61,827 bases of DNA, taken from assembly GCA_045637065.1 (NCBI GenBank), contig JAZTYQ010000010.1, positions 1 through 61,827 of the forward strand, given 5' to 3'. Origin of the DNA: Acutalibacteraceae bacterium. Its GTDB lineage: Bacteria; Bacillota; Clostridia; Oscillospirales; Acutalibacteraceae. Both the position numbers and the translations under genes were made by a program. The notes beneath the pieces were generated by a model, which saw only the letters and a program-made list of their open reading frames with translations, had not been told where the DNA came from and made no database searches. Below are positions 1 to 61,827 of the stretch, piece after piece (position 1 is the first letter of the stretch; the number at the start of each line of letters is the position of its first letter).

Positions 1-1116
1 GAACGACATGGCTACGATCCGACTTCGTGCAACACCTACGCCGTCAATCTTGCCTTCTGCAACAGCCTTTGCACCGACGTCGGGTTCCATACGGCCTGCG
101 CATACAACAGGAATGTCAACAAACTTTTTGATGTGAGCAACGTCTTCGAGGTTGCAGTTCTGAGGCATATACATGGGGGGATGAGCCCAGTACCATGAGT
201 CGTATGTACCGTTATCGGCATTGAGCATATCGTAGCCTGCATCCTGAAGGTACTTTGCAGCTCTTTCACTTTCAGCCATATTACGGCCTACTTCTTCATA
301 GTCTTCGCCGGGCATTGCGCCTTCGCGGAAGCCCTTCATCTTTGACTCAACTGAGTAACGAAGTGATACGGGATAGTCCTGACCGCAGCTTTCCTTGATT
401 GCCTTAACAACTTCAGCTGCAAAACGGTAGCGGTTTTCAAAGCTGCCGCCGTATTCGTCAGTACGCTTATTGAAAAATTCAATTGCAAACTGGTCAAGAA
501 GATAGCCTTCGTGTACGGCGTGAACTTCAACACCGTCAACGCCTGCTTCCTTACAGAGCTTGGCTGTCTTAGCAAATGCTTCAATGATTTCGTGAATCTG
601 CTCCTTTGTCATTTCGGGGCAGATAATGTCGGGAGCCCAACGTGCAGGCTGCGCACTGGGTGAAGCAAGCTCATGACTTGTGTCGATGATGGGCTTGATG
701 ATAGCACGTGTAATCTTGTTTTTGTGAAGAGGTCCGATAAGCTCGGTAATAGCCCATGAACGGCCCATACCTGCGGTGAGCTGAATGAAGAGCTTTGCGC
801 CTGTCTTATGGATTTCGTCCATAAACACCTTGAGATCCTCAAACATTTTGGGATTCTGCCAGAGCCATTTGCCCCAGGAGGTGTCACGAAGGGGTGCGAT
901 GCCGGGGATGATAAGACCTACGTTGTTTTGTGCGCGCTCGAGGAAGAGCTTTGCAGCTTCCTTATCAAAGCCGCAGCCTGTAAGCTCAAACCAGCCGAAA
1001 AGTGAAGTACCGCCCATAGGACACATAACAATACGGTTTTTGATTTCCACATTACCGATTTTCCAGGGGGTAAACAGCGCCTCGTACTTGGGGTCGAGTT
1101 TTTCCATGTTTGCCAT
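1..1116 (-). CDS. NADH:flavin oxidoreductase, Old Yellow Enzyme / 2-enoate reductase-like (3' end runs off the window)
   Basis: Absent from the ORF track because it is open-ended. The reverse frame is open from ATG at 1116-1114 (RBS AAAGGAGAT upstream) to position 1. The translation MANMEKLDPKYEALFTPWKIGNVEIKNRIVMCPMGG...VHAVHEGYLLDQFAIEFFNKRTDEYGGSFENRYRFAAEVVKAIKE carries OYE TIM-barrel signatures (HxGYLLxQF, NxRxDEYGGSxENR). Confidence 0.85.
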   Translation of the reverse strand, partial: MANMEKLDPKYEALFTPWKIGNVEIKNRIVMCPMGGTSLFGWFELTGCGFDKEAAKLFLERAQNNVGLIIPGIAPLRDTSWGKWLWQNPKMFEDLKVFMDEIHKTGAKLFIQLTAGMGRSWAITELIGPLHKNKITRAIIKPIIDTSHELASPSAQPARWAPDIICPEMTKEQIHEIIEAFAKTAKLCKEAGVDGVEVHAVHEGYLLDQFAIEFFNKRTDEYGGSFENRYRFAAEVVKAIKESCGQDYPVSLRYSVESKMKGFREGAMPGEDYEEVGRNMAESERAAKYLQDAGYDMLNADNGTYDSWYWAHPPMYMPQNCNLEDVAHIKKFVDIPVVCAGRMEPDVGAKAVAEGKIDGVGVARSRIVAMSF

Positions 1117-1255
1117 TGAAATATCTCCTTTTAAAATATTTTACCAATCCTTTTAGGGCACTCAATAAAGAAATTTTTATTGAAACCCAGATACTATAAT
1201 ATTAGCAGAAATTGCTCCTACTGTCAACAGAAATTTTGATGCGGGGATTTCGTCG

Positions 1256-1343
1256 GGCGGGCGGCTCCACAAAAATCACTGCGTGATTTTGACGCGACCT
1301 GCGGTCGCTTGCCGGACGCAGTCCGGCAGTGGAGCCGCCCGCC
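1256..1343. repeat. Cloverleaf-like palindromic intergenic element, copy 1 (family A)
   Basis: A 15-bp outer stem (ggcgggcggctccac 1256-1270 / gtggagccgcccgcc 1329-1343) encloses three triloop hairpins. These are aaaatcac-tgc-gtgatttt (1272-1290), gcgacc-tgc-ggtcgc (1294-1308) and gccggac-gca-gtccggc (1311-1327), joined by 1-3 nt linkers. Confidence 0.8.
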
Positions 1344-1511
1344 ACTTGCAGCGACCAACTGCAAGGCAAGCTCACACCATGCAAACTATATTCCCTTATA
1401 TTTCTTTCCGTAAGCATCCCGCCAAAAAAATGGAAAAATATTCTCTTTTCTCTTGCATTTACCTGCCTTAATGGTGTAAACTATAGGTTGAATGAGAAAG
1501 GATGTGACTAT

Positions 1512-1742
1512 ATGAAGAAAATCATTGCTGTTTCCGATATGCATTGCGGAAATTGCTCAAAGGCTGTTGCAAATGCGCTCTCAGCCGTTGAAGGCGTTTC
1601 AAAGGCAAAGGCTGACCACGAAAAAGGCATAGCCGTAGCCACAATGAAAGAGGATGTTGACGATAAACTTCTGATTGAAGCTATCGAAAACGCCGGATTT
1701 ACTCCCGGTGAGATAACAATAAAGGAAGGAATTTTCGGTTGA
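1512..1742 (+). CDS. copZ: Heavy-metal-associated (HMA) domain protein, CopZ-like copper chaperone
   Basis: 76-aa product MKKIIAVSDMHCGNCSKAVANALSAVEGV... with the MxCxxC metal-binding motif and a ferredoxin-like HMA pattern. The ORF-track start at 1329 lies in repeat DNA; the ATG at 1512 follows GAAAGGATG. Confidence 0.8.
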   Translation: MKKIIAVSDMHCGNCSKAVANALSAVEGVSKAKADHEKGIAVATMKEDVDDKLLIEAIENAGFTPGEITIKEGIFG

Positions 1743-1777
1743 TCCGATATCCGTAAATTCAAAAAGGAGATAAAAAA

Positions 1778-3307
1778 ATGGCGAAAGAAAAACAGAAAAA
1801 AGAAAAGCCCGTGAATGAGCATCCGAATAAAATCGGTGTCAAAGAAGCGGCAGGCTATACTATTGCCGAAGCTGGCAATATGTTTAACCTTACATACATT
1901 TCAAGCTATCTTAAGATTTTCATGACCGACGTGCTGAAAATTGCCCCGGCAAAGGCAGGTCTTATGTTTATCATCACCCGTCTGTGGGACTGCATTAACG
2001 ACCCTATCTGGGGTGCTATGGTTGCAAAGAAGCCTCCCGTTGCGGCAGGCAAGTTCAGACCTTATCTCAAGTGGGTTTCCGTACCTTTGGGTATTTCCAC
2101 AATTCTTTGCTTCCTTCCCTATGATAAGCTTACGTCAAACACCACAATATTGCTTATTATCTGCTATATAGCCTACATCTTCTATGGAATGATGTATACG
2201 GGTATGAATATCCCCTTTGGCTCACTTGCCAGCGTTATTACTGACGACCCCAACGGCAGAAACCTTCTTTCAACCTTCCGCAGCATCGGCTCGGGTATCG
2301 GCGGTGCAGTAGTTTCACTTATTGCTCCTATGGTTATTTACTCCACAAAGATGCAGCAGGGACCCGACGGAAATCTCACTGAGGTTATCGACCAGACAAC
2401 AGGCAAGGTTGTTGAAATTGCCGACGGCAACAAGATGTTCATCTTCGGTCTTATCATGGGCATCCTTTCAATCGTGTTCTACCTCTGGGGCTACAAGACC
2501 ACCAAGGAGAGAGTTCCCTCAGAGGCTGAGCCTCAGATGGACTTCAAGAAAACCTATATGGGTCTTCTCAAGTCAAGACCCTTCGTTACGGTTGCTCTTG
2601 CCGGCGTACTTATCAGCGGTCAGCTTCAGTTCAACTCCTTCAACGCATACCTTTATAAAAACTACTTCACCAACACCAGCCTTAGCATTTTAGGCACTGT
2701 CTGCAACTATCTGCCTATGGTTTGCCTGGTACTTTTCACTCCCAAGCTGTCAGCAAAATTCGGCAAGAAAGAGCTTTGCGGCAAGTTCTCAATTATAGCT
2801 GCAATCACTTCCGTTGTGCTTGCAATCTGTGCAAACAATCAGGGCATTATCGATAAGCTCAATCCCGAAACAGGCATATTCCCCGCATGGATGTTTATGG
2901 CTGCCCTTCTTCTCATCGGCTTCGGCTACACCTTCGTCAGCCTTACCTGCTGGGCAGTTGTTATGGACGTTATCGACTATCAGGAATATACAACAGGCAT
3001 CAGAAACGAAAGCGCAGTATATGCCGTTTACACCTTCTCACGCAAACTCGGTCAGACTATCGCCGACGGTGCAGGCCTTTTCCTTCTCCAGTGGGCAAAA
3101 TATGACAGTGAAACAGCAGGCAACGGCTTCATCACTGCCAACGGTACAAGTAAGAAGATCATGTTCATCTGCACAATTATTCCTGCAGTTGTTTACACAG
3201 GCGTATGGCTTCTTATGAGATTCGGCTATCCCCTCACCAAGGAAAGACTTGAACCCATATATGCCTTCATCCGCGAAAAGAGAGAAGCAGCTGCTGCAGA
3301 AGCGTAA
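1778..3307 (+). CDS. Glycoside-pentoside-hexuronide (GPH) family sugar:cation symporter (MFS superfamily)
   Basis: 509 aa with about 12 hydrophobic segments. The N-terminal pattern YLKIFMTDVLKIAPAKAGLMFIITRLWDCINDPIWG is typical of MelB/YicJ-type GPH transporters. RBS AAAAGGAGAT precedes the start. Confidence 0.8.
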   Translation: MAKEKQKKEKPVNEHPNKIGVKEAAGYTIAEAGNMFNLTYISSYLKIFMTDVLKIAPAKAGLMFIITRLWDCINDPIWGAMVAKKPPVAAGKFRPYLKWVSVPLGISTILCFLPYDKLTSNTTILLIICYIAYIFYGMMYTGMNIPFGSLASVITDDPNGRNLLSTFRSIGSGIGGAVVSLIAPMVIYSTKMQQGPDGNLTEVIDQTTGKVVEIADGNKMFIFGLIMGILSIVFYLWGYKTTKERVPSEAEPQMDFKKTYMGLLKSRPFVTVALAGVLISGQLQFNSFNAYLYKNYFTNTSLSILGTVCNYLPMVCLVLFTPKLSAKFGKKELCGKFSIIAAITSVVLAICANNQGIIDKLNPETGIFPAWMFMAALLLIGFGYTFVSLTCWAVVMDVIDYQEYTTGIRNESAVYAVYTFSRKLGQTIADGAGLFLLQWAKYDSETAGNGFITANGTSKKIMFICTIIPAVVYTGVWLLMRFGYPLTKERLEPIYAFIREKREAAAAEA

Positions 3308-3439
3308 AAATGCAAAGTTCAAAAGCTTCGCTCAGATTGTATCCACTTGAATTTTGCTGAAAAAATAAAGCGATATTCCGCCAAATGCCCTGCAGAGTTT
3401 TCTGTGGGGCTTTAAGTTTGTGCAAATGGCAGGCTGCGG

Positions 3440-4006
3440 CGCCCACTATAGCACAAACTAACTGCTTCGTCAGTGAAATCTCACCTCATCCGTCAGACCC
3501 ACCCGAGAGAACCGCTGATATAATCAGATGCAACACATAAACTTACCCGCTTCGGAAACTGCATACAGACGAAGGCGGGTAGTAGCTTTTTGAAAGGAAG
3601 AGAGCTGGTAACATCTGTATAGACGGAAAAAGCAAAGACTATTTCGCTTCGTAGTCTGGCAGTTGGAGGCGGACTGAGACTGCATTAAAAAAGCACAAGC
3701 TACGGAACAGTAAAAGAGCGCTTTTGCATACTTTTGTCGCTCTGGACAAAAGTATGAGCCTGAGCGGCTTGAGCGGAGACGAGATTAAATCATTTATCAA
3801 AACTAAATTTTAAAGATGTGACTTCTTTCTGGTTATAATTTATAAAACGCAACATCTCGAATTACTAACTCTGCAGAAAACAAATTAAAAGCGGTCGCAG
3901 TTTTCACCGCGACCACAATTTTGAATTTTTAATTTTTATTGCGCTCGCCGCGCGGGCATTCTTTTTCCTGACGCGGAAAAAGAATCAAAAACGCGTTGAT
4001 GTTTTA
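3440..4006. repeat. Composite intergenic repeat block (families B and C)
   Basis: 3461-3830 matches 61196-61400 over about 200 nt (aactaactg...aaacttacccgcttcg...cttcgtagtctggcagttggag.c.g.ctgagactgcattaaaaaagcacaagctacggaac...acttttgtcgc...gacaaaagtatgagcc), with an extra insertion of about 130 nt here. 3884-4006 matches 61452-61575 (aattaaaag.ggtcgcagttttcaccgcgacc...ctttttc..gaaaaagaa.caaaaacgcgt.gatgtttt). Confidence 0.85.
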
Positions 4007-7000
4007 TTAATTGCTCCGGGATAAAACCGTAATCATATCCTTCATTGCTTCAACAGGACTTCTGCCTTTAAGCCTGAAAACGATATAGGGTGTGGCTCCT
4101 GCAGCCTTGACCATGCCCTTGCCCGACATATTGGCGGCAATTGCTATTATCCTTTCAGGGGGAAGCTCGTTGAGATAAGCAATAATACTGTCTTTTTCCT
4201 GCTTGATTTCGTATATGCCAAGGTTTGCCGCATAAGCTCTCAGAAGTGCCACATCAACAAGCCCTTTGACGCTTGCAGGCGGATCACCGAAACGGTCAAT
4301 GAATTCGTCCATAACATCCATGGCATCCTCACCCGTTTCAATTGAGGCAATACGCTTATACATAAAGATTCGGTTTTTAACTGCGTCAATATAGTCTTCG
4401 GGAATATGAGCATCAACGCTAATGTCAATAACACATTCTCTTTTTTCCTTGACTTCTTCGCCCGTTCTCTCTTCTTCAATAGCCTCGCCTAAAAGCTGAA
4501 GGTACATATCGTAGCCTACCGCTTCCATATGGCCGTGCTGCTGTGCGCCTAAAATGTTACCTGCGCCTCTTATTTCAAGATCGCGCTGAGCAATTCTGAA
4601 GCCTGAGCCGAACTGTGTGAACTCTCTTATTGCCGCAAGTCTGCGCTGTGCAATTTCAGTCAGAGCCTTTCTGTCGTCATAGGTGAAATATGCGAAGGCT
4701 CGTCGCTGGCTTCTGCCCACTCTGCCTCTTATCTGATGAAGCTGTGCAAGACCCAGACGGTCTGCGTCTTCGATTATGAGGGTGTTTGCATTGGGTACGT
4801 CAACGCCCGTTTCTATTATTGTGGTACAAACGAGGATGTCAATTTCGTTTTCGAGGAGCTGTCTCCAGACCTCACTGAGCTCTTCCTCACTCATTTTGCC
4901 GTGGCCAACGCCGATTCTCGCATCGGGGAGGAATTCCTTAATCTTAGCCGCAGTTTTTTCGATAGTATCCACCTTGTTGTGCAGATAATAAACCTGACCG
5001 CCTCTGCGCAGCTCTCTTTCCATAGCCTCGGCGAGTACCGCCATATTGTGAGGCGTAACATAGGTCTGCACCGGATGCCTGCCCACGGGAGGAATTTCAA
5101 GAATTGACATATCCCTTATGCCTGCCATAGCCATATTAAGGGTACGCGGGATAGGTGTTGCCGAAAGGGTCAGCACGTCCACCAAGGGGAATTTTTCCTT
5201 GAGCTTTTCCTTTTGGGCTACACCGAAGCGTTGCTCTTCATCCACGATGAGAAGACCTAAATCTTTGAATTCCACATTTTTTGCAATAAGGGCGTGGGTA
5301 CCCACGATTATATCGATACTGCCCTGCTTGAGGCGTTTCTTTATCTTTGTGCGCTGAGCGGTTGTTCTGAAGCGTGAAATCATTTCAATTTCAATGGGGA
5401 AGCCGTCAAAGCGCTTTTTTATTGTTTGATAATGCTGAAAAGCCAGTATGGTTGTAGGCACAAGAATTGCACACTGCTTGCCGTCTGCTATGCACTTGAA
5501 GGCTGCCCTGAGAGCTACCTCAGTTTTGCCGAAACCCACATCACCGCAGAGAAGCCTGTCCATAGGTGCATATCTTTCCATATCCCGCTTTATTTCGTTT
5601 ACGGCTTCTATCTGGTCATCGGTTTCTTCAAACTCAAAGCGACGCTCGAAGTCATTTTGCATATCAATGTCAGGTGAAAATGCAAAGCCCGGTGTATTCA
5701 TTCTTGCAGAGTAAATCTTAGTCAGCTCTGCAGCCATATCCTTAACTGCTGCCTTAACCCTGCGCTGAGTTTTCTTCCACTCGTCTGAGCCAAGTCTGTT
5801 AAGCTTTACCGCCTTATCCGTGTCTTTAGGTGAGATATATTTGCTTATCAGGTCAAGCTGAGTTACGGGCAGATAAAGCACGTCGGTGCCGCGATAGTTA
5901 ATCTTGATAAAGTCCTTTATTGCCGTATCGACCTTCATGGTCTTTATGCCGTCAAATATTCCTATACCGTAAACGGCGTGAACAATATAGTCACCCTTTG
6001 ATATTTCTTCAAGAGAGGTTATACCCTTGCCCTGCTTAAATCTTTTCTTGGGCTTTGCCTGCACCGTACTCGTATTTTTGCCATAGGTGAAAAGTGTAAA
6101 TGAAAGGGAGTTATATTCAAAGCCTGAGCTGACAGTGCCGGCAATTACACTTACACTGCCCTTTGGGAATTCCCCGGGTACAACTGAGAAATAATGTGCC
6201 TTTATGCCCTCTGTTTCAAGGTCATAGGCAAGCTCTTTGGCACTCTTTTCCGTGCCTGCCATAACCACAACGGCATATTTACGCTTTATGAGAGGCTCAA
6301 TATCCTCGAGCAGATAGCTCAGGGTACCGTCCCAGCGGGAAAGCTGACCTGCCGTGACACTGACAAGCTCTTTGACGGGTACGTCGAAGGAGCCTCGGGT
6401 GAGATTGTCAACGAAAATTGCACCTTTTTTCTCATAAAGAGACAGAATTTCGTTCCACTCGAGAGCGTATCTGTCAAGACCCTTCGTCAGCACGCCGTCT
6501 TCAAACATAGTGCGCACATCCTCAAAAAGAAGCTGATGCGCCGAGGTAAACTTCTGCTTGACCGAGGCACTCTCACAGACGAAAACAAGTCCGTCACCGA
6601 GATAGTCAAAAACTGTGTGAAGCTCACTGTAAGCTAAATTAAGATATCTGTCGCTTGCGCTGACCGTCATATAGTGAGAGAGCTTTTCAATGTCTTCACC
6701 TATTGAAGCCTTCACCTTCACACTGCCCTTGCCCTTGACAGTTGTGACAAAGGCTTCGAGCTTTTCCTTCATAGCCTCAGCTGAATCAAAAAGCACTTCC
6801 ATTGAAGGTGTTATGCTGATAGTGTCAATAACGTCCGTTCTTCTCTGGGTTTCTATGTCAAAAAGGGAAATTGAATCTACTGTGTCGCCCCAGAATTCAA
6901 TTCTCACGGGCTGTGAATATGACGGAGGGAACACATCTAAAATACCGCCTCTTATGGAAAACTGCCCCGTACCGTCAACCTGGTCACTTCTTACGTACCC

Positions 7001-7474
7001 TGCCGAAAGCAAGGTGCGTATTATTTTATTCTGAGGCATATCCTCTCCGGTGACAAGTGTGAGGGTACGCTTTATGAGTTCATCCCTTGGCAGCGTCAGC
7101 TGCATAGCCGCCTCAACGGAGCAAAGCACATATCTGCACTCACCCGACAGCATTTTAGACAACACGCCAATTCGTCTTTGCTCAAACTCTCTTGACTGTG
7201 TGTCGGATGGTCTGAAATTATAGTCCCTTGCAGGATAGACCACTGCACCGCCTGAAAAAACATTAAGATCATCGCACATTTTGCTGGCAGTGCCTTCGTC
7301 GGGACAGATAATCAGGCTCATTCTGTCAAGCTCTTCACTCAGAGTCGATATATAGTGAGCCTTATGCACAGGCGTAAGACCTATTACGCCCATGGGTACT
7401 CTGCTACTCTTTACGGCGTGGAGAATACTGCCGTATTCTATGCTGTTTTTAAGAACTGATGAAAATGCTGACAT
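4007..7474 (-). CDS. mfd: Transcription-repair coupling factor
   Basis: 1155 aa. Contains a UvrB-homology N-terminus, a CarD/TRCF RNAP-interaction region (DYIVHAVYGIGIFDGI), SF2 helicase motifs (LLCGDVGFGKTEVALRAAF, LLIVDEEQRFGV, LTLSATPIPRTL) and a TRG motif (QLHQIRGRVGRS). Confidence 0.97.
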   Translation of the reverse strand: MSAFSSVLKNSIEYGSILHAVKSSRVPMGVIGLTPVHKAHYISTLSEELDRMSLIICPDEGTASKMCDDLNVFSGGAVVYPARDYNFRPSDTQSREFEQRRIGVLSKMLSGECRYVLCSVEAAMQLTLPRDELIKRTLTLVTGEDMPQNKIIRTLLSAGYVRSDQVDGTGQFSIRGGILDVFPPSYSQPVRIEFWGDTVDSISLFDIETQRRTDVIDTISITPSMEVLFDSAEAMKEKLEAFVTTVKGKGSVKVKASIGEDIEKLSHYMTVSASDRYLNLAYSELHTVFDYLGDGLVFVCESASVKQKFTSAHQLLFEDVRTMFEDGVLTKGLDRYALEWNEILSLYEKKGAIFVDNLTRGSFDVPVKELVSVTAGQLSRWDGTLSYLLEDIEPLIKRKYAVVVMAGTEKSAKELAYDLETEGIKAHYFSVVPGEFPKGSVSVIAGTVSSGFEYNSLSFTLFTYGKNTSTVQAKPKKRFKQGKGITSLEEISKGDYIVHAVYGIGIFDGIKTMKVDTAIKDFIKINYRGTDVLYLPVTQLDLISKYISPKDTDKAVKLNRLGSDEWKKTQRRVKAAVKDMAAELTKIYSARMNTPGFAFSPDIDMQNDFERRFEFEETDDQIEAVNEIKRDMERYAPMDRLLCGDVGFGKTEVALRAAFKCIADGKQCAILVPTTILAFQHYQTIKKRFDGFPIEIEMISRFRTTAQRTKIKKRLKQGSIDIIVGTHALIAKNVEFKDLGLLIVDEEQRFGVAQKEKLKEKFPLVDVLTLSATPIPRTLNMAMAGIRDMSILEIPPVGRHPVQTYVTPHNMAVLAEAMERELRRGGQVYYLHNKVDTIEKTAAKIKEFLPDARIGVGHGKMSEEELSEVWRQLLENEIDILVCTTIIETGVDVPNANTLIIEDADRLGLAQLHQIRGRVGRSQRRAFAYFTYDDRKALTEIAQRRLAAIREFTQFGSGFRIAQRDLEIRGAGNILGAQQHGHMEAVGYDMYLQLLGEAIEEERTGEEVKEKRECVIDISVDAHIPEDYIDAVKNRIFMYKRIASIETGEDAMDVMDEFIDRFGDPPASVKGLVDVALLRAYAANLGIYEIKQEKDSIIAYLNELPPERIIAIAANMSGKGMVKAAGATPYIVFRLKGRSPVEAMKDMITVLSRSN

Positions 7475-7496
7475 AGGTCACCTCCTGTGAAATTAT

Positions 7497-7692
7497 GAAT
7501 TCGTAATGCGGAATTGCGACCAACTAAGTAATAAAAGGGCAATTTATCTCCGCTGATTTTATTTGCGTAGACTTTTATTATATTATAAATCTTCTGCAAA
7601 ATAAATAGGTTTGAGTAATTTTTTATCTTTACTTTCTCTGTGGGATATAACTTCATATTTTATCACACTCACCCGCAATTCCGCATTCATAA
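7497..7692. repeat. Inverted-repeat-flanked (MITE-like) element directly upstream of mfd (family D ends)
   Basis: The left end ttatgaattcgtaatgcggaattgcg (about 7493-7518) and the right end cgcaattccgcattcataa (about 7675-7693) are inverted copies. The same motif (gaattatgaattcggaattgggaatgcggaattgcgag, reverse strand) occurs at 14841-14878. Confidence 0.55.
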
Positions 7693-7763
7693 AAAAAAGA
7701 AGAGCCACCTGTAGGCAGCTCCCCTATTTTAAAATTTCAAACTTTAAAACAACACACTGAAAA

Positions 7764-7847
7764 TTAGTCGATGATAGCGATGATGATTGCATAGAGCTTA
7801 TCGAAGAAAGCAACGATTTCTGCCCAGTTTTCCTTAATCCATTCCAT
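7764..7847 (-). CDS. Small ORF, 27-aa amphipathic peptide (MEWIKENWAEIVAFFDKLYAIIIAIID)
   Basis: Too short for the ORF track. A perfect RBS AAAGGAGGAAATAT lies before the ATG (7847-7845), a consensus sigma-A promoter lies upstream and a hairpin plus T-run downstream. A paralogue lies 280 bp away. Confidence 0.6.
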   Translation of the reverse strand: MEWIKENWAEIVAFFDKLYAIIIAIID

Positions 7848-7902
7848 TATATATTTCCTCCTTTAAAAATTAACTGCAGGGATGTTCCCTTAGTCTGATT
7901 CA

Positions 7903-7931
7903 ATTATATATCCTGCTTTATAGAATGTCAA
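7903..7931 (-). promoter_or_regulatory. Sigma-A-type promoter of the 27-aa sORF
   Basis: On the minus strand: TTGACA (7931-7926), 17 nt spacer, TATAAT (7908-7903), preceded by an A/T-rich tract (aaatgaattttttttgaattaac). The sequence is conserved with the second copy at 8200-8228. Confidence 0.65.
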
Positions 7932-8046
7932 TAGTTAATTCAAAAAAAATTCATTTTTGGAAATGATCCTCTGCTTCAAATTGAAAAGAGTCCACCCATT
8001 TCAGGTGGACTTTCATTTTAAAATTTTTAAACACGGGAACCGTTAA

Positions 8047-8148
8047 TTATTCAGCTTCGTTAGCAAGAATGAGCTCTTTGATTGCGAAATAGATCTTCTC
8101 GATGAGAGCCATAATGTCTTCCCAATACTTTTCAACAAATTCCTTCAT
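8047..8148 (-). CDS. Small ORF, 33-aa amphipathic peptide (MKEFVEKYWEDIMALIEKIYFAIKELILANEAE)
   Basis: RBS AAAGGAGGAAAAAACG lies before the ATG (8148-8146). It is a paralogue of the 27-aa sORF, sharing the W-(A/E)-(E/D)-I-x-A-x-x-(D/E)-K-(L/I)-Y-x-A-I pattern. A terminator hairpin agtccacc-tgaaatg-ggtggact lies downstream. Confidence 0.6.
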   Translation of the reverse strand: MKEFVEKYWEDIMALIEKIYFAIKELILANEAE

Positions 8149-8199
8149 CGTTTTTTCCTCCTTTAAAATTGCCTTGGGATAGTCCCTTCGGTTAACTTC

Positions 8200-8228
8200 A
8201 TTATACATCCTGCTTCAAACAATGTCAA
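8200..8228 (-). promoter_or_regulatory. Sigma-A-type promoter of the 33-aa sORF
   Basis: On the minus strand: TTGACA (8228-8223), 17 nt spacer, TATAAT (8205-8200). The upstream block aaatgaattttttttgaattaactattgaca is identical to the first copy. Confidence 0.65.
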
Positions 8229-8326
8229 TAGTTAATTCAAAAAAAATTCATTTTTCGAAAATCAGTCAGGGCAAAATAAAAAAATTTTGCCTTTTTTGAG
8301 AAAAAGTTTCCAAAAACCGGAAACTT

Positions 8327-8875
8327 TTGCCGCGCTACGGCCTATTAGTGGGAGGACTTTTTTCTGCACACCCCAAAAACAGGAAAGGAGCGATAAACAT
8401 AAAAGAATTAAGTTCCAGAGAAAAACAGTTCTGCGTCTGGTATTCACGCAGCAGAAACCCGCGTGAGGCTGCAGTCAGGTCAGGTTATCTCTTCCCTGAA
8501 AAAACTGCACTGAAGCTTCTCAGACGAAAAGAGGTACGCGAGGAAATCACACGCCTTGACAATCAGCAAAGCACCACCAATAAAGATATTGCCTTTGGCC
8601 TGAACAGACTGGCTTTCGGATGTGTCAGCGATGCGGTTTCACTTCTTTTCAAGGATGAGGTCACTGACAGCGACCTTGAGAAAATGGATCTTTTCAATGT
8701 TTCGGAAATCAAGCGCAAGAAAAACGGCGAAATGGAAATCAAATTTTTCGACCGCCTCAAGGCACTTGAAAAGCTGACGGATATAACGGATATGTCCTCC
8801 TCCGACGAAGAAAACTCCATTTTCCACGCAATAGCAAAGGGCGCAGCTGCCCTGAGGAACGAAAACTATGAGTAA
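8327..8875 (+). CDS. terS: Phage terminase small subunit
   Basis: KELSSREKQFCVWYSRSRNPREAAVRSGY...ALKLLRRKEVREEI is the typical HTH N-terminus of Terminase_2-type small subunits, and the gene lies directly upstream of terL. The start is uncertain: TTG 8327 in the track, GTG 8348 also possible. Confidence 0.75.
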   Translation: MPRYGLLVGGLFSAHPKNRKGAINIKELSSREKQFCVWYSRSRNPREAAVRSGYLFPEKTALKLLRRKEVREEITRLDNQQSTTNKDIAFGLNRLAFGCVSDAVSLLFKDEVTDSDLEKMDLFNVSEIKRKKNGEMEIKFFDRLKALEKLTDITDMSSSDEENSIFHAIAKGAAALRNENYE

Positions 8876-10136
8876 GTCTGTTTTCACCACCTTTTCTGAG
8901 AAGCAGCTCACCGCCCTTTCCTGGTGGCACCCCTCATCACCCTACAGCACTCTGGATGCAATTATCTGTGATGGTGCTGTCAGAAGCGGTAAAACAACCT
9001 GTCTTTCACTGTCCTTTGTCTGCTGGGCATTTTATGAGTTTGACGACACTTCCTTTGCACTTTGCGGCAAAACCGTTACATCTCTGAAAAGGAACATCCT
9101 TGTTCCCCTTTTAAGCACACTCAGAAGCCTCGGTTTTGATTGTAAAGAGAAGCTGTCACAAAATCTTATAATAATCAGCTACAAGGGCAGAACAAACAGA
9201 TTTTATCTCTTCGGCGGCAAGGATGAAGGCTCCGCCGCACTTATTCAGGGCATGACCCTTGGCGGTGTACTTCTTGACGAGGTGGCTCTTATGCCCCGCT
9301 CCTTCACTGAACAGGCACTTGCCCGTTGCTCTCTTTCAGGCTCAAAGCTATGGTTTAACTGTAACCCGGAAAGCCCCTCTCATTGGTTTTATGAGGAGTG
9401 GATTAAGAAGGCAAAGAAAAAAAATTGCCTTTATCTTCACTTTCTGATGAGTGACAACCCGTCTCTGAGTGCCGACATTTTAAGGCGGTACGAAAGCCTT
9501 TACAGCGGCGCCTTTTATGAGCGCTTTGTTCTTGGCAGATGGGTAGCGGCAAGCGGTCTTGTTTACGGTGATGTTGCAAGAGGAAAATATGTGGCAAATC
9601 CTCCCCTTTCTACATTCGAACAATATTATATTTCCTGCGATTACGGCACGGTAAACCCTACCTCCATGGGTCTGTGGGGACTTTATGGGGGTGTGTGGTA
9701 CCGCATTGACGAGTTTTATTACAGCTCCCGTAAAGAAGGAAGTCAGCTCACTGACGAAGAGTATCACGAAAAGCTCCTTAAATTCAGCGAGGGATATAAT
9801 ATCGAGGCTGTCATAATCGACCCCTCGGCAGCCTCATTTATTGAATGTATAAACCGCCACGGCAAATTCAGGGTAATCAAGGCGAAAAACGATGTGACAG
9901 ACGGCATTCGCAAAGTACACAGTGCCTTCAGGCAGGGAAAGCTTGTTATTTCCCCCTGCTGCAAGGCCGCCCTGAAGGAGTTTTCCCTTTACCGCTGGGA
10001 TGAGGGGTCGGGAAGAGATGTCCCCCGCAAGGAAAACGACCACGCTATGGACGAGATACGCTATTTCGTTTCAACAGTTCTGTCACAGGAAACCAAAAGT
10101 GACTTTTTTGTTCTTTCGGCAGAAAGGTCACCGTAA
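8868..10136 (+). CDS. terL: Phage terminase large subunit (PBSX/XtmB-like)
   Basis: 422 aa. Contains Walker A CDGAVRSGKT, Walker B GGVLLDEV and a C-terminal RNase-H-like nuclease region (ISCDYGTVNPTS...VIIDPSAASF...DHAMDEIRY). It overlaps terS by 8 nt. Confidence 0.9.
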   Translation: MSKSVFTTFSEKQLTALSWWHPSSPYSTLDAIICDGAVRSGKTTCLSLSFVCWAFYEFDDTSFALCGKTVTSLKRNILVPLLSTLRSLGFDCKEKLSQNLIIISYKGRTNRFYLFGGKDEGSAALIQGMTLGGVLLDEVALMPRSFTEQALARCSLSGSKLWFNCNPESPSHWFYEEWIKKAKKKNCLYLHFLMSDNPSLSADILRRYESLYSGAFYERFVLGRWVAASGLVYGDVARGKYVANPPLSTFEQYYISCDYGTVNPTSMGLWGLYGGVWYRIDEFYYSSRKEGSQLTDEEYHEKLLKFSEGYNIEAVIIDPSAASFIECINRHGKFRVIKAKNDVTDGIRKVHSAFRQGKLVISPCCKAALKEFSLYRWDEGSGRDVPRKENDHAMDEIRYFVSTVLSQETKSDFFVLSAERSP

Positions 10137-10219
10137 AGGTAACTACCTAAGGCAGCGGCAGTCCAACCGAACAAGTCTTAAATGTCCGATTGCCGTTACC
10201 TTTAAGAAAGGAGAATATT

Positions 10220-11377
10220 TTGGCACTGAGAAAACGCAAAAATGAGCCGGTTGCAGCTGAAACCGTGTCAACACCCCAGACAGGCAGCAGAAACGGAAGC
10301 TTCACAGGTCTTGCCTCATATGTCCCCTATGGGGAATGCGACTTCGCCCTTTACACGGCTCTGCGCAAAGCAATTCCCATAATCGATGCCGCTATCATGA
10401 AAACAGTAAGACTGCTTGGTTCTTTCAGGGTGGTGTGTGAAGACGAAAAGGCTCAGAAACACCTGGACAGCTTTCTGCAGAATGTAAATGTAGGCGGCAC
10501 AAGACAGGGCATAGATGCTTTTGTTTCCACCTTTTTTGAGCAGCTTATAACCTACGGCACGGCAATAGGCGAAATGGTTGTCACCGAAAGCAGCATAAGC
10601 CACCTTTATAACAGCGACCTGAAAAGCGTTTCACTGTCCCGCGGTTCTTCACCCCTTGATATCGTGGTGTCTTCTGACTGCGGTAACGGTATATGTAAGC
10701 CGGTACCCTATCCCTCACTTATTCTGCTTGCCACACACAATCCTGAGCCGGGCAGAATATACGGCACCTCACTGCTCAGAGGCCTGCCCTTCGTCAGTGA
10801 AATTCTGCTGAAAATCTATAACACCATAGGCATAAACTGGGAGCGTCTTGGCAATGTACGCTTTGCCGTAACCTATAAGCCTCAGAACGATGCCATTGAC
10901 AAGGCATATGCAAAAGAGCGTGCCATGCAGGTTGCTAAGGAGTGGAGCCGTACCATGCAGAGCGACGGTGCCGTCAGAGATTTCGTTGCCGTTGGTGATG
11001 TGAGTGTCAAGGCAATCGGTGCTGACAACCAGATTTTAGACAGTGATGTCCCCGTAAAACAGTTGCTTGAGCAGATAGTTGCAAAATTAGGCATTCCTCC
11101 ATTTCTGTTGGGGCTTTCATGGTCTTCCACAGAGCGTATGAGCTATCAGCAGGCAGACATTCTCACAAGTGAAATTGATTTTTATCGCCGTGAGATTACA
11201 CCTGTCATAAGAAAAATCTGCAACACCTGCCTTCGCCTGAGCGGTTACTGCTGTGATTTCACCCTTGAATGGGACAGCATCACCCTTCAGGATATCAGCG
11301 AGCTTGCCAAGAGCCGACACTACGACGCTCTCACACAGCAAATTCTTTCACAGACAGGAGGAAATGACACTGAATAA
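10220..11377 (+). CDS. Phage portal protein
   Basis: About 385 aa, in the position between terL and the protease/capsid genes, with size and composition typical of portal proteins. The likely start is TTG 10220, 6 nt after AAAGGAG; the track start 10190 has no RBS. Confidence 0.7.
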   Translation: MALRKRKNEPVAAETVSTPQTGSRNGSFTGLASYVPYGECDFALYTALRKAIPIIDAAIMKTVRLLGSFRVVCEDEKAQKHLDSFLQNVNVGGTRQGIDAFVSTFFEQLITYGTAIGEMVVTESSISHLYNSDLKSVSLSRGSSPLDIVVSSDCGNGICKPVPYPSLILLATHNPEPGRIYGTSLLRGLPFVSEILLKIYNTIGINWERLGNVRFAVTYKPQNDAIDKAYAKERAMQVAKEWSRTMQSDGAVRDFVAVGDVSVKAIGADNQILDSDVPVKQLLEQIVAKLGIPPFLLGLSWSSTERMSYQQADILTSEIDFYRREITPVIRKICNTCLRLSGYCCDFTLEWDSITLQDISELAKSRHYDALTQQILSQTGGNDTE

Positions 11378-12317
11378 CTCTAAGCTTTCACCCGAAGAGG
11401 AGCTTGCCCTCATTAACAAGCTGACCCGTACCCCGCTGACAAAGGAGCAGGTCTATACCTTCACCGTCACTCTCTGCGACAACGAGATTGACCGTGATTT
11501 CGAGCGCTTCAGCACTGACAGCATCAGCCGGCTCGAAAAGCTCTTTGTGGGCAGAACGGGCATTTCCGACCACAGTATGCGCTCAAAAGACCAGGCGGCA
11601 CGAATTTTCCGCACCTATATCTATGTGGACGCGTACAAAAAAACCGCCTGCGGTGAGAAATACACCGCTCTCAAGGCTGATGCCTATATGGTCAGAACCG
11701 ACTCCAACATCGACCTTATAAAGGAAATTGAAGGCGGAATCAAAAAGGAAGTGAGCATCGGCTGCGCTGCGAGTAAGATTATCTGCAGTATCTGCGGCAA
11801 AAACATGAAGGCTCACGAATGCTCTCACATCAAGGGCAAAGCCTATAAAGGCAAGGTCTGTCACGGCATTCTTTCAGACATAAGCGATGCCTATGAGTGG
11901 TCTTTTGTGGCAGTTCCCGCCCAGAGAAATGCAGGAGTAACCAAATCTTTTAAAATAAAGGAGGAACCCGCACTGAACACTCTTGACATTATTAAATCCA
12001 TGTCTGAAGACACCCTCATATCTCCCGCTCAGGCTAAAGAGGTATGCGACTATATTGCCCAACTTGAAAAGGCAGCTCAGGAAGCGGCGGTCTATAAGCA
12101 GCATCTCACAGAGGATATTGCGCGCTACGCTCTTATCATTATGCCTAAAGTTGACACAAAGCAGTTCACTGAAAACTGCTCTAATATGGATGTTTCTTCA
12201 CTTAAAAAATTCAGGGACGACCTTAAAAAGCAGGCTGAGACCGCACTACCCGTCTCACTTCAGCTCACACCCTGCACAGACAGAAACGCTCCCGACAACA
12301 AAGATTTCATTATTTAA
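11364..12317 (+). CDS. Prohead protease / scaffold protein (XkdF-like)
   Basis: ATG 11364 follows AGGAGGAA; the track start 11253 lies inside the portal gene. The N-terminal region TVTLCDNEIDRDFERFS...FVGRTGISDHS resembles XkdF-type prohead proteases, and the C-terminal half is helical and charged like a scaffold. Confidence 0.6.
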   Translation: MTLNNSKLSPEEELALINKLTRTPLTKEQVYTFTVTLCDNEIDRDFERFSTDSISRLEKLFVGRTGISDHSMRSKDQAARIFRTYIYVDAYKKTACGEKYTALKADAYMVRTDSNIDLIKEIEGGIKKEVSIGCAASKIICSICGKNMKAHECSHIKGKAYKGKVCHGILSDISDAYEWSFVAVPAQRNAGVTKSFKIKEEPALNTLDIIKSMSEDTLISPAQAKEVCDYIAQLEKAAQEAAVYKQHLTEDIARYALIIMPKVDTKQFTENCSNMDVSSLKKFRDDLKKQAETALPVSLQLTPCTDRNAPDNKDFII

Positions 12318-12347
12318 GTTTTTTTCTTATAACAGGAGGTATTTTAT

Positions 12348-13349
12348 ATGACATTTGATAATATCAAACTTGAAAAGGGTCTTTACACCACAGGCAAAAG
12401 CTTCACTCAGGCACTTGAAAGCATCGACCCCAGCGAAAACTATCAGGGTACAAACCTTGAAGGTCTTGACGCATATCAGCGTCAGCTCAAGCGTTTCGAC
12501 ATTAAAGTCGGCGGCACAAACAGCGATACAATCGAAAAATTCTTCAAGTCCTCAGACAGTGCCACTCTTTTCCCCGAATATGTTTCAAGAGCAATTGCTC
12601 AGGGCATTGCAGAGGCTGACCTTGTGTCAAAGATTATTGCCACAACAACAAACATCGAGTGTATGGACTACCGCACAATCACCTGCGCTCCCGAAAACGA
12701 TGAGACTCCCGGCGTTATCAATGAAGGTGAACTCATACCCGAAACAAAAATCTCAACTCAGGAAAACCTTGTGAAGCTTCACAAGCGCGGCAGAATGCTC
12801 TCAGCCCCCTATGAAGCTATCCGTTTTCAGCGTCTCGACCTTTTCACCGTTACTCTCAAGCAGATTGGTGCTTCTATTGCAAGAGCCCAGCTCGCAGATG
12901 CTATTGCGGCTATTATGGGTACTGACGGCAATAATCCCGAGGCTGAAAAAGTAAATGCAGCAGGTGCCACTCTTACATATGACGACCTTGTTGACTTCTG
13001 GAACATGTTCTCACCCTATAACCTTACAACTGTCATCGCTTCACCTGATGTGCTTTCACAGATTCTCAAAATGAATGAGTTCAGAGATGCCTACACAGGT
13101 CTCGACTTCCACTCAACAGGCAAGCTTGTTACGCCCTTTGGTGCAGAGCTTTATAAGAATGCAGGAGTTGCTGCCAACACTCTTATCGGTCTTGACAAAA
13201 ACTGCGCTCTTGAAAAGGTGCAGGTAGGCGGCATCCTCACAGAATATGACAAGCTCATTGACCGTCAGCTTGAAAGAGCAGCTATCACTTCAATCGCAGG
13301 CTTCTCAAAGATTTACGCCGACGCTTCAAAGGTTCTCACCTTGGCATAA
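12348..13349 (+). CDS. Phage major capsid protein
   Basis: 333 aa immediately after the protease/scaffold gene, with strong RBS AGGAGGT. Its size and position are canonical for an HK97-fold major capsid protein in terS-terL-portal-protease-MCP modules. Confidence 0.75.
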   Translation: MTFDNIKLEKGLYTTGKSFTQALESIDPSENYQGTNLEGLDAYQRQLKRFDIKVGGTNSDTIEKFFKSSDSATLFPEYVSRAIAQGIAEADLVSKIIATTTNIECMDYRTITCAPENDETPGVINEGELIPETKISTQENLVKLHKRGRMLSAPYEAIRFQRLDLFTVTLKQIGASIARAQLADAIAAIMGTDGNNPEAEKVNAAGATLTYDDLVDFWNMFSPYNLTTVIASPDVLSQILKMNEFRDAYTGLDFHSTGKLVTPFGAELYKNAGVAANTLIGLDKNCALEKVQVGGILTEYDKLIDRQLERAAITSIAGFSKIYADASKVLTLA

Positions 13350-13361
13350 GGGTGATACCCT

Positions 13362-13724
13362 ATGGTTAGTGTCAATGATGTTTATTCTGTTCTTTGCACC
13401 TATGAAACCTCAAAGGGTTACACAAGTGAGGAGCTTCTTCCTTGCTGCAAAAGAGGACTTCAGTGGGTTATGAACAGATTAAAGGATGAAGCAGATGAAG
13501 ACGACCCCCTTATTGCAGTTACGGCGGCAGCAATAGCCAACTTCTATTTTTTCATTATGCGTCTGAGTGACCCGGACACCTATGAAAGTTTCAAGACAGG
13601 CGATATGACAATAAAGCGAAGCCCTGAAAAAGAGCTTAAGCTTGCCATGGAAAAACGCTCCCTTGCAATTGCCGAGGCAAGCTCCATTATCAAGGATATG
13701 GGGTTTTATTGCCGTGGCAGATAA
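13362..13724 (+). CDS. Phage head-tail connector / DNA-packaging (gp6-like) protein, putative
   Basis: 120 aa, the first small ORF after the capsid gene. The call rests on position only. Confidence 0.45.
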   Translation: MVSVNDVYSVLCTYETSKGYTSEELLPCCKRGLQWVMNRLKDEADEDDPLIAVTAAAIANFYFFIMRLSDPDTYESFKTGDMTIKRSPEKELKLAMEKRSLAIAEASSIIKDMGFYCRGR

Positions 13725-14055
13725 GCTTTTAAGAAACAAGCTTTTTGACAGATTTGGCGTAAGAATGTCCTATGTGTCCGGCACTGACAAAGAAAGCTTC
13801 GACTTCTATGCCCATCTACAGCCCCTGAGGTATAAAAATAAGCTATACCTCAGCGGTGTACCCACAGAGCTTGGCTATGACGGACTTAACAAATATCTTC
13901 TTCTTTGCGACCCCTCAATTGATATGGGAAGCATTGACGGCATCAACTACCGTTTGACCTTCAGCGGCAACGCCTACGGAGTTGACCACCACGAAATAGT
14001 TTACCGTCTGGGCAAGCCCTTTTATATGTGGGCTATAGTTCACAGGGAGGGATAA
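13714..14055 (+). CDS. Phage head-completion protein, putative
   Basis: GTG 13714 overlaps the preceding stop (GTGGCAGATAA), indicating translational coupling. 113 aa. The track start 13642 is an in-gene extension. Confidence 0.4.
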   Translation: MADKLLRNKLFDRFGVRMSYVSGTDKESFDFYAHLQPLRYKNKLYLSGVPTELGYDGLNKYLLLCDPSIDMGSIDGINYRLTFSGNAYGVDHHEIVYRLGKPFYMWAIVHREG

Positions 14056-14056
14056 T

Positions 14057-14461
14057 ATGACCTTTTCAACAGACCTTATAACGCAGCTCATAGATTATAT
14101 AAACAAAGACGATTTTCTTTCAAAGCTGGGCAGGGCTATAAGAGCCTACGACACCGAAGGCCTCAGCGTACCTCTCAGAGAAACCTATTTTTCCTTTTCC
14201 TGCAAGGAAAACACCGTCACTCTCACAAAAGGCGAGGAGAGCTTCTCTGAGGAAAATAAAATTGTTATAAAGATGAACTGCTTTTCTCCTCTTAAAAAAT
14301 CGGCATATTCGGCTCACAACCTGACAGAAAGGGTTACGGCAGGTCTGAGTGAGGCTTTCAAAAGCTCAGTGACACACTTCACTATCGGCGACACCTTGTA
14401 TGACGACGATGTGAAAAGCTACAAAATAACTGCACTTATATCCTTCAGCTTCATCTCATAA
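14057..14461 (+). CDS. Phage hypothetical protein (last gene of the head module)
   Basis: 134 aa. The ATG lies 1 nt after the previous stop, and a strong terminator follows. Confidence 0.45.
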   Translation: MTFSTDLITQLIDYINKDDFLSKLGRAIRAYDTEGLSVPLRETYFSFSCKENTVTLTKGEESFSEENKIVIKMNCFSPLKKSAYSAHNLTERVTAGLSEAFKSSVTHFTIGDTLYDDDVKSYKITALISFSFIS

Positions 14462-14466
14462 AAATA

Positions 14467-14495
14467 ACGGGTACCCTTTTGGGTACCCGTTTTTC
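14467..14495 (+). terminator. Rho-independent terminator closing the phage head module
   Basis: acgggtaccc-tttt-gggtacccgt is a perfect 10-bp stem followed by TTTTT. Confidence 0.85.
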
Positions 14496-14545
14496 ATGGC
14501 CGCAGGTCATTTCATGCACCACAGGTGCATTTCATTCTTTATAAT
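14495..14545. repeat. Mini-hairpin / ATTTCAT array (family E), short copy
   Basis: ttttcat-ggcc gca ggtc-atttcat-gcacc aca ggtgc-atttcat. It has the same unit design as 19378-19475 and 47280-47460. Confidence 0.6.
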
Positions 14546-14654
14546 CGTATCCTTACAGAAAGTTTGTTTTTTAGATAATAGATAATGTTTAATGGTTAAT
14601 AGATCAGAGATAGTTTTGGTGAGCCGGGGCGGCGCGGCAAGCTTCATCTGCGGT

Positions 14655-14739
14655 GGGCGGGGGCTCCACAAAAATCGCTTTGCGATTTTGCGCGACCCTC
14701 GGTCGCCTGCCGAACAACGTTCGGCAGTGGAGCCGCCGC
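14655..14739. repeat. Cloverleaf-like palindromic intergenic element, copy 2 (family A)
   Basis: The outer stem gggggctccac / gtggagccgcc encloses aaaatcgc-ttt-gcgatttt, gcgacc-ctc-ggtcgc and gccgaac-aac-gttcggc. The stem differences from copy 1 are compensatory (A:T to G:C in hairpin 1, G:C to A:T in hairpin 3). Confidence 0.8.
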
Positions 14740-14822
14740 AACTTCCCTTCAGCACAGATAAAAAGGGAAGGCAACAGCCTCCCCTGAATGTATATGAGTT
14801 TATATTCTGCGGACTGAACCTC

Positions 14823-16208
14823 TCAGCTTCCTGAGGCTTCCTCGCAATTCCGCATTCCCAATTCCGAATTCATAATTCTCTTAAACTTTCTCTGCTTGAA
14901 AAAATAAATGATAATCAGAGGTATATCTGCAAGAAGCCAAGCAGCAGGACCCGCATAGCATATTGCATCAAAGCCCAGGGCAGGTGTCAGCACAAAAGCC
15001 ACTGCAAGTCTTCCGAAAAACTCGCCCACACCGGCAATTGAGTTTGCATAGGTGAAGCCCAGACCCTGCAAAGTGTTACGCATAACGAAAAGTATAGCCA
15101 CAAGACTGTAGCACTGTGCAATTGCAAGAATATATCTCTTTGCTGCCGCCATCATTCCGGGAGTTATTTCCTCACTGAAAACGGAAACAACAGGCTCACC
15201 TATAATCAGGAGTATTGCACTCATAGCCACTGAAACAACAAGGTTCAGTAAAAAAATCTTTCTGACGGACTTTATTATTCTCTCGTAGTTGCCTGCGCCG
15301 TAATTCTGACCGACGAAGGTCTGCGTTGCAACGCCAAGACCCGACATAGGGATATTTGTCAGATTTTCCACCCTGTTTGCGGCAGTGAAGCCTGCAATAA
15401 CATCTGTGCCGAAGGAATTGACCACACTCTGAAGGCACATTGAGCCAATTGAGGTAACGGTAAACTGTACGGAAACGGGAATACCCAGCCTTATCTGATA
15501 AAAGGCGGTCTTGACATCAAGGCGAAGGTCTTTTCTTTTTATTACAACTTCTTTGTTGAAGCGTAAAACAAATATGCCGTTGAGAACGCAGGCTGTCAGG
15601 TGAGCAATAAGAGTGGCAATTGCAGCACCCTCAACGCCCATATCAAGCTCCTTGACAAAAAGCAGGTCGAGAATAAAATTCACCACCACACTGACACAGA
15701 AGAAGTAAAGAGGCTTTTTGCTTTCACCCACACTTCGTGAAATTGCCGTGAAGTTGTTAGAGAGCATCTGAATAGGGATACCGTAATAAAGTATGTTAAC
15801 ATAGGCTGAGGATAAATCTATAATATCCTCAGGGGTACCGATAGCTCTGAGCAAATAGGGAGATATGATGTGAGACACCACAAGAATAATACTGCCTACA
15901 ATAAAAGCAAGCACAATGCTGCTGCCTGCAAACTTTGAGAGCTTTGCCTTATTTTTTTCACCGAAGGCGTGGGCAACGGGTATGGAAAAGCCTGTGGTAA
16001 GTCCCAGAGCTGCACCGATAATAAAGGAATTTATCGGACCCACTGCACCCACGGCAGCAAGAGCACCGTTGCTGACATATCTGCCCACGATAATGTTATC
16101 CACCAGAGAATAGTTATATTGCAGCATTGAGGAGGCCATAATGGGCAGTGCAAAAAGCACTATGCTTTTGAGAACATTACCCTCAAGCATTGAGTTTCTT
16201 CTTTTCAT
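14823..16208 (-). CDS. MATE family efflux transporter
   Basis: 461 aa with 12 predicted TM segments. The N-terminus GNVLKSIVLFALPIMASSMLQYNYSLVDNIIVGRYV is characteristic of MATE/NorM-DinF transporters. Confidence 0.88.
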   Translation of the reverse strand: MKRRNSMLEGNVLKSIVLFALPIMASSMLQYNYSLVDNIIVGRYVSNGALAAVGAVGPINSFIIGAALGLTTGFSIPVAHAFGEKNKAKLSKFAGSSIVLAFIVGSIILVVSHIISPYLLRAIGTPEDIIDLSSAYVNILYYGIPIQMLSNNFTAISRSVGESKKPLYFFCVSVVVNFILDLLFVKELDMGVEGAAIATLIAHLTACVLNGIFVLRFNKEVVIKRKDLRLDVKTAFYQIRLGIPVSVQFTVTSIGSMCLQSVVNSFGTDVIAGFTAANRVENLTNIPMSGLGVATQTFVGQNYGAGNYERIIKSVRKIFLLNLVVSVAMSAILLIIGEPVVSVFSEEITPGMMAAAKRYILAIAQCYSLVAILFVMRNTLQGLGFTYANSIAGVGEFFGRLAVAFVLTPALGFDAICYAGPAAWLLADIPLIIIYFFKQRKFKRIMNSELGMRNCEEASGS

Positions 16209-16278
16209 AAAGCTTCTCCGTTTGTTTTAAAGTCGCTTGTATTATACTCTGAAAGAAATATATGTCAATAGCCTTGTC

Positions 16279-17148
16279 TTATTTTTTGCCCACTTCGCTC
16301 CATAGGGTGAAGCCTAAAATCATGGCACCGCCTAAAATCTGCATAGGTGTAATAGCCTCGTGAAGCACTGCAACGGAAACGACTACGGCAACGAGTGGAT
16401 CAATATAGCTCAGAAGTGCCGCCTGCTGACCTGTCAGCGCCTTGATTGAAGGGAAGTAAAGACAGTATGTAACACCTGTGTGGAAAAGACCCACAACAAG
16501 AAGACAGACAACACCTGTGGTGTCAAGCTGACCTAAGTTTACGCCGTCGGTTAAAAGCACATAGGGTATCAGCACACCTATAGCCGCAATAAACTGCAGA
16601 AAGGTACGGTGTATACCTTCAACATTTTTGATGAATTTATTAAGCAGAATAACCGTAGCATAAAACATTGCCGCGCCAAGACCGAAGGCAATACCCTTAA
16701 GGTGGCTGTCGCCTGAGGAAATGTCACCAAGCCCCGTGATAAGCACAATGCCCACCGTTGACATAGCAAAGCATATCCACTGCTTAGCTGTCATTTTTTC
16801 CTTGAATATAATCGGACACACCACGGTGACAATAACGGGAGCAAAATAATAGCTCAGTGTGGCAACTGAAACGGTGGTATATTTATATGCCTCAAAGAGA
16901 AGTATCCAGTTGACGCCCATTGCCGCACCTGAAAGAAAGAGCAATGCAATTTCCCTCTTTATCTTTCTGAAGGGTATTTTCTGCCTTGTCACAAGAAGAT
17001 AAATTCCCAGCAGTGCCGCCGCAAGCACAGCCCTGTAAAGAGCAATTTCCCCTGAGGGCAGATTTATATTTCTTACAAAAAGTCCTATGGTACCAAAAAC
17101 GGACATTGATATTATCAGCAGGATTTTAGGGTCCTTCAGCTTTTTCAT
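16279..17148 (-). CDS. EamA/DMT family transporter
   Basis: 289 aa with 10 TM segments in two repeated halves (EamA-type duplication). Confidence 0.8.
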   Translation of the reverse strand: MKKLKDPKILLIISMSVFGTIGLFVRNINLPSGEIALYRAVLAAALLGIYLLVTRQKIPFRKIKREIALLFLSGAAMGVNWILLFEAYKYTTVSVATLSYYFAPVIVTVVCPIIFKEKMTAKQWICFAMSTVGIVLITGLGDISSGDSHLKGIAFGLGAAMFYATVILLNKFIKNVEGIHRTFLQFIAAIGVLIPYVLLTDGVNLGQLDTTGVVCLLVVGLFHTGVTYCLYFPSIKALTGQQAALLSYIDPLVAVVVSVAVLHEAITPMQILGGAMILGFTLWSEVGKK

Positions 17149-17240
17149 TTTATCATTCCTTAAAATAAGATGAGGAAATTATATCACATCTTTTCACCTT
17201 ACACAATAGGCAAAAGGCGACTTCATCAGCCGCCCTTTTA

Positions 17241-18200
17241 TCAATAGCAGAAATATTTATAAAATGTGGGATAGACCGCAAAGAACTGGCTTAGTGTTGT
17301 ACGCGTTTTGGAGCCGGGGTCATTTACAATGAAATTTTCCGGCGAGAGAGTTTCAAAGCCGTTATAGCCCGTGACAACAACCCAGTGCTGAGAACCCTTA
17401 CTGTTTTTTGCGCCTATAAGAACGGGTCTGCCCGCCTTCAGCTCAGAGTATATCTTTGAAAGATATCCCGATGAGCTTGTGGTTACCTTATAGTCCTTTG
17501 GCCAATAGACACTGCCTGATGAGGAATAGGAAAGTCTTTTTGACATTTCGTCGGGATAAATCGTCTTGCCGCTTCTGTAGGATTCTATCATGGCAATTGC
17601 CGTTGTGACACAGCCTATCTGACCTATGGTTTTTCCCGATGTTCCTATTTTCACATTTGCCCAACGGCTGTCCGTCTGCTTATAGGAGGGAACACTGAGC
17701 GTTACGGCAGGGTACTTGGGAACCTCAGCCGAAGAAAGATATGTGCTGCTTACATATCCCGTTTTTGTGCCGTGATAAAGGATTTTGCTCCATGTGCCGC
17801 TCTCGGAAAGAACAATGACCCTTTCACCCTTTGACAGGCGACTCACCACGGAGTAGGAGGTACCTGCGCCACTGCGTACATTGAGTACCCCGCTGTTGAT
17901 TTTTACCGTTGCTGCCCTCCCGGATACCTGACGTATATAGTCGCTGTGGCTGTAGCCGTACTGTCCCTCGGCATATTCAACGCGCCACCAGGATGAGCTT
18001 TTTGAGAGCAGTGTCACATAGTCACCCTTTTTAAGTGTGGACACAATCTGCGCCCCGCTCTGCGGACTGCTTCTGACATTGAGATTGCCCTGGGCCGTAG
18101 CCACATAGCCTGCCGAAAAATCCTCGGCGGCGCTGACATTTATCACAGACCCTGACAAAATAAGAGTTAAAATAATAAGTGCAGATATAAATTTTTTCAT
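17241..18200 (-). CDS. Secreted SH3b-domain protein with C-terminal papain-like (C39-like) cysteine peptidase domain
   Basis: Contains a signal peptide MKKFISALIILTLILSGSVINVSA and two SH3_3-type repeats (GNLNVRSSPQSGAQIVSTLKKGDYV...; GVLNVRSGAGTSYSVVSRLSKGERV...). The C-terminus carries a candidate catalytic Cys (GQIGCVTTAIAM) and His (QHWVVVTGY). Confidence 0.7.
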   Translation of the reverse strand: MKKFISALIILTLILSGSVINVSAAEDFSAGYVATAQGNLNVRSSPQSGAQIVSTLKKGDYVTLLSKSSSWWRVEYAEGQYGYSHSDYIRQVSGRAATVKINSGVLNVRSGAGTSYSVVSRLSKGERVIVLSESGTWSKILYHGTKTGYVSSTYLSSAEVPKYPAVTLSVPSYKQTDSRWANVKIGTSGKTIGQIGCVTTAIAMIESYRSGKTIYPDEMSKRLSYSSSGSVYWPKDYKVTTSSSGYLSKIYSELKAGRPVLIGAKNSKGSQHWVVVTGYNGFETLSPENFIVNDPGSKTRTTLSQFFAVYPTFYKYFCY

Positions 18201-18320
18201 TTGTTTTTCACCTCATTTTGCGGCACTGCCGCATTTTTCCCGGGAAGCAAATATATTGCTTTCACATTCTACCATGGCTTTTTCTTCATGGGAAGAGGCA
18301 AAATATTGGAAATTACACTG

Positions 18321-18348
18321 TTGACACCGTCTGGTTTTATGATAAAAT
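18321..18348 (+). promoter_or_regulatory. Sigma-A-type promoter for the alpha/beta hydrolase gene
   Basis: TTGACA (18321-18326), 16 nt spacer, TGaTAAAAT (extended -10; hexamer 18343-18348), 24 nt upstream of the start codon region. Confidence 0.55.
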
Positions 18349-18371
18349 AGAGATAGTAAGGAGGTATTGCG

Positions 18372-19346
18372 ATGCTTGATTTTTTAGATAAAGTGCAGAT
18401 TATTGACGAAAATAACTACAGTAATATTATGGCTTCACAGGTTGAACCATATCTCGAAAAAAGACGCAGAGAAGATTTTTTCCCGGGCAGTGACGGTGCG
18501 CGCCTTCACTACGAAGCCTATGACAAGCTCCTTTCAAGAGGCAGCATCATCATTCTTCACGGCTTTACGGAATCTGCCGAAAAATTCCGTGAAACGGCAT
18601 ATTATTTCCGCAAGGCAGGCTACAGTGTTTTTATCCCCGACCTTCGCGGTCACGGCAAGTCATATCACTCCTCAGACAAAACGGAGCGTATCGATATCGA
18701 CAGCTTTGACACCTATGCCGACGACCTGGAAATTTTTATTGACAGTGTTGTCAGACCCGCGGCAAAAAACGAAAAAATTTACATCTACTCCCATTCTCTG
18801 GGCAGTACCGTTGCCCTGCTCTATCTTATTAATTACGGCGGCGACATTGAAAAGGCAGTCCTCTCCTCACCTATGATTTGCGGAAATATGGGCATGCCCG
18901 TAGCAATAGCAAGCACAGTGGCAAAGGCACTGTGCACTCTCGGCGGCAAAAAAATCCCCGCCCCCGGCAGATGCGTTTTCAATCCCTCACAAACTGCTGA
19001 GGAAAGCGACGCAACAAGCAATGCAAGATTTTACTATTACCACAGCAAGCGCATAAATGAGCCTCTTTACAAGACAAGCGGACCCTCCTTCAGCTGGGTC
19101 AAGGCTTCAGTTGAGGCAAGGGATAAAATTTTAAACAACGCTCACAAGACAGGGTGCAAAACCGAGCTTCTCATTTTCAAGCCACAAGAGGATAAGCAGC
19201 TTCTCGGCAGTTACACCGACCTCTTTGCCGAAAAAACAAAAACAAAGGTAAAGGATGTCAGAAACTCCCGCCACGAGATATTTATGAGCAGTGATGATGT
19301 GCTGAAGTGGTACTATGAGGAAATCCTCGACTTTATATCAGATTAA
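18372..19346 (+). CDS. Alpha/beta hydrolase (lysophospholipase/monoacylglycerol lipase-like)
   Basis: 324 aa with oxyanion-hole motif HGFTES, nucleophile elbow YSHSLGS and a C-terminal His (NSRHEIF). Confidence 0.82.
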   Translation: MLDFLDKVQIIDENNYSNIMASQVEPYLEKRRREDFFPGSDGARLHYEAYDKLLSRGSIIILHGFTESAEKFRETAYYFRKAGYSVFIPDLRGHGKSYHSSDKTERIDIDSFDTYADDLEIFIDSVVRPAAKNEKIYIYSHSLGSTVALLYLINYGGDIEKAVLSSPMICGNMGMPVAIASTVAKALCTLGGKKIPAPGRCVFNPSQTAEESDATSNARFYYYHSKRINEPLYKTSGPSFSWVKASVEARDKILNNAHKTGCKTELLIFKPQEDKQLLGSYTDLFAEKTKTKVKDVRNSRHEIFMSSDDVLKWYYEEILDFISD

Positions 19347-19352
19347 TAAAAA

Positions 19353-19376
19353 AGGACAGCGTTGCTGTCCTTTTTT
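19353..19376 (+). terminator. Rho-independent terminator
   Basis: aggacagc-gtt-gctgtcct followed by TTTTT. Confidence 0.8.
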
Positions 19377-19377
19377 A

Positions 19378-19475
19378 ATGCACGAAGTGCAATTCATGAC
19401 CGCAGGTCAATTCATGGCGAAGCCAATTCATTCATGCACGAAGTGCATTTCATGGAGCAATCCATTTCATCCTTT
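19378..19475. repeat. Mini-hairpin / A(A/T)TTCAT array (family E)
   Basis: Five units: gcac-gaa-gtgc aattcat; gacc-gca-ggtc aattcat; ggc-gaa-gcc aattcat(tcat); gcac-gaa-gtgc atttcat; gga-gcaa-tcc atttcat. The heptamer spacing is 16-22 nt. Confidence 0.75.
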
Positions 19476-19667
19476 GTGCCTACATCCTTTCAGGCGGTTT
19501 GCCTTTCAGATAACAGATAAGAGATATTCTAAATATAAAAAGCGGTAGGAATAAGCCTACCGCTTGATTTCTTATGCCCACGCCGGGCAGTCATTCTTTT
19601 TCATAGCGCAACCTCTCCGTCAGCCCTTGTGGACTGCCACCTCTCCTGAAAGGAGATGCAAAACGAA

Positions 19668-20855
19668 TCAAAAACGCGCTGATGCTCTCTCCAGCATCAT
19701 ATGTGCTGCCATGGCCACCCTCGCACTGTCCATATTATAAAGGGGCCAGCTATGTTTCTCTGTCAAAGGCAGATAATTTGTCATATACTCTGTCACACTG
19801 TCAAGGTCATTCATTACAGCTGCGGCATAGACATTTGCGCCCCAATAGAAAGGATCGGGATAATCAAAGGCTTCCCAATGAAAGCTCTCAGAAAATTTGT
19901 TGTAAAGAGTTTTTGCTCTCTCACATCCCGGGTCAATAACACCGCAGATTATTGGGAAAAGCTGCGATGTAGCCTGAGGATAATATGTATTCCAGGAGAA
20001 AATCTTTGTAGGTATGCTGACATAAGCCGTTATTCCGGGTCTGTAATATCCGCCCACGTAATTCCAGAGCTTGCGTTCAATGTTTTCTTTCACGGTTATG
20101 GCAAGATCGCTGCACTTTTCCATTATATCTGTATAGCTACTGTCACCCTTTGCAATAACCTCAAAAAGTCCTGTGGCAGCAACGGCTCCCTCATATACCT
20201 CGCAATTATCCATGAGATACTTTACCTTGTGGTTGGGCTTTGCATAGGTAAGACCGTTCTGCAAATTTGAAAACATTACATTGGTAATTCTTTCAATATC
20301 TTCCGCGTGAGCAACGATGTAATCGCTGTCACCTGTTTTACATAAATACTTGTAAACCACCGTGAGAAATGTTGCCGCATAAGAGTCCGTTGTATCGTAA
20401 GAATCCGCATTATCGGGAGCAGATATCTTCTCACTTTCGATTTTGCCGTCTTTCATTGTGATTATATAGTCATAGATAGTACCGTCAAGACCGTTAAAAT
20501 CCTCCTCGGCAGTATTCAGATGAGCAAAGTGCCAATCCATATATCTGACCGCATTATCTGCATACTTTTCTGCATTATCAAGCAGTGCAAGAGCAGCAAA
20601 GTCTGCAAAATAAGGGTTCATTGTAAGCTGTCCGTTTGCCGAATATGTCATAGGGATAGCTCCGTTTTCCAGCTGCAAGGAAGCGAGCCACTGAGTTTCT
20701 GTTTCAAAGATTCCCGCGAAAAGCTCAAGCTGTGCCTCAGTGGGTACGGCAGTATTTTTATCACCTGCTTTCAGGTCATCAGGAGTAAAGGGTACACCGA
20801 AAAGAGCCATAAGTGAAAAGTAAATTGCCGTAAAAAAAGCTGTGAGCTTAGCCAT
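19668..20855 (-). CDS. Exported hypothetical protein, possibly (alpha/alpha)-barrel glycoside-hydrolase-like
   Basis: ATG 20855 follows GGAGGTG; the track start 20900 has no RBS. The protein has an N-terminal signal/anchor (MAKLTAFFTAIYFSLMALFG) and W/Y-rich repeats (WLASLQLENGAIPM). The family assignment is tentative. Confidence 0.45.
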   Translation of the reverse strand: MAKLTAFFTAIYFSLMALFGVPFTPDDLKAGDKNTAVPTEAQLELFAGIFETETQWLASLQLENGAIPMTYSANGQLTMNPYFADFAALALLDNAEKYADNAVRYMDWHFAHLNTAEEDFNGLDGTIYDYIITMKDGKIESEKISAPDNADSYDTTDSYAATFLTVVYKYLCKTGDSDYIVAHAEDIERITNVMFSNLQNGLTYAKPNHKVKYLMDNCEVYEGAVAATGLFEVIAKGDSSYTDIMEKCSDLAITVKENIERKLWNYVGGYYRPGITAYVSIPTKIFSWNTYYPQATSQLFPIICGVIDPGCERAKTLYNKFSESFHWEAFDYPDPFYWGANVYAAAVMNDLDSVTEYMTNYLPLTEKHSWPLYNMDSARVAMAAHMMLERASARF

Positions 20856-20963
20856 AGCGACACCTCCGAAAAGATTTATTGCGGTATAATCATAGCACAC
20901 CCCAAAGGATATTGCAACAAAAAGCGGGAAATATTAGTTGATGACAGAAATGAATATCAATCA

Positions 20964-21359
20964 ATGGAGCTTTCAATTGAGGAATATGAGAAGGAAGCAA
21001 TTGAACGGGCGGACAAAGAGTATGAAAAATATGAGCCTTCACCTGAAGAACGAAAGTCGATGCTTGAGGAAAGTCAGGAAGATTATGACAGAATGAAAAG
21101 CAGATACCAATTTCAGTTAGGCTCTGATGCCGGTATTCTTTGCGACGATACAGGTGTTATAGAAAATCCGCTTATCAATATTTTCAGCGGTGCTTATATA
21201 ACGCTCAAATACGGTGAAGGTATATTGGATTTCATTTATGCAGATTTTATGACACCGTTCAAAAAGGCTTATGAATCTGCAATGTTTGAGAATATGCTCA
21301 GGGAGTATGGCAAGGAACAGAATAAAGAAAAAGCTCCTCAGCCGAAAAAAGCTGAATAG
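20964..21359 (+). CDS. Hypothetical acidic protein (first ORF of the AT-rich island)
   Basis: 131-aa ORF with no recognisable motif and a weak RBS. Confidence 0.35.
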   Translation: MELSIEEYEKEAIERADKEYEKYEPSPEERKSMLEESQEDYDRMKSRYQFQLGSDAGILCDDTGVIENPLINIFSGAYITLKYGEGILDFIYADFMTPFKKAYESAMFENMLREYGKEQNKEKAPQPKKAE

Positions 21360-21416
21360 CCATATAAAATATATAATGAAAATCAGATATATGTTGAAAA
21401 TTTCTACTCCTATGAA

Positions 21417-22297
21417 ATGACTTTTTATGAAATAAAGGATATTGCTTTTGCTTCATTATACTCTGCTATATGTCCGCCGAATTTTACTGACACAAGCTAT
21501 GAAAAGATTAAAAAATTAAAGTGGTATTTAAGTTGCCTTTTATGGTTGCAGGACGAATACAAAGAAATGATAGAGTTTTGCTATGACGAGGATTTTTATC
21601 CTGAAATATTAGGCTCACTTTATCCGAGTGAAAGACTAAGATTATACCGCAGCATACACGATTTGCCATTCAGGTTTGACAGAACAGAGAAGCTCTCATT
21701 AGCAGATGGTATGAGTGGTAAAGAAATGCCCTACGGTATGTCGATAAATGAATTATTGGAACGGTTTTCATCTAAAAACGGAGAACCTACCGAGGCAGAA
21801 AAGCAATTTGCGAAAAATACAATATCTCTGTCAGCACTCTTCAATACTGTCTTGCACATCCGGCATTTATAAGCATAAAATATTCATTCCGCAGTGTTGC
21901 TGATATTCTTGAGCTTGAATTCACAAAAATGCTTGAGCAGAATGTTCATTTCCGCAAATGCAAACGCTGTGGCAAGTATTTTATAATGAAAGGCAAATAT
22001 GACACCCGTTACTGTGACAGAGTGGTAGAGGGTGAAAGCCGTAGTTGTCAGGAAATAGCCGCCGCCGAAAATTATAAAGCAAAGCACGCTGACGACAAAG
22101 CTGCTGCTATTTACAGTAAATATTACAAGCGTTATTCTGCAAGAGTTAAGGTCAATCAGATAAAAGAAGCAGACTTTAAAAAGTGGAAATATCAAGCAAT
22201 GACAAAGCGTGATAAATGTACTAACGGAATTATTACTCCTGAAGAGTTTACCTCTTGGATGGAAGATTGCTTTCCGAACAGGAATCCAAAGAAATAA
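21417..22297 (+). pseudogene. DUF6076-like protein gene split by a frameshift
   Basis: ORF 21417-21872 and ORF 21929-22297 are in different frames. The second frame is already open from 21776 and reads ...SFRSVADILELEFTKMLEQNVHFRKCKRCGKYFIMKGKYDTRYCDR...YYKRYSARVKVNQIKEADFKKWKYQA. From memory this is the conserved C-terminal block of DUF6076 proteins of clostridial mobile elements. One frameshift within 21776-21870 would fuse the two into about 290 aa. Confidence 0.5.
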
Positions 22298-22828
22298 TTG
22301 TACAAATCTATACAAAAATGTAGTTAACCATTTGTAAATTCTTAGATTTAATTATCATTACTCTAATCCAAAATAGTAAAGCAATGCACGGACTTCAATT
22401 TCCGTAAGTCGTGCTGTATTACATCAAAATTCCGAAGACAAGTATGTGTTTTATTTATATATCAGTTCATCAATATAATCTCTCTTGCTCGAGCCTGAAA
22501 GTTGGTTGTTTTACCTAATCATTCTATATGATTTGTTCTTTTGGTTCTTTGGTAACACCGTCTACATCTTTCCTCTGCCAAAGAAAGCATCAAATATTTC
22601 TTGCTTTTGAACGTTAATATCAGCAATGAGCTTCCGCAATTTTCTTTTAGAGAGTAGTTTCTTATCGTACTTTTTGAAAGCACCTTATCCAAAGTCTTTT
22701 TTGTCATATTTGACAGAATATTGTTGTAAAATCAAGATTTTTGTGCTATAATGTTAAAGTATTTTTATATATTTGGAGAATGAACAGGGTATATTTATGT
22801 GTGTTTTATATAAAAAGTATTTAAATTG

Positions 22829-23025
22829 ATGATTGATAGAGATATGAACAAAAAAGATCTTCAAGAAGCTTCAGCGGGTAGTTCTTCTTCCATAACTAAA
22901 ATTGCAAAGGAAGCGCATGTAAGTTTGGATGTAATAAAGTTTGTGAAATGCTATCTGTAGATGTTGGTGAAATAATGAAGATAATCTCTACTAGTAACAA
23001 TGCAGAAAAAACACAACAAAGATAA
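22829..23025 (+). pseudogene. XRE-family HTH regulator gene, frameshifted
   Basis: Frame 1 reads MIDRDMNKKDLQEASGSSSSITKIAKEAHVSLDVIKFVKCYL* (stop 22958-22960). After a shift at the A-run near 22934-22939, the next frame continues VCEMLSVDVGEIMKIISTSNNAEKTQQR* (stop 23023-23025). Together these restore the canonical ...VSLDVIxKVCEMLSVDVGEIM... HTH_XRE helix 4-5. Confidence 0.55.
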
Positions 23026-23063
23026 TTATTCTTATTTGTTTTTGAAACATAGGAGGAGTTTAT

Positions 23064-26000
23064 ATGGATAACATCGTAAATGTTCAAGAATCGGATTACT
23101 TTGAGACTAAAATTCCTTTAGATGAGTTAAATGCTAAAAGCACCATATTTGATAGTTCATTAAACTATTCCTACGGTGTATTGACTATGCTTTCAAAGGC
23201 GTTTGCTTGCATTAAGCCAGCATTCTTTAACAACAGCTATGAAGAGGGAATTGAGTATAGTCCATCTGAGATCGTAATTTTTAATCCGTCCAATGTCGCT
23301 CTTAATGGGATAGATGGTAAAATAAACACAACAAAAAAGATGTATCTCGTGCGCTATAGAGATGGTGGGATAGTCAACAATCCTAAAACAGGAGATGCCC
23401 AACCAACAATAGACTATAGTGTTCCTATTGAAATTCTATTTGGCAGCAGTAAAAAACAATGCATATATATGACAATTGAAAACGATATTTTAGTTGTTAA
23501 GACAATAAAAGTATCTGACAGCAATAATAAAACACAAAAAAACTTAGAAGAAAAACATTTTGTTGAAGAACTCGATGAAACAGCCATTTCTATTTTAAGA
23601 GAGAAGATCATTGAAGATATTAGTAATCAAGGGTTTTCATATGCCTCCGAAATACCGCAATACTTATATGAAGCGTGTGGCACAAAAGACATTCAACAAT
23701 TTGCACATAATGTAAGAGAGTTTATAAACAATTATCTTCCCGATTTGTTCACATACGAGTCGAGCTTTGAGTATAACAATAAGACTATTCCTGGGGTAAT
23801 TTTACCGAAAAGAGAAATAACAGAAGAGAAAATTGATATTCTTAAACTATTTAACTCTTTCGGCATCAAACAAGAAAACACTGATTATCGAATTGGAATA
23901 GTAAGCTATTGTGCTGGTAAGGTAGCGTTCATTAATCCAGGATATGATGAAACTGTTTCTGAGGAAACAAACGCTTTGTCTGTTATTTTTAACCCAACAA
24001 GTATACAAACTGTTCCAAATAATTTTATATTTCACACTAAACATAATATATATGTTGTCCTGTTTGCTGTTTCTGGCGTTGTGCTAAATTCAAAAACAGG
24101 ACTGGAACATCCTGCGATCGATCAAACTGTTCCCGTTAGAATAGTAAAAAGCATTGTTCGCAAAGATTGTCTTTCTATTTCCATCTCAACTACTGAAATA
24201 AGTATAAAATACTTTCAGGAAAAAAGTTTTTTAGATAGTGCACTTGCCGCCCTTGATGAAAAAATATCATCAAGAATAAACGCTTCAAAGTTTATGCTTG
24301 CTTCTGACTTTCCACAAATTGCAAAAGAAAGCGGCCTTTTAAATTTTAGAAAATATGCGGATAGTATTGAACTGTTTATTGAGAAATTCCTAAAAAAGTA
24401 TATTTTAGTAAAAAATGTTGCTATTAATCAAAAATCTTTTCCGGGAGTTATTGTAGATAGACATAATCGCGATTTTATAGTCAAAATAACATCTGAGAAG
24501 AATGGAAACGACACAGCAAATGCCATTTCTAAAAGCATAAATTCTTTTGATGAATTTGATGCTTTGTTTTCCGAAAAGAGATATAAAGAAGCACTGTCCA
24601 GTGTCGCTCTGAAGAAAATTTCTCCGCAAGATCTTCCTGTTGAATACATTGAAAAAGTACTGACTGCGGCAGATAGGCTGCTTTTCTCAAACGAAAGAGA
24701 TGAGATAAAATTAAACTCATTTCAGATGGAACTGTTTAATTGCTCCTCGTCACGGGATTTTATAAAAAAATGGAAACATAATGGCACTTTCTCTGACAAT
24801 ATCATTGAAGGATGTTGTGAAACTTCTATTGCAGATTTTGTTTATCCAGAGGACAGCACCATAATAGTAAAATTTCTTAATGCGATTGGCCACAAGAATA
24901 CCGTTAACGACAATTATACCGGCATATTAGAAAGATTTGTTTCTTGTGAGAATGTTTTAGTTCCACATTTATTTTTGATTAGAGCTTTTATTAACAATTC
25001 TTCAACTTCTACTCAAAGAACTATTAGCGAATATTGTCTTTTTATAAAGGCTTTGAAGCACTCTCCTTCCGGAGGTAGATTGACGGATGATTTCAGATTG
25101 TATGGTTTTAAAGAGTTGATGTATGCTGTTAATACATGCTTATCTGAAATAATATTGCTCCCGAGAACTGTTCGTACCCATATTGTGGCTGTGTGCTTTG
25201 AGTATTGCCAAATCGAAATGGCTAAAGATATTATATCGCTTTGGGATGACACACAACAATCAACGGATGGAAGAATAGTTAATCTGTATTTTGCCCCTAA
25301 CGTATGGGATGAGCAATACATAGTTGATTTAATAAAAGAAGGAGCCAATATTCAGCTCCTTCAACGTTGCATTGCCATTATTTGGAGCAAATATGCTAAT
25401 GAACCAGTTTTGCCAAGAAAGTTTCTTGAGCTCCTTTCTTGGATTGTTATTGATGATGATCCCACATCAATAGAGGAAATATTACGATACCCTTCAAGTA
25501 AAAAACTGAACCGAATTGACAAACTAAATATGCTTGTCAATTCGTTCGAGTCTATCTGCACTTTTTCATACTATGACATTAGATTGTTTGCACTTGCTTC
25601 ATATATAGCAGACGAAAAAGAAAACTATCAAAATTTGGAAGCTGTTGCAGAGCCTATAAAAATAAAACTGAGAGACTGGGAATCGTTTTCTGACAAAATT
25701 TTCAAACAAGCTTGTAAAAAAACTAATACACTTACGTATGAAACCGAGAGAGATTATATTTCCCTGTTTTCTATTTTTAGATTAGACACACAACACTATT
25801 TACAGTTACAAGCGGAGTATTCTAATTGGTTTATTACCACCAAACTCAGCACCCCATTAACTGAAGATGAGATCAAAGAAGTGTTGAATTATCTTTACGA
25901 TAGAAAGGCATACGCAGCTCTAAAAGATATTTATTCTCAGCAGAATAGTTTAATTGTTGACGATGATTCAGAAAAGTACGCAATTCAGTACGTGCTTTCG

Positions 26001-29000
26001 CTTGCTTTTCTTCATAAATACTCTGAAGCGATATCTTTTCTTAATAAAACTTCAATAATATCAATTGCTCAAAGGAATGCTTTTCTACCCAAAATTTTAG
26101 GCGAAAATTTCAGGAAAAATGGTTTGTCTCATTTTGCTTTTTCTTGCTTTGATGATTCATTTACTTGTGAAGAGGCAATCAACTTATTACAGTCGAATTT
26201 AAGTCTCTCGCAAGCATACTCGGTTAATTCTCTTGTCGCGATATATATACACAAGGAAGAATATGTAAAGGCGGCTTATTTGTATGTTATTTATTCGTCA
26301 AAAGTCGATAAGGGGTATTTTAAGCTATATTATCAATGCCGCGCTTTTCTTCATGACTATTTAGATTTTAATAGGCTGAAGAGTCCTGTTCATGTAATTG
26401 ATTTTGCATTTAAGGTTTTGAGCGCAGAAAAATTAATCTCCTTTTTGGATTGGGCAAACGGGATCATTGTTCCTGATATCAAAGGAAATAGAGAACCCCA
26501 TATTTTCCAATACTTTTATGAAAGACTAGTTGAAGACCCGAGAAATAAGGACAATTGGATTGTTTTTCTAAATCATCTATTAAAGAATGGTTTGGAAAAA
26601 AATTCATGGAATATCCTTGTATGTGAAACGGTACTTAGGCGTGTTCTAAATAACGATAATCGCGCATTTTCCGAAAGCGCGATTACTTTGCTATGCAATA
26701 TAGGTGACAAAAAAGCAATTCCCCCAGCCTTCCTAATCTATGTTTTCCAATTTATTGAAGATACTAAAAATAATAATACCTGTAAATGCATTATTGATAT
26801 GATGTCAAATGATGCCGATTACAATTTTGCGGTTAAAGATAATAGCTGGTTAAAAATTTATAGTAAGGAAATTGGTCATTTCAAAACTTTCTGTTTGAGC
26901 TCTTATGAAGAAACAAACAATAATTTGTTTAATGATCTACTTGTTTCTTTGAGATTCGACTTGAATATCAAAGAGCTTGAGGGAACAATAAAAGCTTCTT
27001 CGAGCAAAAGATTGCTTATTTCAAAAATATGTAAAAACTATTTGGAAGGCAATGATCTTGAAGAAACGATAAATCTTCTCAATTCACCGGAATGGGGTAA
27101 TACTTCATATTCTGAGATGAAAGCAATTGCGTTATTAAAACTAGTTTTTGACAACGAAAACGGTCTATTTGTAGACGCTGAAGATTTATTTGATAATGAC
27201 GAAACCATATATCGATTTAAATATGATTGTGTTAATATCTTAAAATATTATCCAGAGAAAAAAGGTCTATTTTTATTTAATGAGTCTTGCAATAACGAAA
27301 GTTACAAAATGCTTGTATATACGTACATTTTCAATGTGATTTACGATCAAGATCTTTACAAAGTATTAGATAAAAAATATACAGACTTCACCAGCAAAAA
27401 AGAGTTGGATATATATCTGCATTTTCTTATTTCGTCATATAAAATGCAATTAGTTATTAACACCACATTTCCGTCTTTCTATAAAAAGTGGAGATATTTG
27501 AAGCTCTTTTTGGCTCATTTTCTTATCAATCCTAATTGCATTTATGATTCTGAAATTTCAGAACTGATGATGGGAAACGGACATTACGATGAATTTTTCA
27601 CACTCTCATACATTCCTTTTACAGAATATGTGAGAGAGTTTTGGGGCTTGAGTGATTTGAGTCTTGATTTCAAAACACGATTTTTGTTTGCTCTGTTGAT
27701 TGGTGATTCAAATGATGTTTTTGAAAACCATATAGAAACTTTTGCTAACTTATCACAAAACGAAAAAGATATTTTCAAGCAACTAATAATAAGTTTGGAT
27801 TATCGTGATTTTAACGAAAAGTTCTATGAATTCTATTGGAAAGATATAAAAGCAAAAAAATTTACCGAATGCCTTACTGTAGCTGCGTCTATTTCCGATT
27901 ACTCTTTTGACGCTATACAAGCATTATCAAAAAAATATGATGATGTTTCAATTGAGTTGTTTGCTAAACTTGCCTTAAACAAAAAACATTCAAGAGTACT
28001 AACCGAAGCAACTCTAATAGACGCAGAAACGCTACACAATTATCATAGCATTATTGTCCCATTGTTATGTTCAAGACAATTCATATTTTACATTAATGAT
28101 AGGTTCCGTAGTCTCGTTATCCGAAACAAACAGAATGCATCATTTTGTCAAAGATATGAATACATAGCAAAATATGTAGTAAATACAAAAAAGACCAATG
28201 ATGTTTCCGCTTATCTTTGGGCTTTGTATTACTGTATTCAAAAAGAACGAGAAAAAGCGAAATTGATTGTTTCTGACAGCAACATTCTTGCCTCCATACC
28301 TGAAAAATGGAAGAAAGAAGCCCAAAGAATCGCCGATTACACAAATGGTGAGACCGATAGATTTTCTCCAGACAAATCCATTGTTGATGGCAGTGAGGAA
28401 AATAAAAAGTCTAACACGAATACGCGTTTCGCGTCAACAATTCTTGGCAGAAAATTTACGAATGAAAAAGCTCTAACTACAATTGAAGAAGCTTCGGAAG
28501 CGTATGAACATTATTTGTCTGAAACGGATAATTGGGAAAAATCAAAATATGGATTGTTGTTATTATGTTTCCTTTCCAATGAAAAATCAAAAAGACATCA
28601 AGACCTTCCGTCAATAAATGACTTTTCCCTTGAACTCGGTCTTTTGATAATTAAACCCGACACAGGCTTTTCTTTAAATGAAAGATTTTTAGTGGTTGCT
28701 GCCTTGTTTAACAATAGGGCAACCTATTCTCAAAGCAAGTATTCATCTGCCTATAATGAGCTGAAATCAGAGTTCATGGGTCTTATCAACATTAACAATA
28801 GTATTACTGTTTGGGTAAAATATGCTTCTGTCATTGAGGATTTTCTTCGTGAATCCAAGTTGTTATTGGATTTCCACGAATTAAAAGAAAGGATTTTGGA
28901 AAAATGCTCCACATTGACATCTCTTGACATAGCATATGAGAAAAAGATTTCTGAATATGAAATACTGTTATCTTCATTTTCTGGACTTACATCTAACTAT

Positions 29001-31760
29001 TCAACAAGTGTTTTGAAGGCAATTCAGGAAGAATGTAAAACACTTGGAAATGGTGTTCGTTTAGAAATTAAAATTGAAGACTGTAATGTTTCTGATGGAA
29101 AAATCTATTTTTCAATTCGAAATAATAGCAATCGAACAGTTTCCTTAGAAAATGATGGCATTTTGATTATCTTACAGCAGGAAAATCAGCCGGATATCGA
29201 TATTGATATTGAAAGCATAAGAGAATTGCAACGTTTTTCTTTAACTGGAGGCTGTGTACAACTGGTGACATCTTCTGATGATGTTCAAACTACTGTAAAA
29301 ATAAGTGCCTATCGAATTAACAAAGATGGTCTTAAAGAACTAATCAGTTGTGATTGCGAAAGAATTTCTTTTGTGAAATCAGAACAATTATTTGTTCCAG
29401 CGGATTCAGAATACAATGTTAGATCAGCTGTAGACGAAGAAAGTATGCTTTTCGGACGGGAGCATCAAAAAGATTTATTAACAAAAAGCATCCCCAAAGG
29501 AGTAACATTAATTTATGGTCCGTCCAGAATAGGAAAAACATCTTTGATGAACTGGATTCGGAACAAACTAGCCTGCGATCAAGGAAATGTTGCTACAATA
29601 ATTTGCGGTGGCGAGAATGGTTTGGGGAAAAACTCCGATTATTCTAGAAATCTAATTGACGGACATAGTCCACTTCCTTTTGATGATGATTATGGAATGT
29701 CTCAATATCTCTTAGTTGATACAATAATCCACGGATTAACGAGAGATGGCAGAGATAGGCTCGGCAAACCGGCTCAGAAAAAGCTTTCACGCGACCTTAT
29801 TGAAAATATTTTACAAGTATTAAGAGATAGCGGAACAAATATTAAGTCAAAATACTATGAAATAAATGATTTCCTTGAAGAGGAAGGAATAGAGTTATGG
29901 CTAATGCTGGATGAGTTTCAGCAAATTGTTGAAAAATGGCAACCTAACATCTGGTCCGACTTTGTAGAGGTGTGCAATCTTCTTTCAAGTACAGAGAGAA
30001 ACAAACCGCAATGTATTAAACTTATTATTTGTGGCTCAGATGATTTGCTGAAACATATGACGCTAAAAAGAGATTCCGTGTGGAAAAGCGCCTTCCGTTC
30101 AACAATTTCAGTCGGAGCATTATTGCCCGAACCGTTTAAAGCTATGATTGAACAAGATAGAGCGGTTGCTGATACCAACTTACGCTATTCTTCCATGGCT
30201 ATTGAAGCATTGTATAATTATACGGGCGGGGTTGCGCTGTATGGAAAGGAAATATGCAATGCTATTCTTGAAGATATAAAAACCAATCCTCAAAAGTATG
30301 ATTCAAGAACTTGTATATATGCGTTTGACGTAGCAGAAGCAACACAAAGACTCTTGAACAGACAAACGGCTGAATTGAGTACAAAAGCAAAAGAAGGAAT
30401 CAGTGAAATATATGCTGCTGTCACAAAGAATCTGGACGAAAAAACAGAGATGCAGATGTTGTGGTTTATGGCTAAGTGGCTTTATGAGAATAAAAAGAAT
30501 AATGGTTTCCCGGAAAGCGTATTTACAAATGCTATGCTATCCACAAACTTTGCGGAACATCTGAACGACTCTTTGCGTATTGCTGAAGCAAGGGGAATAC
30601 TGCGGCAGAATCATTCTCAATATAGCAATGAGAATTCATTCGTTTTCACGACACTATTTTACTTCTATGCATTTTTTGGAAGCGCAAAAGATAATCTTGA
30701 TGAAAGTCTGATTTTTTCTCAGCTTGATGATTTTGATGTAAGCAATACCTTCGTTTCTGATTTAGAGACAGTCAAACAAATCTTTGGCAATATGGATGAA
30801 GAGTCTCAAGAGTGGGCAATTGGAGGAATGGCTTTATCCGCAAAATCACCAAACATCAGAAAGAAACTGAAAGAAATAGCCGGAAAGAGTTACGAAGGTG
30901 ATGACCGCAGTATAACAGTAAATTCTCAAAATATTACCAATACAATAAATGGTATTTTTGCTGCTGGTGCAGATTTTTCTCAGATAGTTAGCAATTTACA
31001 AAGCTTACCGCGCTTAAATGCATATTTAGGTGAAAGCGGAATTCCTCTGCTGGAAGATCTCGAAAGTGAGAATCCAGAGCTGGTAGTTGAAGCGGAAACA
31101 AACCTAGAATCAACTACTAGTCAGATGGTGTCGGACTATCTTTCTGCACTTGTATCTAATAATGATACACCGGACGAGTTCTGTGTTTGGGATATGCTCA
31201 GAATAACAAAAGGAACATATATGGATATATCGAAAAAGATTCTTCCTTCATTCATGGCTGATTTGTTTTTTGCAGCAAAATTGGATTATATTTTTGAGCT
31301 TGCAAAAAGTGATGAATCTGAAATTGACTGCAGTCCAGTTTGTATTATGTACTGTAAAACTCTTGAAAAAGTTTTAAGGTTCTATCATACTGAAAAATAT
31401 CAAGAATACTTTCCTGAAAACAGCTGTGAGAAAGACTATTTGTTCGGTGATTTGACAACAATGAGTGAAAGGGATCGTAAAGAAATACAAAGTAGAATCC
31501 AGTTAGGCAGCTTCCTATTCCCCATTAAACCGGGCAAGTACAAAGAAGATACTGATTGGATTAATGTACCAAAGTCAAAAAGAAGTGATTGGAGAAAACA
31601 CGGTCAATTGCTAAAAAATGTTGTCCCAATACGCAACAAATCTGCACATGGAAATTCGAACGGTAATATTGTAGGAAAAGCTCAGTTAGAGAAGCTTAAG
31701 AAACTCCTTTTCAGTGATGATGGGATATTAAATATTATAGTTCTTTCAGAAGACGATTGA
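23064..31760 (+). CDS. Giant (2,898 aa) multidomain protein: duplicated N-terminal module + long helical repeat region + STAND/AAA-type P-loop ATPase + C-terminal HEPN-like domain
   Basis: A single uninterrupted ORF with RBS AGGAGGAG 7 nt before the ATG.
- Internal duplication: aa 37-249 vs 276-466 (e.g. SEIVIFNPSNV / LSVIFNPTSI; NPKTGDAQPTIDYSVPIEI / NSKTGLEHPAIDQTVPVRI; TIPGVILPK / SFPGVIVDR).
- Walker A GPSRIGKT at aa 2152-2159 (nt 29517-29540), preceded by FGREHQ.
- Walker B WLMLDEF at aa 2279-2285 (nt 29898-29918).
- R-x4-H motif IRNKSAHG with R2857 and H2862 (nt 31632-31649). Confidence 0.85.
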   Translation: MDNIVNVQESDYFETKIPLDELNAKSTIFDSSLNYSYGVLTMLSKAFACIKPAFFNNSYEEGIEYSPSEIVIFNPSNVALNGIDGKINTTKKMYLVRYRDGGIVNNPKTGDAQPTIDYSVPIEILFGSSKKQCIYMTIENDILVVKTIKVSDSNNKTQKNLEEKHFVEELDETAISILREKIIEDISNQGFSYASEIPQYLYEACGTKDIQQFAHNVREFINNYLPDLFTYESSFEYNNKTIPGVILPKREITEEKIDILKLFNSFGIKQENTDYRIGIVSYCAGKVAFINPGYDETVSEETNALSVIFNPTSIQTVPNNFIFHTKHNIYVVLFAVSGVVLNSKTGLEHPAIDQTVPVRIVKSIVRKDCLSISISTTEISIKYFQEKSFLDSALAALDEKISSRINASKFMLASDFPQIAKESGLLNFRKYADSIELFIEKFLKKYILVKNVAINQKSFPGVIVDRHNRDFIVKITSEKNGNDTANAISKSINSFDEFDALFSEKRYKEALSSVALKKISPQDLPVEYIEKVLTAADRLLFSNERDEIKLNSFQMELFNCSSSRDFIKKWKHNGTFSDNIIEGCCETSIADFVYPEDSTIIVKFLNAIGHKNTVNDNYTGILERFVSCENVLVPHLFLIRAFINNSSTSTQRTISEYCLFIKALKHSPSGGRLTDDFRLYGFKELMYAVNTCLSEIILLPRTVRTHIVAVCFEYCQIEMAKDIISLWDDTQQSTDGRIVNLYFAPNVWDEQYIVDLIKEGANIQLLQRCIAIIWSKYANEPVLPRKFLELLSWIVIDDDPTSIEEILRYPSSKKLNRIDKLNMLVNSFESICTFSYYDIRLFALASYIADEKENYQNLEAVAEPIKIKLRDWESFSDKIFKQACKKTNTLTYETERDYISLFSIFRLDTQHYLQLQAEYSNWFITTKLSTPLTEDEIKEVLNYLYDRKAYAALKDIYSQQNSLIVDDDSEKYAIQYVLSLAFLHKYSEAISFLNKTSIISIAQRNAFLPKILGENFRKNGLSHFAFSCFDDSFTCEEAINLLQSNLSLSQAYSVNSLVAIYIHKEEYVKAAYLYVIYSSKVDKGYFKLYYQCRAFLHDYLDFNRLKSPVHVIDFAFKVLSAEKLISFLDWANGIIVPDIKGNREPHIFQYFYERLVEDPRNKDNWIVFLNHLLKNGLEKNSWNILVCETVLRRVLNNDNRAFSESAITLLCNIGDKKAIPPAFLIYVFQFIEDTKNNNTCKCIIDMMSNDADYNFAVKDNSWLKIYSKEIGHFKTFCLSSYEETNNNLFNDLLVSLRFDLNIKELEGTIKASSSKRLLISKICKNYLEGNDLEETINLLNSPEWGNTSYSEMKAIALLKLVFDNENGLFVDAEDLFDNDETIYRFKYDCVNILKYYPEKKGLFLFNESCNNESYKMLVYTYIFNVIYDQDLYKVLDKKYTDFTSKKELDIYLHFLISSYKMQLVINTTFPSFYKKWRYLKLFLAHFLINPNCIYDSEISELMMGNGHYDEFFTLSYIPFTEYVREFWGLSDLSLDFKTRFLFALLIGDSNDVFENHIETFANLSQNEKDIFKQLIISLDYRDFNEKFYEFYWKDIKAKKFTECLTVAASISDYSFDAIQALSKKYDDVSIELFAKLALNKKHSRVLTEATLIDAETLHNYHSIIVPLLCSRQFIFYINDRFRSLVIRNKQNASFCQRYEYIAKYVVNTKKTNDVSAYLWALYYCIQKEREKAKLIVSDSNILASIPEKWKKEAQRIADYTNGETDRFSPDKSIVDGSEENKKSNTNTRFASTILGRKFTNEKALTTIEEASEAYEHYLSETDNWEKSKYGLLLLCFLSNEKSKRHQDLPSINDFSLELGLLIIKPDTGFSLNERFLVVAALFNNRATYSQSKYSSAYNELKSEFMGLININNSITVWVKYASVIEDFLRESKLLLDFHELKERILEKCSTLTSLDIAYEKKISEYEILLSSFSGLTSNYSTSVLKAIQEECKTLGNGVRLEIKIEDCNVSDGKIYFSIRNNSNRTVSLENDGILIILQQENQPDIDIDIESIRELQRFSLTGGCVQLVTSSDDVQTTVKISAYRINKDGLKELISCDCERISFVKSEQLFVPADSEYNVRSAVDEESMLFGREHQKDLLTKSIPKGVTLIYGPSRIGKTSLMNWIRNKLACDQGNVATIICGGENGLGKNSDYSRNLIDGHSPLPFDDDYGMSQYLLVDTIIHGLTRDGRDRLGKPAQKKLSRDLIENILQVLRDSGTNIKSKYYEINDFLEEEGIELWLMLDEFQQIVEKWQPNIWSDFVEVCNLLSSTERNKPQCIKLIICGSDDLLKHMTLKRDSVWKSAFRSTISVGALLPEPFKAMIEQDRAVADTNLRYSSMAIEALYNYTGGVALYGKEICNAILEDIKTNPQKYDSRTCIYAFDVAEATQRLLNRQTAELSTKAKEGISEIYAAVTKNLDEKTEMQMLWFMAKWLYENKKNNGFPESVFTNAMLSTNFAEHLNDSLRIAEARGILRQNHSQYSNENSFVFTTLFYFYAFFGSAKDNLDESLIFSQLDDFDVSNTFVSDLETVKQIFGNMDEESQEWAIGGMALSAKSPNIRKKLKEIAGKSYEGDDRSITVNSQNITNTINGIFAAGADFSQIVSNLQSLPRLNAYLGESGIPLLEDLESENPELVVEAETNLESTTSQMVSDYLSALVSNNDTPDEFCVWDMLRITKGTYMDISKKILPSFMADLFFAAKLDYIFELAKSDESEIDCSPVCIMYCKTLEKVLRFYHTEKYQEYFPENSCEKDYLFGDLTTMSERDRKEIQSRIQLGSFLFPIKPGKYKEDTDWINVPKSKRSDWRKHGQLLKNVVPIRNKSAHGNSNGNIVGKAQLEKLKKLLFSDDGILNIIVLSEDD

Positions 31761-31945
31761 TTGCTTTTTCAACCATTTGTCGCAGAACATGGCATATAGA
31801 TAAGATAGCATTGTTCTGCGACAGCATTAATGCGTATTTGCATTTTTTATACCCACTTGGAAGAAAAATGGAAATGACGGAAATTATTCAATATAAGAAC
31901 TGTTTTACGGACTTTACATTCAGCTATGCATTTATAGTACTTTTG

Positions 31946-31973
31946 TTGACTTTTTCTGTTTTTCTGCTATAAT
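31946..31973 (+). promoter_or_regulatory. Sigma-A-type promoter upstream of the XRE regulator
   Basis: TTGACT (31946-31951), 16 nt spacer, TGcTATAAT (extended -10; hexamer 31968-31973). Confidence 0.55.
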
Positions 31974-32059
31974 GAAATTGGTTTGATAGGGTCGTTTTTC
32001 TTGCCAAAGTTTTGTGATTTATAGGCTTTATGCCACACAAAAACTTAGGAGGAATAACA

Positions 32060-32443
32060 ATGAAAATAGTTTCCATCAACTACGCTAATGCTTGGCTTAT
32101 GGGGATCGACCCTATTGCAACTGGGAGACAGCTTAAAAAGTTGCGCCGTGACCATCACTTAACGCAAGAGTTCCTGTCGGAGCTGTTTGAACAAGGTGGT
32201 GATTCGGCATCCAGGGTCATTATCAGCATGTGGGAGAACGGCAAGAAACTGCCAACCCTTTCACACATAGTGTTCCTGGCAGAGCTTTACGGCTGCCGTC
32301 TCGACGAGCTGGTCGTGAGTTATCGGCGCTCTCGCGAGGCTGATGATCGGGACCAGCCCGTTCATTTAATAAATATATTTTTATCAAGACGAATGTATGC
32401 AATTGCGTATGTTCGTCTTTTTTTGTATACCTATGATTTATAG
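32060..32443 (+). CDS. XRE-family helix-turn-helix transcriptional regulator
   Basis: ATG 32060 follows TTAGGAGGAATAAC. The sequence GRQLKKLRRDHHLTQEFLSELF...SRVIISMWENGKKLPTLSHIVFLAELYGCRLDELV is a canonical HTH_3/XRE pattern. Confidence 0.8.
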   Translation: MKIVSINYANAWLMGIDPIATGRQLKKLRRDHHLTQEFLSELFEQGGDSASRVIISMWENGKKLPTLSHIVFLAELYGCRLDELVVSYRRSREADDRDQPVHLINIFLSRRMYAIAYVRLFLYTYDL

Positions 32444-32716
32444 GAACATTCTTTTGAATCATTATAATAGAATCATAGCTTAAGGAATGTCGTAATGAAA
32501 ATATCTGAAAAGTTTTTTCTTATAGGAGTTATTCATATTACTCCCATTGACGAAAGGGTGTCTGTTATATAAAAATCACCCTGATGAAGCGATGAAAATT
32601 ACAAATAAATGCCTTGCGTGTAATAAGTTCAAAGGTAATTGATAACCACAAGTTAATATACGGTTTTGCAACTATATGCGATAATAAATACACAATGAAT
32701 CAAGGAGGAATCCCCG

Positions 32717-33106
32717 ATGAAAAAGATCAAAGCACAAGTTAATCCTAAAGACAGAGTTGTGTGTGTTACAGTTACAGGTGCACATAAATTCTACTATCAG
32801 GCCTACAAATCTAAAGAGCGTATGTATCTCTTTACAACAGAAGATTTTTCCGGATCTGTATTTGCCTACTTCCGTGATAATGGCAGGTGCATAAGTGGAT
32901 GTGGTTTCAGCCTTACTATCAAGGAGTTATATGAAGATCGCAAGAGCTACCGAAACCCCAAAATCGCAAAAATTTTTGAACGCCTTCCCGGTATGGTAGA
33001 TTATGTGCTCCGTGAACATACCGAACAGAAGGAAAAGCTCAAGTACAACAATATTGTAAAAAAGCCTAATAAGGTTTTCTATGAAGATCGCGAACTCGCA
33101 GCTTAA
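32717..33106 (+). CDS. Hypothetical protein (orf1 of 10-gene operon)
   Basis: 129 aa, RBS CAAGGAGGAAT, no recognised motif. Confidence 0.55.
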   Translation: MKKIKAQVNPKDRVVCVTVTGAHKFYYQAYKSKERMYLFTTEDFSGSVFAYFRDNGRCISGCGFSLTIKELYEDRKSYRNPKIAKIFERLPGMVDYVLREHTEQKEKLKYNNIVKKPNKVFYEDRELAA

Positions 33107-33123
33107 GAAAGGAGATAAAGATT

Positions 33124-33723
33124 ATGAAAAAGGATTCTTACATTAAAGGTGCTGGAATTAAGTCCATCAGCGCAGCACCGGATTGGGTTATCAAAATCAT
33201 CGGTTGGATTGACAGTTATAAATCTCCCGATGTAGCATCTGCACATCTTAATAAGTATTTGGCCAACCTTGCAAGCAATGAAAAAGATGAAGCACTTTTG
33301 GCAGTAGCTGCTCTTAGGGGATATAGAACGCAAGGTGAAAAATATCTCTACACCATTACGCACACAGATGTAGGTATTACACCTGATATACCCTCTTCCG
33401 ATAATTCACCTGCAGCCCAAAGAGCTTACTCATCAGCTCTTGCAAAGCATAAAAGCAAAATGGCAACAATTACAAGCGCAAAAGAAGCTTTACCTGAAAT
33501 TGATGCTGCTATTACTTCTGGAAACCTCGTTTTTGAGGAACGTCTGGAAAAGACCCGAAACAAAGGAAAACATCAGATTGATGTTTATATCAAAGGAGTA
33601 CGTTCCGGAAAGCACCATAACTTTGCGCCGGAAATCACCTTCGATGATACGGCTCGCTCAAAATACTATGCGGCAAACAAAGGGACTGATGACTTAATTC
33701 ATCAGTATGCTAAAGGAGGGTAA
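33124..33723 (+). CDS. Hypothetical protein (orf2)
   Basis: 199 aa, RBS AAAGGAGAT, 17 nt after orf1. Confidence 0.55.
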   Translation: MKKDSYIKGAGIKSISAAPDWVIKIIGWIDSYKSPDVASAHLNKYLANLASNEKDEALLAVAALRGYRTQGEKYLYTITHTDVGITPDIPSSDNSPAAQRAYSSALAKHKSKMATITSAKEALPEIDAAITSGNLVFEERLEKTRNKGKHQIDVYIKGVRSGKHHNFAPEITFDDTARSKYYAANKGTDDLIHQYAKGG

Positions 33724-33726
33724 ATT

Positions 33727-34182
33727 ATGAAGAACAAAAAAACTAAAACCGAAATTTTAAAACGTCGATTCAAAATCAAGAAAAAGAATGAGCCAGAGGT
33801 AATTAATCCCTTTGGTGAATTCAAATCAAAGTATGCTCATCTCTCAGCATGGAGATACCTTGACAGTGATCAATTTGCCATGTACGAGGCATGTTTCCCG
33901 GATAATGCACGCGAATTCTACACAAAATCAGGGGCGGACAAATATAATCATGATGCTCTTGATCTTGATATTGATAAGCATGTTCTTGATGAACACAAAC
34001 ATATCGATGAACAGTGTGAATCACACTTAGTAGTACTCGAGGATCTTCATATTGGTGTAGAAATTGAAATTACATCGGTAGATGCCAAGATAGAGCAGGT
34101 TAATAAGATGCTTAAAGGCTGCTACTCTGAACGCGATGTACTTAATACCCGTTATGACTCATTTAATAGAAAGGTTGGTTGA
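33727..34182 (+). CDS. Hypothetical coiled-coil protein (orf3)
   Basis: 151 aa, RBS AAAGGAGGGT, 3 nt after orf2. Confidence 0.55.
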   Translation: MKNKKTKTEILKRRFKIKKKNEPEVINPFGEFKSKYAHLSAWRYLDSDQFAMYEACFPDNAREFYTKSGADKYNHDALDLDIDKHVLDEHKHIDEQCESHLVVLEDLHIGVEIEITSVDAKIEQVNKMLKGCYSERDVLNTRYDSFNRKVG

Positions 34183-34187
34183 TTTTT

Positions 34188-35087
34188 ATGAAAACTAATA
34201 ACCCTATTCCTGTAGGAAGCTTTGATTCCGTCTACAATGGCATCAGAAATATTCATAAATCCACAAACACATGGTGGCTTATGAAAGCAACTCTTCTTGT
34301 GTTTCTTATCGGCTTCAGTGCAGTAGACGGTTTCACGCTCTATCCTGTTTTTGAGTATATTTTTGCTTCTTCTCCTCTTGTATTGTATGCCACTACTTTT
34401 GGCACGGCTATTGCCATCAACTTTTTACCATGTATTGCCGCTAGGTTCTATCTTCGCTCAAAGTATGGGCTTCAGGAAAAGAATTACATGTTGTTTTTTG
34501 TGACACTGGGGTTGTTCATGGTGATTTTCGTAGCCCTTGGAGCTTTGAGATTCGCGACTGCCGATGAGGTAATCGGTAATATATCAGGATTTATGTCTTC
34601 TTCCTCAGGCTCCGCAACAGATGACTCAGGTGTTCCCGGTTCAATTCCTATGATAATCGTTCAGATTGCCACTAATCTGCTTACATCTGCGATAGCTTTC
34701 TTCCTGTCGTATTTTTCAGAAAATCCTCTTAAAATGCGCCTTGAAGCAATTGAACTGCAGATTGCCGATTTAGAGGAACGTGCTATAGCTCTTGCATGTG
34801 CAAAGAAAGAGTTGTCTATGTACGACTACGACAAGATGATGGAACATGAGATGCATAAATGCAGGCTTGCACATGAAGCGCTGGATGCCCGCAGAGATGC
34901 TCTCAAGATTGAATCTGACAAGCAGCTTGAAATGATCCTTGGCTCGGCTGATGCAGATACTGTCATAACTGACGATCAGAAAGCAGAGGAAGCTGCCCGA
35001 ACAAGACAGCTATCTGCAGATGATAATATGTCCGATAAAAATGAAACACAAGATAATAATAGCTTTACTACTAAGGAGGTAGCTTGA
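34188..35087 (+). CDS. Integral membrane protein, 4 TM segments + C-terminal coiled-coil tail (orf4)
   Basis: Four hydrophobic segments (e.g. WWLMKATLLVFLIGFSAVDGF, PMIIVQIATNLLTSAIAFFLSYF) are followed by the heptad-like stretch LEAIELQIADLEERAIALACAKKEL... and an acidic tail. TTG 34179 is an alternative start. Confidence 0.6.
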   Translation: MKTNNPIPVGSFDSVYNGIRNIHKSTNTWWLMKATLLVFLIGFSAVDGFTLYPVFEYIFASSPLVLYATTFGTAIAINFLPCIAARFYLRSKYGLQEKNYMLFFVTLGLFMVIFVALGALRFATADEVIGNISGFMSSSSGSATDDSGVPGSIPMIIVQIATNLLTSAIAFFLSYFSENPLKMRLEAIELQIADLEERAIALACAKKELSMYDYDKMMEHEMHKCRLAHEALDARRDALKIESDKQLEMILGSADADTVITDDQKAEEAARTRQLSADDNMSDKNETQDNNSFTTKEVA

Positions 35088-35088
35088 T

Positions 35089-36294
35089 ATGTTTAAAAAA
35101 ATTATTTCTCTTGTAATTGTTCTCGGTTTGGTTGTTACACTTTTTTCCGCCTGTGGTGGTAAAGATAAAGGTAATTCCAATGATAAAGAAATAAATGAGA
35201 ATTCTTCAAAATCCCTTGCCCTTTGTGTCCAGTATACTGCAAATACCGCAACTCCTATGTTAGGTGATTCAGAGGTTTCCAACACCGTTTACGATACAAT
35301 ACGTTCCTCAGGCGGTGTTACCATTATTGAGGTAGACGGTGATTCTTACACCGTTGATAAGGTAATTGCGGAGATTCCCGATAATGTTTCAGATGCAAAA
35401 AAAACTGCGATTTCGAAGCAGATAACAAAGCAGGTTTTAAGTATAGCCGGTTCCGCTGCTCCGAAGACTGGTGAGATCGATGTGCTTAAGGGCTTGATAC
35501 TCGCTGCACGTAACCTGGATACCTCCTGTGATGAAAAAACAGTTCTTTATCTTGGATCTGCGCTCCAGACAGTCGGATATCTTCCTTTTGCTTCGCAAAA
35601 TCTTTTTGATACAGATACGAGTGTTATTATTTCTCAATTGAAGGAGAAAAATGCAATCCCTGAATTTCCCGAAGGTACTACTGTTGTTTTTGCAGGATTA
35701 GGTGATACTGTTGCACCTCAGAAAGATCTTACATATACACAAATTGCTAAGTTGAAGGAGATAATGCAGTCAATATGTGAAGAAGGCGGTGCTGTAGTGG
35801 ATTTTATTACAGCAACCCCCGTATCAGATAACAGCGTAACTGATTTTCCTGCTGTATCCACTGTAACTGTCTATGATGATTATGTTGAAGGAGATCCTAT
35901 TACGGGTCCGCTGAAAATTGATTCAACACAAATTTCCTTTGGGGCTGATTCATATATGCTGAGTGACAAAGCGGCTGCAATAAAGTTTTTAAGTCCTTAT
36001 GTTGATTCCATTAATGCTTCAGACGACACAATCTTTATCTGTGGAACTACAGCCACAGTTGGTAGTAATGACAGTTGTGTAGAGTTTAGCTTAAAGAGAG
36101 CCCAGACAATTGTTGATTTGTTGTGTGAAATGGGGGTCGATTCTGCAAGACTTAAAGCCAAAGGCCTTGGATACGAAAACAGTTTTCATATACTCGACAC
36201 AAATGAAAATGGCACCCTTATTGAAGAAGCTGCTCAGAAAAATCGACTGGTTATAATTATTCCGTCTTCCTGCAGTGATGCCTCAAAAATTTAA
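35089..36294 (+). CDS. Lipoprotein with C-terminal OmpA/MotB-like peptidoglycan-binding domain (orf5)
   Basis: Lipobox LVVTLFSAC-GG. The C-terminus FSLKRAQTIVDLLCEMGVDSARLKAKGLGYEN...AAQKNRLVIII matches the OmpA_C pattern (LSxxRAxxVxxxLxxxGV...G.G...NRRVxI). Confidence 0.75.
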   Translation: MFKKIISLVIVLGLVVTLFSACGGKDKGNSNDKEINENSSKSLALCVQYTANTATPMLGDSEVSNTVYDTIRSSGGVTIIEVDGDSYTVDKVIAEIPDNVSDAKKTAISKQITKQVLSIAGSAAPKTGEIDVLKGLILAARNLDTSCDEKTVLYLGSALQTVGYLPFASQNLFDTDTSVIISQLKEKNAIPEFPEGTTVVFAGLGDTVAPQKDLTYTQIAKLKEIMQSICEEGGAVVDFITATPVSDNSVTDFPAVSTVTVYDDYVEGDPITGPLKIDSTQISFGADSYMLSDKAAAIKFLSPYVDSINASDDTIFICGTTATVGSNDSCVEFSLKRAQTIVDLLCEMGVDSARLKAKGLGYENSFHILDTNENGTLIEEAAQKNRLVIIIPSSCSDASKI

Positions 36295-36364
36295 GAAAAC
36301 CTCTGGTTGAAATCAAAAAAATTGAGACATTACTTTAACAGATATTTTTGAAAGGAATATCTAT

Positions 36365-36613
36365 ATGTACTACTTTATATTGCTGATATTGTATCTTGTC
36401 GTACTTATCCCTTCGACAATTTACTTGACTAGATACAGGGATGTACCGTCTTCAAGACGATTGAGTGCCGGGCTGGGAGTTGCAGGTGTCCTATTCGCTC
36501 CATCAGTTGCGACATTCCTTTGTGAGCTTCTTGTTTCTGTTTTCAGCATAGGTCTGTTTCTTCTTATATTTTTGGGCGGAATAGGCCTTATGCTCAAATC
36601 ACTGTTCCGATAG
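36365..36613 (+). CDS. Small membrane protein, about 3 TM segments (orf6)
   Basis: 82 aa, almost entirely hydrophobic, RBS GAAAGGAAT. Confidence 0.5.
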   Translation: MYYFILLILYLVVLIPSTIYLTRYRDVPSSRRLSAGLGVAGVLFAPSVATFLCELLVSVFSIGLFLLIFLGGIGLMLKSLFR

Positions 36614-36622
36614 GAGAATGTT

Positions 36623-36928
36623 ATGGATTGTTTAAGTGTATTACAATATGGTGGCATCACCGTGCTGATAGTACTTCTTATTATATTTGAAATAAGAAAC
36701 TTTCAGGGCAACAGTTACGCCAACAATTACAGTTATGTTTATTATACCTGTAAAAACACAGCAGTAAGAATAAGACATGTGATGGCTTCGCAGTACAGAA
36801 TCTATATAAAGGACGGGGATTTCTGTCCCGCAGAAACATCCTCTGACCGTTACGGTACATATTTCAGGCTCAAAGCAAGAACTGCTTCAGAGGCAGAAAA
36901 CAGGATAGATGAGCTGTTCAGAGGCTGA
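36623..36928 (+). CDS. Small N-terminally anchored protein (orf7)
   Basis: 101 aa with one N-terminal TM segment (GGITVLIVLLIIF), RBS TAGGAGAAT. Confidence 0.45.
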   Translation: MDCLSVLQYGGITVLIVLLIIFEIRNFQGNSYANNYSYVYYTCKNTAVRIRHVMASQYRIYIKDGDFCPAETSSDRYGTYFRLKARTASEAENRIDELFRG

Positions 36929-44160: not shown

Positions 44161-44470
44161 CTACGGCAACAGAAGAAAGGACAACTGGGGCGGTACATTA
44201 GAAAACCGTTGCAGAATAGTTGAGCTTATAATCAAAGGCATCAAGGAGAAAACAAATCTCCCCGTATGGATTAAGGTCAGCGATATGCAGGACATCATCT
44301 CATCAGGCAAAGCAGATTTCGTTTCCATGTGCAGACCCTTCATCTGCGAAGGCGACCTTGCAAAGAAGCTTAAAAAAGGACAGACTGAAGCAAAGTGCAT
44401 AATGTGCAACTACTGCGGTCTTGTAATTGAAAAAGAACCCACCCGCTGTCTTTACGGCAAGGTGAGGTAA
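44153..44470 (+). pseudogene. Internally deleted remnant of an OYE-family NADH:flavin oxidoreductase gene
   Basis: The 105-aa ORF SPYGNRRKDNWGGTLENRCRIVELIIKGIKEKTNLPVWIKVS|DMQDIISSGKADFVSMCRPFICEGDLAKKLKKG...CIMCNYC joins two distant OYE motifs: NxRxDxxGGxxENR and the C-terminal ADxVxxxRPxIxxPDL...CxxC. The first 180 aa or so and the central barrel are missing. Confidence 0.65.
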
Positions 44471-44475
44471 ACAAA

Positions 44476-44508
44476 AAGGCTGTCATACGCTGACAGCCTT
44501 TTGATTTT
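44476..44508. terminator. Bidirectional rho-independent terminator between convergent genes
   Basis: aaggctgtca-tacgc-tgacagcctt is a 10-bp stem flanked by an A-run and a T-run. Confidence 0.8.
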
Positions 44509-44537
44509 AATGGGATGGGGTAACTATGAAAGGACAT

Positions 44538-46253
44538 TTATTCATTATCTGACTTCTTCTGTCTGATAAGATTTCTCATGCCTACGAAGCTTGTATCGAG
44601 AAGTGATTTGCCCACAGGAACGATGTAAGCTTCATTATGCTGGCAACCGCTTGTAACAACTGCAATGCTTTCTTTGAGATATTCAACAGTCTCAGTTGAG
44701 AAGAGTCCGGCACATCTGAACACTTTTTTAGTTTCCTGTGAAGAGATAACGCCTACGATATCCTCATAGAAGAATTCACGGATACCTTCACTGAAAATCT
44801 TACCTGTAACAATGTCAAGATACTGATAATATACATAAAGCTGTTCTTCGCCAAACATATAAACAGTGATTGCGGGCAGAGAAACTCTTACATTATTATC
44901 TGTACCGAGTCTGAAGCGGAGTGAGGGATTAAACTTTTCAAGTTTCTGGATTTCCTTAGGATTGATATATGAATCCTTTTCAAACTTGTTATAAACCTTA
45001 TATCCAAAGAATGCTGAAAGTGCTATAGCGCCGATTGCAGGGATAAAGAATGCTGCGCCAAAAATAAGACTGATAGCACCGTAAATTGCTGCTGCAACAG
45101 CACCCAGGAGTACTGTTCCGATATAAGTGAACACACTTGCAGTTTTTGCAAGACCACCGGCTGCTTTCTTGCCTAAGTCTGATTCATAGGTTGCAATACC
45201 GTTGAGTACAACAGGATCCACCTTATCAATCTGTTCTGCAACGATATTAAGCTTTTCAAGGGCTTTTTCCTTTGCTTCTTCAACCTTGATCTGAAGTTCT
45301 TCATCATATGCTGCTTCACAGGATGCCTTATCAAAAGCATCTTTCTTGGTAAAACTCATAACGATGCCTACAAGAATAATGATAATACCTGCAATGGGGA
45401 AAAGGATCTGGCTGGCAGATTCGCCGTTTCTGAGATTTTCTAATTTTTTCTCAGCTTTTTCAACTTTTGCATATGCCTTCTCATATTTTGCAAAAATCTC
45501 ATCGAGAGCTGCTTTTTCAGCCTTATACTTATCGTTTTCTGCTACCTCAACGTCTGTATCATGTGAAAAAACGCAGGTGTCACCCTCAACGTATTCCTCA
45601 TAAAGCGCCTCATATTCACCCATAAGCTTGTCAGCTGTTGCCTTGAGTTTTATAAGCTTTTGGCCGGTGCCGCTCTTGTCAACCTCAGCCTGAACTTTTT
45701 GGTAAGCTTTAAGAGCATTGTTATATTCTCTTTTTTCATCATCATACCAGTCATAACTACTAATTGTTGCTTCTTCACCTAAAGTACAACCTAGACGATA
45801 CTGATGTTTGGAATAAAGTCTGCTGCATTCACTCCAACGACTTGCTAAAGTTTTACCGATTTTAGTTTTAGCCAGTGCCGCTTCAGTATCCTTTACTTTG
45901 GCATCAGCGTCGTTGTACTTTTTAAGAGCCACATTGTAAGCTTCTTTTTCTGCTGTATTTCTGTCATTTTCTACAATTTCAGCTTCTTCATATTCTTCAC
46001 AGAAGAAATTGAGTGCAGGATCTTCCTTATATGTATAATAAAGATCTTCGTATTCTGTTTCGATTTCATCACACTTTGCTTCAAGCTTATTAAGCTTTTC
46101 TCTTGCGCTGTCAACTTTAGCTAAATTTGTCTGCCCTACCACAAGACCCATAATAACAAACAGGATACCAACAACAACTATATACTGCTGGAATACAGTG
46201 CTTGCACCATGGAAATAAGAATAGATTTTTGATTGTCTGACTTCTTTGTTCAT
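44538..46253 (-). CDS. Membrane protein with duplicated extracytoplasmic/cytoplasmic coiled-coil module (hypothetical)
   Basis: 571 aa. An N-terminal TM segment is followed by two related helical repeats of about 110 aa (KLEAKCDEIETEYEDLYYTYKEDP...AEIVENDRNTAEKEAYNVALKKYNDADAKVKDTEAAL versus KLKATADKLMGEYEALYEEYVEGD...VEVAENDKYKAEKAALDEIFAKYEKAYAKVEKAEKKL). These are followed by further TM segments and a C-terminal globular region. Confidence 0.6.
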   Translation of the reverse strand: MNKEVRQSKIYSYFHGASTVFQQYIVVVGILFVIMGLVVGQTNLAKVDSAREKLNKLEAKCDEIETEYEDLYYTYKEDPALNFFCEEYEEAEIVENDRNTAEKEAYNVALKKYNDADAKVKDTEAALAKTKIGKTLASRWSECSRLYSKHQYRLGCTLGEEATISSYDWYDDEKREYNNALKAYQKVQAEVDKSGTGQKLIKLKATADKLMGEYEALYEEYVEGDTCVFSHDTDVEVAENDKYKAEKAALDEIFAKYEKAYAKVEKAEKKLENLRNGESASQILFPIAGIIIILVGIVMSFTKKDAFDKASCEAAYDEELQIKVEEAKEKALEKLNIVAEQIDKVDPVVLNGIATYESDLGKKAAGGLAKTASVFTYIGTVLLGAVAAAIYGAISLIFGAAFFIPAIGAIALSAFFGYKVYNKFEKDSYINPKEIQKLEKFNPSLRFRLGTDNNVRVSLPAITVYMFGEEQLYVYYQYLDIVTGKIFSEGIREFFYEDIVGVISSQETKKVFRCAGLFSTETVEYLKESIAVVTSGCQHNEAYIVPVGKSLLDTSFVGMRNLIRQKKSDNE

Positions 46254-46318
46254 AAAAATTCTCCTTTTTTTCTTCTTTATATGAAACCATCTGCTTTCAC
46301 AAATGATTTATATACCTT

Positions 46319-46879
46319 TTATATTTCCGTCGGTCTTTCAGCTCCTAATATATCGTACAAATCGTTTATATCAGCCTGAGATAAACCGATATCGGTTCCT
46401 TTTTCATATAACTCCTTATAGTTCGGTGACACCTTATAAAACTTCCTGAAATGATGGTCAAGTCTTATATATGACCAGAAGTAATAATAAATACCCTTTG
46501 GTTCGATAGCTATTGCTGCCCCTAAATATTCCTCCGCTTTTTTTATAGTAGCGGGAGAAACAAGAAAGGGTCGTTTGCCTTTAAACACTGAAACAGCCGC
46601 AAAAAAATGAGCATCGGGGTTGTTAAAATCGTCTGCAATAACCGCTTCATATACAGCTAAAGCCCTGTCATAAAGTTTTGCTTTTAAAAATCCGTATGCC
46701 GATGACATATTGTGATTGCTGACCCGACGTGAAGAAAGCTCTGCATTGCCACAAATAACAGGTGAAGCAAAATTATTTATCTCACGGATTACAACAGGAG
46801 ATAAGCAATATTCGCACTGCTTCATATCCCTCGAAACCGTCGCCCCACAATTCGGACATTTAAGAGCTTCAATAATCAT
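46319..46879 (-). CDS. Zinc-ribbon protein with helical (TPR/Sel1-like) C-terminal region (hypothetical)
   Basis: 186 aa. CPNCGATVSRDMKQCEYC is a CxxC...CxxC ribbon. The gene lies 65 nt upstream of, and is co-oriented with, the 571-aa membrane protein gene. Confidence 0.55.
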   Translation of the reverse strand: MIIEALKCPNCGATVSRDMKQCEYCLSPVVIREINNFASPVICGNAELSSRRVSNHNMSSAYGFLKAKLYDRALAVYEAVIADDFNNPDAHFFAAVSVFKGKRPFLVSPATIKKAEEYLGAAIAIEPKGIYYYFWSYIRLDHHFRKFYKVSPNYKELYEKGTDIGLSQADINDLYDILGAERPTEI

Positions 46880-47039
46880 CAGATTAACCTCGCAAATATG
46901 ATATGTTTAAATATTGGCACTTATTTTTCTTAAAGTCAACCTGTAAACATCATTCTGATATGATTCTTTATCAAGGTTTAGAAATATCTCCATTAAAATA
47001 AAAAATTGACAAGTATCCCCCTTAGACAATAACGTTGCC

Positions 47040-47460
47040 CTAAGAGCACTTCGTTGTTCCGTAGGCACACTTCATTGGTGAAGCCGCTTCCTTTGCCGTA
47101 AGGCAGCTTGATTTTATGTCCGCTTTACGGAGAATGAAGTTGACAGAAAGCTGTCAAATGAAGTGCTCGCTTTGCTCGTAACACAGTTATGTCCTGCGGA
47201 CATAAATAAAAAAATCCAAGTCCCGAGACTTGGATTTTTCTGGTGCAAATGACAATAACGGATGTGCTTAAATTTCTTAATGAAATATTTTTCTTACGAA
47301 AAATATTTCATAATCCTGCGGATTATGAAATATTCGAGATAAACTCGAATATGAAATAAAATAAATCCCCAATACGCCACAGCGTATTTCATAGCGTCAG
47401 CTATTTCATATGCGACAGCATATTTCGCAAATCCCGCAAGGGATTTATTTCATTAAAAAA
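47040..47460. repeat. Extended mini-hairpin arrays (family E variants: ...ATGAAGT/ACTTCAT and ATTTCAT spacers)
   Basis: The stretch 47280-47460 reads aatcc-tgc-ggatt atgaaatatt; cgag-ataaa-ctcg aatatgaaata; acgc-cac-agcgt atttcat; agcg-tca-gct atttcat; atgc-gac-agcat atttc; aaatccc-gca-agggattt atttcat. The stretch 47040-47215 reads gttgacag-aaa-gctgtcaa atgaagtg; atgtcc-tgc-ggacat, and similar units. Confidence 0.65.
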
Positions 47461-47480
47461 AGCACTTCCTAAGAAGTGCT
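47453..47480 (-). terminator. Rho-independent terminator downstream of the tRNA pair
   Basis: On the minus strand: agcacttc-ttag-gaagtgct followed by TTTTTTTT. Confidence 0.75.
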
Positions 47481-47486
47481 TTTTTC

Positions 47487-47571
<85 letters not shown>

Positions 47572-47583
47572 ATATTAAAAAAC

Positions 47584-47659
47584 TGGAGCTGGTGGACGGA
47601 CTCGAACCCCCGACCTGCTGATTACAAATCAGCTGCTCTACCAACTGAGCTACACCAGC
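47584..47659 (-). tRNA. tRNA-Thr (anticodon UGU), CCA encoded
   Basis: The reverse complement is GCTGGTGTAGCTCAGTTGGTAGAGCAGCTGATTTGTAATCAGCAGGTCGGGGGTTCGAGTCCGTCCACCAGCTCCA. It has acceptor GCTGGTG/CACCAGC, D-arm GCTC-AGTTGGTA-GAGC and anticodon arm GCTGA-TTTGTAA-TCAGC. The T-stem has one G:U and one G/G mismatch. Confidence 0.85.
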
Positions 47660-47843
47660 TTATACGCTATCTGCGAGTTATCTCTCGCCGAATGCTTGAA
47701 TATAATAGCATAAGCGAAAGAATATGTCAATACTTTTTTTCAAAATTTTTTTGAGTTTTTTCAAGGAATTTGACAAACATTTGCCGTTGTGATATAAAGG
47801 AATAAAAGAACCGGATATTAGCTTTATTAAGGAGGATGTCAGC

Positions 47844-48218
47844 ATGGACGTAAATGAATTCAGAGTCATGTGGTTGCAGATTTTTGCAAAAGATATACCT
47901 CAGGATGATATAAATAAGTATGTAATAAGGACAGGTAACCTTATCTGGCATGTTTTTTCATGGAATTTAACAGATAAAAAGAAATATTCAGTTGGTAAAG
48001 CTGCTAAGGAGGCTTTTGATAAAGAGGATAAAAGAGGAGCCTTATACCTTGATTGGTTCCAAGATGCCCCATGCAAAACTATCACCCATAACCTTGATTG
48101 TGCCGAAGCATTTGATAACTTTGTGGAGGTTTACGTTGTTGCTAAAGATTGGTCGTGGACATATATAAAGACTCACGAGCCTGATTTTGGACCTTACTTT
48201 ATGAAAATTAATCCATAA
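47844..48218 (+). CDS. Hypothetical cytoplasmic protein (DUF4275-like, tentative)
   Basis: 124 aa, RBS AAGGAGGATG. The family is recalled only from the ...WSWTYIKTHE.DFGPYF C-terminal pattern. Confidence 0.5.
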   Translation: MDVNEFRVMWLQIFAKDIPQDDINKYVIRTGNLIWHVFSWNLTDKKKYSVGKAAKEAFDKEDKRGALYLDWFQDAPCKTITHNLDCAEAFDNFVEVYVVAKDWSWTYIKTHEPDFGPYFMKINP

Positions 48219-48234
48219 TTTTTTCAAAAAACTA

Positions 48235-48263
48235 TTGCATATTCCGCTTTACTGTGATATAAT
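48235..48263 (+). promoter_or_regulatory. Sigma-A-type promoter driving the glycine riboswitch leader
   Basis: TTGCAT (48235-48240), 17 nt spacer, TGaTATAAT (extended -10; hexamer 48258-48263). Confidence 0.6.
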
Positions 48264-48289
48264 CCGTTAAAATTTAATAATTCCCGATG

Positions 48290-48410
48290 AAGCTCTGAGA
48301 ATTGCTGCGGCGAAACTGAGAGTGAAGGGAACTCTGGAGAATCTCTTAAATGAGTGCCGAAGGTGCAAGGGTAAAACCGAATCTCTCAGGCAAAAGGATA
48401 GAGTTGAAAT
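48290..48410 (+). promoter_or_regulatory. Glycine riboswitch (single aptamer with upstream ghost-aptamer-like segment)
   Basis: Conserved aptamer blocks are present: actCTGGAGAatctc...gtGCCGAAGGtGCAAg...cgaatCTCTCAGGCAAAAGGAtagag. The element lies in the 5' leader of an alanine/glycine:cation symporter gene, a known regulon member. Confidence 0.8.
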
Positions 48411-48456
48411 AATTGTGACTTGTCATATTCTGCAATAAGTTTGCATATTTTTCTTC

Positions 48457-48488
48457 AGAGTTGCCTTTTGGCAACTCTTTTATTTTTC
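48457..48488 (+). terminator. Riboswitch expression-platform terminator
   Basis: agagttgcc-tttt-ggcaactct followed by TTTATTTTT, 40 nt before the symporter start codon. Confidence 0.75.
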
Positions 48489-48525
48489 CTTGTTCTCCTA
48501 AAAAATTAAAAAAGGAGTGTTTTTT

Positions 48526-49902
48526 ATGGACGCAGTACTTTCAATAGTACAAAAAATCAATTTTTATCTCTCAGACTACATACTCGTTTTTCTTCTTGTG
48601 GGTACGGGTCTGTTCTTCACCGTAAGAACCCGTTTTGTGCAGGTACGCTGCTTCGGTGAAGGTCTCAAGCAGGTCTTCGGCGGAATCTTCTCCAAAGACA
48701 AAAATGCAGGCGGTATCAGCTCCTTCCAGGCTCTCGCAACCGCGATTGCAGCTCAGGTAGGTACAGGTAATATCGTAGGTGCCTGCGGTGCTATTCTCAT
48801 CGGTGGTCCCGGTGCTATTTTCTGGATGTGGATAATTGCCTTCTTCGGCATGGCTACTATCTACGCCGAAGCAGTTTTAGCTCAGGAAACAAGAGAAGTT
48901 CAGCCTGACGGCACAATTGCAGGCGGTCCCATCTTCTATATCAAAAAAGCTTTCCCCGGCAAAATCGGCAAGGCTCTTTCTGTTTTCTTCTCATTTGCAA
49001 CCTTCCTCGCTCTCGGCTTTATGGGCGCTATGGTACAGTCAAACTCCATCAGCTCATCCTGCTACACAGCTTTCGGCATCCCCAACTGGATTACAGGTCT
49101 TATCATCGCTTCCCTGGCGGGACTTGTCTTCCTGGGCGGCGTTAAGCGTCTCGCTTCCGTAACAGAAAAGCTCGTACCCATTATGGCTCTGCTTTATATC
49201 GGCGGCAGCCTCGTCATCCTTATTATGAGAGCAAAATATCTGCCCGAAACCTTCGCAATGATTTTCAAATACGCCTTCAGACCCGATGCGCTCATCGGCG
49301 GCTCACTTGGCTATGCGCTTAAAACTGCTATCAGCCAGGGTGTTAAAAGAGGTCTTTTCTCAAACGAAGCAGGTATGGGTTCAACTCCCCACGCTCACGC
49401 TCTTGCAAATGTAAAGAAGCCTCACGACCAGGGCGTAAGCGCTATGATTGGCGTTTTTATCGACACCTTTGTTGTGCTGACTATGACTGCTCTTGTTGTT
49501 GTTTCAGTGCTTTATGCAGGTGACGGCATCCTTTCTTCAGGCGTTGCTCCCGATGGTGTAAGCAAAGCAAATATGGCTCAGCTTGCCTTCTCAGGTGTTT
49601 TCGGAGACACTGCAGGTAACAGCTTTGTGGCTATCTGCCTTCTCTTCTTCGCATTCTCAACTATCATCAGCTGGAACTACTTCGGTAAAATCAATGCGAC
49701 TGCCCTCTTCGGCAAGAAGTTTATACCCCTTTATATGATAATTGCGGTAGTCTTCACCTTCCTTGGCTCAGTTCTTTCAAACGACCTTGTCTGGGAGCTG
49801 ACAGATATGTTCAACCAGCTTATGGTTATCCCCAACGTGCCTGCACTTATTGCCCTTTCGGGTATAGTTGCAGCTGCAGCAACAGCTAAAAAGAAAAACT
49901 GA
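48526..49902 (+). CDS. Alanine/glycine:cation (sodium) symporter, AGCS family
   Basis: About 458 aa with a multi-TM profile. The sequence GISSFQALATAIAAQVGTGNIVGACGAILIGGPGAIFWMW is the hallmark AGCS motif. ATG 48526 lies 8 nt after AAAGGAG. Confidence 0.9.
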   Translation: MDAVLSIVQKINFYLSDYILVFLLVGTGLFFTVRTRFVQVRCFGEGLKQVFGGIFSKDKNAGGISSFQALATAIAAQVGTGNIVGACGAILIGGPGAIFWMWIIAFFGMATIYAEAVLAQETREVQPDGTIAGGPIFYIKKAFPGKIGKALSVFFSFATFLALGFMGAMVQSNSISSSCYTAFGIPNWITGLIIASLAGLVFLGGVKRLASVTEKLVPIMALLYIGGSLVILIMRAKYLPETFAMIFKYAFRPDALIGGSLGYALKTAISQGVKRGLFSNEAGMGSTPHAHALANVKKPHDQGVSAMIGVFIDTFVVLTMTALVVVSVLYAGDGILSSGVAPDGVSKANMAQLAFSGVFGDTAGNSFVAICLLFFAFSTIISWNYFGKINATALFGKKFIPLYMIIAVVFTFLGSVLSNDLVWELTDMFNQLMVIPNVPALIALSGIVAAAATAKKKN

Positions 49903-49929
49903 CTTCTTCTTCTCTCACTCATATATAAC

Positions 49930-49960
49930 GGAAAAGACCGTCTCTCAGAGGCGGTCTTTT
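49930..49960 (+). terminator. Rho-independent terminator
   Basis: aaaagaccg-(tctctcagag)-cggtctttt followed by a T-rich tract. Confidence 0.7.
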
Positions 49961-49984
49961 CTGTTCGTTATAAATATTTCTGAT

Positions 49985-50300
49985 TATAGAGCTATTTCGC
50001 CCTCGCCGGGCAGGCGTTCTTTTTGCTGCCGCACAAAAAGAACCAAAAATGCGTAGATGATTTGCCAAATACTGCTTTTGTGCGCTCTTGGGCTTCGGCG
50101 AGAAATTCTTCCGAGAATGGTGCAAGATGTCTTTTTCTTCGCTCCGAAGCTGTACGTCTGTACTGCGAGAGAGAAAAAAATGGCAAGCACAAAAGCTTAA
50201 GAGCCACGGTTCGATGCTGTGGCTCTTAATATAAAGTATAATAAAAATCACTTTTATTTTTGATTCATCACCACAAAAGAGCTTTTGTGCGCTCTTGGGC
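49985..50300. repeat. Intergenic repeat block (family C-related plus local direct repeat)
   Basis: cgccgggcaggcgttctttttgctgccgcacaaaaagaaccaaaaatgcgtagatg matches 61509-61565 and 3945-4000. The segment cttttgtgcgctcttgggct occurs twice (about 50075-50094 and 50282-50301). Confidence 0.7.
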
Positions 50301-50968
50301 TATTCTCGGGAGAATTTCAGTGCGTCTGTGGTGGAAAGAATAAGTATCTGACTGGGCAGATAGAATATCCATGTCATAACCTCAGCATTTCTTATCATAG
50401 CCTCACTGAAAATTGAAGGCTGCAGATTATGTATGCCCACACAGGCATCACAGCAGGCAAAAAGAACAATGCCTATTGCAAACCTTAAGTGTCTGGGCGA
50501 AGGGTTGTAAATCTGAAGCTCAAAGCCGTGGGCAAAGTTAACTGCAAAACAGCTTGCATATGCCACTGTTATTCCTATATCCACACTCTTGAGAAGTACC
50601 CCTGCAATTGTGCCGAGAATAAGGCCCGGAAGCCATCTTTTAAGCAGCTCGCCCACAAGAGGCTTACCGCTCATAAAAGAGAATCTTATTGTGTAGCAGG
50701 TCTGCACTATTATGAAAACACAAACACCTGCAACAAAGTTGCCTATGAGAATAAGGAACACATCTGCCAGCACCGTAAAGACAAATGCTGCCGTAACAAC
50801 CTTGTTGTCCTTCTGCTTGCCTGCATTAAGCCCCATAAGAGCAACGAGAGATATTGCAATAAACTTGACAATGTTTTCGCCCTCAATGCTCATAATATCC
50901 ATTGTGACAAAGGTGCAGAAAAGCACTGCCTCTATGGCAATAAAGATAATGCTCAGAGTTCTTTTCAT
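50300..50968 (-). CDS. YhhN-family (lysoplasmalogenase-like) integral membrane protein, tentative
   Basis: 222 aa with about 8 TM segments and the pattern TVLADVFLI...VQTCYTIRF. The family assignment rests on overall topology and recall. Confidence 0.5.
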   Translation of the reverse strand: MKRTLSIIFIAIEAVLFCTFVTMDIMSIEGENIVKFIAISLVALMGLNAGKQKDNKVVTAAFVFTVLADVFLILIGNFVAGVCVFIIVQTCYTIRFSFMSGKPLVGELLKRWLPGLILGTIAGVLLKSVDIGITVAYASCFAVNFAHGFELQIYNPSPRHLRFAIGIVLFACCDACVGIHNLQPSIFSEAMIRNAEVMTWIFYLPSQILILSTTDALKFSRE

Positions 50969-50983
50969 ATGTTCTCCCCCTCT

Positions 50984-52429
50984 TTATTCCACAGGAATTT
51001 CAAAAACATCTGCACTATACGGGATAATGACATCCTCTCTGTAGCCACTGTCATTTATATAGCAGAACATATAGCCGTCCTTTGTCAGAGTGCTTGCACA
51101 GTCATATAATTTTTCGCCCAGCTTTCCCACATCGTCGGGAATATCCTGAGTGTCGGTTGCATCCTCGCTGAGAAGTGCCGAGTAGTCATAACCGCAGTAA
51201 ATTCTGTAAAGAAGCTCTTCAATAAGCTGATAATCCTTGCCTATGATGCTGTCTTTATTTACATAGGCACCTGTTTCAGTGTCAAAAATATAACATTCAA
51301 CAGTTTTATTTGAGGGTACCACTGCCGAAGCGGTCAGTGATTCCTCACCTTCGGTTTTATATAAAGACTGGGTTTCGCTCACTTCGTTGCATACTGCAAT
51401 ATATGCCCCTGAGGTGTAGGTAACCTCTGCACTGTAATTGACTTCAAGGGGCAGCAGACTTTCCACGCCGCCCTGTTTCACATATTTCTTATACTGTGCA
51501 GTACTGTCCTGTGCAAGCTGATTATAATAAGATAACACGCTATCATAGAAACGGTTTGCCTCAAGCTCACCTGCCGTGTCACCATAAAAGACGGGATATT
51601 GGAGCGTATAACGGCAGTACAAAACGCCTTTGTCCGTTTTTCCCTCAATAACCTTAGTTTTCATATCATAGTCAAAAAGACTGTTATTTTCCTGCTTTAT
51701 CATAATGCCCATCTGATCGAAAACAGGCGTGGTAGATACGGACTGGATTTTCCACTGACCCTGAGCGTCGGGCTTGCCTGCAATAACATAAAGATTTTTG
51801 TCACCGACAGTGCAGGAAATATAATATCTGCCGTCCTGTATTCTCTTGCTTGAGGTTATATCCGCTTTCACAGAAGATATTTCCTGCCCCTCATCGCCGA
51901 GAGCAAAATAGTAGTTGCCGTCATAATAATAAATGTCCTTGGTGTTTACCGTGTGGTCTGCAACCACCTCAAACTGAGAGAGTATTTCATCAATCTGACT
52001 GCCTGCAATTTTACAATAGGAATAATTGCCTTCACCGTCATTAAATCTTTCAGCAGGGTCTGCCTGAGTTTCCGCCTGAGCTTTTTCAAAGCCGTTAACA
52101 GCATAAAGACCGTCTTTTGCATAAGGTCTGATATAAGTCAGCAGCTGAGCCGCATCGAAGTTTTTTTCATTATATTCCATGTCAGCAAGAGGATAAATCT
52201 TGCCGAGCTGACTTTCCAGCTCAGCCTCCTCTGCGCCTGAAAGCACAAGGGCAACTGCCTTGACTTCACTTTCCTGCTTGAAAACATCAGTGAATGCGCT
52301 TATGCCAACGGTACCGCAAAGACACAGAGCCACAAGACACATCAGCACCACTGTGCCCGTCTTTGCTTTTTTTTCACTTTTTTGCTGTTTTGCTCTCATA
52401 TCAGCATTTCTTTTTTTCATTTCAATCAT
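50984..52429 (-). CDS. Membrane-anchored extracytoplasmic hypothetical protein
   Basis: 481 aa with a basic N-terminus, a single TM segment (GTVVLMCLVALCLCGTVGISAF) and a large beta-rich ectodomain. Confidence 0.6.
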   Translation of the reverse strand: MIEMKKRNADMRAKQQKSEKKAKTGTVVLMCLVALCLCGTVGISAFTDVFKQESEVKAVALVLSGAEEAELESQLGKIYPLADMEYNEKNFDAAQLLTYIRPYAKDGLYAVNGFEKAQAETQADPAERFNDGEGNYSYCKIAGSQIDEILSQFEVVADHTVNTKDIYYYDGNYYFALGDEGQEISSVKADITSSKRIQDGRYYISCTVGDKNLYVIAGKPDAQGQWKIQSVSTTPVFDQMGIMIKQENNSLFDYDMKTKVIEGKTDKGVLYCRYTLQYPVFYGDTAGELEANRFYDSVLSYYNQLAQDSTAQYKKYVKQGGVESLLPLEVNYSAEVTYTSGAYIAVCNEVSETQSLYKTEGEESLTASAVVPSNKTVECYIFDTETGAYVNKDSIIGKDYQLIEELLYRIYCGYDYSALLSEDATDTQDIPDDVGKLGEKLYDCASTLTKDGYMFCYINDSGYREDVIIPYSADVFEIPVE

Positions 52430-52443
52430 ATCCTTTTGAAAGT

Positions 52444-53124
52444 TTAAATCAATTCAAGGAGCTGTGTGATTTCTTCAATCTCAGCGGCAACACCTTCTGC
52501 GCCGAGACCCCTTCCTTTAAAGTCGCCGTAATTCATTCTCACGGCCTGCATATCTGCACCAAGAGCGCCCTGAATATCATTTACGGGATGGTCGCCCACA
52601 AAGAGAGCCTCTTCGTTTTTAACGCCTGCACGTCTTATAGCCTCGTCGAAAATGCGGCGGTCGGGCTTATAGATGCCGATATCACCTGAGACCACAACAA
52701 CGTCAAACATATCTCTGATACCTGCAGTGTCAAGCTTGATATTCTGCAGCGAAGACACGCCGTTTGTGATGCAGCCTAAAACGTAGCCTCTTTTCTTAAT
52801 CTCTTTAAGCACGTCAATTGCGCCGTCGAGCATAACGATGTGCTTGCCGAAATCATAGTTGAAGGAATCGTAAAGTTCCTGCAGAGGCGGGTGGTTTTCC
52901 CACTGCCAGAGGTCAATCATTTCAGGGAAATAGACCTCTCTGTCTTTATAGCCGCCGTCAACATGCTCTTCCATTTCGTCAAGCTTTATCAGTCTTTCTT
53001 CTTCGCTTATGTGGGGGAAGTATTTATCGAGAAAGCTCTCGCAATAAAGTCTGTAAGCTCCCTTTCTGCTCTGAAGTGTATCGTCAAAATCAAAAAATAT
53101 TGCTTTTACATTTAATTTAGCCAT
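52444..53124 (-). CDS. HAD-superfamily hydrolase (subfamily IA)
   Basis: Motif I IFFDFDDTL, motif II ITNG and motif IV FVGDHPVNDIQGA are present. Confidence 0.85.
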   Translation of the reverse strand: MAKLNVKAIFFDFDDTLQSRKGAYRLYCESFLDKYFPHISEEERLIKLDEMEEHVDGGYKDREVYFPEMIDLWQWENHPPLQELYDSFNYDFGKHIVMLDGAIDVLKEIKKRGYVLGCITNGVSSLQNIKLDTAGIRDMFDVVVVSGDIGIYKPDRRIFDEAIRRAGVKNEEALFVGDHPVNDIQGALGADMQAVRMNYGDFKGRGLGAEGVAAEIEEITQLLELI

Positions 53125-54031
53125 TTTTCATAACCTCGTCATATACAAGTCTTGCTTTTTCCATATCCCTTTTAACCGCCTGAGACAGCTCCTCGAGAGA
53201 TGCGAATTTCATCTCACCTCTTAAAAAGTCAAGCAGACCCACCTGGGCATTTCTGCCGTAAAGGTCGCCTGAGAAGCCCAGGATGCAGGTTTCACTTCTG
53301 ACTTCAGTGCCACCTACGGTAGGTCTTATGCCTATGTTGGTCACACTGGGATATTGCTTTTTATCTAAGGTTGTCACCGAAGCATATACGCCGTAGTGCG
53401 GCACAATAAAATCTTCGGGAAAGGTCTGATTTATAGTGGGAAAGCCAAGGCGCCTGCCAAGGGCATCGCCTCTTTCAACCACTCTGTCATAAGAGAAAAC
53501 TCTGCCAAGCAATTCGTTGGCGCGTCTGACCTTACCCTGTGAGATAAGCTCTCTTATCTTTGAGGCGCTGACCGTGTCTTCGCCCTGCTTTATTTCACTA
53601 AGAGACACAACCTCCACGCCCTCGCTTTCAAGGTCGTTTTTAAGGGTAGTTGCGTTTCCCTTGCCCTCTTTTCCATATCTGTAATCGTATCCGCAGACCA
53701 CTGCCTTTGCACCCAGCTTGTTTATAAGCACATCACGGGCAAACTCAGAAGGCTCCATATTCATGCTCTCTCTGAAAGGAAAGGGATAAAGAGTAAAGCC
53801 CATTTCCCTGAGAAGCCTGCTTTTCATTATTTCGTCAGTGAGCATAGGGGGTACACTGCCGCAAAGAACCTTTCTCGGATGCTCATCAAAAATAAGCACT
53901 GCGGGAGTAAGCCCCTTTTCTTTTGCAATTGCAAGGGTCTTTTGGAGTACAGCCTTGTGACCTGTATGGATACCGTCAAAATATCCCAGAGCAACGGCAG
54001 TACCCTTTGTTTTTTCACACATCTGCTTCAC
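53117..54031 (-). CDS. ribF: Bifunctional riboflavin kinase / FMN adenylyltransferase
   Basis: 304 aa with ALGYFDGIHTGHKAV (FAD synthetase nucleotidyltransferase motif) and the C-terminal riboflavin kinase motifs GFPTINQ...GVYA...NIGIRPT. Confidence 0.93.
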   Translation of the reverse strand: MKQMCEKTKGTAVALGYFDGIHTGHKAVLQKTLAIAKEKGLTPAVLIFDEHPRKVLCGSVPPMLTDEIMKSRLLREMGFTLYPFPFRESMNMEPSEFARDVLINKLGAKAVVCGYDYRYGKEGKGNATTLKNDLESEGVEVVSLSEIKQGEDTVSASKIRELISQGKVRRANELLGRVFSYDRVVERGDALGRRLGFPTINQTFPEDFIVPHYGVYASVTTLDKKQYPSVTNIGIRPTVGGTEVRSETCILGFSGDLYGRNAQVGLLDFLRGEMKFASLEELSQAVKRDMEKARLVYDEVMKNG

Positions 54032-54921
54032 CCCCTGACAAAAACGCGTCTGACAGAAAGAGTTGTTACCTCGCTGTCAATTTCGCCGATGCCTAAAAAT
54101 TCATCTTCGGGTGAATATACGCAGTAAAGCCCGGGAGCCTTCTTACCGCCGAAGCGGTTGACATCAAGCTCACCACCGTTTGAAAAGCGTTTAGCCTGAG
54201 GTGCGCTCACCTTAATTTTATCATAAGAGATAAAACTGTCAACCTCTGTGAGAGCTTTGTCAAGAATTCCCTCATCTCTAAGCTTTTCCAGCTCCTCAAG
54301 AGTGTAGCACCTGTCCACCGTCACACCGTTGGCCATAATTCGTCTGAGGGCAGTCATTGTGGCTCCGCAGCCCAGCTCATCACCTATATCTGCAATAAGA
54401 GTGCGTATATAAGTTCCGCTTGAGCAGTGAGCCTCTATTTCGTACTCTGCCGTGTTTTCGTCATAGCCGAGAAGTGTCAGAGAATAAATTGTTACCTTAC
54501 GGCTTTCTCTTTCTATCTCTATGCCCTGACGCGCAAGGTCATAGAGCCTTACACCGTCTTTTTTTATGGCAGAATACATCGGGGGTACCTGCTCTATTTC
54601 ACCGCGGAATTTACTAAGTACCCCCTCAACATCACTTTTTGTGGCAGTGACCTGAAATTCACCTGTCACCTTGCCTGTAATGTCGAGAGTGTCTGTAGTT
54701 CTGCCTAAAATAAACTTAGCCCTGTAAGCCTTGTCGTGGCTTGGGATAAGCTCAATAAATCTTGTTGCGCCCCCTAAAGCTATGGGAAGCACGCCCGTTG
54801 CCATAGGGTCGAGAGTTCCGGTATGACCGGCTTTTTTTATACCGAAAATTCTTCTGAGTCTTGCCGAAGCCACAAAGGACGTCATTCCCTCACTCTTGTC
54901 AAGAAAAACAAAACCGTTCAC
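54028..54921 (-). CDS. truB: tRNA pseudouridine(55) synthase
   Basis: GFVFLDKSEGMTSFVASARLRRIFGIKKAGHTGTLDPMATGVLPIALG contains the catalytic Asp motif HxGTLDPxAxGVL. GTG 54921 follows AAAGGAGTGA; the track start 54954 would overlap nrnA. Confidence 0.92.
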   Translation of the reverse strand: MNGFVFLDKSEGMTSFVASARLRRIFGIKKAGHTGTLDPMATGVLPIALGGATRFIELIPSHDKAYRAKFILGRTTDTLDITGKVTGEFQVTATKSDVEGVLSKFRGEIEQVPPMYSAIKKDGVRLYDLARQGIEIERESRKVTIYSLTLLGYDENTAEYEIEAHCSSGTYIRTLIADIGDELGCGATMTALRRIMANGVTVDRCYTLEELEKLRDEGILDKALTEVDSFISYDKIKVSAPQAKRFSNGGELDVNRFGGKKAPGLYCVYSPEDEFLGIGEIDSEVTTLSVRRVFVRG

Positions 54922-54943
54922 ACCCTCACTCCTTTCAACAAAT

Positions 54944-55897
54944 TTATAATACACTGTTTAAAATATAGTCTGAAACTGTTTCTTTCACCTTTTCAGGTGT
55001 CATGCCGCAAAACTCGCAGCCTGCGGCTCTCACGTGTCCGCCGCCGCCGAAATGAGCGCATATTGCCGCCGCATCATATTTCTCAGAGGTTCTGACGGAA
55101 ACACCAACCTTGCCGTTTTTTTCCTCTTTGACAGTGATGCCGATTTCCACGCCCTCTATCTGCCTTGTCAGAGGCTTTATGGCATCAAGTGCGGACTTAT
55201 CCACATTACACTCGCTGAGCATTTCCTGAGTTACGGTTATAACTGCAAGGGAACCGCCACCGAAAATCTCAAGGGATTCAAGGCACTTTCTCTCAAGCAT
55301 AATGTTATTCATTGTTTTCGTGTCAAACATTACCTCATTGATTTTGCTGTGCATAGCACCCTTTTCAATAAGTTCTGCTGCAATTCTGTGAGTTCTCGGA
55401 GTAACATTGGAATACTTGAAGCATCCCGTGTCTGTGCTGCAGCCTGTGTAAATGCAGGATGCGATATTGCTGTCAACATCTCCGATAAGCTCCTTTATAA
55501 TGAGATAAACTATCTCGCAGCAGGAGGCACTGTCACTTTCACAATAGGTCTTCTGAGCAAAACGGCGTGAGGTTTCGTGGTGGTCTATTGCAAGATTCAC
55601 TCTCTCGCCGTATTTTTCGCCAAGGGTGTCACCTAAAAGTTTTCTTTCTGCCACGTCAACACTGACAATATATGAAGGCTCAAAGTCAATTTCCTCTATG
55701 CCCTCATAGAGATATGAAAACTTTTTGTTTATTGGGTCACCGCAGAGAAGCCTCGCCTTTTTGCTCAACTTTCTTAAAGCTCTGAGCAGTGCATATCCAC
55801 TGCCCAGAGTATCTCCGTCAGGATTGACGTGAGTGAGAATAAGAATACCGTCAGCGTTTTTCAGCTCATTTACAGCCTCATGAAAACCGATAACCAT
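54944..55897 (-). CDS. nrnA: DHH-family phosphoesterase (NrnA-type bifunctional oligoribonuclease / pAp phosphatase)
   Basis: Contains ILILTHVNPDGDTLGSGYAL (DHH motifs I-II), AIDHH (motif III) and the DHHA1 motif GGGGHVRAAG. ATG 55897 directly follows the rbfA stop. Confidence 0.82.
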   Translation of the reverse strand: MVIGFHEAVNELKNADGILILTHVNPDGDTLGSGYALLRALRKLSKKARLLCGDPINKKFSYLYEGIEEIDFEPSYIVSVDVAERKLLGDTLGEKYGERVNLAIDHHETSRRFAQKTYCESDSASCCEIVYLIIKELIGDVDSNIASCIYTGCSTDTGCFKYSNVTPRTHRIAAELIEKGAMHSKINEVMFDTKTMNNIMLERKCLESLEIFGGGSLAVITVTQEMLSECNVDKSALDAIKPLTRQIEGVEIGITVKEEKNGKVGVSVRTSEKYDAAAICAHFGGGGHVRAAGCEFCGMTPEKVKETVSDYILNSVL

Positions 55898-55898
55898 C

Positions 55899-56246
55899 TT
55901 ATTCACCTCTGCCGTTTTCCAGCTTTTTAAACATATTGAAGCCCTGCTCAATTGAGTCATCGGCAACAAATTTCAGTTCGGGAGTTTTTCTCAGGTGAAG
56001 CCTGCCGCCTACCTCGCGTCTGATATAGCCCGTTGCGGCTGTGAGGCCTTTAACGGCTTCCTTAGCTGAGTCGATTCCCTTTATATCGCTGACATAAACC
56101 TTTGCATAGGATGCGTCTGAGCTGACCTCAACACGCACAACTGTCAGCATTTTGCCCATCACACGAGGGTCTTTAAGCTCTCTTATGAGGGCAGTTATTT
56201 CACGTTTTATATCTTCCGATACACGGTTAATTCTGAAACCTGCCAT
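55899..56246 (-). CDS. rbfA: Ribosome-binding factor A
   Basis: 115 aa. RVSEDIKREITALIRELKDPRV...LTVVRVEVSSDASYAKVYV is the RbfA KH-like pattern, and the gene sits in the conserved position after infB. Confidence 0.93.
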   Translation of the reverse strand: MAGFRINRVSEDIKREITALIRELKDPRVMGKMLTVVRVEVSSDASYAKVYVSDIKGIDSAKEAVKGLTAATGYIRREVGGRLHLRKTPELKFVADDSIEQGFNMFKKLENGRGE

Positions 56247-56269
56247 AGGATTTTCCTTTCCGTGATTAA

Positions 56270-58753
56270 TTAGTCTCTGTATTCTTCAATCATGAAGCAC
56301 TCGAAGATGTCGCCTTCCTTGATATCGTTGAACTTTTCAAGACCGATACCACATTCGAAGCCTGTCTGTACTTCCTTAACGTCATCCTTGAAACGGCGAA
56401 GTGAGGAAATAGCATCTTCTGTGATAACGATACCGTCACGCACAACACGGATAAGTGCATTTCTTGTTACCTTACCCTCAAGAACATAGGAGCCTGCAAT
56501 CTTACCTGCAGATGAAAGGTTCATAACTGTACGAACTTCGATTCTGCCCAGAGCAACCTCTCTTGTCTTGGGAGCGAGCATACCCTTCATAGCTGCTTCG
56601 ATTTCTTCGATGCAGTCATAGATAACTCTGTACATTCTCATTTCAACGCCGTCACGCTCTGAAAGTGTCTGAGCATTTGTGTCGGGACGAACATTGAAGC
56701 CTACGATGATAGCGTTTGAAACAGCTGCAAGCTGAACATCGCTTTCGTTGATGGCACCAACACCGCCGTGAATAACACGCACACGAACTTCTTCGTTGGT
56801 GAGCTTTTCAAGATTCTGCTTAACAGCTTCAACGGAGCCCTGAACGTCAGCCTTAACGATAATTGAAAGCTCCTTCATCTGACCGTCCTGGAGTGATGAG
56901 AAGAGATTGTCAAGTGTAACCTTCTGCTGTGCGCCCCATTCAGCCTGCTTAGCTTCGTGAATCTTTCTTTCAACGAGTTCACGTGCAAGCTTTTCGTCTG
57001 AAGCAACGTCAAAGGTGTCGCCGGCACCGGGAGTTGTGTTAAGACCTGTAACCTCAACGGGTACTGAGGGGCCTGCTTCTTTAATGCGGGTACCTCTTTC
57101 GGTCTGCATAACTCTTACTCTACCAACGCTCTGACCTGCAACAACGATATCACCAACATGGAGAGTACCGTTCTGAACGAGAAGCGTTGCAATAGGTCCG
57201 CGGCCCTTGTCAAGTCTTGCCTCGATAACAACGCCCTTAGCTGCTCTGTTGGGGTTAGCCTTAAGTTCTGCCATTTCGGCAACGAGAAGAATTGACTCAA
57301 GAAGTGAATCGATACCCATATGTGTCTTTGCTGATACGGGTACACAGATAGCGTCACCGCCCCATTCTTCAGGCACAAGACCGTATTCTGTAAGCTGCTG
57401 CTTAACTCTGTCGGGGTTAGCGCCTTCCTTATCCATTTTGTTGATGGCAACAATAATCTGAACGCCTGCTGCCTTAGCGTGGTTGATAGCTTCAATAGTC
57501 TGAGGCATAATACCGTCATCAGCAGCTACAACGAGTACAGCAATATCAGTAGCCATAGCACCTCTTGCTCTCATTGATGTGAAAGCAGCGTGACCGGGAG
57601 TGTCAAGGAAGGTGATCATCTGACCGTCAAGGTCAACTCTGTAAGCACCGATATGCTGAGTGATACCGCCTGCTTCAGTTGCAGCAACACCTGCATCACG
57701 GATAGCGTCGAGAATTGATGTCTTACCGTGGTCAACGTGACCCATAACAACTACAACGGGATCTCTGGGAAGAAGGTCTTCTGCAGCATCTTCGTGGTCG
57801 TCGATAATTCTTTCTTCGATGGAAACTTCAACTTCCTTTTCAACCTTTGCACCAAGCTCTGTTGCAACAATTTCTGCGGTGTCGAAGTCGATTGCCTGGT
57901 TAACTGTAGCCATTACGCCCAGCTTGAACATCTCTTTGATAACCTCAGCAGCGGTTCTTCTGAGAAGACCTGCAAGGTCACCTACTGTGATTTCCTCAGG
58001 AATTTTAACTACAAGGGTCTTCTTTGCTCTTTCAGCAGCAATTCTCTTAAGTCTTTCAGCTTCGGTTTCTCTCTTGCTTGAGCGTGTACCCTGCTGTTTT
58101 CTGTACTGCTGGCTCTTCTGCTTGAGCTTCTGCTTACCTGATGACATATCGCTGTCGCGTCTGCCGCCCTGAGAAGCCATTTCGTCATATTTTTCGTTAT
58201 ACTTCTCAAGGTCAACGTTGCTGCTTCTTGTGTCAACATATCTCTTTTCGCCCTTTGTTCTTGCCTGAATAAGCTTTTCCTGCTTAGGCTGCTGGTTGTT
58301 TTGAGGCTTATCCTGCTTCTTCTGAGGCTGATTGTTCTGAGGCTGATTGTTCTGAGGCTTATTCTGCTGGGGCTTTCTGTCCTCTCTCTTACCCTCGGGC
58401 TTTGCAGGTCTCTTTTCATCCCTCTTGCCCTCAGGCTTCTTGGCGTCTGCCTTTGCTTCAGCCTTTGCAGGTGCCTTTTCTTCTGCTTTTACCTCAGGCT
58501 TTTCTACTGCCTTAACTTCGTCGACTTTCTTTTCAGCCTTCTGCTTTTCGCCTGCAGCAAAATAAGCGTCGAAGCTTTCAACGGCATTTTCCTGTGTTAT
58601 TGTTTCAAATATAATATCAAGTTCTCTGTCGTCAAGTGCTGCCATGTGTGTTCTTTCAGCCGGCACACGGCTTTCAAGCATAGCGAGGATTTTTTTGCTG
58701 TTAAGTCCAAAATCCTTTGCAACCTCGTGAACTCTGTACTTTTCTCTTGGCAT
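56270..58753 (-). CDS. infB: Translation initiation factor IF-2
   Basis: 827 aa with G-domain motifs [18 protein letters not shown] and NKMD. A low-complexity K/E/Q/P/N-rich N-terminal linker is present. Confidence 0.98.
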
Positions 58754-58757
58754 AGTA

Positions 58758-59075
58758 TCATCCTTTCTTTAAGGTATATTTCTCTGCGAGTGCTTTTGCG
58801 AAGCCCTCATCGTCAACGCTGATAACTGCCGCCTTTGAGCCGACAGCCGATGAAAGCTCCAACAAGGTATAGTCTGTAATTATAAGGGATATGTTTTTAT
58901 CTTCATAGGTACAGGCGTGCTGTATCTCTCTCTGAAGTCTTTCTGAGGCTTCCTTTGAGAGTACGCAAAGCTTTGCTTTGTTTCTTACAATACTGCCGAT
59001 AACCGCATCGTGGCCGAGACTTACTCTGCCCGAGCGTCTTGCCATACCTAAAAGAGAGAGAAACTTATCATTCAT
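58758..59075 (-). CDS. ylxQ: L7Ae/L30e-family RNA-binding protein (YlxQ-like)
   Basis: 105 aa. [20 protein letters not shown] matches the family, and the gene sits in the canonical position between ylxR and infB. Confidence 0.85.
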
Positions 59076-59367
59076 TTTCGCTTATCTCCTGCTCCATTTT
59101 AAGGAGTACCTCTTCGGGAATTTCGCATGAAAGGGCTCTCGGGAAGCGTTTAGTCTTCTTAGCCATAGCGAAGCATTCCTTCTTTTTGCAGATATATGCG
59201 CCTCTGCCTGCTTTTTTTCCTGTCAGGTCGAGACTTATTTCATAGGTTTCTTCCTCATTTTCATTTTCGGGTTTTATTTTGGTCTTGACAACTCTTACGA
59301 GTTCCTTCTGCGGAAACATCTCACCGCAGCCAAGACATTTTCTCATAGGTACCTTTCTGAGTGCCAT
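59068..59367 (-). CDS. ylxR: YlxR/RnpM-family (DUF448) RNA-binding protein
   Basis: RKCLGCGEMFPQKELVRVV...GRGAYICKKKEC is the DUF448 signature. ATG 59367 follows GAGGTG; the track GTG 59373 lies inside the RBS. Confidence 0.88.
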   Translation of the reverse strand: MALRKVPMRKCLGCGEMFPQKELVRVVKTKIKPENENEEETYEISLDLTGKKAGRGAYICKKKECFAMAKKTKRFPRALSCEIPEEVLLKMEQEISENE

Positions 59368-59376
59368 AAACACCTC

Positions 59377-60423
59377 TTATTCAGCAGCTGCACTCAGAGG
59401 CTTGATGTCAATTTTCCAGCCGGTGAGTTTTGCCGCAAGGCGTACATTCTGACCCTTGTTGCCGATTGCAAGTGACAGCTGACTGTCCGGTACAATAACT
59501 CTGCAAGCCTTTGCGCCGCTTTCGTCAACTATAACGCTGAGCACCTCTGCAGGAGCAAGAGCAGCTGAAATATATGCGGCAGGGTCCTCACTGTAACGGA
59601 CAATATCAATCTTTTCGCCGCAGAGAATGTCAACTACATTGCTTACTCTCTGACCTCTGGGACCGATGCAAGCACCGACAGCATCAACATTTTCATCATG
59701 GCTGCCCACAGCTATCTTTGTTCTTGAACCCGCTTCTCTTGAAACGGACATAATTTCAACTACGCCGTCATAGATTTCGGGAACCTCTGTTTCAAAAAGT
59801 CTCTTGACAAGACCGGGATGCTTTCTTGAAATGTGAGCAAAACCGCTGCCGCTTTCACTTGTGGTGTAAGCCACATAAACCTTGACAAGCTGACCTGCCT
59901 TAAGCACTTCACCGGGAAGCTGTTCGCTCTTGGGAAGAATGGCGCTTGCTCTGCCGATTTCGATTGAAGCGTCGCCTGTGTCGGGATAAACAACATTGAC
60001 TGTTGCAGTAACAACTTCCTGATGTCTGTTCTGAAACTCCTTGTTTGCAAGCTCTCTTTCAGCTTCTCTGATGCCCTGACGGATAACGCTCTTTGCTGTC
60101 TGAGCAACAATTCTGCCGAACTTCTTAGGTTCAAGGGAAATTTCAACAAATGAGCCTACCTGCGCATTGGCATCGTAGTTGCGTGCCTGTTCAAGGGTCA
60201 TTTCAGCTGCAGGTTCTTCAACCTCTTCAACAACTGCAATTCTTACATACACATTCATTATCTGCTTTTCGGGATCGATATCAACAACTACGTTATCTCT
60301 GTTGCCGTAGGTGTTTTTTGTTGCAGAAATAATTGCGGCCTTAATCTTCTCAAAAATATAGTCTGAGGATATGCCTTTTTCGCTTTCGAGCATCTTGACT
60401 GCTTCAAAAAATTCTTTGTTCAT
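59377..60423 (-). CDS. nusA: Transcription termination/antitermination factor NusA
   Basis: 348 aa with an N-terminal RNAP-binding domain, an S1 domain (VTATVNVV...GDASIEIGRASAILPKSEQLPGE) and KH1/KH2 domains (GACIGPRGQRV, LAIGNKGQNVRLAAKLTGWKIDI). Confidence 0.97.
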   Translation of the reverse strand: MNKEFFEAVKMLESEKGISSDYIFEKIKAAIISATKNTYGNRDNVVVDIDPEKQIMNVYVRIAVVEEVEEPAAEMTLEQARNYDANAQVGSFVEISLEPKKFGRIVAQTAKSVIRQGIREAERELANKEFQNRHQEVVTATVNVVYPDTGDASIEIGRASAILPKSEQLPGEVLKAGQLVKVYVAYTTSESGSGFAHISRKHPGLVKRLFETEVPEIYDGVVEIMSVSREAGSRTKIAVGSHDENVDAVGACIGPRGQRVSNVVDILCGEKIDIVRYSEDPAAYISAALAPAEVLSVIVDESGAKACRVIVPDSQLSLAIGNKGQNVRLAAKLTGWKIDIKPLSAAAE

Positions 60424-60462
60424 CTTTTTATACTCATTCCTTTCGGTTATTTTACTTATATA

Positions 60463-60933
60463 TTACATCTGAAAATCATCAAGCTTAACCCATGAGGCTT
60501 CCTTTTTGGTGAAGGTGAAGCTTGTTTCGTCTTCGCATGTGATTGTGATATTGCCGTCAGTGTAATCTGAGAGTATTCCGCTGAATTCTCTCTTTCCCTC
60601 AACGGGTCTTATCATTTTTACTTTGATTTTTTCTCCGATATTAGTTGTGAAATGCTCTTCACGCACTAAATCTCTTTCCACACCCGGTGAGCTGACCTCA
60701 AGATAATATGCCTGCTCAATGCGGTCTGCCTCGTCAAGAGGCTTGTCGATTGCGTGGCTGAGGTTAACGCAGTCATCGATTGATACGCCACCGTCTTTGT
60801 CAATAAAGACACGGAGATACCATGAAGTTCCTTCCTTAAGGAAACGGATGTCCCATATGCGAAGACCCAGCTCCGCAGCCAGAGGCTCCACGATTTCCCA
60901 GACGGTTTTTACGGTGTTGCCGCCCTTTGCCAT
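60463..60933 (-). CDS. rimP: Ribosome maturation factor RimP
   Basis: 156 aa. The pattern WYLRVFIDKDGGVSIDDC...YLEVSSPGVERDL matches RimP, and it is the first gene of the nusA-infB operon. Confidence 0.92.
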   Translation of the reverse strand: MAKGGNTVKTVWEIVEPLAAELGLRIWDIRFLKEGTSWYLRVFIDKDGGVSIDDCVNLSHAIDKPLDEADRIEQAYYLEVSSPGVERDLVREEHFTTNIGEKIKVKMIRPVEGKREFSGILSDYTDGNITITCEDETSFTFTKKEASWVKLDDFQM

Positions 60934-60977
60934 AAAATCACTCCTTTAAAAATATTCAGTTGTAGTTCTGCAGAGCA

Positions 60978-61010
60978 ATAAAAAGAGTGGACTTTCGGGA
61001 AGTCCACTCT
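60978..61010 (-). terminator. Rho-independent terminator (minus strand) upstream of the rimP operon
   Basis: On the minus strand: agagtggactt-cccg-aaagtccactct followed by TTTTTATT. Confidence 0.7.
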
Positions 61011-61103
61011 GAATTATTCATTACAGATTATCTGCATTATACCACAGCTTTGCAGAAATATCAAGTAGTTTTTTATATTTTTTAACTGCTTCTATAGGAC
61101 AGC

Positions 61104-61190
61104 TTGGGCGGCTCCGCCCTGAAATCCTGCGGATTTCAGGCGACGCAGTCGTGCGCCGAAGCGCAGCTTCGGTTGCGGAGCCACCGCCCG
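61104..61190. repeat. Cloverleaf-like palindromic intergenic element, copy 3 (family A, diverged)
   Basis: The outer stem gggcggctccgc / gcggagcc(a)ccgccc encloses ctgaaatcc-tgc-ggatttcag, cgac-gca-gtcg and gccgaagc-gca-gcttcgg. The architecture matches copies 1 and 2, but the inner stem sequences are different. Confidence 0.7.
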
Positions 61191-61580
61191 CCTTCTGCAG
61201 AAACTAACTGAAATCGTCAGTAACAAACTTACCCGCTTCGTAGTCTGGCAGTTGGAGACGGGCTGAGACTGCATTAAAAAAGCACAAGCTACGGAACGGA
61301 AAAAGAGCGTTTTTGAATACTTTTGTCGCGCAGGACAAAAGTATGAGCCCCGTGGCTTGAGCGAAAAAAATAATTTATTTATCAAAATTACTTTTTTAGG
61401 TGATACCTTCACTGCTCATAATTCATAATTTTCAACCTCCTGTGCGGGAGACAAATTAAAAGTGGTCGCAGTTTTCACCGCGACCACCATTCTGCATTTT
61501 TTAGTCCTCGCCGGACAGGCGTGCTTTTTGCTACCGTCCAAAAAGAACCAAAAACGCGTAGATGTTTTATTTTTTATCAC
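61190..61580. repeat. Composite intergenic repeat block (families B and C), second copy
   Basis: See 3440-4006. 61196-61400 matches 3461-3830, and 61452-61575 matches 3884-4006. Track ORFs 61092-61412 and 61416-61700 lie entirely in this repeat DNA. Confidence 0.85.
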
Positions 61581-61626
61581 CGCGCTAAAATATCTTTTGC
61601 GCGTTCTTGTGCCGTTATCGGAAGTC

Positions 61627-61827
61627 TTATTCAGCAAGCATGCCGTGATATCTGCCCATCCAATAGGGAAGTGAATAGGTTGTTGAACCTTCCATCTCAC
61701 CTACGTTGTGGCTGCCGCCAAGATCATAAGATGCACCGTTATATTTGTGGAAAGCTCTTTCGTCAGCAGCAGCAATCTTGAGATCCAGTTTGCCCAGAGC
61801 AAATACCATACCGATAATCTTGAGGAT
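61627..61827 (-). CDS. C-terminal end of an unidentified protein (5' part outside the window)
   Basis: The reverse frame is open from the window edge to the stop at 61627-61629, reading ...ILKIIGMVFALGKLDLKIAAADERAFHKYNGASYDLGGSHNVGEMEGSTTYSLPYWMGRYHGMLAE. Coding-like composition; the family was not recognised. Confidence 0.5.
   Translation of the reverse strand: MLKIIGMVFALGKLDLKIAAADERAFHKYNGASYDLGGSHNVGEMEGSTTYSLPYWMGRYHGMLAE

Follow-up and report, generated by a model that had tools for sequence, protein, structure and literature searches.

Bacterial NLR-like proteins, such as bNACHT proteins and the Avs proteins of Gao et al. 2022, reportedly join a P-loop switch ATPase, a large variable sensor, and a nuclease-type effector in one large chain. 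In Avs proteins, the effector is N-terminal, the NTPase is central, and the TPR-like sensor is C-terminal; they are activated when they bind a conserved phage protein and oligomerize. An order in which the ATPase precedes a HEPN domain is already known from PrrC/RloC and from STAND-TPR-S1-HEPN fusions (PMC3710099). Here we describe, within a window of 61,827 nucleotides (i.e., the whole stretch of DNA that was analyzed), a gene for a giant protein of 2,898 amino acids (aa). With moderate confidence, we lean toward reading it as a single-chain NLR-like immune protein and accessory cargo of an integrative conjugative element of gut Clostridia.

The giant protein shares with Avs and other NLR-like proteins the single chain, an NBD followed by a helical lid and a winged helix, a variable candidate sensor, and a nuclease-type effector. 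It is likewise encoded on mobile DNA in defense neighborhoods, and its candidate sensor is its most variable part. However, its order is the reverse of that of Avs proteins (i.e., candidate sensor, ATPase, and C-terminal HEPN-type domain), as the original prediction had proposed from the same DNA. The protein is ~1.5 to 2 times the typical Avs size, OB/cold-shock-like and winged-helix modules, not TPR repeats, form the start of its candidate sensor, its ATPase fold is closest to ORC/Cdc6, and no PADLOC Avs or NLR model matches it.

The ATPase-then-HEPN order is not new in itself and was also found here in shorter relatives (P0127, P0128, P0135, P0142, and P0143; 800 to 1,150 aa). These short proteins align with aa 2100 to 2898 of the giant protein at the Walker A end and at the HEPN end, and their ATPases match nSTAND1, AAA_16, and ATPase_2, but they lack its 2,100-aa N-terminal part. 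The gene for P0128 comes after separate 1,904-aa and 360-aa genes; neither is detectably related to the giant N terminus, and a reading of the 1,904-aa gene as a split-off giant N terminus was rejected on this ground. PrrC/RloC resemble the giant protein in being single chains whose N-terminal ATPase controls a HEPN RNase at the C terminus, with an abortive-infection logic (PMC3710099), and their genes are often located beside restriction-modification genes, like the giant gene in two relatives (L001 and L021). However, the ATPase of PrrC/RloC is of the ABC type (Rad50-like), whereas that of the giant protein is an AAA+/STAND-like ATPase_2; the two have no detectable sequence relation, and the giant protein has 2,100 extra N-terminal residues. 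Its only ABC-type matches were short P-loop matches to MlaF.

Compared by their description (PMC3710099), the STAND-TPR-S1-HEPN fusions use a shared vocabulary of an OB-fold module (S1 there and cold-shock-like here), a helical region, a STAND-type ATPase, and HEPN, but the listed examples are cyanobacterial and proteobacterial rather than from gut Clostridia elements, and no TPR or S1 Pfam match was obtained for the giant protein. CoCoNuT systems (PMC10542128) have in common with it a predicted RNA-directed defense, cold-shock domains, an Ig-like beta-sandwich, helical repeats, an AAA+-type NTPase, and HEPN nucleases. They consist of several genes derived from McrBC, among them those for a McrB GTPase and its McrC partner, while neither a McrB-family GTPase nor McrC was found in the giant protein or its neighbors.

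The giant gene and its conjugative element

The giant gene is one uninterrupted 8.7-kb open reading frame (ORF), as originally described (Table 1). A Shine-Dalgarno sequence (AGGAGG) lies 7 nt 5' of its ATG. At the base composition of the gene, a stop is expected approximately every 13 codons, and the probability of 2,898 codons without a stop is ~3e-102. An open frame of 8.7 kb in DNA of 34% G+C cannot persist without selection. The gene (33.9% G+C) and the surrounding island (positions 20901 to 48300; 36.8%) are low-G+C foreign DNA, both flanks having 45.4%; the contrast had been recognized beforehand, but its size had been overstated (28 to 30% versus ~50%). A promoter-like site is located upstream of both the decayed regulator and the giant gene, which is weak evidence since such sites are no more common in this region than in shuffled controls.

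Table 1. Features of the giant gene and its surroundings in the window
Feature	Position (nt)	Strand	Residues (aa)	Basis or remark
Promoter-like site (TTGTAA, 17-nt spacer, TG-extended TATAAT)	22724..22752	+		Consensus scan, 10/12 matches
Pseudogene of 76-aa HTH_26/XRE-type regulator	22797..23025	+		tblastn, direct reading; two frameshifts in A-runs
Giant gene, intact ORF	23064..31760	+	2,898 aa	ATG start
N-terminal module 1: OB/cold-shock-like beta-barrel and winged-helix-like unit	23160..23810	+	33-152 and 169-249	AF2, repeat HMM
N-terminal module 2: barrel and winged-helix-like unit	23877..24461	+	272-387 and 388-466	Duplicate of module 1
Central region, candidate scaffold or sensor	24462..29048	+	467-1995 (~1,500 aa)	
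Beta-sandwich, seven strands	29061..29372	+	2000-2103	AF2, pLDDT 85-91
P-loop ATPase core, then helical lid and winged helix	29436..30698	+	2125-2350 and 2351-2545	
Walker A, GPSRIGKT	29517-29540	+		Sequence
Walker B, WLMLDEF	29898-29918	+		Sequence
Linker, partly low confidence	30699..31244	+	2546-2727	AF2 pLDDT 39-68 over much of linker
HEPN-type domain	31245..31733	+	2728-2890	AF2, motifs, sub-threshold profile matches
IRNKSAHG motif	31629-31652	+	R2857 to H2862 (RNKSAH)	RNKSAH at 31632-31649
Short ORF, looks like remnant of 325-aa gene behind giant gene in L003	31757..31972	+		tblastn
XRE/HTH_3 regulator, start of conserved conjugative backbone	32030..32443	+		Pfam HTH_3, E = 3.9e-9
Conjugation-type backbone genes	32717..39753	+		Pfam; synteny with L003, L031, and L039 (28-79% aa identity)
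OmpA-domain protein, backbone	35089-36294	+		Pfam
TraG/TrwB-type coupling protein, backbone	37589-38890	+		Pfam

The pseudogene in front of the giant gene matches the regulator of the relative L003 in two different frames (76% and 83% identity; tblastn). Intact HTH_26 genes are located directly upstream of the giant gene in L003, L022, L023, L024, and L025 and upstream of restriction-modification genes plus the giant gene in L001 and L021, which agrees with the earlier report of a decayed XRE regulator. The broken regulator may mean that expression is abnormal or that the locus is starting to decay. Over 43 aa, the short ORF behind the giant gene is 53% identical to the beginning of the L003 gene at 9603-10580 (tblastn), for which no Pfam or PADLOC match was obtained.

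The giant gene is cargo of an integrative conjugative element, in that it occupies a variable slot beside transfer genes in a block of foreign composition. The low-G+C block ends beside tRNA genes; an integrase for the element and attachment-site repeats flanking the island were not found. The regulator that opens the backbone has homologs in at least 205 clusters, and each of the seven members of this regulator family that were looked up (five distinct regulators) precedes transfer genes. All 10 loci of the giant-protein family with enough flank are conjugative-element-like. Sibling elements were found by exact look-ups of regulator homologs; one scan of metagenome contigs for sibling elements and a scan of viral contigs with the backbone-regulator profile found none. 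In the siblings, this slot (i.e., that upstream of the backbone regulator) is occupied by TIR and Card1-like genes or by other large genes, or it is empty; L034 to L040 have the same backbone with other cargo or none.

In L001 and L021, the gene order is Lamassu, HTH_26, methylase, Eco29kI, giant gene, WYL protein, and HD protein. The Lamassu genes are clear in L001 (LmuA, 1e-103; LmuB, 4e-248; PADLOC), and their counterparts in L021 are weaker (LmuA, 7.9e-12; LmuB, 4.2e-14). The survey of homologs that had been proposed as a check on a defense role shows that, in relatives, Lamassu and a pair of type II restriction-modification genes adjoin the giant gene. A conserved protein of ~900 aa with a WYL domain and an HD protein are encoded after the giant gene in much of the family. 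Since many relatives add these two proteins, the description as a single-gene system that stands alone is true of the window and of its nearest context relatives but not family-wide.

The family in public data

We collected 20 full-length homologs of the giant protein (28 to 50% identity), and the family comprises ~90 clusters at 50% identity, with named hosts that are all gut Clostridia. Relatives were absent from 72,556 plasmid records (PLSDB) and 50,697 GenBank phage records searched with tblastn. A scan with PADLOC-DB v2.0.0, also suggested at the outset, assigned the giant protein to 0 families at E <= 1 (i.e., no match to models of known defense systems), and neither PADLOC nor NCBIfam yielded anything useful for it. 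Literature searches for the domain combination retrieved no description of a giant ATPase-HEPN family, public sources gave no names for its members, and no member was identified in a cultured model organism.

Candidate sensor regions

The N-terminal tandem duplication reported earlier is borne out by a BLASTP alignment of aa 1 to 269 with aa 270 to 499 (E = 3e-21; 27% identity; 230 columns). The limits of the barrel and winged-helix domains were set by an HMM of the repeat, and the order of strands and helices is identical in both modules of the AF2 model (pLDDT, 77 for module 1). The OB/cold-shock fold matches of this predicted structure are weak; the best PDB match of module 1 is the cold-shock domain 6y96 (E = 0.016; probability, 1.0), followed by other OB folds (Foldseek). 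Pfam searches with the N-terminal 520 aa of ten family members gave no match and no support for the winged-helix units as OST-HTH/LOTUS domains, a candidate that was rejected. PDB sequence searches with the N-terminal profile and the whole-family profile returned nothing significant. Module number varies in the family, from 0 to 2 barrels and from 0 to 5 winged-helix units.

The central region had no match in Pfam, NCBIfam, PADLOC, or PDB sequences, and approximately half of the giant protein is without a recognizable fold or domain. The middle of the protein had been described as helix-rich and repeat-like. Its low Pro+Gly content (3.7 to 4.8%) only suggests the helix-rich character, and internal repeats were not found in aa 500 to 1990 (profile-profile comparison; all probabilities, <3%). 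Identity to the homologs is lowest in the N-terminal and central parts, the central region being the most divergent part of the family, and is highest in the ATPase. The beta-rich segment noted at aa ~2000 to 2110 is predicted with confidence to be a seven-strand sandwich.

ATPase unit

Both Walker motifs are located exactly where they had been reported, and they are invariant, together with an FGRE motif (aa 2130 to 2133, including G2131 and R2132), among the 20 full-length homologs. The sensor-1 strand is IKLIICGS, and the lid motif is GGVALYGK. Pfam ATPase_2 (PF01637) matches over profile positions 19 to 218 of 225 (E = 1.1e-7; 32.3 bits versus a cutoff of 33.2), followed by nSTAND1 (E = 0.035), AAA_16 (E = 0.25), and a weak match to AAA_22. 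Most homologs have a precomputed PF01637 entry, and locus look-ups mark those matches as weak or faint. The AF2 model contains the core, the lid helices, and a winged helix at aa ~2494 to 2544. Its top fold match is the archaeal ORC/Cdc6 protein 1w5t (E = 1e-7), with 2qby and 2v1u also matching, followed by HslU, RuvB, and RFC; the first NLR is NRC2 (8xuo) at rank 44 (E = 2.9e-4; Foldseek against the PDB).

As defined by Leipe et al. 2004, STAND proteins reportedly have a P-loop NBD, to which a helical domain and then a winged helix are attached, a Walker B motif of the form hhhhD[DE], and an N-terminal hhGRE-type motif. The sequence and the AF2 model of the giant protein contain this set (i.e., FGRE, Walker A, WLMLDEF, and the order of core, lid, and winged helix). 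The PF01637/STAND-type ATPase of the original prediction stands as an ATPase of the ATPase_2 or ORC-STAND kind; STAND specifically is plausible but not established, since the fold best matches ORC/Cdc6 AAA+ proteins and an NLR appears only far down the list. The ORC/Cdc6 initiators match the whole ATPase-lid-winged-helix unit at 10 to 15% identity, but the giant gene has no replication context and the unit sits in a protein that ends in a HEPN-type domain. We take the resemblance to reflect shared AAA+/STAND ancestry and not a replication role.

HEPN-type C-terminal domain

HEPN domains are defined as up-and-down bundles of four helices, of which the second and third are separated by a variable insert; an Rx4-6H motif, in which a polar N/D/H directly follows R, closes helix 3 ahead of the loop that leads to helix 4, and a second acidic residue, typically in E-x3-[KR], is located in helix 2 (PMC3710099). 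The definition also includes RNase activity that is independent of metal. In the giant protein, the R-x4-H motif is confirmed at its originally reported position, with N after R. The predicted helix 2 (aa 2757 to 2782) bears the invariant E2768, with R or K at +4 (TLEKVLR and EALLK; here R2772), and is followed by a variable insert (aa 2783 to 2836). In the AF2 model, a long helix 3 (aa 2837 to 2862) ends exactly at H2862, before a loop and helix 4 (aa 2872 to 2884; local pLDDT around the motif, 69 to 89). The helix order and the insert of the predicted structure fit the described bundle.

The motif is conserved in a catalytic-type pattern. R, N, A, and H of RNKSAH are invariant in the 20 full-length homologs, the motif is kept in 90/90 giant relatives, and D, K, E, and G of the domain are invariant, together with RNxxxH, across the family and its distant relatives. 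Such a pattern is typical of catalytic HEPN domains, and some HEPN domains are binding modules only (PMC3710099). Direct profile matches were all sub-threshold, and every one of them was to a HEPN family or to HepS (RiboL-PSP, 0.0014; DUF4145, 0.002; MAE_28990, 0.022; Csm6, 0.14; PDB HepS, 0.41). Proteins reached by the HEPN-domain profile (E <= 5e-5) bear, at the whole-protein level, DUF4145 (8.9e-6), HEPN_Swt1 (6e-6), and Ymh; small relatives of the domain had weak HEPN matches only, and distant relatives with HEPN_Swt1 and DUF4145 matches also bear STAND-type ATPases. PDB sequence searches with HEPN-domain profiles gave nothing significant, a word-indexed protein search with such a profile returned family fragments only, and Foldseek lists for the whole C-terminal model (PDB and BFVD) were dominated by the ATPase. 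HEPN membership is well supported but not proven, its grounds being the motifs, the predicted topology of the helices, and profile matches that are either sub-threshold or transitive. The motif of the originally predicted C-terminal HEPN domain held, and a significant direct profile match was not obtained.

Proposed function and alternatives

Because the gene sits where related elements carry immune genes, the giant protein is probably an undescribed bacterial immune protein, defense being read from context and domains. The best reading is that of an ATP-switched abortive-infection RNase carried as cargo, for which we infer sensing, oligomerization, RNA cleavage, and protection as follows. The OB/cold-shock-like barrels, the winged helices, and the central region would form a sensor that binds a nucleic acid or a protein made by an invading phage or a rival mobile element. 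Binding would free the ORC/STAND-like ATPase from an auto-inhibited ADP-bound state, and ATP-dependent self-association would pair the single C-terminal HEPN domains of neighboring chains. HEPN RNases need two domains for one active site, so that such pairing would switch on RNA cleavage. The infected cell would then cease to grow, and the population as well as the element would be protected. A more specific version seems possible to us but is rather doubtful: the family would be distinct giant single-chain sensors specific to gut Clostridia conjugative elements, in which arrays of barrels and winged helices read invading nucleic acid directly (e.g., single-stranded DNA entering by conjugation or phage RNA), the 1,500-aa domain relays to the ATPase that assembles HEPN dimers, and specificity changes via cassette swaps.

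Several results count against the immune reading: no model of a known defense system matches the giant protein, the best fold matches of its ATPase are replication initiators rather than immune STAND proteins, its HEPN-type domain lacks a significant direct match, its N-terminal fold matches are weak, approximately half of it has no assignable fold, and the upstream regulator is broken in this copy. The location of the gene on a conjugative element is also compatible with roles that serve the element in ways other than phage defense. The same ATPase-gated HEPN RNase could act for the element on other mobile DNA, excluding rival plasmids and integrative conjugative elements or making them incompatible, or it could be an addiction-type toxin module that stabilizes the element. 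HEPN (DUF4145/DUF3644) proteins are reported to clear the conjugative plasmid RP4 (2026 preprint, 10.64898/2026.07.06.735840), which favors such a role, as do the restriction of the gene to conjugative-element-like loci, the lack of relatives in the phage and plasmid records searched, and the possibility that OB/cold-shock-like modules could bind single-stranded DNA entering by conjugation. Nevertheless, we consider it unlikely, since the Lamassu and restriction-modification neighbors and the TIR/Card1-like alternative cargo are classical anti-phage systems and no antitoxin-like partner is conserved beside the gene in the window clade; it also overlaps heavily with the immune reading, from which it differs in the target alone.

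Giant multi-domain proteins are reportedly typical of conjugative elements and phages (Iyer et al. 2017), and the gene is positioned at an edge of the element, adjoining its regulators. The product could accordingly be a transfer-associated giant of the "polyvalent protein" type that is made or delivered early in conjugation and aids establishment, e.g., by degrading host RNAs or countering host immunity. One family member has a very weak match to LPD15, a polyvalent-protein-associated domain, but its E value of 0.14 is not significant, and the set of several unrelated enzymatic domains (methylase, helicase, peptidase, and others) by which polyvalent proteins are defined is missing from the giant protein. 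Moreover, many sibling elements with the same backbone are without the giant gene, which is thus not needed for transfer, and in relatives the gene is arranged with restriction-modification and Lamassu genes much as in an operon; we regard this explanation as improbable. We likewise give little credence to a C-terminal domain that is a non-catalytic HEPN-like bundle or not HEPN, in a protein that would be an ATP-dependent nucleic-acid-binding scaffold or regulator without a nuclease output, or to decay of this copy. The sub-threshold HEPN matches, the existence of binding-only HEPN domains (PMC3710099), and the decayed regulator and downstream 325-aa gene at the window locus point in that direction, but across ~90 divergent clusters and in distant relatives the R, N, and H of RNKSAH do not vary, nor do the D, K, and E that precede it, and selection must have maintained the open frame.

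If the immune reading is true, bacterial NLR-like immunity is not tied to the order of effector, NTPase, and sensor, and nucleic-acid-binding modules, not only protein-recognizing repeats, could serve as its input. A defined cargo slot in the conjugative elements of Clostridia that abound in human and animal guts would hold a sizeable, as yet unannotated immune gene of ~8.7 kb, with relevance to phage therapy, microbiome engineering, and gut gene flow. The ~1,500 conserved residues without a recognizable fold are a target for structural discovery.

Mosaic structure of the giant gene

The giant gene is a recombinant, in which the central 7 kb of one lineage is located between the ends of another. 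The 3' breakpoint is at nt 30716-30748, in the linker, where the sequence changes from L021-like to L003/L024-like at 30716/30745 (blastn); sliding identity agrees with this position. The breakpoints are at domain borders, and mosaicism at domain borders is usual for immune genes. Recombination of this kind would, if the immune reading is true, be a natural example of how such proteins diversify. Neither the mosaic nor the status of the gene as conjugative-element cargo had been noticed in the original prediction. The idea that whole sensor or effector cassettes are swapped between lineages was suggested by the mosaic in the window.

Domain architecture of the giant protein

The giant gene is a single uninterrupted frame in the window, as originally predicted. 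Given its base composition, stop codons should occur roughly every 13 codons, and the probability that 2,898 codons stay open is about 3e-102. The ATG is preceded at 7 nt by a strong Shine-Dalgarno sequence (AGGAGG), and the start is considered right because the N terminus (MDxIVN) is shared with the homologues in the alignment. The Walker and R-to-H motifs fell where the original prediction had placed them, and the N-terminal duplication that it described was recovered by BLASTP (E = 3e-21; 27% identity). The contrast in G+C content that it reported is real but was overstated, the values being 33.9% for the giant gene, 36.8% for the low-GC block that holds it, and 45.4% for both flanks.

Features of the giant gene, its product, and the cargo slot
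Feature	Position	Description
Low-GC block	nt 20901-48300	
Giant gene	nt 23064-31760 (+)	2,898 aa
Beta-sandwich	aa 2000-2103	Seven strands (AlphaFold2 model)
P-loop core		Walker A strand and helix, helical insertion, Walker B strand, sensor-1-type strand IKLIICGS (AlphaFold2 model)
Walker A	nt 29517-29540	GPSRIGKT
Walker B	nt 29898-29918	WLMLDEF
Helical lid, then winged helix	Up to about aa 2545	AlphaFold2 model
Linker	Between winged helix and C-terminal domain	Partly disordered (AlphaFold2 model)
C-terminal domain, helix	aa 2757-2782	Invariant E2768, R or K at +4 (model and alignment)
C-terminal domain, variable insert	aa 2783-2836	Model and alignment
C-terminal domain, helix	aa 2837-2862	Ends in R-N-K-S-A-H (model and alignment)
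R2857 to H2862	nt 31632-31649	
C-terminal domain, further helix	aa 2872-2884	Model
XRE/HTH_3 regulator	nt 32030-32443	Downstream of the giant gene
Cargo slot in sibling elements	Upstream of backbone regulator	TIR protein and 932-aa Card1-endonuclease-like protein
Cargo slot in sibling elements	Upstream of backbone regulator	1,008-aa unknown protein with 933-aa Card1-like protein and Sel1 proteins
Cargo slot in sibling elements	Upstream of backbone regulator	Empty (L037)
Cargo slot in sibling elements	Upstream of backbone regulator	Giant gene and Sel1 protein

An AlphaFold2 model of aa 1985 to 2898 (built from 11 family sequences; mean pLDDT, 77) comprises four parts, the last of which is the helical C-terminal domain. 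When the PDB was searched with this model using Foldseek, archaeal ORC/Cdc6 ranked first (1w5t; E = 1e-7), followed by HslU, RuvB, and RFC, and the plant NLR NRC2 was matched at E = 2.9e-4. The Pfam profile ATPase_2 (PF01637) matched the giant protein at E = 1.1e-7, 0.9 bits below its curated cutoff, and AAA_22, nSTAND1, and AAA_16 matched weakly. The FGRE preceding the P-loop, the Walker A and Walker B motifs, and a lid motif (GG-x-[AP]-LYGK) are invariant or nearly so in the homologues. The ATPase is ORC/Cdc6- and STAND-like, its kinship with the strict STAND class being only plausible.

HEPN domains carry an Rx4-6H motif at the end of helix 3, the R of which is followed by a polar residue, an E-x3-[KR] motif in helix 2, and a variable insert between helices 2 and 3 (PMC3710099); all four features are present in the model and alignment of the giant protein. 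Direct profile matches of its C-terminal domain were subthreshold, each of them to a HEPN family (i.e., RiboL-PSP, DUF4145, MAE_28990, and Csm6), and the solved HepS protein was also among them; PDB sequence searches with the domain gave no significant matches. When a profile of the domain was used in an exhaustive HMMER search, 197 proteins were retrieved at E ≤ 1e-3, and the D, K, E, G, and RNxxxH positions are kept in 35 of the more distant among them (E = 1.8e-11 to 4.9e-5). The distant relatives include proteins matching Pfam DUF4145 (8.9e-6), HEPN_Swt1 (6e-6), and Ymh, the overlap of these matches with the aligned region being only presumed, and these proteins are mostly fusions with STAND-type ATPases or SF1/SF2 helicases. 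Small relatives yielded only weak matches. The predicted identity of the C-terminal domain as HEPN is well supported, although short of proven.

The predicted structure of aa 1 to 520 (pLDDT, 77) contains a unit present twice, in which a beta-barrel precedes three or four helices and a beta-hairpin. The top-ranking PDB hit was a cold-shock domain (6y96; E = 0.016; prob, 1.0), after which other OB folds ranked; the helical part was matched by a winged helix, and Pfam detected nothing in the N terminus. The number of units differs across the family (0 to 2 barrels and 0 to 5 winged-helix units). Between them and the ATPase part, aa 467 to 1995 gave no match in Pfam, NCBIfam, PADLOC, or PDB sequences and contain no internal repeats, and this region is low in Pro and Gly and carries strongly conserved motifs (e.g., KKWRYLKL). 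This half of the giant protein has no assignment in the sequence databases searched.

Family, distribution, and mosaic origin

A word-indexed search identified 19 full-length relatives (28 to 50% identity), and an exhaustive search identified approximately 90 representatives at the 50% clustering level (1,800 to 3,100 aa), all with the HEPN-type domain at the extreme C terminus. R[NDH]xxxH is kept in 90/90 of the representatives and a Walker A in 87/90. Among 185,579 species (one genome per species), 16 giant-gene loci were found, all of them in gut Clostridia (i.e., Lachnospiraceae, Oscillospiraceae, Christensenellaceae, Faecalimonas, Ruminococcus, and others). PLSDB plasmids and GenBank phages contained no relative, and the one relative in IMG/VR lies on a contig resembling the giant-bearing conjugative-type element.

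Proteins of 800 to 1,150 aa align with aa 2100 to 2898 at the P-loop end as well as at the HEPN end; the giant protein is thus an ATPase-HEPN core with an N-terminal extension. One of the shorter relatives (P0128; 1,032 aa) is encoded by the third gene of an apparent operon (1173-6887, 6902-7984, and 8001-11099 in L027-L030), preceded by genes for 1,904-aa and 360-aa proteins without Pfam matches and adjoined by a transglutaminase-core gene. The N terminus of the 1,904-aa protein resembles repeated small beta-barrel units, and the protein has no detectable similarity to the giant protein.

Sliding identity placed aa ~200 to 2550 nearest to the homologues P0002-P0005 (42 to 75%), while the last 300 aa are 67 to 84% identical to P0012-P0016, which share 20 to 35% identity with the giant protein elsewhere. 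By nucleotide sequence, the segments 22685-23764 and 30745-33131 are similar to the L003/L024 loci (70 to 82%), and the intervening nt 23927-30716 to L021 (65 to 68%). The 3' junction (nt 30716-30748; aa ~2551 to 2562) coincides exactly with the C-terminal border of the ATPase and winged-helix unit. By these switches in similarity, the window gene is a mosaic in which a cassette from one lineage forms the center, and the ends, together with the flanking element, come from another.

Element and cargo slot

Beyond the downstream XRE/HTH_3 regulator lie several small genes and genes for an OmpA-domain protein and a TraG/TrwB coupling protein, and the genes downstream of the giant gene are syntenic with L003, L031, and L039. 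The low-GC block ends next to tRNA-Tyr and tRNA-Thr genes; no integrase or relaxase was recognized in it, and no attachment repeats were found flanking it. All 10 family loci with enough flanking sequence are of the conjugative type, like the window. An HTH_26 gene (69 to 81 aa) directly precedes the giant gene in five loci (L003 and L022-L025), and its counterpart in the window, a pseudogene, carries two frameshifts.

In L001 and L021, the gene order is Lamassu, HTH_26, C5-methylase, Eco29kI-type endonuclease, giant gene, WYL protein, and HD protein. The Lamassu matches in L001 were strong (LmuA, 1e-103; LmuC, 7.5e-43; LmuB, 4e-248), and LmuA and LmuB were matched more weakly in L021. The WYL protein (~900 aa; C-terminal WYL domain, PADLOC WYL 3e-15) is conserved 3' of the giant gene (L001, L007, L014, L018, L019, L021-L023, and L026), and the Cas3-HD-like HD protein (~230 aa) was detected in L001, L018, L021-L023, and L026; in L001, the two genes occupy 18368-21756. 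The window, L003, and L024 lack both downstream of the giant gene. The giant, WYL, and HD genes may form a three-gene system in much of the family.

The giant gene is far rarer than the family of backbone regulators, which numbers at least 205 clusters. In sibling elements, the slot upstream of the regulator differs in content, with other cargo in L034-L036 and L039-L040 (HTH_3 regulator at locus position 10001) and none in L037. The giant gene is therefore an occupant of a variable cargo slot, in which several of the examined siblings carry genes of immune type.

Proposed function

We slightly favor an immune, abortive-infection-type role for the giant protein. All steps beyond the domain assignments are ones that we infer. 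The supported observations are consistent with an NLR-like logic, with a variable input region, which probably binds nucleic acid, and an ORC/STAND-type switch driven by ATP. HEPN RNases are active as pairs of domains, a lone copy being insufficient. Each chain has one HEPN-type domain, so that self-association on trigger binding would give pairing, and subsequent RNA cleavage would arrest the cell.

With the same biochemistry, the protein might instead be aimed at rival plasmids/ICEs or at element stability, a role for which HEPN anti-plasmid proteins offer a comparison (10.64898/2026.07.06.735840) and which we regard as rather unlikely. A role in transfer or establishment of the element seems improbable, and we give equally little credence to a noncatalytic or decaying protein.

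An immune protein of this kind would work like the Avs/NLR-type proteins and PrrC/RloC and belongs to neither group: no Avs model matches it and its domain order is reversed, which place it outside Avs, and its ATPase is not ABC-type, which places it outside PrrC/RloC. CoCoNuT systems share much of its domain vocabulary but are McrBC-based. The nearest published description, compared by description only, is a short list of proteins in which STAND-ATPase, TPR, S1, and HEPN are fused (PMC3710099). No description of the family was found in the literature, and no member has a name in public sources. The family is an unannotated group of large proteins, confined to conjugative elements of gut Clostridia and half without a known fold, whose function we only infer.

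Other features of the window

Within the element, a short peptide ORF occurs in two copies (40387-40590 and 40858-40986, + strand; ending ...EATGSL(L/W)GSVISCAGTWGGVYLLYLAACC) inside 140-nt direct repeats (40452-40591 and 40848-40987; 89% identical), just upstream of genes for a Peptidase_M50 membrane protein and a ThiF-family enzyme (41074-43534). The arrangement resembles a small cluster for a modified peptide (bacteriocin or signaling), and an M50-like gene also occurs in sibling elements. The tRNA-proximal end of the low-GC block encodes a 571-aa protein without a Pfam match (44538-46253, − strand) and a 186-aa zinc-ribbon protein (46319-46879, − strand).

To the right, a glycine riboswitch (48324-48411, + strand; 59.5 bits, above the gathering score) precedes a sodium:alanine symporter gene (48517-49902), an ordinary arrangement. 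The higher-GC left flank carries phage-type genes (8327-14461, + strand; large terminase, 8868-10136; capsid, 12348-13349) that are a separate prophage or remnant unrelated to the giant gene. Three close copies of a 24-nt sequence (TTCATGCACGAAGTGCAATTCATG-like; 19375-19454, + strand) follow a hydrolase gene (18372-19346) and are possibly an operator or terminator-like array.
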